From: Eledone cirrhosa
Taxonomy: Eukaryota
Assembly (NCBI GenBank): GCA_964016885.1
Contig: OZ024748.1
Location: forward strand, 42,036,001 to 42,100,000
Length of the DNA: 64,000 nucleotides
Reading direction: 5' to 3'
Shown: positions 1 to 64,000 of the stretch, one piece after another
Numbering within the stretch: position 1 is the first letter of the stretch
Layout of the letters: every line of letters begins with the position of its first letter
Position numbers and translations under genes: made by a program
Notes under the pieces: model-generated
Told to the model about the DNA's origin: nothing
Databases searched by the model: none
What the model saw: only the letters and a program-made list of their open reading frames with translations

Positions 1-2398
1 GAAATCCCCAGGAAAAGACAAAATACAAAATTTTTGGATAAATGCCTTCACAGAGTCTCATGAGCTGTTAGCCCAACTTTACAATGAAATAGTTAAGGAG
101 CCAGAAAAGATACCATCATGGCTAGTTAACGGCATTACATTCCTGCTTCCGAAGAATGATGAGTCAAACACTCCCAAAAATTACAGATCGATAACTTACT
201 TGACCACAATGTATAAAATGTTAACATCAGTCCTAACTGAATACACATATGACCACCTGATAACAAATGACCTATTTCCCATTGAGCAGAAAGGGTGTAA
301 ACGAGGCTCATATGGCTGTAAGGATCAGCTTTTGGTTAACAAAATGATACTGGAAGATTGTCATAATAGACACAAAAATCTATCAATTGCTTGGATAGAT
401 TATAAAAAAGCATTCGATAGTTTGCCACACAGTTGGCTTGAAAAATGTTTAGAGATTTTCAAAATATCCCCCGTTGTCAGGAGGTTTTTGTCATTCAGTA
501 TGAAGACATGGAAAACGACACTCCTTTTGAATAGCGAAACAAAATCACTGGAAGCCGGAGAAGTTAATATTAATTGTGGAATTTTTCAGGGTGACTCTTT
601 ATCACCGCTTTTATTCTGCATCGCACTTATACCATTAAGTAAAATGCTCAATGAAACAAAACATTGATATAAAGTCTATGACAAAACCATTAATCACTTG
701 TTCTACATGGATGACCTGAAACTATTTGCAAAAAATGATGAACAATTGCAAGGGCTATTATCTACTGTGGAGCAGTTCGGTGATGACATTAAAATGGAGT
801 TTGGACAAGATAAATGCGCCAAAGCAACGTTCACCAGAGGAAAGCTGCTGAAAAGTTCAGACATTAATCTTGATTGGGGGAATGTGATAAGAGAACTTCA
901 TCAAGAGGAAACTTACAAATATCTAGGTGTTTGTGAAGGAGACGGAATCAAGCACTCGACAATGAGGGAAAGGATAAGGAAGGAATGTTACCGCAGAGTA
1001 AGAGCAATCTTAAGAACGGAATTGAATGCAAGGAATAGGATCGATGCCATAAACATGCTTGCCATACCAGTAGTAACCTACAGTTATAATGTCATCAACT
1101 GGTCAAGCACAGAGATCCGTAGGCTCGATACAAAAATTCGAAAATTCTTAACCATGCACAGAATGCATCACCCTAAGGCAGATACAGATAGAATATATCT
1201 CCCTAGGAAAGAAGGAGGACGTGGGTTAATCCAGTTAGACATTGCGTTGAAAACTGCAACAATTGGATTATCTACATATCTAAGGGAATCACATGATTGG
1301 ATGATCAAACTCGTTTTGAAACACGAAAGCATCAAAAGATCATACTCCATTACAAAAGATGCACAAAGATACAGTAATGGACTACAAATTTCAGAAGTCC
1401 CATTTACTGCTGAAATGGAAAACACAGAAAAAGCAAAGCAGGTAAAAGTAACTGCAAAGAAAGAACTGCTACAGAAACTGGCTAAGAAATGGCAAGAAAA
1501 GCCTCTGTATGGAGAATACCCAGAACGAGCTAACAATCCTGATGTTGACAAAACTTTAACGCATCAGTGGTTGGCATCCTCTGGACTGAAATCGGAGACT
1601 GAAGGACTGATTATATCAGCACAAGATCAGTGTCTGCCAACAAAAAATTACCAAGCCAACATAATAAAAAATGGATGCAGCTCATTATGCCGTGTATGTA
1701 AAAAACAACCAGAGACCATTGACCATATAATTTCAATGTGCAGTCCTATAGCTCCAACCGAATACCTAAACAGGCATGACAGAGCTGCACAATACATACA
1801 TTGGATAATGTGTAAGCATCTTGACCTGCCCCATCAAAAGAATTGGTGGGAGCATCAACCACCTCCCATACTTGAAAAAGATCACATCTCAATCTTGTGA
1901 AACTTTAGCATCCAAACAGACCGAAAAATTGATGCAAATAGACCTGATATAATACTGAAGGACTTTAAAAAGAGGGTATGCCTGCTAATTGATATGTCCG
2001 TTCCAATAGACAAGAATGTATCTATAAAAACATTTGAAAAATTGAGCAAGTATAAGGACCTGGAGATAGAAATTGGAAAAATGTGGAAATTGAGAACTAA
2101 AACAATACCAGTGGTTGTGGGCGCTCTAGGAATGATACCTAAGGGGTCTAATGATTACTTATCGCAAATCCCAGGAAACCCTCGTATAGGAGAAATACAA
2201 AAGATAGTACTAATGGGAACTGCCCATATACTAAGGAAGATTCTGTCAATATAGATACATCACAAGTCTAAACACCTAAAGATGCATGTGTGAGTATGTA
2301 TGTTCTTTCTTGAACATGGCGGACCTTGTTGTCTCTTGAGGTCACTGGTTGTGACTTGGTGATAACTCGTATAAACATAAAGCAAGATAAATGCAGCT

Positions 2399-2399
<1 letters not shown>
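1..2399 (+). mobile_element. R4/Dong-clade non-LTR retrotransposon (family A), 3' part; RT + CCHC + restriction-like endonuclease; two in-frame stops
   Basis: ORFs 200-667, 698-1900 and 1994-2254 share one frame, broken by TGA stops. Motifs: GIFQGDSLSP, YMDD, CRVC-ETIDHIISMC, RHD, RPD..D..K..KY. The 3' UTR ends in (TAA)n at 2400-2430. Confidence 0.9.
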
Positions 2400-2428
<29 letters not shown>

Positions 2429-2431
<3 letters not shown>

Positions 2432-2839
2432 GACAGGGTGATCCACTGGCACCTATGCAAAGTAAACAATTTATCACATTCTGAGAAGTCGTATGAGCAT
2501 AAGCCAGAGTCGGTGATAGAAAACGATCAGGTGAAGGTGCTGTGGGATTTTAGGATACAGACGGACAAGATACTGGAACACAATAGACCTGACCTGGTGG
2601 TTTTGGACAAGGAAAAAAGATTGTGCCTGATTGTAGATGTAGCCTGCCCATTTAACACGAGAGTGCAAGAAAAGGAGAGGGAGAAAATTAACCGATACCA
2701 GGACTTAAAGTGGGAGGTAAAAAGGATTTGGAACTGCCATGAGGTCAAAGTGGTCCCGATTGTCATAGGCGCACTAGGTACTATCTCAAAGAGTTTCCAA
2801 GGATGGTTAAAGAAAATTAGTCCAGCCCCGCTTTTTGGA
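2429..2839 (+). mobile_element. R4/Dong family B fragment (REL domain), truncated at both ends
   Basis: Near-identical to ~7008-7418; encodes HNRPDLVV...DVACPF...KINRY. Confidence 0.85.
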
Positions 2840-2895
2840 GTTTCCACCGATCACATTGCCAGATTGGCCGAGGGCTGTGAGCGCCTAATAATAAT

Positions 2896-3539
2896 AAACA
2901 CCATATTTACAAGGAGGAGGCTAGCCCACTGTGTAGGATCTGAGGAGAGAGAGAGGAGACTGTGGCTCACATTGTATCCGAGTGTAAACACCTAGCCCAG
3001 ACTCACTATAAAGGCTGGAGACATGATGTGATGGGCAGGGTGATCCACTGGCACCTATGCAAAGTAAACAATTTACCACATTCTGAGAAGTGGTATGAGC
3101 ATAAGCCAGAGTCGGTGATAGAAAACGATCAGGTGAAGGTGCTGTGGGATTTTAGGTTACTGACGGACAAGAAACTGGAACACAATAGACCTGACCTGGT
3201 GGTTTTGGACAAAGAAAAAGGATCGTGCCTGATTGTGGATGTGGCCTGCCCATTCGACACGAGAGTGCAAGAGAAGGAGAGTGAGAAAATTAACCGATAC
3301 CAGGACTTAAAGTGGGAGGTAAAAAGGATTTGGAATGGCCATGAGGTCAAAGTGGTCCTGATTGTCATAGGCGCACTAGGTACTATCTCAAAGAGTTTCC
3401 AAGGATGGTTAAAAGGCATGCTTGCTGGGACCAGCAAGAACTCTCCGATACGTCCTGAATATCTGAGGCTACAGGTAGCGGCTTGATATTCATTTCAACA
3501 AACTTTCCAGTTAAATAACATCAATGACTGAAACTCAAA

Positions 3540-3540
<1 letters not shown>
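2896..3540 (+). mobile_element. R4/Dong family B, 5'-truncated copy with (AAT)n tail
   Basis: ORF 2962-3486 (RHD, RPD, REL motifs); matches ~6873-7554; followed by (AAT)n at 3541-3588. Confidence 0.9.
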
Positions 3541-3588
<48 letters not shown>

Positions 3589-3590
<2 letters not shown>

Positions 3591-5568
3591 TTTCTTTATT
3601 AACCACAAGGGTTTACATAAAGTAGACATTAAGGACAGTGCAGGACAATGCAGGACGGTACAAATGGGCATTTCTGCGTGTAAAAAAAACAAAAACAGAG
3701 GATGTAACAAAAATAACAATGAAAATAACAATGAAAAATTCCCCAATAGGGGGGAGACTTCGGAGGGACATTTGTGGAGAAAGCCCAGTAAAAAGCCACA
3801 ATGACCCTGACCACCAAGGCAAGTGCCCTCTCCCAGTTTTCCACCTTTAGTTTACAGATATATACTCAGAGTCGGCCCATTCACTCGGGCCATTCTTGCT
3901 TCTCTCACCCATCTTTCAACAAAATGCTGGGAAGAGAGCACTTCCTTCTCTACTCTGATTTTCCTTTTCAAATGAAATTTGAAAAAGTCAATCAGAGCAT
4001 CACCGAAGAGGTAAGTGCTCGTCTTCAGCCCTTTCAAACGTGTCCACCATACTATCTCTTTCGCCATGGCCACCAGACAGATAAAAACTGCCTGCCCTTC
4101 CCGGCTAAAGGAGGAGGGCGGGGCAATCCTCACGATAGACTCAGATGATAGCTGGATCCGTCCTAAACGCGACAGCAGGTGTTCGACATAAACCCACAAG
4201 TCAGCAATTTTCGGACACTGGACGAGTGCGTGCAGGACGGTTTCGTCGCCCTGCGCGCATCTCGGACATGCCCGGCTGACGGCACCTCCATGCCTGTAGA
4301 GTTTATCCCGAACTGGCAAGGCTCCTCGGTAGCACTGCCAGGCCAGAGATTTCTGGAAGTTGTCCATAGGCCCTGGCCCGAAAGTTCTTCCGAAGAGATT
4401 GGCTAGTTGATTTTCGTCGACGCCTAGAGTTTCCCCAAGTACGTCGTCGCTCTTCCCCTCCACTAATCCTCTATAGAACGCCGAGGTGGAGTTTCCACCG
4501 ATCACATTGCCCGATTGGTCGAGGGCTGTGAGCGCCTGAAGACATTCCAGTCTCCAGGCGCTCCCTCTCGGTCTTCGCTTGACCCAGGACTGCAGCTCCG
4601 TCAAGGAAACGAGCTGGGGAAAAACGCGTCTAGCAAACGGCGACCACACCTGATCACCGTCGAGGAAGAGGTGGAGATGTCGTAGCCTGAGCGCGTGCCT
4701 GCGCATCATCAGCCACGGCATGCCCAGCCCTCCACGTAGCGGGTGTTGACAACAGATGGACCGCCTGACCATCGGAGCACGTCCCTTCCACAAAAAGCGA
4801 AAGAGCAAACGCTCCAGCGCAGTCAGGCGAGGCTTAGGACAAGGTACGACGGTTAGGCGGTAGCAGATGACAGACGCGATGTACGCGTTAGCCACCTCCG
4901 CTCGACCTTTCAGGGATAGCTTCCTCTCCGCCCATTTCTGGGTGAGAGAAGCCACCCTGCTCGTCACCTCGTCCCAGTTTTTGTCCGTCTGGAGGTCCGG
5001 ACCGAACCAGACCCCTAGCAATTTAACCGGTCCGTCCGTCCAGCGCCCGACGACGCTGTTGGACGGCATGGACCTGCCTCTCCAGGTGCCGAGCTGCAGG
5101 CCCACTGACTTTTCCTGGTTGATCATTGCTCCTGTCACCGCTTCGTATTCTCTTAGTATAGTGCCGATCGCCTCGATGTGTTTGGCGTTCGACACCACTA
5201 CGGTGACATCGTCGGCATATGCTGACACGGATCTTCCGCATCCTAGTTCGCGCGGGACTCCCCTCAACGTCTCCAGTTTGTGCAGTAATGGCTCGAGAGT
5301 CAATACGTACAAGAGGGACGAGAGGGGACATCCTTGGCGGACCGAGCGCATGATGTTGAACGGTTCCGACAGGTGACCGTTCACTCTCACCACAGAGCAG
5401 ATGTCGCTGTGCATGGCAGCGATCCAGCCTCTGAAGATGGGCCCAAAGCCAGCCGCCTTCAGGACTGCCGCTAGGTAACGATGGTCGACCCTATCGAAAG
5501 CTTTCGACTGATCTAAATTGATCAAGGACCCACCCGTGCCAGGTTCCTTAGCTACCCTCTCTATGATG
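3589..5568 (-). mobile_element. L1/Tx1-clade LINE, 5'-truncated copy (RT C-terminal half, zf-RVT, 3' UTR)
   Basis: ORF 3852-5576: DQSKAFDRV, RQGCPLS, YADD, CPRC-ETVLHALVQC. Minus-strand AATAAA lies just before the (ATT)n tail. Paralogous to 7612-9571. Confidence 0.9.
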
Positions 5569-7553
5569 ACAAGCATTATGTCTGAGGAAATCTACCATCA
5601 CCTCCACACAAACAACTTGTTACCGGACGAACAGAAGGGAAGCCGAAAGAAGTCACGTGGTATAAAGAACCAGTTACTTATTGATAAGATGGTAATGAGG
5701 AATTGCAAGAGGAGACACACTGGTCTTGCCATGGGATGGATAGACTACAAAAAGGCATTTGACATGGTGCCTCATTCTTGGATCACCAAAAACCTGGAGA
5801 TTTTCAAGGTGGCAGATAACATCAGACAGTTGTTGGGCAAAAGTATGAAGTCCTGGGAAACAGAGTTAACATCAACTGGAGAATCCTTGGGAAGCGTGAA
5901 GATCAAGAGAGGTATCTTCCAGGGAGATAGTCTGTCCCCTCTGTTGTTTGTCCTTGCCCTGATGCCCCTGACCAGTGTACTGCGAAAAGTGAGAGCAGGA
6001 TACAGGTTGGGAAAGGGAGGGCTTACCATCAATCACCTCCTCTTCATGGACGATCTTAAGCTCTTCGAGAAGAGTGAGAAGGAGTTGGATGTGCTTGTTG
6101 ACACTGTCCGTATTTTCAGCAATGATATATGTATGCAATTTGGTATTAGTAAGTGTGGAGTCATTGTGATGAAGAGGAGTAAATTGAGTAGAAGTAATGG
6201 AATCCAGGTACCAACAGGTGAGATGATAAAGGAAATTGACTCTGAAGAAGGATACAAGTATTTGGGTGTTCTGGAGGCTGATGACATCAAGAACAAAAAA
6301 ATGAAGGAATTGATAAGAACTGAATACATTCGGAGAGTAAGGAGCGTATTAAAGTCACATTTAAACAGTAGGAATGTCATAAGTGCAGTAATTCCCGAGC
6401 TGTGTCTATTATTAGGTACAGTGCGGGAATTCTGAGATGGAATGTTGCTGAACAAAAAGAAATGGATAGGAAGACTAGGAAGCCATTGACTGTCTACAAC
6501 ATGTTCCACAAGAGGAGTGATGTCGATAGACTCTACTTAAGGAGATCTGAAGGTGGAAGAGGTCTTATCAGCATAGAGGACTGTGTTCAGATGGAGAAAA
6601 ACAACCTACACAAATACGTGACTGATAGTAAGGAGCCAATGCTCAGAACTGTACTGAAGGAGGGGACAATAGACCAGGGGATGTCCAAGGAGGAAATAAC
6701 ATCAAGGAGAAAGAGCAGCCTTCAGGCAAAATCCCTTCATAGTACCTTCTTTGAGAAAACTGAATTTAGAAATCCACAGACATGGAACTGGTTGAAAAGA
6801 GGAGACCTTAAAAAGGCTACAGAAGGAATGTTAATGGCTGCGCAGGAGCAGGCCCTCAAAACGAAGTGGTTGAAACACCATATTTACAAGGAGGAGGCTA
6901 GCTCACTGTGCAGGATCTGTGGAGAGAGAGAGGAGACTGTGGCTCACATTGTATCCGAGTGTAAACACCTAGCCCAGACTCACTATAAGGGCTGGAGACA
7001 TGATGTAATGGGCAGGGTGATCCACTGGCACCTGTGCAAAGTAAACAATTTACCACATTCTGAGAAATGGTATGAGCATAAGCCAGAGGCGGTGATGGAG
7101 AACGATCAGGTGAAGGTGCTGTGGGATTTTAGGATACAGACGGACAAGAAACTGGAACACAATAGACCTGACCTGGTGGTTGTGGACAAAGAAAAAAGAT
7201 CGTGACTGATTGTGGATGTGGCCTGCCAATTCGACACGAGAGTGCAAGAGAAGGAGAGGGAGAAAATTAACCGATACCAGGACTTAAAGTGGGAGGTAAA
7301 AAGGATTTGGAACTGCCATGAAGTCAAAGTGATCCCGATTGTCATAGGCGCACTGGGTACTATCTCAAAAAGTTTCCAGGGATGGTTAAAGAAAATTGGC
7401 TCCTTCACGCTTTTTGGAACGCTTCAAAAGCATGCTTGCTGGGAACAGCAAGAACCCTCCGATACGTCCTGAATATCTGAGGCTACAGGTAGCGGCTTGA
7501 TATTCATTTCAACAAACTTTCCAGTTAACTAACAACAATGACTGAGACTCAAA

Positions 7554-7554
<1 letters not shown>
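5565..7554 (+). mobile_element. R4/Dong family B, 5'-truncated copy (RT to REL), frameshifted
   Basis: ORFs 5518-6435, 6402-7205, 7212-7472 with GIFQGDSLSP, FMDD, CRIC-HIVSEC, RHD, RPD; (AAT)n tail at 7555-7611. Confidence 0.9.
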
Positions 7555-7612
<58 letters not shown>

Positions 7613-7854
7613 TTTTCTTTATTAACCACAAGGGTTTACATAAAGTAGACATTAAGGACAGTACAGGACAATACAGGACGATACAAATGGACATTTCTGT
7701 GTGTAAAAAAACAGAGGTTGTAATAAAATAACAAAGAAAAATTCCCCAATAGGGGGGAGACTTCCGAGGGACATTTGTGGAGAAAGCCCATTAAAAGACC
7801 ACAGTGACCCTGACCACCAGGGCAAGTGCCCTCTCCCAGTTTTCCACCTTTAAT

Positions 7855-10800
7855 TTACAGACACATACTCAGAGAAGGCCCATTCATTCGGGCCATACTT
7901 GCTTCTCTCACCCATCTTTCAACAAAATGCTGGGAAGAGAGCACTTCCCTCTCTACCCTGATTTTCCTTTTCAAATGAAATTTGAAAAAGTTAATCAGGG
8001 CATCACCGAAGAGGTAAGTGCTCGTCTTCAGCCCTTTCAAACGTGTCCACCATATTATCTCTTTCGCCATGGCCACCAGACAGATAAAAACTGCCTGCCC
8101 TTCCCGGCTAAAGGAAGAGGGCGGAGCAATCCTCACAATGGACTCAGCTGATAGCTGGATCCGTCCTACATGTGACAGCAGGTGTTCGACATAAACCCAG
8201 AAGTCAGCAATGCTCGGACACTGGACGAGTGCGTGCAGGATGGTTTCGTCGCCCTGTGCGCATCTCGGACATGCCCGGCTGACGGCACCTCCATGCCTGT
8301 AGAGTTTATCCCGAACTGGCAAAGCTCCCCGGTAGCACTGCCAGGCCAGGGATTTCTGAAAGTTGTCCATAGGCCCCGGCCCGAAAGTCCTTCCGAAGAG
8401 ATTGGCTAGTTGATTTTCGTCGACGCCTAAAGTTTCTCCAAGTACGTCGTCGCTCTTACCCTCCACTAATCCCCTATAGAACGCCAAGGTGGAGTTTCCA
8501 CCGATCACATTGCCCGATTGGTCGAGGGCTGTGAGCGCCTGAAGACATTCCAGTCTCCAAGCGCTCCCTCTCGGTCTTCGCTTGACCCAGGACTGCAGCT
8601 CCGTCAAGGAGACGAGCTGGGGAAAAACGTGTCTTGCAAACGGCGACCACACCTGATCACCATCGAGGAAGAGGTGGAGATGTCGTAGCCTGAGCGCGTG
8701 TCTGCGCATCATCAGCCACGGCATGCCCAGCCCTCCACGTAGCGGGTGTTGACAGCAGATGGACCGCCTGACCATCGGAGCGCGTCCCTTCCACAAGAAG
8801 CGAAAGAGCAAACGCTCCAGCGCAGTCAGGCGGGGCTTAGGACAAGGTACGACGGTCAGGCGGTAGTAGATGACGGATGCGATGTATGCATTCGCCACCT
8901 CCGCTCGACCTTTCAGGGATAGCTTCCTCTCGGCCCATTTCTGGGTGAGAGAAGCCACCCTGCTCGTCACCTCGTCCCAGTTTTTGTCCGTCTGGAGGTC
9001 TGGACCGAACCAGACCCCTAGCAATTTAACCGGTCCGTCCGTCCAGCGCCCGACGACGCTGTTGGACGGCATGGACCTGCCTCTCCAGGTGCCGAGCTGC
9101 AGGCCCACTGACTTTTCCTGGTTGATCATTGCTCCTGTCACCGCTTCGTATTCTCTTAGTGTAGTGCCGATCGCCTCGATGTGTTTGGCGTTCGACACCA
9201 CTACGGTGACATCGTCGGCATATGCTGACACGGATCTTCCGCATCCTAGTTCGCGCGGGACCCCCCTCAATGTCTCCAGTTTGTGCAGTAATGGCTCGAG
9301 AGTCAATACGTACAATAGGGACGAGAGGGGACATCCTTGGCGGACCGAGCGCATGATGTTGAACGGTTCCGAAAGGTGACCGTTCACTCTCACTACAGAG
9401 TAGATGTCGCTGTGCATGGCAGCGATCCAGCCTCTGAAGACGGGCCCAAAGCCAGCCGCCCTCAGGACTGCCGTTAGGTAACGATGGTCGACCCTATCGA
9501 AGGCTTTCGACTGATCTAAATTGATCAAAGACCCACCCGTGCCAGGTTCCCTAGCTACCCTCTCTACGATGTATCGCATGAGGTGGAGGTTGTCGTGGAT
9601 GGATCTGTCGGGAATGGCGCATGTCTGTGCCTCTCTCACCAGACCACCAACGACAAGCACCAACCTCTTTGCTAGCACCTTGGCCAAAATCTTGAACTCT
9701 GTGTTTAGCAGAGTTATGGGCCTAAAATTATCTATGTTATCCCCCTTGTTCGGATCCTTTCTCAGCAGCGCCACCGCTCCTCGGCTCACAGAGCTGGGAA
9801 TTCTCCCGTTCTGTTGCCAGTTGCAGTAGACGTCCGCCAAGAGGCCTCCGAACAAGTTTGGCATTTGTACGTAAAGTTCATAGGGCAGACCATCCAAACC
9901 AGGCGATTTACCCCTTGTGCAACTAGTCATTGCATCCCGTACTTCAGCGGTTGTTATCGGCTTTTCGCAACACTCCGCCTCAGTGGCCGAAAGCCGCGGC
10001 AGTCCGTCGAGGTAGACACTAAAGTCCATCCCTCGATCCGGCCCGCCACTGCCCCCGAACAGTTGAGCGAAGTGTCGCTGAAAAGCTTCACACATTTACC
10101 CGGGATCGAGTAGCATGCGCCCGTCGTGGTCCACCAAAGACCGGATCGTGGCTTTGTTGCCACGACGCGCCTCCGCCACTCGGGCCCATTGAACGGCTTT
10201 CGTCCCCTCGTGTCTGAGAGCACGCACCCTAGCTCTGACAACGCAGCCTTCGTGCTTTGCATTGAAGAATTGGTCAAGGGCCAATTTCGCCGCAAGTACG
10301 TCGGTCGCGATGCCTTTGCTAAGCGCCTCATCTAATTTTCTAACTAATTCTCCCTCTGCTCTATTTTTCTCTATTGCTAAAGCCTTACTAAACCTAATGG
10401 ACTCTATTCTAATTGCTCTTTTCAGAGCAAACCACCACTTGTTGTTGACGATGGCCCCCGTCAACGCCCGCTTAACTAGTTCGCTAATCCGGTCTCTGTA
10501 GGCCTTGGGCGCTGGTAAGGACGCGTTTAGCTTCCAGTAGCCGGGTCCTCGTCTATGAAGCCTATCTAAGTCAAGCACACAGATCACGAATTTGTGGTCC
10601 GTGTAGCTGACTATCTTGAATTGTGGACAGCCTATGCTAGACCTATCTATTTCCGTCGACAAAATACTCTATCTAGATATGATCTGGATGACCCTATGCG
10701 ATTTGTCCATGTCCACATTGGTACATTCTGGAAATCCATTCGGTACCTGTCAGACAGTTCAAAACGTCTGAGCAGGTTGGTGAGACTCTTGCACCCTCCT

Positions 10801-11276
10801 TCCCTATCCACTAATCCCACACAATCCCAGCGTGCATCTAAGATCCCGTTCCAGTCGCCCACTAACACTAAAGAGCGGGACGTTCCAAGAAAGGTCTCCA
10901 GACGCCGGAAGAAATCAGGCCGCCCTGCTCCTGTCGGGGCATAGACGGCCACTAACCTGAAAGCTTGCCCGTCTCCGCTGGTCACGTCCAGCATCACCAA
11001 CTTACCTTCTGGGTCCAGGAAGATGGCCCGTATGGCAAGATCCAAACCTCTCCGAAAAAGCACAGCAACTCCTCCCCCCGATCCCGGACGGCTGGGAGAT
11101 GCGTACACATCGTAGCCGCCGAAGATCGGTGCGAAGGCCCGTGCTTCGGAGATTCTGGTCTCGCTGATGGCCACTACATCTATGTTTAGTGACCTGAGGT
11201 CGTTGAGCAGGTGGCCCTGCTTCCATGACGACCCCAAGCCACGCGCATTTATGCTGCCTATTCTGAGTGAGGTCAT
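7855..11276 (-). pseudogene. Tx1 ORF2 (APE endonuclease + reverse transcriptase + zf-RVT), one frameshift and one stop
   Basis: 10647-11276: SINARG, ISET, VYAP, GDWN, SYLDR (APE). 10096-10662: YTDH, GPGYWKLN. 7855-10095: KSPGLDG, FRPITLLN, YADD. Frameshift near 10655; TAA at 10096-10098. Confidence 0.9.
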
Positions 11277-11310
11277 GTTGAAAAGGAGTGGAAAAGATGG
11301 GAAAGACCAC

Positions 11311-13273
11311 TTACCTTACTTCTCGTAGGGGAAGGACGGTTTTTCCATCCTTTTCACTGCTTGTGGCCTCCTCAGGAAGGATGTCCTTATAAATCCTCCT
11401 GGAGAGTGCTTGTCGGAAGTCTCCGATGTCTTTGGGGAATTTTTGTTTTAGTGTCATGTACGTTTTCTGTGTGATGCGAGTGATTTGTATGTGTGGAGGT
11501 GGTGTGAATTTTGGGGTTGTTGTGTAGTCTTTTTCTGTGATGCTGGTGTTGCGTTGGATGTAGTGTAATAATTGCTTGTTGTTCAAATTTAATGCTGTGT
11601 AGTGTGTATCGTTTTGGTTGTTTTGTTTTGTTTGCGTTTGTTGTGGGTTTGTTTCTGTTTCGCATTTTGGTGACTTTTGTGGTGTAGGTGATGGTGGTGT
11701 TGGGGTTAATGATGGTGATGGTGTTCGTGTTTGGGTTGATGGGGTTGGTGATGCTGGTGTGGATGGTGGCATATCTGTCCTAACTTTTTTGTTTCTTAGT
11801 TTATTTGTTTCCCTCTGTATTTTGTTTTTGGAGGGGGAAGGAAGAGAATTTTTTCTTTTTTGGTTTCTTTTTTTTTTTCCGGATATCGTTTCCCACTCCT
11901 CGTCGTCACAATCTGTCTCCAGTTGTGATAGGCCGGGGAGTGGAAAATCCTCCACAGCCGTTAGTTTTGGTTGTGGTGTGGTGGATGGTGTAGGCGCTGG
12001 TGCTAGTTCTGAAGCGTTGGGTGGTGGTGGTGTTGGTTTTGCTGGTGGTGGTAGTGGTGTTGGTTTTGCTACTGTTGCTGGGGTTGTTGCTGTTATAGTT
12101 GCTTCTGTTGTTGCTGCTACAGTTGTTGCTGCCATCTCTGCTACTGGTGGTGTTGATGTTTGTGTCACTGGGGTGGGTAGGAGAGGTGGCCTCAACCTTT
12201 TAGCCTGAGGGCAGAAAGCCCTTAGGTGGGTTCCTTCACCACAAACGACACACCTAGGTCTTCTGCCCTCGACAATTACCGTGAGGTGGCCGCCGTCAGT
12301 GAGGTCTATTACCTCTGGGATCTCCTCAATGCTTTTTTGGTCCGCTTGGATCAGGAGCTCCATCCCAGATCCGGACCAGTTTTCCTGCTTTTCTTTTGCT
12401 ACTGCTATTATTTTCGTGTTGGCTTCGATGCCGGCGAGGACAGCCGCTATTAGCCAGGGAATTTCGATGGCCGGTGGAACGTGGGTCACCCTGATCTTTA
12501 CGAGTCTCTGGCCACAATAGCTTGGGACGAGTGTGAAGTCGTCACTTCTTAATGGGGCCATGGAGTGTTCTCTAGCCTCCTCTGGTGTTTCAAAGAACAC
12601 GTCCACGGTTCCATACTTTTGCCCACGTCTGATGTGGGTTTTTCTTGCCCACACATGTCCCAAAGCTTTTTGGATTTGGGACTCGGATGCCCGTTCCACT
12701 CGGCGCGATTTTACATTTATTGTTCTATACGACACGGTGCACAGGCGCCGATGCTCCATTTTATTAGGTGGGGGGGGGTCTAACCCTGTACCCATCTTTC
12801 TTTACCATTTGTTTGGCATTTTCTAAATCTTCTTGAGTTACCGTGAACGCTTCGAATTGTTTTGCTACGATGGCGAAACTGAGGGTCGGTTTTATAATGT
12901 CATTGTTGTTGTTGTTGCTATCGTTAATATTAATTTTATTTTCAGTTGTGGTGGTGGTGACGTCAGTCGTCTTTGGTGGGGAAGAGTCCATTTTGCTTGA
13001 TTTCATTTCGACATCACGAGTTAATTTATTTTTTTCTTCTTTTGTTTCTGTTGTCGCGGTGGTGGTGGTGGTGGTGGTGGAGGCTTTAACACCTGCAGTC
13101 ATTGGTAATGGCGGGAAATGAATGTCTGCCTGAGACAAATTTAAAATATTGCTACTGCTTATATTTTTTTTTGTGTTGGCAAACGTAGTAACATTTACAA
13201 TGGTGGTGTCGGTGTGAGGTGTTATTTTGTGAGGAAGGCTTTCAGCTGCTTCGTGCAGAGGTGAAGTAGCCAT
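11311..13273 (-). pseudogene. Tx1 ORF1 (gag-like, CX2CX4HX4C knuckle), split at a poly-C run
   Basis: ORF 11311-12795 contains CVVCGEGTHLRAFC; upstream ORF 12764-13273 joins in frame if one C is removed from the homopolymer at ~12770-12778. Confidence 0.75.
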
Positions 13274-13483
13274 TTTTTTTTCAAAGAAATTTTTTGATAA
13301 TAATAAAAGTTAAAATTTTGGGCACAAGGCCCCAATCTTTTTAGGTGTCCTTTTCGGAAAACAATGTATGTGTGCTTATAAACAGTTAACAATAAAATTT
13401 TCCATAAATGGCAATTTTTAAACAAACGGAAATAACAAACCTTTGCGGAGCTCACGATAATACGATTTCCTACGTAGGTCGCC

Positions 13484-13516
<33 letters not shown>

Positions 13517-13518
<2 letters not shown>

Positions 13519-14180
13519 AATTGTGTACAACTCGTCAAAGGTGCATGTGTAGTACATAGAATAATGTACAAATGTTAGGAAAATAAACAGTGCATGAGTC
13601 ATGATATACACACGTGTGCGTGTGTATGGAGGGAGGGATATCAGGTGTAGTGTTGGTGAATTTCAAGAAGCATGGATGTTTTAAAGGATGCAGTATCTCG
13701 GCAGCTAACAACTGATGCTGGTAGTTTGTTCCATGCTTCAGCAACTCTGAGCATGAAAAAAATGTTTCCGAAAGTCATGGGAACTGTGCTGTTTTCTGAC
13801 TTTGTGGGCATGTCCATGTGTGTTAGACACATGGAAATCAAAAAGGTACTCAGGGTTGTTGTTGGCAAGATGGTTAATAATTTTGCAGGTGTTTACCAAG
13901 TCAGTTGCCAGATGTCCGAGCTTCAATGTATCCATGCCCAAGGAAGCAAGGCGTTCCGATATGGTAGATGCCTGGTGGAGGGTATTCGCTTGGTTGCATA
14001 TCTCTGAACAGTTTCCAGGAGGTCAATGTTCTGAGTGATGCAAATTCCAAGTGTGGCCGCACCATAGTTATATACAGCTTTAAATATTTGTAGTAAGGTT
14101 GCTTGGATGCATCCATAGGCGGTATGCCGGTTGAGCATTCTATGTTCCTGAGCAGAGTATGATAATATGGAAAACGAAGA
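13517..14180 (-). mobile_element. CR1-clade LINE 3' remnant with (ATT)n tail
   Basis: Fragments LYITMVRPHLEFA, DLLETVQRYATKRIP, RKHFF..RVAEAWNKLP resemble the CR1 ORF2 C-terminus; the 3' UTR runs into the 13484-13516 tract. Confidence 0.75.
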
Positions 14181-14544
14181 ATCAGTGATGCATCGGAACA
14201 CAATTTATTACGTATTACGGTGAGCCAGAGAAACAATTGTAATACATAATAAATTGTGTTCCGATGCATCATCGGCCTTCTTCAGAAACACTAAACTATG
14301 ATTGCTACATATACATATATGTATGTAGCAACAGGAAATAACATCGGTGACTTTCGTAAACTGTGTATATATATAAATATATATATATATGTGAGTCCCA
14401 GGTTCAATCGGGGGTAACCACAGTAAGTAAGGTACTCAATACAGGGTTTTCCTGATGATTTCTTTTGAATGAAACAGTTCGACTTGTCTAGAAGCGATTT
14501 CTATATTAAACATGATATATATGCATACTTATATTATATATATA

Positions 14545-14745
14545 TCATCCTCATCGTTGTTTAATGTCCATTTTCCACACTAGCATAGTTAAGACATCAT
14601 CCCTTTGTGAGAGATCAGGTCAAATAACCTTGATTCGCATATACAGAACTGATTTTGGCTTGCTTTCGACAGCTGGATGCCCTTCTTAATGCCAACCACA
14701 TTTACAGTGTGTGCCGGGTGCTTTTTGTCATGACACCTACACAAA
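14545..14745 (-). mobile_element. RTE/SINE shared 3' tail fragment
   Basis: catcgttgtttaatgtccattttccacactagcat...gctggatgcccttcttaatgccaacc, as in the RTE 3' ends elsewhere in the window. Confidence 0.6.
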
Positions 14746-15113
14746 CACTTTACAGGATGTGAACCCAGAAACCAAGGAGCTGTCGTCATATATTCAGTAA
14801 GCAACCAAGATGTATAACAAGACCTAATGAGTTATTCTAGAAATTGGAACAAAGCCATTAAATCAAACATAACTCAAATGTTGACATCACAGAAGAATTA
14901 GAAGTATTCAAATAGATTTCTCTTACTTCTGGGGGTGACAAGTTTCCCATTTACACACAGAAAATATCATCATCATCATCATCACTATTTAATGATTGTT
15001 AGCCGGGTTATATCCAATTAATTTGCAGCAGCAATGACAATATATACATATATATATCTATATATATAAATTTGAGTATATGCTGGTTATTACTCACACT
15101 TCAGTATATACAC

Positions 15114-15202
<89 letters not shown>

Positions 15203-15231
15203 CGTGTGTACATATGTATATATACATATGT

Positions 15232-16705
15232 ATATCATCATCATCATCATCATCATCATTATCTTCGTTTAACGTCCATCTTCCACGCTAGCATGGGTTA
15301 GACGGGAGTTGTCCCATTTGAGGCAAGGTTGGTCAGGTGACCGTGTCTTGCTCGTATAGGATTATCTGGCAGGTTTTCTACGGCTGGATGCCCTTCCTAA
15401 CACCAACCACATTTAGAGTGTGGAACTGGGAACTTTTTACCGTGTTACCTACACGACCACATTACAGCGTGGACTGTGTGTTTTTTTTTGTCGTGACACC
15501 TACACGATCTCGATCTCATTATCTTATTTATTTTGGACTGGATGTTGTGGTACCAACTTTACAGAGAGAGGGTGGTGTTAGTGGGAGTGGGAGGATAGGG
15601 TAGGGGTAGTGGATTGGGGGTGTATATTTGGTTAGGAGATGCCTACTGACTGTAGGTTTCGCTTTGTACATAGGCAAGGCGGGTCTTCTGTATTACTGTG
15701 TAGCACCAAAGATCTCGGTCCATTGACATTGTTTTAGAGAGGTGCAAATGTGTGAGGTCGGAATTTATCAGATCGTCCCAGGTTTTTCTGGGTCTACCTA
15801 CTCCGTAACTACCATCAATTTTGATCGCCCTGCATTTTTTTATACAACTGTCGTCTTTCATGCGCATCACGTGACCATACCAACGAAGTCTTCTCTCGAG
15901 TAAACAGCATCTAATCCATCTTATTCCTAATTTCTCACTTAGTTCATTTATGCTTTGCCAGTCACGTATATTACTATTACACATCCAACGGAGGATGCAA
16001 GCTTCGTTCCTCTCCAGTCTGCGCAGATCCTCTGCATACAATGCCCATGTCTCACTGCCAAGTAGCATTGCTGTTTGTATACAGGCATCTTAAAATCTGC
16101 CTTTCCTTTTTAGAGAGAAACCTTTTGTGGCCAACAGCGGTATAAGTTCTCTGAACTTTTTCCATCCCGTTCTGACTCTGGCTACTGTACTTTCAGAGCA
16201 CTGTACTTTCAGAGCACCCTCCACCACTGCTGATTTTGTCAACCAGGTAACGGCAAGGGTCCACTATTTCTATAGAACTATCAGGGCAATAGAAGGAGCT
16301 AGTATCCTGTGGGCACTTTCTACTTATTGCACTTGAGCATCGGCCACATATAAAATCTACGTTCTTAGATAGTTTACCTGTGATCCCACTACATCTTTTA
16401 TGTACCCATACTTTGCATTTGGGACATAAAATGGAATTTCTGCCTACTCCTTTCCTATACACTGAGCATTGCCATTTCCCTGAGGGCACCTGTGCCCTAT
16501 TTTCCTTTCTACAAACTAGAACTTTAGTCTTAGACAAGTTAATTTTAAGGCCTTTTGATTCTAGGCCATTCTTCCATGTTTGGAATTTCTTCTCTAGTTC
16601 AGCCTGAAGGGCAATAATAAATAGGAGGGGGCTAAAGACCAACTTTTACACTAAATGAACACCAACTGTTTCACTAAATCCTTGACAATATTCATTGTTA
16701 ATTCT
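15232..16705 (-). mobile_element. RTE-clade LINE, degenerate 3' part with (GAT)n tail
   Basis: ORFs 15643-16068 (GSETW...RRLRWYGHVMR...GRPRKTW) and 16193-16642 (SPLLF, Cys-rich insert); (CAT)n at ~15234-15260. Confidence 0.85.
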
Positions 16706-17847
16706 AACGTCTAAGGACCTACCCTTATTGAGTGCTTTGCTAACTCATTCATATTGTAGGTCGACTTTGCTTGCCCCCAGCCAAAGATTCGATTTTACTA
16801 AGCCTCCACTTATATTATATATATATATCACAAATATTTGCTCATGTGATTTATTTAGATGTCAATGACTTCTGTGAACCTGAAGATATAGCAGGCAGGT
16901 GACCTAATACCTAGAGCAATAAAGGTGATTTACAACTGTCCTCACTGATATATCTGACCACATGTGAGAGGTTATTTTAGATCTTTTATCGTGTCATCAA
17001 GAGTGTCAGTTACAAGGCTTGGCTAGATGTTGTTCTGCCACAACTGAACAGGTTGCTGGCCTTTCTTATTAAACTCTGCCAAGTCCAATTCTGTGCAGCA
17101 ATTCTGTCCCAGCTTGGGTGTCCCAGTAGGGGTGTTCTAACAGTGGTATTCCAGCAGGGGGGAGGGGCAATAGTGGTGGTGGTGGTGGTGGTGGTAATAG
17201 TGGCGGTGGTGGTAGTAATAGTGGTGGTGGTGGTGGTAGTTCCAATGACAATTATATATTGCTAGAGACCCAAACCTCAGGAATGTATTGATATTAGACA
17301 TAGTAATATAGTTGTGAGGTTTGTTAATAAAATATAGATAAAGTGGTTAGTATGTGGAATTTTTACGGGGTTTCGTTTAGAAAAATGTTATTAGTAGGAG
17401 GTTTATTATTTGTGTTGTAATATATTGAGGATTAATACTAATATCATAGATATTTAGACTAATAGCATTGATTGACAGACACACATATATATATATATAT
17501 ATATACACACCTACACATAGACACACATGCATATACGTGTACACACACACATATATATACATACATATACATACATACCTACATATACATACATACATAT
17601 ACATACATACAAACATACATACATACATATGATGGCTGCCCTCTCGTTATTGAGTATGGCCATTGCACCAAAAAAAAATCATAATAATAATAATAACAAT
17701 AATAACAATAATAATATACATATATATATATATATATAGACACAAACACACACATAAACATATCTACACACACACACACACACACACACGATAGCAATTA
17801 ATTATACCTCTTTTTTGGTTTTTGTGGCGGTCGTTTTCCTTTAAGGA

Positions 17848-19045
17848 ATACATACATACATACATATGATGGCTGCAAACTCTGCCAAGAGTATTGCAAT
17901 CGCTTGTCAGATTCAGATGTGTGACGCTCGGATATGGCTTTTCAAGCCTGCTAGAGACTTGCACTCCTTCACATACTTCACATACTGACGACAACTATGG
18001 ACCTCCCTGGATTGAGGTCCTGCATCAGGTTACCCATGAACCCTCACAACACCATGGAGATCATAGTTCACTGGTTCTTTTTGAACATGGCTGCGACTGT
18101 GGCTCCTGAGACCAGATTTGCTCAAGCAAATTTTTCCACACTCAGGGCACTTCAATTGAATGGAGACACCGATCGTTTCGAGAGATACACCAGGGCATTG
18201 CTTACACACATCCCGTTTTATCTTCTCGTGTTCTATGTGTCTGTCCTCAAAATTATGGACCCCATCATTCACCATTCCACGCCAAGTTTCTCTTTCAAGA
18301 GCTTCTATCTCCCAGTCAGCCATCATCAAACCAGTTTTTTTCAATGAGTCCTTTACACAATCCTTGAATCGGAACCTTGGCTTGTGAGGTTTGTGAGGTG
18401 ATCTCTTACCCTCGCAAAGCTCACCATACAAGAGTTGTTTTGGGATTCGATCATCCTCCATTCTGCAGGTGTCCGGTCCATTGCAAATGCCGTTGGTGGA
18501 TAATTCTCTCAAAGCTCTGACACTCACTTCTCTCAAGGACCTCAACATCACTCACATGCATCTGCCACTTGATACTGAGCATCTTTCTGAGACACTGCTG
18601 GTGAAACCGTTCCAGTCTGTGAATATGCCATTTGTAGGCGACCCATGTCCCACATGCATACAGCAAAGCTGACAGTACACATGCTGCATACACTCTCACC
18701 TTGATCCTCACTGTGATTCTTCACCTGCACCAAAGACGGTCGTTGAGCCTATCTGAAGCCTATCGGAAGCCTATCGGAAGTGCGATATCTGAGATAGATA
18801 CCGTGTTGACAATCCTTGAAGGCCATGAAGAACACCATTGCGAAATACAAGGCAAACAAAGTTGGTGCAGGTATATCACCCTGCTTGACACCATTTTCAA
18901 CCGAGATTGACTCAGACATTACCTCCAACATTCACCCATGCCTGCATATCATCGTGGAAGAGTTTCAGAATGTTCGCAAACCTTTCAGGGCAGCCCAATC
19001 TCTCCAAAATAACCCACAAAGCCTTCCGATTAACGGTGTCAAATG
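17848..19045 (-). mobile_element. RTE-clade (BovB-like) LINE remnant with C-terminal C2H2 finger
   Basis: GVKQGDIPAPTLF, LLYACGTW, RMEDDRIPKQLLYGEL, CPECGKICLSKSGLRSHSRSH; (TATG)n tail. Confidence 0.8.
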
Positions 19046-19344
19046 GGATATGTTAGTATCTGCCTGAGTACAAATCTTGAGAAGCTGGGCTTCACAGAAA
19101 CAGAAAGAACACAACTAGTTAGAAAATTACAAGTACAATCAGTTAATGGAACAGTAAAAATATGTAAAACATTCCAAAAATTCTGCATCTAACAACTGCA
19201 TATAGACATAGATACAAACCATATGCACATGCACACATATAACTCAAAACATCCACATCCACACATACAATAACATCCATACCTGAAGAACATACATAAA
19301 TACATTAATATGAATATGTAGGTATTTATATATGTATGCAGGTA

Positions 19345-19485
19345 TCATCATCACCGTTTTACATCCATTCTTCCATGCTAGCATGGGTTAGACGGGTTGT
19401 CCTGTTGTGAACAATGCCAGGTCGGGTGACCATGTTTTGCTCATACAGGAACTGATTCTGGCTTGATTTCTACCTTCCTAACACG
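19345..19485 (-). mobile_element. RTE/SINE 3' tail fragment
   Basis: catcaccgttttacatccattcttccatgctagcatgggttagacggg, matching the RTE tail at ~52020-52085. Confidence 0.65.
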
Positions 19486-19515
19486 AATGTTTGTATGTAT
19501 GTATGTTTGTATGTA

Positions 19516-19558
<43 letters not shown>

Positions 19559-20000
19559 ATGTATGTGTAACCCCCACCCCTCCCCTCTCTATGTATATAT
19601 GAACTGTATGTTTTCTTAATTCTGAGTTTATTTTTGGCTGGCCACCTTCCGGGTGGTAAGATTATGAAGAAAAGGAAATTTTCATTGTCTTCTGTGTAAG
19701 CATTCATCCTTTGAATTGAAAAAAATATTTTACAAATTTTTAAGGTTGCAGATATCGCAACCATTTGTTGCTAATGAATTAAGGAGCTATGTTCTATCAC
19801 CACAAATCCAAATTCAGTGATATTTTGTTCCAGGCATGTTGGTATATGTCCTGTAGCTCCAATACTAATAGGCATGAAACTGAATGTGCATGTTGGCACT
19901 GTGAAGAATATCCGGTTTTAAAACAATGCTATAGAATTTCCCATCCAACTATTACCAGCATCAGTGAACAGAGACAGAAATGATTTTTCTCATAATGGGA

Positions 20001-20424
20001 TGAAGCGCTCTCTAGACAAGGGAAGTAGCCAGAGTTACTTCCCGTCGAAATTCTAGAACCTTCCTTGTAACTTCCGTCCAAGGAATTATAAAAGAGGGAA
20101 CGCAAATCCTTTTTCCTCTCTCTTGGCGGTTTTACTTCAAACTGAACACTTCGAGCACAAATATGCCAGCTCTCTTCGAACCTCATCTCATGGTTCTGGA
20201 CTATACCCCGTAATGCTACGTACACATCTGTTTACCACAATTTTGTAACATGGACTACAAATAAATGCAAGTTACTTTTAATACACGTTTGAGAAACTGG
20301 TTATGCTTTTTATCATTACCTTTGTAGTGAGAGATAACTCTCACGAGAGATGAATTTGTAGGAAAATTCTCTGGTATCCGGTGGTACTTACTGGAGTAAG
20401 TAACCCTGGGACTAGCTCACTAAA
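20001..20424 (+). repeat. 5' LTR of element A
   Basis: Direct repeat of 29878-30330 (which carries a ~29-nt extra segment); TATAAAA near 20087. Confidence 0.9.
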
Positions 20425-23219
20425 AATGGTGACCCGACGTAAAAACACCAACTAAAAAATGGTAACCTCCGAATACGCAGAGAAAAAAAAAAAAGAAATT
20501 TTAGTCCCTCGTGTCGTCGTCTTCAACCAAGCTTTCGTTTTGAAATCGCCATCGTACTTGCTCGGTGCTACATCTTACTTCAGCTATTCATGGTACCACC
20601 ACGTGTGCATATAATTTTGAAAATACAGCTAATTTTTTCCTTTCAAATGTGTTGTCGTTGGCTGGTTCACGAAAGTTAAACCACGTGTGCGGCAGTTGAA
20701 AAAGAAAAAAATTTCGCTCAGAGACTACTGTTTATCATGAGCAATTCTTCGTTATCGACATATTCAGGTGATGCAAAGTTGTGGTTTGCACAACTGGATT
20801 CGTATTTTGCTGCCCACGGCGTTCAAGCAGCACAACAAAGGTTACACGTGCTCATAAGTGGAATTCCTGTATCGCCCGCAACATCAGTGAAAGACATAAT
20901 CACAGATCCCCCACATGGCATAACTTATGAAATACTAAAGGCAGAAGTGCTCAGACGGAACAGCCGTTCGTCTGAGAGCAAATTTCGTTCCTTGTTGGAG
21001 GAGAAAAACCTGGGAGATAGAACCTCGTCTCAGTTTTTACGGCGCATCCGGGAACTGAGCAACTCAACAGCAGAGGACAACTCTTTCGTGAAACAATTCA
21101 TCTTCTCCCGTTTGCCAACAAATGTGCAGACCATATTGGCAAATATTGTCGACACCAGTTCTCTGGACCAAATTGCAGCCTCGGCGGATCGCAGAATGAA
21201 ATTTTCTCGAGTGCCTACTTCGGCAGATCCACTCATCGCTTCTTCTATCTTTAAAACACAGCCTGTTTCACCTCGTGAGGACTCTCTGCTAAGGGCCATT
21301 GACACGTTAACTCGTCAAGTGGCTAAACTGTGTCGGGAACGAGCACCATCCAGGTGGCGTCCACGGAATCGGTCTCCTTCTCTTCATCGTCGCGCCAACC
21401 TCCCCGCCAACAACTCGTCTTTGTGTTGATATCACGTGCGTTTTCGTGAAAAGGCGAAAGATTGTATTCAGCCCTGCTCTTTCGAGACCTCGGAAAACTA
21501 AAATTGGAGAGTCTGGGCACGCCAGACCTCTCCCTCATTAATTCTCCTTATTGTGTTTTCTTTATCAGAGATCGAGTTTCAAACAAATCATTTATGGTCG
21601 ACACAGGATTTAGTTGCAGTATTTGGCCTCTTCGGTTCAGCTCTACCAAGCCAAATTTTTCCGGCATTTCCTTGTATGCAGTAAACCAGTCTCCTATAAA
21701 AACTTATGGACAAATATCTTTATCATTGGACCTAGCTTTGCGTCGAGATTTCAAATGGATTTTCGTCGTTGCGGACCTACCTCATCCTATTCTCGGTGCT
21801 GATTTTTTACACCACTATTCATTGTTGGTAGATGTCAGGAGACAGAAACTTGTGGATGCTACCACATCCTTATCTACGCCTGCTCGTGGTTCTACTGCTA
21901 CTGCCATAAGTCCCGCGTGTTTCATAACTGCCTCTGGAAACCAGTTTCATTCTCTTCTTGCCTCGTTTCCCGAGTTAACTGACATCTCCTTTAAACCGCA
22001 CCAAGTAATCCACTCGACTCGACATTTTATTACAACAACTGCTCCGCCTGTTTTCTCTCATCCACGCAGGCTGGCTCCAGACAGGGATGAGTTCGAAAAC
22101 CAGGGATGAGTTCGAACACATGCTTCAGCTTGGTCTTATACGACCGTCAACCAGCCCATGGGCATCTCCGCTTCATTTGGTTCGTAAGGGTGAGGCGGAT
22201 TTTAGACCTGTGGGAGATTATAGACGACTTAATGCTATCACAACACCTGATCGTTATCCTTTACCAAATTTACAGGATTGTTCATCCGTTCTGCATGGAT
22301 GCAAGATATTTTCTAAAATAGATCTGGTACGCGCTTACCATCAAATACCCATGCATCCAGAAGACATACCAAAAACAGCTGTGACCACCCCTTTTGGTTC
22401 GTTTGAATTTTTGTCCATGCCTTTTGGTTTGCGGAATGCCTCTAGTACGTTCGAGCGTTTTATCGATGAAGTCACGCGTGGATTGGATTTCGTGTTTGCT
22501 TACGTAGATGATCTCCTGATAGCCAGTGATTCAGCTGAGCACCATCATCAACATCTTTCCCAGTTATTTCAGCGTCTTCGATCCTACCAAGTCAGAATCA
22601 ACCCAGCTAAGTGTTTTTTGGCACAGACACACTGGAATTCCTTGGACATCTTATAGATTCAGAAGGCATTCGACCTTTCCCATCTAAGGTAGAGGCGATT
22701 CAGCTTATAGCACCACCAACATCCTTGAAACAATTACGCCATTTCTTGGGATTAATTAACTTTTATCGTCGTTTTATTCCTATCTGTGAGGACAAGTTGT
22801 TCCCCTTGACACAGTTTTTAAAGGCTGCAAAAAAAAAGATGCTCCTATTTCACTTTCTGCCGATGCCTTGTAGTCTTTTGAATCCGTCAAATCTGAGCTA
22901 GCTGAGGTTTCCTTCCTTGCCCATCCTGTTGCAAACGCGAGACTTTCCTTATCTATTGATGCATCCGATAATGCTGTTGGTGCAGTTTTGCAACATGCGA
23001 TCGATCACCAGGTTCAACCACTGGCGTTTTTCTCACGCCAACTAAAACCAGCAGAGCAACGATACAGTACTTTTGACAGAGAGCTTCTAGCGATTTATCT
23101 TGCTGTGAGACATTTCCACCATCTTCTTGAAGGTCGGGAATTCACGGAATTCACAGACCATAAACCACTCACATTCTTCAAACCAAATCCTACAGGTACT
23201 CTCCGAGAGCGTATAGGCA

Positions 23220-23647
23220 TTTATAATGTTAGTATCAGTGTATATATATTATTAAGAATGACAATAAATGCAGGTGAGTGTTGTGACATGGTTTTACTTC
23301 ACAGAAGTCAAATAAATTAATAGAAATAATGTTTACCACATGTTGATGGTCAGTTGGTCACAACTCCCAGACTGGAGTGTGTAGAGAAGAACAGAAATCT
23401 TCTCTTGGTAAGGTTCAAGTGTTTCTTTAGACTGCCGGTGCAGGAAGTGAGAGAGATGCCTTGATGTTCTCAAATATATAGTCCCCAGGGGGACGCAACT
23501 CCATTTAGTACATGGATCTGCCACTGGGAATCGCGACCGTCACAAAGGGAGGCAACTCCTATACGTATCTGCCACTGGGAGTCGCGACCGTCACAAAGGG
23601 ACGCAACTCCTATACGTGCTGAGTTACAGCCGTAAGGGGCCGCTACA
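23220..23647 (-). repeat. 3' LTR of element B (with an internal 51-bp duplication)
   Basis: Direct repeat of 27737-28115. Confidence 0.9.
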
Positions 23648-26600
23648 GTACCCTCCTCCAGACGATAGGCGAAAAGCCCGACGGTAACTGTAGCGAACCC
23701 ACAAGCATGGGCTCCCAGTACAGGCATGAAATATTAACGCAAATGTACAGGCATGAAATAGTAACGGAAAGGTACATATGTTCATAGTAATACAATAAAG
23801 AGAAAAACAAAAAAGGCTCCAGTGGCCAGTTCACATGAAAACAGTTTGGCAGAGTTTTTTTGGCCAGTGGACTCTTCGACCGGAACGGGTCGTGATCTTG
23901 CATGTAGGTGAAGGTGGGGCAGAAGGAGCAGGTGTATGCACAAGAGAGAAAGATTGGAGTATTTGTGGATCGGGTGTATGAGCGTCATTGTATGCCCTTT
24001 TTAGTCTATCTACCGAAATTGTCTCTCTGGACCCCATAATGTCTACAGTGAAATGTTTGTCAGTAGTGCTAACACACGGTAGGGTCCAGAATACGGTTGT
24101 GTGAGAGGTGGAGTAACCGCATCGTTTCTGACGAATGTGTCCACGAGGCAATATCACTCGGAACTGCAGCTTTAATAGTTTGTTTCCTAGTATTCATGGG
24201 ATGTAAGTCCTGAAAATAGGAGCGCAAACGAGATACGTAGGAAACAGGGTCCTGGAAAGAAAGATCAGCAGGGGAAAGCATTTGCCCAGGCAACGCTAGA
24301 GGAGCACCATACAGTAATTCGGCCGGGGAGAACCCAAGGTCCTCCTTTATTGATGACCGAATTCCTAACAACACAATAGGAAGGTACTCGCTCCAACGTT
24401 GAGAGTCTGGATAGGCGCGAAGAGCGGCCTTTAATTGGCGGTGGAATCGTTCCACCATTCCGTTTGAAGCAGGATGATAAGCTGTGTCCGAATCCGTTGA
24501 GTACCAATAATCTTTGTCAGCTCAGAGAAAAGATGAGACTCAAATTGTCTACTACGGTCTGTGGTGACTGTAGTTGGTACCCCAAAGCGGGTAATCCACC
24601 CTGATACCAGGGCACGCGCTACAGTCTCAGCAGTAATATCTTGTAAGGGGTTGGCTTCAGCCCATCGCGGAAAACGATCGATACAGGTCAAGAGGTTCGA
24701 ATATCCACTACTGAATGGCCAAGGTCCAACGATATCAATGTGGATGTGTTGAAACCGAGCATCTGGAGTACTGAAAGTACCAAGTGGAGTCCGGATGTGT
24801 CTGTGGATTTTAGATCTCTGACACTGTGTGCAGGAACGGCACCAGACAGTAATTTCTCGCCTCATATTGGGCCAGAAAAATCTAGCCGTTATAAGCTTTA
24901 CTGTGGCAGAAATTCCTGGGTGAGAAATGCTGTGCAAAGCAAGGAACACAATTCGACGGTGAGTCTCAGGAACAAGTGGTCGTGGTGAATCCGCAGATAC
25001 ATCACATAGAATCTGCCTGATGGTGGTCGACAAGGGCAGATATTTGAAGATGCAAGTCGCAAACTCGGCAGAAAGAGTATCCAACGATTGCAGTGCAGGT
25101 TGGTCTGCAGCTAAACGACTTAAGTCGATCTCCTGGGATGTCGAGATGGAGCTGATTGGCAAACGTGACAATGCGTCTGCAGCTATGTTAAGTGAGCCAG
25201 TAATGTGCTGGATATCACTTGTAAATTGCGAAACGTAGTCCAGGTGCCTTGTCTCTCTGGGCGAATATCTGTCGGATTTAGCCCTCAAAGCGAAGATCAG
25301 AGGTTTGTGGTCGGTTAAAACAGTAAAATTTCTCCCCTCAAGAATATGAGAGAAATGTTTCACCGACAGATATATGGCTAATAATTCCCGCCCAAACGTG
25401 CTGTAACGCGTTTCTGCTGGTTTCAGCTTTCTTGAGAAAAGGTTGTTGGTTTCCAGCGTTGTACTGCTGTAAAACTGCTCCCACAGCGGTATCAGATGCA
25501 TCAACACAAAGCGAAAGCTTGGCCTCTGGTACCGGGTGGGCTAGCAAAGATGAACTAGCGAGTGCTGTCTTGGCAGTCTAGAAGTCTTGAAGCTGTCCTT
25601 CTGTCAAGGAAATATCCTCATTCTTCTTACGACGATTTTTCAAAATGTCAGTAAGTGAAGATAGCAAATTAGCACAATGAGGAACGAAACGCCTATAGAA
25701 ATTGATTAGACATAAGAAGTGACGCAACTGGTGAAGTGTAGTAGGCGGAGGTAAATCCTGTATGGCTTGAACTCTCTGGGGAAGCGGCCTAATACCTTCG
25801 GCGTCGATGAGGTGGCCTAAAAAATTTAGCGAAGTGGAACCGAAAACACACTTTGCGGGATTCACACGAACGCGGTAATCCTGAAGTCGCCGAAATAAAA
25901 GATGCATGTGGCGCATATGCTCTTCTGGAGAGGAACTAGCGACGAGAAAATCGTCTATGTATGCATAAACGAAGTCCAGACCACGAGTGACTTCGTCTAT
26001 GAACCGCTGAAAAGTGCTAGCGGCGTTCCTGAGTCCGAAAGGCATAGTAAAAAATTCGAAGGATCCGAAAAGAGTTGTGATCGCCGTTTTCGGAATATTC
26101 TCCTTCCTGACCGGAATTTGGTGGTAGGCTCGCACTAAATCTAGTTTTGAGAAAATCTTACACCCCTACAATGACGATACGAAATCCTGGAGATGGGGGA
26201 TGGGATACCTATCCGGGACGGTCATAGCATTTAACCTCCTATAATCCCCAGTGGGTCTCCAGTCGCCAGAAGTCTTGGGCACCATGTGTAACGGTGAAGC
26301 CCAAGGACTCGTAGATGGGCGAATAATGCCAAGCTGCAGCATATGGTCGAACTCGGACCGTGCTGCCTTTAATTTGTCCGCCGGTAAACGGCGTGGACGC
26401 GAAAACACTGGAGCACCGGTGGTGGAAATGAAATGTTCAGTTGAGTGTGTTGGCTCAGTGACTCGAAAATTTCCATCGGTGAGCTCCGGGAAAGAACCTA
26501 ACAACGAATGGAAGGCGTCTCCAGCGGCAGAGATGAATAATAAGGGGCTGACTGTTGGAGCATTGGCTTTCCGGCTACGAATTGAAAAACCGGTGATGTC

Positions 26601-27736
26601 ATCCACCAGGCGTTGGCCACGGACGTCCGCAGTCAAAGAGAAGTTGTGAAGGAAATCCGCTCCTAAGATAGGGTATGACAAATCGGCAACCGTAAAAATC
26701 CATTTAAAATCCCTACGAAGATTTAGGAATTTGAGACGAAGCGAGATTTGTCCGTACGTCTTTATAGACGAGTGATTAACGGCCTGCAGAGTAACGGATG
26801 ACTCTACGAGGGTATCTTTCAGGCAATGGACCCGACATAAGGTCCTTAATGAAGAAATGGCGGTTTGGTGGCTTTATGTTGAGGTCAACTGCCCCCATCA
26901 GCGGACCTCTTTGGCGTTTCCCGCCTTATGAAACGAGCAAGGTTGCATGCAGTGGTTCGCGCTCTCGGCAAATCGCTCATGGTACCAGCATTAAGATGAA
27001 GCTGGTGATTTGGGGCAGCGTCTAAAAGAGTGAGATCTCCTGCGCGAGCGCAAACGGGCACCACACCAGACCTTCATCTTCTGGAGCTCCAGGGTGAGTT
27101 CCTGAATGGACTTCTGCATCGCCATAATGGCTGAGTGAGATGCCATTGTTATACCGTAGGTAATCTGCAAAAAAATCGTCTCCATTTGGAAAAATGTCTC
27201 CAACACAAGGGAAAAGGAAAACAAAATCGCTTGTTTTTCTCTGTCAAACAACTGGACAGGAAAAAGAATGCATCCGAGACAACATGTAAAGGAGCGACTA
27301 ACCGAGCGATGTCATTAACAAGGTGTAGGCAGGGAATTTAAAACTAAAACCAACATGGCGGACGATTTCGCGCCCAAAACACTATTGATAGAGAAGAAAG
27401 CCGCCATCTTGTCATCCTCAAAAATGTTAGCCAGAGAAAAGAAAAGAAGAAAAAACATTCATACAATTGTTGTTTCGCTAGGAAACTAGCAGCAATATTA
27501 TGTTGTTCTTTTTTTGTGTTTGTGTGTAAATAAATGGAATGTTCGCTTTGCACATATAAGGAGTTTGACCGTTAAAATGTTACAGGTAAAGATGCTGAAA
27601 TCAGTAAAATACAGCCAGATCGGAATGAACCGTGTTGTTCTGTATTAAATGTTTTTTCTTTCTCTTTTTTCTTTTATATATACACATGGTACCGTTTCCC
27701 ATTCTTTTTTTTTTTTTTTAAACGTCAGGTCACCAA

Positions 27737-28115
27737 TTTAGAATGTTAGTATCAGTGTATATATATATTATTAAGAATGACAATAAATGCAGGTGAGTGT
27801 TGTGACATGGTTTTACTTCACAGAAGTCAAATAAATTAATAGAAATAATGTTTACCACATGTTGATGGTCAGTTGGTCACAACTCCCAGACTGGAGTGTG
27901 TAGAGAAGAACAGAAATCTTCTCTTGGTAAGGTTCAAGTGTTTCTTTAGGCTGCCGGTGCAGGAAGTGAGAGAGATGCCTTGATGTTCTCAAATATATAG
28001 TCCCCAGGGGGACGCAACTCCATTTAGTACATGGATCTGCCACTGGGAGTCGCGACCGTCACAAAGGGACGCAACTCCTATACGTGCTGAGTTACAGCCG
28101 TAAGGGGCCGCTACA
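27737..28115 (-). repeat. 5' LTR of element B
   Basis: Minus strand reads TGTAGC...TTCTAAA, followed by the PBS. Confidence 0.9.
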
Positions 28116-29877
28116 GGCATCTGGATCTCATCTCCCAGTATACCAGTGATATTCGTCATATAGCTGGAACTGCCAACATATCCGCGGACGCACTATCTCG
28201 ACTTTCTGTGTGCTCTCTTGCGTCTCCTGCACATATTGATTTAGTTGCCATAGCAACTGACCAACCTATTTTGGATTCGTTGGACATTTCTTCTACTCAA
28301 CTTTCCTGCTGTAAGTTTGATTATTTACCTCTTCCATCCGCTGAAGGAAAAGTTCTTTGTGATATTTCTACTGGCTCACCCAGACCACTTGTTTCAGATT
28401 GTCATCAGCGTACCGTTTTTGATGCACTTCATTCCTTGTCGCATCCTGGCATAGCTGCCACGGTGAAGCTTATTACGGCTCCATTCTTCTGGCCTAATAT
28501 GCGTCGTTTAATCACCAGTTGGGCACGTTCATGCTTGAAGTGTCAGCGCTCTAAGATTTATCGGCATGTCCGCGCTCCTCTTGGGAAATTCAGCCCGCCA
28601 GACGCACGTTTCCGTCATATACACATGGATATTGTTGGTCCGTGGCCCGTTAGTCGTGGGTTCACATACATATTGACTTGTATCGGTCGTTTCTCTCGGT
28701 GGCCTGAAGCCATACCTCTCGTGGACATAACAGCAGAGTCCGTTGCCCGAGCTTTCATTTCCAATTGGATTGCTCGCTTTGGTGTTCCTACTAAAATAAC
28801 TACGGATCGTGGACGCCAATTTGAAGCTTCCTTATTTCGTGAAATATCACGACTCTTAAGTGCTCATCACATTCATACGACCAGCTATCACCCAGCCTCC
28901 AATGGAATGGTCGAGAGGTTTCATAGACAGTTGAAAGCTGCACTTCGCGTTACTCCTGATCCGCAATGTTGGACCGAATTTTTGCCAATCGTGCTTCTTG
29001 GCTGTCGTTCTGCCATTAAGACAGATTTAGGTTTTTCTTCTGCTGAACTTCTTTATGGTACCACATTGTCTCTTCCTGGACAAATGTTAGCACCAGTGGA
29101 TTCATCGCATCTTGACCCAGCATCATATGTCACCAGGATTCGTTCGTATTTCTCGGATCTTCCACCGATGAACTCTTGTGACCAGTCTATTTCTTCTGCT
29201 GTCCCATCGGACATCTCTACGTGGACACACATTTTCATACGGAATGATTCCGTCAAGGGACCTCTTACGTCACCCTACAATGGACCTTTTCGTGTGCTTT
29301 CGCACACACCCAAACATTTCACAGTGGCTGTCAACGGTCGAAAAGAAACAATATCCATTGACAGAGCAAAAAAGGCTTTCTCCGAAAGTCTCATCACACT
29401 GCTTGATACCACCTCCTACACCAACACCTTCACCGCAAACACCACATACCACACAACCTTATGTCACACGAGGTGGCAGGACGGTAAAATGGCCACAAAA
29501 ACTATCAAAAACAATATACTTCTAACCCCTAGTGGCATTAACATACCCCTTTTTTAGTTTCAGATAGAACTAGTGTCAGAAAGTATGTACACTAGTAATG
29601 GATGAACTATTTGACTTTGAAAAACATTGATTTTACCATTGAGCATCAATTTTCTCTGCTCCTTTGTATTGACTATGATTTATCAATTGTTACATTCAAT
29701 CATATTCTTTGTAAAATGCATTACTTGTTTTATGCTCATTTTTGCTATTTGCTTGCTCATGTTTTTTTTTTTATTCATTTATTCTCTTGTACCGTTTGTT
29801 TGCTCCTCATTTCTTACGGGTTCTCGCTACAATGACCTTCGATTGGTTATTCCACTTCTCGTCTGAGAGGGGAGTCT

Positions 29878-30330
29878 TGTAGCACTCTCTAGACAAGGGA
29901 AGTAGCCAGAGTTACTTCCCGTCTAAATTCTAGAACCTTTCTTGTAACTTCCATCCAAGGTATTATAAAAGAGGGAACGCAAATCCTTTTTCCTCTCTCT
30001 TGGCGGTTTTACTTCAAACTGAACACTTCGAGCACAAATATGCCAGCTCTCTTCGAACCTCATCTCATGGTTCTGGACTATACCTCGTAATGCTACGTAC
30101 ACATCTGTTTACCACACTTTTGTAACATGGACTACAAATAAATGCAAGTTACTTTTAATACACGTTTGAGAGACTGGTTACGCTTTTTATCATTACCTTT
30201 GTAGTGAGAAATAACTCTCACGAGAGATGAATTTGTAGAAAAATTCTCCTATCCTTTACTTTATTAAATTTAGTAGTTGGTATCCGGTGGTACTTACTGG
30301 AGTAAGTAACCCTGGGACTAGCTCACTAAA
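29878..30330 (+). repeat. 3' LTR of element A
   Basis: Starts TGTAGC after the PPT; ends CACTAAA. Confidence 0.9.
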
Positions 30331-30348
30331 AGGATAATGATCATGTGT

Positions 30349-30701
30349 ATATAAAGTTGTTATTTATTTCAATTGTCCAATCAAAATACTTATATTTTCT
30401 GAAAGGTAAGTACATCCGTCTAGTACCAGTGTATATATACATGTGTATATATATTAGTATTGAATGTATTTTCAAATAAAATTCGTTTGAATGTTCTAGC
30501 TTTTTCTTTTCATAGAGATTATTGACCCGACCACGTATATTGCTATACTTTGGTAGGGTCATATAGATATACATGTATTTGTTGTTCACCCGTGAGTATA
30601 TGATTAAAACAATTAACACAAAATCTCATATAAAGTTGTTATTTATTTCAATTGTCCAATCAAAATACTTATATTTTCTGAAAGGTAAGTACATCCGTCT
30701 A
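30349..30701 (+). repeat. ~73-bp direct duplication
   Basis: atataaagttgttatttatttc...ggtaagtacatccgtcta at 30349-30422 and 30628-30701. Confidence 0.8.
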
Positions 30702-30820
30702 TTAGACATTTAATGTGAAAGATGAATATGGATTTAGAATATAAAGTTGGAAATCTTATTTTAATTTATTCTCATAAAAAAACGAAAATGTCAACAATTC
30801 TATCTGTACTCTATTGAATA

Positions 30821-31116
30821 AAAACTGAAGGAGTGCTGCCACAAGTGTGTGAATCTGAGAGGGAAATATGTTGAATAAAATCATAATTAACTGATCCTCC
30901 TGTATTTTCTTTTACCTAAAGCCAGGAACTTTTCACCACTTCCTCGTATATATATATATATCATCATCATCATCATCACCCTTTTATGTCTATTCTTCCA
31001 CGTTAGCATGGGTTAGACAGGTCGTCCACTTTGCAGTGGGAGGGGGTAGAGGCATATTTTCTTTATACTTCAGCTTCGGCTTGTACCCGTGGGAAGTCGG
31101 GTCGTCTGTATTACAG

Positions 31117-31154
<38 letters not shown>

Positions 31155-31566
31155 TCTACCCCCTCCCACTGCAAAGTGGTTGTGGAGGTGCCACGGCAAA
31201 AAAGATCCCAGTCCACACTGTCAAGTGGTCGTGTAGGTGCCACGGTAAAAAAGCACCCAGTACTCACTGTAAATGAGGTTGGTGTTAGGAAGAACATCCA
31301 GCTGTAGAATTCATTCCCGTATGAGCAAGACATGGCCACCCGACCTGGCATTGCCCTCAACAGGACGACCTGTCTAACCCATGCTAACGTGGAAGAATAG
31401 ACATAAAAGAGTGATGATGATGATGATGATATATATATACGAGGAAGTGGTGAAAAGTTCCTGGCTTTAGGTAAAAGAAAATACAGGAGGATCAGTTAAT
31501 TATGATTTTATTCAACATATTTCCCTCTCAGATTCACACACTTGTGGCAGCACTCCTTCAGTTTTT
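30821..31566. repeat. Inverted duplication of a mariner-TIR + RTE-tail composite
   Basis: Arms 30821-31027 and 31363-31566 are near-identical reverse complements; an inner inverted repeat lies at ~31028-31058 / ~31148-31178. Confidence 0.85.
31438..31566 (+). mobile_element. Tc1/mariner-like terminal remnant (further copies 30821-30948 and ~36983-37085, both reversed)
   Basis: TA-CGAGG..GGTGAAAAGTTCCTGGC terminus next to TA; three copies in the window. Confidence 0.6.
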
Positions 31567-31680
31567 CTAAGAAGAGCTAGAGAAGAAATACTTATTGTTT
31601 TTTTTTCTTTATCAACCCACTGTGTGAAATTCTATATTGTGCCATCTCTTCAGTTTTTATTATATATATATATATATTTC

Positions 31681-31713
<33 letters not shown>

Positions 31714-31722
<9 letters not shown>

Positions 31723-32130
31723 TAAACAAATAATGAATAAACAATGAGACAGTTCCTTATATTAAACAAAAAAAGTTCATTATTTAACGATCGTTTCTAG
31801 GATATATATGTGTTAGAATTGGCATGCATATTCAACAGATCTATGTACAAAATTATACAAAATTATACAAACTATCAAGATTAAATATACATACCAACAC
31901 ATATATACGCCGTCTTCATTATTTCTGAAGACGGCGTATATATGTGTTGGTATGTATATTTAATCTTGATAGTTTGTATAATTTTGTATAATTTTGTACA
32001 TAGATCTGTTGAATATGCATGCCAATTCTAACACATATATATCCTAGAAACGATCGTTAAATAATGAACTTTTTTTGTTTAATATAAGGAACTGTCTCAT
32101 TGTTTATTCATTATTTGTTTAATATTTTAT
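31714..32130. repeat. Near-perfect palindrome, ~205-bp arms, 7-nt loop
   Basis: 31714-31918 is the reverse complement of 31926-32130. Confidence 0.95.
31915..32068 (+). ncRNA. Type I hammerhead-like motif with a very long stem II
   Basis: TTCATTATTT-CTGAAGA-(115 nt, self-complementary ends)-GAAA-CGATCG-TT-AAATAATGAA; 10-bp stem I, palindromic stem III. Confidence 0.55.
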
Positions 32131-32264
32131 CTTGACTCTGTATACCGTTTATCTTTCACCGAAAGTGATTTTTCATTACATCTCTTCTTTCCATGATATC
32201 CGGAATACATTGAGTTCTTCATACGGATTGGACACTACCGTAAACTCTTGGTAGATTTATCTAC

Positions 32265-32343
<79 letters not shown>

Positions 32344-32369
32344 CTACTAATAGAATCATCTTCCAATAC

Positions 32370-33020
32370 ACACATACACACACACACATACACACACAAA
32401 TAAACACACATATCCTCACTTCAATAGAAAATCTGAACTCTGACACCCCAGCGAACTAACCATATTCACTGAACCAGAACAATTCTCCCAATCCCATTTC
32501 TCTTGACCACTATCTTTCCATTGTCATAACATTCGCTATAAAAGCTACAGAATAGTTTTCCAAATAAGGGCGGAAAAATGTAATGAAAACTTGTTCACGT
32601 GACAGCCAAATTTCATTTATAACCAATCAAATCACGTTTATTAAAAAAAAGCCTTCGTGAGCCACCTTTTTTTTAAGTAAAGAAATTCAAACACATACAC
32701 ACACAACACACACACACACAAGCACACAAATAAACATACATATCTTTACTTTCTTTATTCAATAGAAAATCTGAATTCTGACACCCCAGCGAACTAACCA
32801 TATTCACTGAACCAGAACAATTCTCCCATCCCTTTCTCTTGACAATTATCTTTCACTTATCAAAAAATTCTCTAAAAAGGCTACAGAATGGATTTCCAAA
32901 TAAGGGCACAAAAATTTAATGAAAACTTGTTCACGTGACAGCCATAATTTCATTTATAACCAACCAAAAAAAAACCCTTCGTGAGCCTCCTTTTTTCAAG
33001 TAAAAAGAAATTCAAACACT
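32370..33020 (+). repeat. Diverged tandem duplication, ~338-bp unit
   Basis: caatagaaaatctgaa.tctgacacccc at 32422 and 32760; each unit carries CACGTG. Confidence 0.85.
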
Positions 33021-33580
33021 CATATATGAAAAAACAACCTGTGACCCCCCCCCCCCCCCTCTTATTTGAAGAACTATTGTAACGCGAACTGGCGCGAAAT
33101 TTATTATAATTATTGACAAACCAATCAAATTACTTCTCGAAAAACCTGGCATTTCGAGCCACTTTTTCCATATAAAACAAGTAACATTCAGAGACCAACC
33201 AGATGTGAGAAAAACCACACACCCTCCATCTCAACTCACCTTTTGAAAAGCAGAAGAACTGCGAAACCGGTAAAGGAACCAAATAAATATATATATTTTT
33301 AAAAAAAATAAGACTCCAGTTGCATTTTCGATTTCATCTCTTTTTCTTTATATATATATATATAGATATATATATAAGTATGTACACGTACATACATATA
33401 TGTATACAGACGTACAGTAGTATGTATATATATATACACATATATATATATATATATATGTACGTATAGATTCACCGAACATTTATTATAATGCTCGGTG
33501 TGTTTGTAAACAAACATCCCGTATTAAGCCGTAGTGTCTAGCAACCATCGTTGCTCGTTTGTTCAACACTGACAAAGGAA

Positions 33581-33621
33581 CGCTGTACTAGTTTCAAGCT
33601 TATTAGCTATCGTCAGCAACG
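33581..33621 (-). ncRNA. Type I hammerhead ribozyme
   Basis: Minus strand: CGTTG-CTGACGA-T-AGCT-AATA-AGCT-T-GAAA-CTAG-TA-CAGCG. Confidence 0.8.
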
Positions 33622-33992
33622 TATACCTTCCTGCCAGATTGTTGAACGTATATATACCTTATGGATATTAACGGCTGAGTAGCCCAATTTGCATATCGAG
33701 TGGGTTAATCGGCCGGGTGCACCGAAAACGATAAACGGAAAAAATGAAACGAAATTTAATTTCCCACTCTTAGTACGGCTGTTACTTAAATATAAGTATG
33801 TACACGAACATACATATATGTATACGGACGTACAGTAGTATGTATATATATATATACACACATATATATATGTACGTATGGATTCACCGAACATTTATTA
33901 TAATGCTCGGTGTGTTTGTAAACAAACATCCCGTATTAAGCCGTAGTGTCTAGCAACCATCGTTGCTCGTTTGTTCAACACTGACAAAGGAA

Positions 33993-34033
33993 CGCTGTAC
34001 TAGTTTCAAGCTTATTAGCTATCGTCAGCAACG
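33993..34033 (-). ncRNA. Type I hammerhead ribozyme
   Basis: Identical motif to 33581-33621. Confidence 0.8.
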
Positions 34034-34138
34034 TATACCTTCCTGCCGATTAACCCACTCGATATGCAAATTGGGCTACTCAGCCGTTAATATGCATAAG
34101 GTAAGTATATACGTTCAACAATCTGGCAGGAAGGTATA

Positions 34139-34179
34139 CGTTGCTGACGATAGCTAATAAGCTTGAAATTAGTACAGCG
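34139..34179 (+). ncRNA. Type I hammerhead ribozyme (stem III C>T variant)
   Basis: CGTTG-CTGACGA-TAGCTAATAAGCTT-GAAA-TTAG-TA-CAGCG. Confidence 0.7.
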
Positions 34180-34558
34180 TTCCTTTGTCAGTGTTGAACA
34201 AACGAGCAACGATGGTTGCTAGACACTACGGCTTAATACGGGATGTTTGTTTACAAACACACCGAGCATTATAATAAATGTTTGGTGAATCCGTACGTAC
34301 ATATATATATGTGTGCATGTGTGTATATATATACACATACTACTGTACGTCTGTATACATATATGTATGTACGTGTACATACTTATATTTAAGTAACAGC
34401 CGTATTAAGAGTGGGAAATGAAATCTCGTTTCATTTTTTCCGTTTATCGTTTTCGGTGCACCCGGCCGATTAACCCACTCGATATGCAAATTGGGCTACT
34501 CAGCCGTTAATATGCATAAGGTAAGTATATGCGTTCAACAATCTGACAGGAAGGTATA

Positions 34559-34599
34559 CGTTGCTGACGATAGCTAATAAGCTTGAAACTAGTACAGCG
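34559..34599 (+). ncRNA. Type I hammerhead ribozyme
   Basis: CGTTG-CTGACGA-TAGCTAATAAGCTT-GAAA-CTAG-TA-CAGCG; stem I extends through AAGG/CCTT, CTGACA/TGTCAG and GTTCAACA/TGTTGAAC. Confidence 0.8.
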
Positions 34600-34805
34600 T
34601 TCCTTTGTCAGTGTTGAACAAACGAGCAACGATGGTTGCTAGACACTACGGCTTAATACGGGATGTTTGTTTACAAACACACCGAGCATTATTTTGATAT
34701 ATATATATATATTATACAAGGATCGGAATTAGAGTATTCCGCAGTTCACAGTAATAATAATATTAGCTCAAAGAAGAACAGAGAATTTTCAACTGAGCTC
34801 AAATA

Positions 34806-34994
34806 CAAATATATTACACAGAGAGAAGTGTGTTACACAGTGAGATGTGTGTTTTGATTCTGACTTAGGGTTCTTTCTATTTAATTGCTAACCTGTAGGT
34901 GTTGTTTTCCATACAGTAACGGTTAAACCCAATGTAATAATTCTTTACACACATCTCACTGTGTAACACACTTCTCTCTGTATAATATATTTGT
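34806..34994. repeat. Inverted repeat, ~47-bp arms, ~93-bp spacer
   Basis: aaatatattacacagagagaagtgtgttacacagtgagatgtgtgt and its reverse complement. Confidence 0.85.
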
Positions 34995-35012
34995 ATATAT
35001 ATATATATATAT

Positions 35013-35155
35013 ATAACGAAGGAAATGTGGTAAGGAACCAGGTGGACCATAACGCACCAAAGTACTCAATACTTGAGGTAGTAGAGTGGGTAATAGGAAC
35101 CAGTAAGACCCCGACAGCTGAGCTCAAGCCGTTTCGACGGCTAATTCTGGACTCT

Positions 35156-35158
<3 letters not shown>
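35013..35158. repeat. Short dispersed element in (TA)n; rearranged copy at 51013-51158
   Basis: Both halves recur at 51013-51158, one half inverted. Confidence 0.75.
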
Positions 35159-35225
<67 letters not shown>

Positions 35226-35228
35226 ATA

Positions 35229-36174
35229 TGTACAGCCACCGGAAATAACATCTGTGAAATAAACAGCTCCATCTATCTGCTTAGCTAGCTACCTCACCGT
35301 GAAACAAACAACCCTTAAAGCACCAAAAAAAAATACGCCTACGCAGCGGCTAAACATCTTTAGGAAATTAGTATCGGTGTACATACAACATAATATAAAA
35401 GACAGTAAATACCGGTGTGTGTGTTATAATAAAGTTTTTACTTCATGGAAGTCAAAGGCATTAAATATAAGGATTTGTTACCCGATGGTCATAATACAAG
35501 GCTGAAGTTGGTAGGGAAAAGATGAGATCTTTTCTAGCTGGTATTGACATCTTAGGCTCTCATCTCAGGCTGCAAGTTGCATTGTTCTTGGTAACGAAAG
35601 GGTCGTCAAGAAGGAATCATCACAAGCTAGGGTCGAAGGTGTTACCACTTCAGGAATCAGGAGGCGAGAGAGAGATTTCGTGGTAAACTGCTCCTTTTAT
35701 ATCTGTTGACCGGAAGTGACCAACAGGGAGTCTGTCAATCCCAAAGGGAAGCAACTCCCCCTACTTCCTGTCTAGAGAGCGGTGATGAGTTTGTCATGGC
35801 AGGGGAGGCAACTCTTGCTACACATCAAACGATTATTTCTGTATAAATAGGGTGATTCCAAACACTTTCGCCAGTTGACCTTTGGCAGAGTCAACTCGCG
35901 TATCGTTGTTCCTCTCCTCTGCCACGCTTGTCACTCACACACGCCTTTTACCTCTGTATCGTCGCTTCATGTATGAAAATAAATAGCCGATCGAAACTAC
36001 ATCTCTCGCCTTGCTCGTCCTTTCAACTTGAGCTTTCGTCTGTTCATCCTTTCTGTATGCGACAACAGTCCTTTTAAGGGCTACCCTCAGACCGTATGCG
36101 ATAACAGTTCTTTTAAGGGCTATTCTCGGATCTGATCAGAAGTAGTGACCAGACTGACTAACCACGTCGCTACA
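35229..36174 (+). mobile_element. Probable solo LTR (TGTA...TACA) hosting a nested solo LTR
   Basis: TGTA at 35229 and TACA at 36171-36174, TATA flanks, TATAAATA at ~35842, AATAAA at ~35978. Confidence 0.55.
35359..35822 (-). mobile_element. Solo LTR related to elements A and B, perfect 4-bp TSD
   Basis: TSD CATC at 35355-35358 and 35823-35826. Minus strand reads TGTAGC...CCTAAA. Shares gctctctagacag..gaagtag with LTR A and the terminal ttagtatc.gtgta with LTR B. Confidence 0.85.
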
Positions 36175-36289
36175 TATATATACATATACCATCATCATCG
36201 TTTAACGTCCATTTTCCACGCTAGCATGGGTTAGATGGTATATATATATATATATTTATATATTGTTATACTTTGAGAGGGTCATGTTG

Positions 36290-36860
36290 CCAATAAGAAA
36301 CACACGCACCAGTTGCTTTCACTTCAATTTATTATAATAAATTTATAAATTTAGGAATTTATAAATTTCCGGTTGGTTGGTTGGTTCCACAACCAGATGG
36401 TTGTTTATATATTGTCAAAGTTCTTTCGTCACACATTCTGTGACCTCTTCAGTGACTGGGGATTCTTTTCTTTGTTTGTGTGCCTCTCCTTTGTTCTGTC
36501 CTACGCCATCTTGTTTTTGCGTGTGTTGTGTGCTTAGTTTGCGCATGTGTTACATCCGGGTGTCTGTGTGTGTTTATATTTGTTTATTTATTTGTTACTG
36601 GTTGGTTGTTTGTTCTCTGTGCGTGTGTTTTCATTTTGTCCTTAATTGTAAGTTGTGATGTTGCTGTTCCATTCATGTTTTCTATTTAATTTTGGTTGGA
36701 GTTCATTTATGTTTATTGCCTCTGTGATTTGTCTAAACATTGCGTCTTTTCTGTGTGTAGATTCTATTTTTATTTCTATGTTCTCTAATTTGCCCTTATG
36801 TTCTATTTTAGCATGTTGGTAGAGTACAGATGATTCTTTACTATCTTGAAGGTCTCGCCA
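36290..36860 (-). mobile_element. Penelope-like element remnant (GIY-YIG C-terminus + pLTR)
   Basis: ORF 36642-36896: SVLYQHA..EH...RQITEAINI..LQPKLN, typical of the end of a PLE endonuclease; a hammerhead lies downstream. Confidence 0.7.
36414..36456 (-). ncRNA. Minimal type I hammerhead ribozyme (PLE pLTR)
   Basis: Minus strand: GTCA-CTGAAGA-G-GTCAC-AGAATGT-GTGAC-GAAA-GAAC-TT-TGAC. Confidence 0.75.
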
Positions 36861-37336
36861 GCTGTTACCTTTACAGGGGAGGTAGGATTGCTGCAATAAG
36901 TATTACAAAAAGGTAGAGCTATTACCTCTAGAGGGGAGGTAGAGCTGTTACCTTTACAGGGAAGTAGGACCACTGCAATAAATGTGTGAATCTGAGAGGG
37001 GAATATGTTGAATAAAATTATAATTAACTGATCCTCCTGTATTTTCTTTTACCCAAAGTTAGGAACTTTTAGACACCTCCTTGTATATGCTAGCTTGTTT
37101 TTTTCTTCTTCTAAATAACTCCCATAATATTACTACAATCTAGCAATCAGTCCGCTCAATTCTAAAACCTGAGCAATGTTGTAGATCATTTTAGTGACAA
37201 GCTATCAAAATGGAAAGCTCAGATGGAAATTGTTTCTAAGGAAAGTATGTCAGTAAGACAAATAGCTAAGCCCCTTCACTGTCAAGACTAGATATAACCA
37301 ACTTTCACTTGTGAAATGGAAACTTCAGTATCACAC

Positions 37337-38495
<1,159 letters not shown>

Positions 38496-38850
38496 GTTTG
38501 GTGGTACTAATATATACATATTTTATATCTGTATTTTTGACCGTTGGTCAGTCAATGGTAAACATTGAGGACCGAATAAATTAACTGATATAAAAGATAC
38601 AGAAGCGAAAACCAACCGAACAGTGAATGTGTTCTGTTATTAATTCTGGCAATATTATTACAACAATATTACTCTCCCCAAGTATAACAATATATATATA
38701 TACCGATGATTTAGTCAGAGACACACACTGTATTTAAGGTCGAGTGACGCAATTTCAAGTGATTGGCGCCCTTTAGACTCACCTGATCAATGAAACAACA
38801 GTATATGGAAGGGATATATTAGGTTAATGCTTGATATAGCAAGAAGAGGG

Positions 38851-51192: not shown

Positions 51193-52408
51193 TATATAGA
51201 TATATAAATAGAGGTGTGACACACAAGTTGTGATATATTAGTAAAAAGGAAAAGAAAATGCCGACAAATTTTTCCCAGGGAAAAATAGTTTAATTAGGAA
51301 TAAGTATAAATTAGTAATAAGTATTCGTTAGTATTCAGTTTTAGGTTTAAGCTTTTATCAGTTGCGCATTTCTAATGCTTTTCAAAAATAATTTTGAGAT
51401 AGATGGAAGACTTACGTAGATTAGAGAGAAACGAAGCCTGCATGCTCCGATGGATGTGTAACAGTAATATACGTGAACGACAAAGCATAAATGAATTGAG
51501 AGAGAGACTGAGCATAAGAGGAATCAAATGCTGCGTGCAGGAGAGGCGGTTACGCTGGTATGGACATGTGATGCGTATGAAGGATGACAGCTGCATAAAA
51601 AGGTGCAGAGCACTAGAAGTTGATGGAAACCGCGGAGTGGGGAGACCCAAGATGACTTGGGATGAGGTGATAAAAGCCGACCTTACCCAACTACACCTCT
51701 CAAAGTCAATGACACACGACCGTGACTTCTGGCGTCACGCAGTAATACAGGGTACCCGACCTCCCATGGGTACATGCTGAAGCATATAAACAATATGCCC
51801 CCCCCCCCCACCGCAAGGTGGTCGTGGAGGTGCCACGGCAAAAAAGCACCCAGCCCACACTGTAAAGTGGACGTGTAGGCGCCACGAAAAAGCACCCAGC
51901 ACTCACTGTAAATGAGGTTGGTGTTAGGAAGGGCATCCAGCTGTAGAAATCAAGCCAGATCAGTTCCTGTATGAGCAAGGCATGGTCAGCCGACCAGACA
52001 CTGCCCACAACAGGACAACCCGTCTAACCCATGCTAGCGTGGAAGAACGGACGTAAAACGGTGATGATGATGATGATGATGATGATAGAGCGCTTGTGAT
52101 GTTTAGAGCAAACATCACAAGCGCTCTATCTAAAAATTATTTTTGAAAAGCATTAGAAATGCACAACAGGTAAAAACTTAAACTAAAACTGAATACTAAC
52201 GAATACTTATTACTAATTTATACTTATTCCTAATTAAACTATTTTTCCCTCGGAAAAATTTGTCAGCATTTTCTTTTCCTTTTTACTTATATATATATAG
52301 GGCTATTGTGTTCATAGATTTCATTTACATATATATGTGACTTGGATGAGAATTACAGATTTGTTAGCAAAAAGCAAAAACAGGTATAGGGAAAACTTAG
52401 CTGGGTAC
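50887..52408. mobile_element. Foldback element/inverted duplication with later insertions
   Basis: 50887-50996 pairs with 52295-52408, and 51240-51402 pairs with 52125-52287; central hairpin at 52084-52130. Confidence 0.8.
51403..52085 (+). mobile_element. 5'-truncated RTE LINE inserted in the foldback centre
   Basis: ORF 51403-51780; 3' UTR and (GAT)n tail; GATAGA on both sides (possible TSD). Confidence 0.85.
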
Positions 52409-52438
52409 TATATATATATATATACATGTGAAATATAT

Positions 52439-52484
<46 letters not shown>

Positions 52485-52584
52485 TTCACCCTTAACGGGA
52501 TCTTCTGAAGAACTATTAAGGGTGAAAGCAGCGATTCTTTGCTTAAACTTTAATCTGTTATTTTAATAAATATATATATATATA

Positions 52585-52670
<86 letters not shown>

Positions 52671-53271
52671 TATATATATATAAAATTTTTTTTTAAATAT
52701 TTTCTTATCTTACGTCTTTTATATTATTGTTCTGCACCCTCCTGCGTTGAACCACCTAGGTACTATGACATAACCTGTGTATTTGCTGGCATGGACGTGC
52801 ATCTGTGCGCCTATGTTAGTTGATATATTAAATTATCTATATTTATCTCCAAATCACTGATTTGTCGAGCAAACCTGCCAAAACCACTTCTAAATTTTTA
52901 TTTTGGGGTGTTAGTAGGCGTCAGTCATCTTACCATCCCATTCCTTCTAACTAGCCTCTGTGTCACGTGATTGATTCTTTAGAATCGGCCATTTGACTAG
53001 AAGCAGTGAGAATTTCAGTACATGGAATCCAGTCCTCGCCAGCTGTTCTTTCTACCGAATTATTATTATTTTTATATGAGCCGCCAGTGTCCGCGCATTG
53101 CCTGGAGACTCAGCTGAGAATAGACTCCCTGATGGCGCAATGAATTCTCGACAGTTGGATTACGTAACTGTCTTTATCCCATTGCAGAAACTAATTAGTT
53201 GGAGTGAAAATTTAAGCAAGTAAGTAAAAAATTTTTTTTTAATTTTTTTAAAAATATTTTCTTATCTTACG

Positions 53272-53374
<103 letters not shown>

Positions 53375-53382
53375 TATATATA

Positions 53383-53430
<48 letters not shown>

Positions 53431-53555
53431 GGTGTATTATTGGTTGTGTCAAACGGTCCAATAAAATTTTTGTTAGCAATATTAAGTTCTCCACGCTTTT
53501 GTATAACTCCAATTCCATTTATGGGAACAGCTAGATGATGAAAAACGGAGCATTT

Positions 53556-55417
53556 GTATCAAAATAAAGATCCGAAGGCATGGTATAAATTTCCAATCAT
53601 TTTAATCACGACACATGTTTCAATAAGAGATAGATCGATCGCGTAGCCATGATCGATTGTCACTGATCTCGTCAGGTGAAAATGAATTGTCTTCAAATCC
53701 TTGATATGAGGGGGAAAAATTAATGCTGTTCACTCACAGAGTTTAGTCCCTCATATGAAGATCAAGCAGTCAAAACACGGCGACTGCTATCCTCCTCAGT
53801 TAGGGTCAAAAACTATCAAGTCTCTATCTCCCAATAACTGTAAAAGACGCTGGATATCAATCAAATCTGTAGAATTACAGTCGGTCACAGTTAATGTGAG
53901 TGGGTACACACACTCTCACACACACACGACGCGAAGTCAAAGAAAAAATATATATATACACATACCAACACAGCATCAAATCTGTAGAACTATAGAAGGT
54001 CACAGTTAGTGTGAATGAGTCACACACACCGGCACGAGGTTAAAGAAAAAATACATGGCTTAGTGGTTAGAGCATTGGCCTTGCAATCGAAAGGTTGTGA
54101 GTTCAATTCTCAGACCGGGTGATGTGTTGTTTCCTTGACAAGACACTTTATTTCACATTGCTCCAGTTAACTCAGCTGTAGAAATGAGATGATAGGGAGT
54201 GGGGTCCCTATCATTCCACTGCAAAGTGGTCGTGGAGGTGCCACGGCAAAAAAGCATCCAGCACTCATTGTAAATGAGGTTGGTGTTAGGAAGGACATCC
54301 AGCTGTAGAAATCAAGCCAAAATCAGTTCCCTTCCCCCCCTTGCAAGCAGGGAAAAGCAGACGTAAAATGAAATGATGATGATGATGATGATGATGATAC
54401 CAACATAGTATTCACCGAAAGTTAGTTTACAAAACAACAAATGTTATATTGGTCAAATCTCAATTTGACGATGTAAATTGAAAAAATTTATATCAAAATT
54501 GGCTCAATCGCAACCCTATACACATGCATGTAAGTTCGGGTCAATGTTCTGCTATAGATTGAATTGTAACATCCGTATCTCCAAATAGTGTATGTTATGG
54601 TATATACATCCGTATCATCTAGAAGGATTGGAAAACTTGCGTGTGTATAGGGTTGCGGTTGACCCAATTTTTCCAATTCTTTTGGACGATATGGATGTAT
54701 ATACCATAACATACACTATTTGGAGATACGGATGTTACAATTCAATCTATACACGTATAGCAGAACATTGACCCGAACTTACTTGCGTGTATATAGGGTT
54801 GTGGTTGAGCCAATTTTGATGTAAATTTTTCCAATTTACATCGTCAAATTGAGATTTGACCAATATAACATTTGTTGTTTTGTAAACTAACTTTCGGTGA
54901 ATACTATGTTGACATATTTGTATTTTTTCTTTAACCTTGTGTCGGTGTGTGTGAGTGTGTGTGACTCATTCACACTAACTGTGACCTTCTATAGTTCTAC
55001 AGATTTGATGCTGTGTTGGTATATGTATATATATATTTGTTTTCTTTGACTTCGCGTCGTGTGTGTGTGAGAGTGTGTGTACCCACTCACATTAACTGTG
55101 ACCGGCTGTAATTCTACAGATTTGATTGATATCCAGCGTCTTTTACAGTTATTGGGAGATAGAGACTTGATAGTTTTATGACCCTAACTGAGGACGATAG
55201 CAGTCGCGGTGTTTTGACTGCTTGATCTTCATATGAGGGACTAAACTCTGTGAGTGAACACCGTTAATTTTTCTCCCTGATATCAAGGATTTGAAGACAA
55301 TTCATTTTCACTTGACAAGATCAGTGATAATCGATCATGGCTACACAATCGATCTATCTCTTATTGAAACGTGTCGTGATTAAAATTTATACCATGCCTT
55401 CAGATCTTTATTTTGAT
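53556..55417. mobile_element. Large foldback palindrome (~730-bp arms, ~30-nt loop) with a SINE in the left arm
   Basis: 53556-54054 plus 54400-54636 are the diverged reverse complement of 54668-55417. Confidence 0.9.
54054..54398 (+). mobile_element. tRNA-derived SINE with a CORE-like central domain and RTE-type tail
   Basis: A box TGGCTTAGTGG, B box GTTCAATTC, then ccttgacaagacactttatttcacattgctcc; 3' part matches the RTE 3' UTR at ~51810-51970; (GAT)n tail. Confidence 0.8.
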
Positions 55418-55422
55418 ATATA

Positions 55423-56670
<1,248 letters not shown>

Positions 56671-56880
56671 CATATATATGTATGTATGTACGTATACATA
56701 CTTACATTTAAGTATCAGCCGTACTAAGAGTGAGAAATGAAATTTCATTTTTTCTATTTATCGTTTTTGGTACACCCAGCCGACTAACTCACTCGATATG
56801 CAAATTAGGCTGCTCAGCCGTTAATATGCATAAGGAAAGTATATACTTTCAAATGTTCAATCAACTGACAGGAAGGTATA

Positions 56881-56921
56881 CGGTGCTGATGACAGCTAAT
56901 AAGCTAGAAACTAGTTCATCG
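56881..56921 (+). ncRNA. Type I hammerhead ribozyme
   Basis: CGGTG-CTGATGA-C-AGCT-AATA-AGCT-A-GAAA-CTAG-TT-CATCG. Confidence 0.75.
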
Positions 56922-57303
56922 TTCCTTTGTCACTGTTGAACAAAAGGGCAACGATGGTTGCCGAACACTGTATGGCTAATAATTAGGGCTGTTTGTTTAC
57001 AAACAAACCGAGCATTATAATAAATGTTCGGTAAACCCATACATACACATATATATATGTGTGCATGTATGTATATACATACTACTGTACGTCTGTATAC
57101 ATATATGTATGTACGTATACATACTTACATTTAAGTAACAGCCGTACTAAGAGTGAGAAATGAAATTTCTTTTTTTCCATTTATCGTTTTCGGTACACCC
57201 AGCCAACTAAATCACTCGATATGCAAATTAGGCTGCTCAGCCGTTAATATGCATAAGGAAAGTATATACTTTCAAACGTTCAATCGACTGACTGGAAGGT
57301 AAA

Positions 57304-57344
57304 CAGTGCTAATGACAGCTAATAAGCTAGAAACTAGTTCATCG
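57304..57344 (+). ncRNA. Hammerhead copy with a mutated core (CTAATGA), probably inactive
   Basis: CAGTG-CTAATGA-CAGCTAATAAGCTA-GAAA-CTAG-TT-CATCG. Confidence 0.55.
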
Positions 57345-57603
57345 TTCCTTTGTCAGTGTTGAACAAAAGGGCAACAATGATTGCACAACACTGTATGGCT
57401 AATAATTCGGGCTGTTTGTTTACAAACAAACCGAGCATTATAATAAATGTTCGGTAAACCCATACGTACATATATATATATGTGTGCATGTATGGATATA
57501 CATACTACTGTATGTCTGTATACATATATGTATGTATACATACTTACATATATATATATATCATCATCATCATCATTTTACGTCCGCTTTTCCCTGCTTG
57601 CAA

Positions 57604-57635
<32 letters not shown>

Positions 57636-57636
57636 T

Positions 57637-58861
57637 CTAGGGCGGGTAAAATTCCTGAGACCCATGGATGAGTTCTCTCCAGCAGTCTCTGTCCCTCATT
57701 ATCGCTCCCATGTCCTGTGTCTCCAACAGACCAGTGTCTGTCCTTAGGGCATCAACATACGTTAACCTTGGTCTTCCACTTCCAGTGTGTCCATGTAGGG
57801 GCTCCCACGGGAGCACTGAGTGCAATGTCAACTCTGGATGTCGGTGAGCATGTCCAGCTAACCTCAGTCTCCTCTGTGTCACTTTTTAGCTGACTTTTGG
57901 GAGGCTCCCATACAGCTCTGAGTTTTTCATCCTCAGTGTATATTGATTAATGTTCAGAGCCATCCTCAGCATTCTCGTGTAGCACCCATCCACCATCTGA
58001 GTGAGTTTCTTGGTCAGTGTCCAAGTCTCAGACCCGTACAGCAGCACAGACTCCACTACAGCAATGAAGAGGCGGATTTTCAGATCTTTACAAAGGTCCG
58101 ATTTCCACACTGATCTCAAGCTGTGGCACGCCGCCCAGGCTTTGCTCTTCCTCTCAACCACATCATCTTCCGTATTCCCAATCTTTGCTCCCAAATACAG
58201 GAAGTCCTCAACCAATTCTAGCAGCTTCCCGCCTACATTAGTGATCCCCTCTGGCTTCTCAACATTCTCTACCAGATATTTTGTTTTAGTCTCATTCATT
58301 CTCAGCCCCACACTCATCGACACAATCTCAACCTCCTGCATCAAATCCTCTGCCTCCTTCACTGTATTTGTCACCAAAACTATGTCGTCGGCAAATTCAG
58401 CATCCGATATCTTTTTCGCCTTAACTCTCCTGCTCTGAGCCGGTGCTACAGTAAAGCCAGAGTCCTGGTGTTTCTCCAGTGCAAGGCGCATACAATAGTC
58501 CACTACGATGATAAAAAGGTAGGGAGCCAATGTATCTCCCTGGAGCACTCCAGCCAGTATCTCAAAGAACTCTGTCATCCCATCAGGTGTAATGACTTGG
58601 GCTTTGGTGTTGGTGTAGAGCAGTGATACCAGGTCCACTATCTTCTTGGAGATTCCATAAGCCTGTAAGATCTTCATCAGGCAGTGACGGTCCACAGAAT
58701 CAAAGGCCTTCCTAACGTCAATGAAAACCATGACCGCAGGAAGGCACTTTGCTCTAGCTCCTTCTAATATCCTCCTCAGCATCAGGATGTGACTGGTGGT
58801 TGATCTTCCCTCTCTGAAGCCGTTCTGGTTGTCCCTGAACTTCTTCTCCATCTCAGGCTGG

Positions 58862-58866
<5 letters not shown>
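57637..58866 (-). mobile_element. RTE-like LINE reverse transcriptase fragment embedded in (TA)n
   Basis: ORF 57886-58866 (QNGFR, KAFDSV, GVLQGDTLAPYLF, FADD, LLYGSETW) plus 57637-57882 after one stop. Confidence 0.9.
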
Positions 58867-58902
<36 letters not shown>

Positions 58903-58926
58903 CTATTTACATATATATCTCATATA

Positions 58927-59642
58927 TCTGTATATATATATAAGGAAGAAGTGTTCTGTATGTGTGTGTGTGGACAATTTTTATTGAGGACTCTTATATT
59001 CCAAACCATTCATGCGATTTCTTTGAAATTTTTTACAGAGCTTCTCCTTGCACAAAAGCTGTACATGATCTACAAAGGCTTTCAAAAATTGATATTGGGG
59101 TCTTTGGAGACATTAAAAAAGTTTCGGTTATTTGTGTGAATTTTCGTGATTAAGTGAGACAAAAGTTATCTTTAAGTAAGACAAGAGTTATCTTTCGTAA
59201 TTCAGCTCATTCGGATTTTAATTTACTCTTTGTACTTGAAACAAAAGGTACACTTCCTTGAGACTAACAATATCATTTTGTATATTTCACAACCAGCAAT
59301 TTCTAACACATTACTATGTTAAGTTATAGATTTGACATTGTATAATTTATCGTTTCAAGCTTGATGTTCATACATTAAGTGATGTCATAACTTTTACAAT
59401 ATTATGCTTTGTACATAATAGTGTCTATTATTCACTTCACTTCTCTATTTCATGATGCGCTTTTACTGTTGTCAAAAAAGACACCGAGCTCACATATTAA
59501 TTATTTCGATGGAATAGTGCCTAAGGTTTTCATGTTTACATAAAGTACGTTTTTCTTCTATGTATTCAAATTTACTTTGTTTAGTTTAATGAGCTACATC
59601 GAAAGCTACTTGAACTGTCCAAAGGACGGGTAGTTTAGCTAG
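58927..59642 (+). mobile_element. Non-autonomous Helitron-like element
   Basis: A|TC 5' end, subterminal (TG)n, 3' hairpin CTGTCC-AAA-GGACGG, CTAG|T 3' end, no TSD. Confidence 0.65.
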
Positions 59643-59799
59643 TATATATATATATATATGTAAATGAAGCCTATGTACACAATAGCCCTATATATATATA
59701 TTTTCTCTTGTACCTCCTAAATTAATTATTGGTTGACTTTGGTTAATTTCAAAACAGGTTTCACACTTAATTAGGTAAAATTAATTTCTTAACAAAGTA

Positions 59800-60190
59800 A
59801 GTGGTTGTGTTGGTGTCACGATAAAATACACCCAGTACACTCTGTAAAGTGGTTGTGGTGGTGTCATGATAAATACACCCAGTACACTCTGTAAAGTAGT
59901 AGTGTTGGAGTCATGGTAAAATACACCCAGTAGACTCTGTAAAGTGGTAGTGTTGATGCCATGATAAAATACACCCAGTACACTCTGTAAAGTGGCTGGT
60001 GTTACCAGAGATATCCAGTGAAAGAAACCATGCCAAATATAGAACTGGTAAACAAGTTGTGGTTTTCTGACCAGTCAAGTTTCATTCTTTTCCAATGCCA
60101 GCATAGAAAAATGTCAGTGATGGTGATGATGATGATAGTGATAATGTGATGATGGTGTTGATGATGGTGATGATGATGATGGTGAGGATT
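59800..60190 (+). repeat. 47-48-bp tandem repeats derived from the RTE/SINE tail, followed by a degenerate tail
   Basis: aaatacacccagtacactctgtaaagt at 59824, 59871, 59919, 59967. Confidence 0.75.
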
Positions 60191-60394
60191 GTGATGGTGA
60201 TAGAGAAAGCCAGCATAGAAAGATGAGTGATGGTGATGATGATGATGATAATGACGATGATGATGATGATGATGGAGAAAGTCCATGATAAATTCTGGTT
60301 TCTGTAGCATTAAACAGAAGTGAGTTCAAACTTCTCCAGGACAGTATGCTAGCAATTTCACCTAAAAAAAAAAAAAAAAAAAACTTAGCACCAA

Positions 60395-60540
60395 TTAAAG
60401 TGGAACATTTTCCAAGGTGACCACACAAATTTCGAAACCTTTTAAAGTGGAACATTTTCCGAGTTGACCACAGAAATTTCGAAATCTTTTAAAGAGGAAC
60501 ATTTTCCAAGGTGACCACAGAAATTTCGAAACCTTTAAAT
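60395..60540. repeat. 48-bp tandem repeat x3
   Basis: ttaaagtggaacattttccaaggtgaccaca.aaatttcgaaacct. Confidence 0.9.
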
Positions 60541-60680
60541 TTATGTCCTTAACGCTCTTGGGGGTGTAATATAAATGCCATGACAAACCAGTTTCCAAAT
60601 AAATGTTGTGAGACTTCCACGAAACAATTTTAACAAGACCCTGTACTTCTCTCTATATTTTATGAATGTACATGTGTGTG

Positions 60681-60711
<31 letters not shown>

Positions 60712-61589
60712 ATTTCACGTTCCTAGTCTGTGCGTCCGTCCGTGTGTTTTTGTATATGTATTTGTCAAGTATACATAAACACACACACACATACATATAT
60801 ATATACAATGAGTGTGTGTGTGTAATGTACGCTGTTGTGTGAATGTGTAACTATTATTTGGACACATTTGTATGTATGCGTGCGCATATGTGTGTACGTA
60901 TGGTGTATAGATGTGTGTGTCTCTGAATATGTCTGTATGTGTGCCTGTTTGTACGTGTGCGTGTGTGTCTGTATGTATGAATGTGTATGTGTGACTGTAT
61001 GTACCTGTGTGACTGTGTGTGTATATATATATATGTGTGTGTGTATGTGTGACTGTGTATATATATATATACATATATACGTGTGTCTGAGACTATATAT
61101 ATATATATGAGTGTGTGTGTGACTGTGTATATATATACATATATAAGCGTGTGTGAGACTATATATATATATATATATGTGAGTGTGTGTGTGTGACTGT
61201 GTATATATATACATATATAAGCGTGTGTGTGTATATATATATATATATGTATGTGTGTGCGTGTGTGTAACTGCACTGAGATTCTTCAACGAAAAAAATG
61301 AAGACGCGAACGCATCCAGTCGATCTGATTTAACGATTCCATTGTTGTTAACTACCGAAGTAAGTTAACTGGATTTAGACAAACATCAGTAATAATGGAA
61401 ATAAGAAAAGTAAAATTAGCAATCTTTACACTACTTGCAGTAAAAGCTTAAAAGCTGCCTGCAGCAACTGCGAGCTGATGCCCCCCAAAAAAATGTGACA
61501 GATTTGTTTACAAATTTAATTTTTTTATTTATACGTTTAAAAAATGAAAACAAACCATGTATTCATTACTTAACACAAATCTATTCATG

Positions 61590-61685
61590 TAATGGTAATA
61601 ATAATGGTAATGGTTTCTTTATTAGCCACACAGGGCTTACATTAAGAGGACAATAAGGACAGTACAGGACGGTGCAGTGTGGGAG
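61590..61685 (-). mobile_element. Short 3'-end remnant of a related Tx1 element next to degenerate (AAT)n
   Basis: tttctttattagccacacagggcttaca...aaggacagtacaggacgg resembles 3590-3660 and 7612-7680. Confidence 0.6.
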
Positions 61686-62907
61686 AAAGGTTTATAAAGA
61701 ACACTAAATATATATATAATAATAATATTACTAATAATATTACTACACATTATATATATATATATTTTATATTATATATATTATATACACAACATCATCA
61801 TCATATATAATATTATTAAGTAAGTGGTGGTTTTTTTTTTTGAAAGATTGTGTTGTTTGTAGTGTATATATATATATATGTATACGTAGTGTGTGTATGT
61901 GTGTATATATTTATAAATATATATATATATATATATTGCATTGTAGTATAGTATATATATATGTGTGTGTGTGTGTGTATGTATTGTAATGTAGTGTATG
62001 TATATATATATATGTGTGTGTGTCTATATGTATTACATTGTAGTGTATGTATATGTGTGTATAATATATATATGTATGTATGTGTGCATGTATATGTATT
62101 GTATTGAGTAAATTCGAAGCTAAAGTATTGATTAAGTAGCGGCGGCGATGTGACGTGTGAAGAAGTAGAAGAAAGAAAAGAAGACGAATTAGAGGTAGAA
62201 AGAGGAGGAGAATAAGAAGCAGAGTGAGGATGTGAAATGTAAATGTGTGTGAAATGTGAAGCAGTAGTCGCCATATTGCTATTTCACGTCTTTCTCTGCG
62301 CACGGCCCAAAACAAACGTGAAAGGCCATGTGTTAGAAAAACATTTTCAACCGGGACCTTCAAATGTAAATAATTTGGGTCATCATCATAATATATATAT
62401 AATACATAGACAAACTTAACTACATACCCATATTTCAGTTTTCTCTGCAAGCATAGGGACCTTATCCAACGCAACAAAACTAAAGACAAGCGATCCCGTT
62501 TTGATATTTCGGAGGATTCTAATGAACATGTTTCTTCTTTTTATTGGAAAATTCCAAACAAGAACATAACAAAATTTCATTATTTACTTTATAGTCCACC
62601 CCTTAATTTTTCCAAACTTCTTGTTTTTATTTGGCAGAGGAAAAACCGTTAAATAATAATAATTGATTGTTTAATTAATTTTTTTGCTGAGGATGAGAAT
62701 ATATGTTTAGGAGAATAACTATTCTAGTCTATTTCATTTTTTTTGCCTTTCATTTAAATAACTTAAACACTATTTTTTAAATCTTTTCATTGATATCTTT
62801 TTATTTGTTAGTTGGAGAAAAAGAAAAAAAAAATTCCAAGCGTGTTTATTTTTATTGAAAATTTAATAATTCGCGACAAAAAAAAAACTGTTCATTCAGC
62901 CTTGAGA

Positions 62908-63468
62908 ATGTGCCCGGTATTCACTGGAAAGTATTGCATCTTATGTTTTCTATTCTGTTTGCTTCTGTCGCCTTCTTCTCCCAACAAATCTGAGAAAACC
63001 CGGCTTTCACCACCACCACCACCAAATACGACACCTCCACCAATATCATCGCCTAATTCCAGGCTTGAAGAAGACAATTACAAGCAAAAAAGTCCCAAAT
63101 CTTATGAAAAAGCTAATCATAATTTCGAATCTGAACAGCAGATCTCCCACCCCGATAGGAGGAACACTACTTTATACTTCATAAAGATTCTCTTTGACAA
63201 ATACGGTGAAGCCGACACTTTGACATTAGATGGTTTGAAATTATTGCTTTACAGTATCGGCCTTGAAACTAAGCAAAATGTTTCCTCTGTGTTGTCCCCA
63301 ACTTCCAAGTCATCTGTCCCCACGAATCCATCTTCCCTATCTTCCACACATGTCGACAGCACGGAAGAGCCGAATTCTGTACAAGGTGCTCGTTCCAGGA
63401 GACACGTATCTACTAACAAATCAACTTCTGATTCAAATAATGAAAAACACAGCCGTCCATCATCAGCG
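62908..63468 (+). CDS. First coding exon of a LIV-1-subfamily ZIP zinc transporter (SLC39A6/SLC39A10/foi-like)
   Basis: ATG at 62908; signal-peptide-like KYCILCFLFCLLLS; YFIKILFDKYGEADTLTLDGLKLLLYSIGL resembles the LIV-1 ectodomain LFxxYG...LLxxIG motif; candidate donor GCG|GTAATA at 63468/63469. Confidence 0.7.
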
Positions 63469-64000
63469 GTAATAATATTCACATTTTTCTTCTTACTTTT
63501 TGCTTATTTTACTATCAGTTTTTAACACTAACCTTCTATGTACATAACCACTCACTTTCTTTCTCCAATCATTTCATCTTTCTATCTCTCCTTATTCTCT
63601 CTCTCCATCTCCTTTGCTATGTTCTATCATTCCTCGTTTATTTTACAAGTCTGGACAATATAACAATATATATCTTTATATACAAACTTTGAATTGCCAG
63701 AAATATATATATATATAATAGTAATTAAATAAATACCTCCTTATTTAACCATGAACACTATAACTCAAGCATACAATTTATGTATATATATGCACATGTA
63801 TAGTATAGTAGTACATATAGACATACATACATATTTAATAGCATGTATACACACGTATAACAATGCATACACACACGCACATGTATAATAGTATATATAT
63901 ATACACATGTACAACAATATATACACACACATGTATAGCAATATGTACACACGCACATGCATGATAATACATACATATATAACAATATACACGCACGTGT

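Follow-up and report, generated by a model that had tools for sequence, protein, structure and literature searches.

Dong-like and Tx1-like LINEs share (AAT)n tracts in opposite orientations and form mixed arrays

The window, the whole stretch of 64,000 nucleotides analyzed here, opens with a compact array of LINE pieces. Self-comparison and a repeat scan resolve positions 1-13516 into four Dong-like pieces, all on the plus strand, and three Tx1-like pieces, all on the minus strand, joined at (AAT)n with no intervening unique DNA, exactly the order and polarity that a sequence-only reading had described. The pieces and joints are as follows.

1..2400, plus strand: DongA, 5'-truncated, R4/Dong-like, with RT, CCHC and restriction-like endonuclease motifs
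2401..2430, plus strand: (AAT)10 tract, DongA tail and DongB 5' flank
2431..2839, plus strand: DongB piece, 5'-truncated, 3' end lost, 92.4% to 7010-7418
2836..2886, minus strand: Tx1 piece of 51 bp, 96% to 4487-4537 and 8490-8540
2887..2895, plus strand: (AAT)3 tract, head-to-head joint
2896..3540, plus strand: DongB 3' piece, 5'-truncated, 95.2% to 6873-7554
3541..3588, plus strand: (AAT)16 tract, tail-to-tail joint
3589..5568, minus strand: Tx1 of a young subfamily, 5'-truncated, matching the L049 copy exactly over its last 450 nt
5569..7554, plus strand: DongB, 5'-truncated, frameshifted, head-to-head with Tx1
7555..7611, plus strand: (AAT)19 tract, tail-to-tail joint
7612..13483, minus strand: full-length Tx1 of 5.87 kb, with ORF1 and ORF2
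13484..13516, plus strand: (AAT)11 tract, Tx1 5' flank and also tail of the older LINE on the right
13517..14140, minus strand: 3' end of an older LINE, presumably CR1/L2-like, with homology mapped as far as 14140

DongA starts 459 bases upstream of the window and carries in-frame stops at 665-667 and 1898-1900. Farther upstream, (AAT)5, a 355-bp DongA 3' piece and (AAT)7 lie at G000:C8:42,035,150-42,035,541, such that the whole array spans ≈14.4 kb and comprises five Dong and three Tx1 pieces, with 71 AAT units in seven tracts. The full-length Tx1 encodes a CCHC knuckle in ORF1 (≈12211-12252) and an APE, an RT and a C-terminal zinc-binding motif in ORF2, with AATAAA near the 3' end of the element; both ORFs are disrupted by frameshifts or stops. 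The segment at 2431..2886, where DongB and Tx1 share a 4-nt word, probably represents what is left of a DongB/Tx1 pair joined tail to tail, after loss of ≈1.07 kb from its middle. The head-to-head Tx1/DongB joint at 5568/5569 also lacks a tract and has a 2-nt shared word, and both tract-less joints are probably later deletions at short shared words. Positions 13517-64000 harbor just one Dong or Tx1 copy, an 88-bp Tx1-like 3' end at 61590, and the array is thus not a chance assemblage.

The names Dong and Tx1 denote clade assignments made by domain layout rather than from a tree with named reference elements, and among 120 homologues listed for each kind, none is named Dong or R4 in the Dong list and none Tx1 in the Tx1 list. 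RT domains were found in both kinds of element and an APE domain in Tx1 only. An intact 1216-aa copy of DongA is available at L161:1994-5644, where one long ORF encodes a non-LTR RT (PF00078, E=6e-29); the Pfam domain search found no APE (PF03372) in the Dong protein, R2 proteins are the sole matches in a PDB search, and the alignment with R2 chains extends as far as residue 1162. The motifs CRVC..H..SMC, RHD and RPD..D..K in this protein (P0001) correspond to a C-terminal CCHC and a predicted restriction-like endonuclease. The N-terminal region yields a four-helix model (pLDDT 89.5) with Sap1, Zeste, R2 residues 144-215, TRF and ISWI SANT as top structure matches (Z 5.0-5.9, rmsd 3.1-5.3, 67-78 aligned residues, with an unrelated protein also at Z 5.6); Pfam returned no Myb match in this protein. 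DongA and DongB are 40-56% alike in the main protein blocks, and Dong here has a (TAA)n target and tail, as in the R4/Dong clade. Dong elements, described as usual in insects, molluscs and cnidarians, have one ORF, an RT, a restriction-like endonuclease and a (TAA)n target (PMC7998251, PMC3812793), and our families share these features with the R4-clade Dongs of Bombyx, Anopheles, Biomphalaria and Darwinula; insertion of Dong on TAA is already known. The clade is also reported to have a Myb/SANT-like domain at the N terminus and no zinc fingers (PMC7998251), and such a domain may be present here. Unlike the Dong elements described in these sources, two families with at least 9,900 3' ends here share a target and are interleaved with an APE element; mixed arrays with APE elements do not figure in the accounts of Dong in PMC7998251 and PMC3812793.

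Tx1 has two ORFs, the second of which combines an N-terminal APE (PF03372) and an RT (PF00078) with a C-terminal zinc motif (PF13966). Its RT is nearer the L1 group (human L1 ORF2, E=2e-43) than R2 (E=5e-21), and ORF1 (P0242) carries a C-x2-C-x4-H-x4-C knuckle at residues 184-197, a gag-like CCHC knuckle in ORF1 being a feature of the Tx1 clade. Tx1-type APE elements specific for microsatellites have been described, including Kibi on (TC)n, Koshi on (TTC)n and crocodilian families on (TTCC)n/(TTTC)n (PMC4494074). The present family resembles these by description; it differs in its target, (ATT)n, which is absent from the list in PMC4494074, in its host, likely an octopod, and in having a target common to a restriction-like-endonuclease element. 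A metagenome scan with the C-terminal part of Tx1 confirmed 0 of 184 pattern matches, and Rfam searches of six loci that contain a 5' end of Dong or Tx1 found no ribozyme, the matches all being at chance level and below gathering scores. A SINE considered as a Tx1 passenger gave a mixed result.

The array in the window is one of many such arrays in this genome. Exact genome-wide counts place 2,438 DongA and 7,491 DongB 3' ends, along with 4,729 3' ends and 2,202 5' ends of Tx1, on AAT tracts, compared with ≈83,000 tracts of at least six units. An ATT tract is found at the Tx1 5' end in 29/29 other copies chosen by similarity alone, all 53 distinct 5' flanks end in the phase ATTATT, and copies of one Tx1 5' motif have at least six units in 24/27 cases (C1 0-88.5 Mb, lists compared by hand); Tx1 3' flanks are AAT-rich in 68/72. 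Among 5'-truncated ends, a class that includes internal deletions, Dong ends follow at least three AAT in 99/127 cases and ATT in 1/127, and Tx1 ends follow ATT in 13/30 and AAT in none, with 17/30 lacking an ATT tract. Under the rule of Kojima, by which a target-specific family has the same sequence in >20% of flanks (PMC4494074), both kinds qualify (29/29 and 68/72 for Tx1, 99/127 for truncated Dong). In the first 62.86 Mb of chromosome C1, which together with 30-locus samples provides the adjacency figures, a Tx1 end lies no more than 8 kb from 68/142 Dong ends, compared with 5.5 expected, ≈12-fold above uniform placement, and all 68 of these neighbors are antiparallel. These data bear out the earlier proposals that Tx1 copies carry (ATT)n at their 5' flanks, that both kinds use the same repeat on complementary strands, and that they adjoin more often than at random. 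Marks no more than 8 kb apart share AAT polarity 160 to 3 (exceptions 3/163 pairs; L025, L068, L170), and those >100 kb apart do so in 37/79. Multi-element clusters, of which there are 59 on 63 Mb of C1, contain 176/242 3' ends versus ≈4% expected; arrays are scattered along chromosomes, some of which hold Dong/Tx1 copies at higher density than others.

Next to elements, tracts remain long, consistent with renewal of the target. Median length is 12-13 units after Dong, with or without a following Tx1, 11 units at Tx1 3' ends, and 13 units at those Tx1 5' ends that neither Tx1 nor the SINE follows, relative to 7.5 units for free tracts (36 tracts, 79 evenly spaced 10-kb stretches). In these stretches, 14 occupied and 36 free tracts differ (p=0.006), in a small sample where the occupied tracts come from few stretches (5/79 hold any), and 9/19 tracts of at least 10 units touch an element. 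DongB subfamilies differ in the triplets that open the tail (28/35 versus 0/55), which thus travel with the element. The idea that each insertion renews the target holds to the extent that flanking tracts are not shortened; we infer that repeat would be gained at insertion from the RNA tail of the element, target duplication and slippage, although the gain could in part stem from insertion into tracts that were long beforehand, or from slippage afterwards. The short ATT tail of the older LINE at 13517..14140 was the likely starting point of the array itself. The CR1/L2-like label of this LINE is a tentative one based on motifs; the LINE has 4,095 candidates, best paralogues at 91-92% and degraded reading frames, and 19 paralogues have 0-8 AAT units in the tail (median 2).

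We consider it probable that Dong and Tx1 stack on (AAT)n in opposite orientations through strand-specific priming and through splitting and renewal of the tract. The priming strand would be (ATT)n for Dong and (AAT)n for Tx1, their opposite orientations likely arising because the restriction-like and APE endonucleases nick opposite DNA strands. An insertion would split the tract and leave a long tract on both sides, which likely accounts for mixed stacks. Because much of the pool of long tracts consists of element flanks, new copies of any family land beside old ones, the rich getting richer, and order inside an array is random.

The sequence-only reading had instead described an alternating array in which each insertion renews the target of the other kind. 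As a special partnership, this would have Dong and Tx1 each drawn to the tails of the other, and alternating for that reason. The right half of the array in the window does alternate, and an exact Dong end directly adjoins 21/100 Tx1 3' ends, compared with 11.9 expected from random tracts (12/29 in another sample), but enrichment of Tx1 after Tx1 is equal or greater (10/100 versus 2.6). Dong-Tx1, Dong-Dong and Tx1-Tx1 neighbors number 53, 48 and 16 of 117, as in shuffles; the mixed class compares with 54.8 ± 5.1 after label shuffling, with the same result at 8 and 15 kb, and long runs of Dong only exist. Label shuffles largely refute partner-specific mutualism, which we regard as very unlikely; an insertion instead supplies fresh target to all elements that seek AAT, its own family among them. 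Contact between an element end and another element is seen in 31/100 cases versus 14.6 for a random tract of at least six units (39/58 versus 7/22 in a further comparison), an ≈2-fold excess of contact that we ascribe to a probable preference for long tracts. It is unlikely, if less so, that no repeat is gained at all and that elements simply use up rare very long tracts or ordinary slippage lengthens tracts later. Microsatellites slip, free tracts of 21 and 25 units exist, and 3/68 SINE tails reach at least seven units; against this, tracts between two elements are as long as those after a lone element (medians 13 versus 12), the first tail triplets are subfamily-linked, and this array holds 71 units, compared with a median of two in the family that likely seeded it.

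That a Dong-Tx1 composite moved as one unit by 3' transduction, or that the array is a local duplication, would explain why 2896-5568 aligns with 6873-9571 through both elements at 93%. This reading is highly improbable, since the two pairs in the window differ by 5.0% in Dong and 6.3% in Tx1, their Tx1 copies belong to distinct subfamilies that both have nearer relatives at other sites, truncation points vary by locus, and matching Dong and Tx1 trees were not seen; over 22 tail-to-tail DongB/Tx1 pairs the distances are uncorrelated (Mantel rho -0.19, p=0.86), and neighbors are thus of independent origin, not co-inherited. We give no more credence to the notion that the tracts are by-products, as slippage tails or read-through flanks, of untargeted elements gathering in tolerant regions: the uneven chromosomal density and a DongB tail that is partly element-borne speak for it, but tracts of the expected strand also precede 5'-truncated copies, in whose RNA a 5' flank could not be included, and the polarity is nearly invariant. 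Misassembly is likewise exceedingly improbable. In four public runs, whose fragmented contigs may come from other individuals, only fragments match 1-14500, no contig spans the array, and the joint at 2840-2895 has no contig cover (2844-2891 bare), which leaves this particular array unsupported by independent reads; yet in-array copies differ by 4-8%, unlike collapsed or doubled reads, and the same layout recurs in the C1 clusters and in extended loci. Among the public-run rows listed, 20/24 hold part of window 2300-6000, and no RNA run does so among the matches listed. Twin priming of one tract by Dong and Tx1 RNAs as the source of joint 5568/5569 was set aside, as few such joints were seen (the window, L336 and L032 among 41 rows; L070) and deletion accounts for the short shared words.

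TRAS and SART belong to the R1 clade, both with an APE. They insert into one simple repeat, (TTAGG)n, in opposite orientations on different strands (PMC7265360), and Dong-Tx1 appears to work like this pair without being a member of it. In contrast to TRAS/SART, the endonuclease types differ here, one partner having no APE, and instead of a telomeric, host-supplied repeat the target is a dispersed one that the elements themselves probably renew. R1 and R2 both reside in 28S rDNA. Keno (Tx1, APE) and Utopia (restriction-like) both occupy U2 snRNA genes (PMC4640811), and as in these two pairs an APE and a restriction-like element converge here on one target. The identical 3' flanks of Keno and Utopia imply the same orientation within the gene, opposite to the arrangement found here, where the target is moreover a self-similar repeat that survives on both sides of an insertion. 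A Tx1 family on ATT/AAT or mixed Dong-Tx1 arrays were not found in the literature searched, which covers sources other than Repbase reports, Kojima and Fujiwara 2004, Xiong and Eickbush 1993, and supplements, any of which may list one. In Octopus vulgaris, the repeat annotation of PMC13282606, in which we found no target or orientation analysis of these elements, counts both kinds as active in recent times, Dong-R4 with 1,129 insertions from 5 families and L1-Tx1 with 421 insertions from 13 families.

A broader reading, which we advance tentatively and consider somewhat doubtful, is that a dispersed microsatellite niche is built and maintained by its own parasites: restriction-like and APE elements would split the strands of (AAT)n and make about half of the long AAT tracts in the genome, the Tx1 lineage having come to this growing pool from an (ATCT)n-type target still used by sister families. 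A 3-bp repeat with a different endonuclease fold on each strand, together with a Tx1 sister family that uses a 4-bp repeat, would form a compact specificity-switching system. For retrotransposons with a specific target, the host as a rule sets the limit by offering sites in fixed number; in this genome the target outlasts each insertion and probably increases with it, and thousands of natural replicates are available for linking specificity, choice of strand and the birth of microsatellites. In genomes of this kind, long AAT markers and estimates of repeat age call for caution, being tied to LINE ends.

The array at the start of the window is built from three LINE families, named by domain layout. 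The single 1216-aa protein of an intact DongA copy carries RT and CCHC motifs as well as those of a restriction-like endonuclease; its solved relatives are R2 proteins only, and its N-terminal domain is predicted to adopt a four-helix fold, with weak Myb/SANT-type matches. DongB is a second R4/Dong-like family, 40–56% like DongA in the main blocks and with similar 5′ ends. The Tx1-like element harbors two ORFs: ORF1 carries a CCHC knuckle, and ORF2 combines APE, RT and a zinc motif. Human L1 is nearer to it than R2 is. The closest named homologue among the matches listed (68%) is from Argonauta hians, which points to a probable octopod host. The element order described in the sequence-only reading is present in the window as follows.

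Elements and tracts of the array, from the sequence
1–2400, +, DongA
(AAT)10, between DongA 1–2400 and DongB 2431–2839
2431–2839, DongB piece, fused to a 51-bp Tx1 piece
(AAT)3, between the 51-bp Tx1 piece and DongB 2896–3540
2896–3540, DongB
(AAT)16, between DongB 2896–3540 and Tx1 3589–5568
3589–5568, −, truncated Tx1
5569–7554, DongB, without a tract at its joint with Tx1 3589–5568
(AAT)19, between DongB 5569–7554 and Tx1 7612–13483
7612–13483, −, full-length Tx1
(AAT)11, directly right of Tx1 7612–13483

The first DongA extends 459 bases upstream of the window and is preceded by (AAT)7, a DongA 3′ piece and (AAT)5, which brings the whole array to ≈14.4 kb, with five Dong and three Tx1 pieces, seven tracts and 71 AAT units; every Dong or Tx1 copy in the window array is truncated or broken. 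The DongB/Tx1 fusion at 2839/2836 and the Tx1/DongB fusion at 5568/5569 have four and two letters, respectively, common to both elements, a pattern that later deletions would leave. Neither fusion is supported or contradicted by public contigs.

Both element types use the AAT repeat, as had been proposed from the window, and do so genome-wide. Exact matching, which diverged ends escape so that all counts are lower bounds, retrieves at least 2438 DongA ends with (AAT)6, 7491 DongB ends with tail, 4729 Tx1 3′ ends with (AAT)6 and 2202 Tx1 5′ ends with (AAT)6, in a genome with 83,321 (443,461 − 360,140) pure AAT runs of ≥6 units. A tract is found at the Tx1 5′ end in 29/29 other loci with copies picked by similarity alone, and 24 of 27 copies of one Tx1 5′ motif on chromosome C1 have ≥6 units (lists matched by hand). 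The phase ATTATT closes 53/53 distinct Tx1 5′ flanks, and 3′ flanks are AAT-rich in 68 of 72 Tx1 cases. Truncated 5′ ends cannot carry their own flank along; in this class, which also takes in internal deletions and reference gaps, Dong is preceded by AAT in 99/127 cases and by ATT in one (1/127), and Tx1 by ATT in 13/30 and by AAT in none (0/30). In target-primed reverse transcription, the established mechanism, the Dong sense tail (TAA)n would prime on the ATT strand and the Tx1 sense tail (ATT)n on the AAT strand; the tail sequences thus suggest nicks on opposite strands.

Adjacency was analyzed on C1 0–62.86 Mb, the stretch common to all mark lists (100 Tx1 3′, 49 DongA, 93 DongB and 56 Tx1 5′ marks). 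Here, a Tx1 end lies within 8 kb of 68/142 Dong ends, against 5.5 expected if uniform, and all 68 neighbors are antiparallel (68/68), in agreement with the opposite orientation noted in the window. Polarity is common to neighboring marks ≤8 kb apart by 160 to 3, and the same in 37/79 of those >100 kb apart. In total, 59 multi-element clusters take in 176 of 242 3′ ends, and extended loci contain gap-free runs of 10 to 20 kb. Polarity exceptions occur at loci L025, L068 and L170. In the window, a short Tx1-like 3′ end (83–85% alike) adjoins a degenerate AAT run at 61590–61677.

The sequence-only reading had further described Dong and Tx1 as alternating, each renewing the other's target. Neither alternation nor mutual preference holds: mixed neighbors number 53/117 versus 54.8 ± 5.1 in shuffles, and Tx1 lies beside Tx1 above expectation as well, with 100 Tx1 3′ ends abutting DongA 7, DongB 14 and another Tx1 10 times, where the shares of tracts genome-wide would give 2.9, 9.0 and 2.6. 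Across 22 DongB/Tx1 pairs joined tail to tail, shared descent of the two halves was not found (rho −0.19, p = 0.86); the Tx1 halves of the window's two DongB/Tx1 pairs are from different subfamilies. Dong/Tx1 arrays therefore arise by independent insertions without fixed order.

Long tracts beside elements could reflect gain at insertion, choice of tracts that were already long, or later slippage. Tracts after Dong have a median of 12 to 13 units with or without Tx1 next, those at Tx1 3′ flanks 11 and most at Tx1 5′ flanks 13; free tracts have 7.5 (n = 36) in 79 evenly spaced 10-kb stretches, a small and clumped sample in which Dong or Tx1 adjoins 9/19 tracts of ≥10 and 8/13 of ≥12 units. The first DongB tail triplets track subfamily (28/35 versus 0/55), so at least those triplets arrive with the RNA. 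To its right, the array abuts an older CR1/L2-like LINE at that element's 3′ end (13517–14140, −); the 19 best paralogues of this LINE have 0 to 8 units at the tail (median 2) and none has Dong or Tx1 there, versus 71 units now at the array copy. These data suggest tract gain at insertion. By our derivation, were every tract open to insertion, the fraction of element ends in contact with another element would equal the share of occupied tracts. The former is 60–67% (18/30; 39/58), above the 32% (7/22) for tracts of ≥6 units and in line with the 47–62% for tracts of ≥10–12 units, a match that would follow if the elements favored long tracts, as they may do. Of the proposal that each insertion renews the other's target, renewal is likely given the tract medians; a partner-specific form of it is not supported by the shuffles.

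Dong on (TAA)n is known, molluscs included (PMC7998251, PMC3812793), and (TC)n, (TTC)n, (TTCC)n and (TTTC)n are known targets of Tx1 families (PMC4494074). Opposite orientation in one repeat resembles TRAS/SART (PMC7265360), and an APE and restriction-like pair on one target resembles the convergence of Keno/Utopia (PMC4640811). Octopus vulgaris is listed with active Dong-R4 and L1-Tx1, target analysis being absent from the passages found (PMC13282606). The combination of Dong and Tx1, inserted opposite ways in one AAT repeat, was not found in the parts of the literature searched, a scope that excludes Repbase and Kojima and Fujiwara 2004. Sequence words of window 2300–6000 occur in runs X1–X20, labelled as 17 organisms from 16 studies; with contigs compared from organisms A and B, this leaves occurrence of the families in several species as no more than a lead.

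Some Tx1 and Dong ends lie in (AAG/TTC)n or compound AAT–AAG tracts (L014, L049, L059, L271, L274, L276, L035 and L066); (TTC)n is the target of Koshi (PMC4494074). Copies of distant Tx1 families (L169, L193 and L140; ≈70% like the window's Tx1) keep the 3′-end motif and end in ATCT/TATC-like repeats (four ends, three loci), and are likely a sister group with a tetranucleotide target. DongA copies at L273, L072 and L094 are 5′-truncated at one base, 3858 of the reference copy, which could reflect a hotspot for truncation or else a short derivative moving on its own. A Dong subfamily has ≈35–45 extra 5′ bases directly after the tract (L034, L234, L287, L338, L072 and L107), with no Rfam match in four scanned loci.

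An abundant SINE-like element ends in ATT and carries a 3′ word similar to that at the end of Tx1 (L091, L081, L020 and L039; 68 ends, L122–L200). Its tails are short in 57/60 copies of the evenly spaced sample, but in loci selected for elements 11/16 long-tailed pieces are flanked by ATT tracts on either side, in Tx1 polarity. At L244 and L325, SINE 3′ ends are inserted within Tx1 copies, where short ATT-like words occur. Elsewhere in the window are broken LTR-retrotransposon pol pieces on both strands (RT, RNase H and integrase; 20680–29557), a cluster of minisatellite arrays with periods of 20 to 60 bp (39647–50872) and an RT plus DUF6451 frame (57886–58902, −), likely another non-LTR element.
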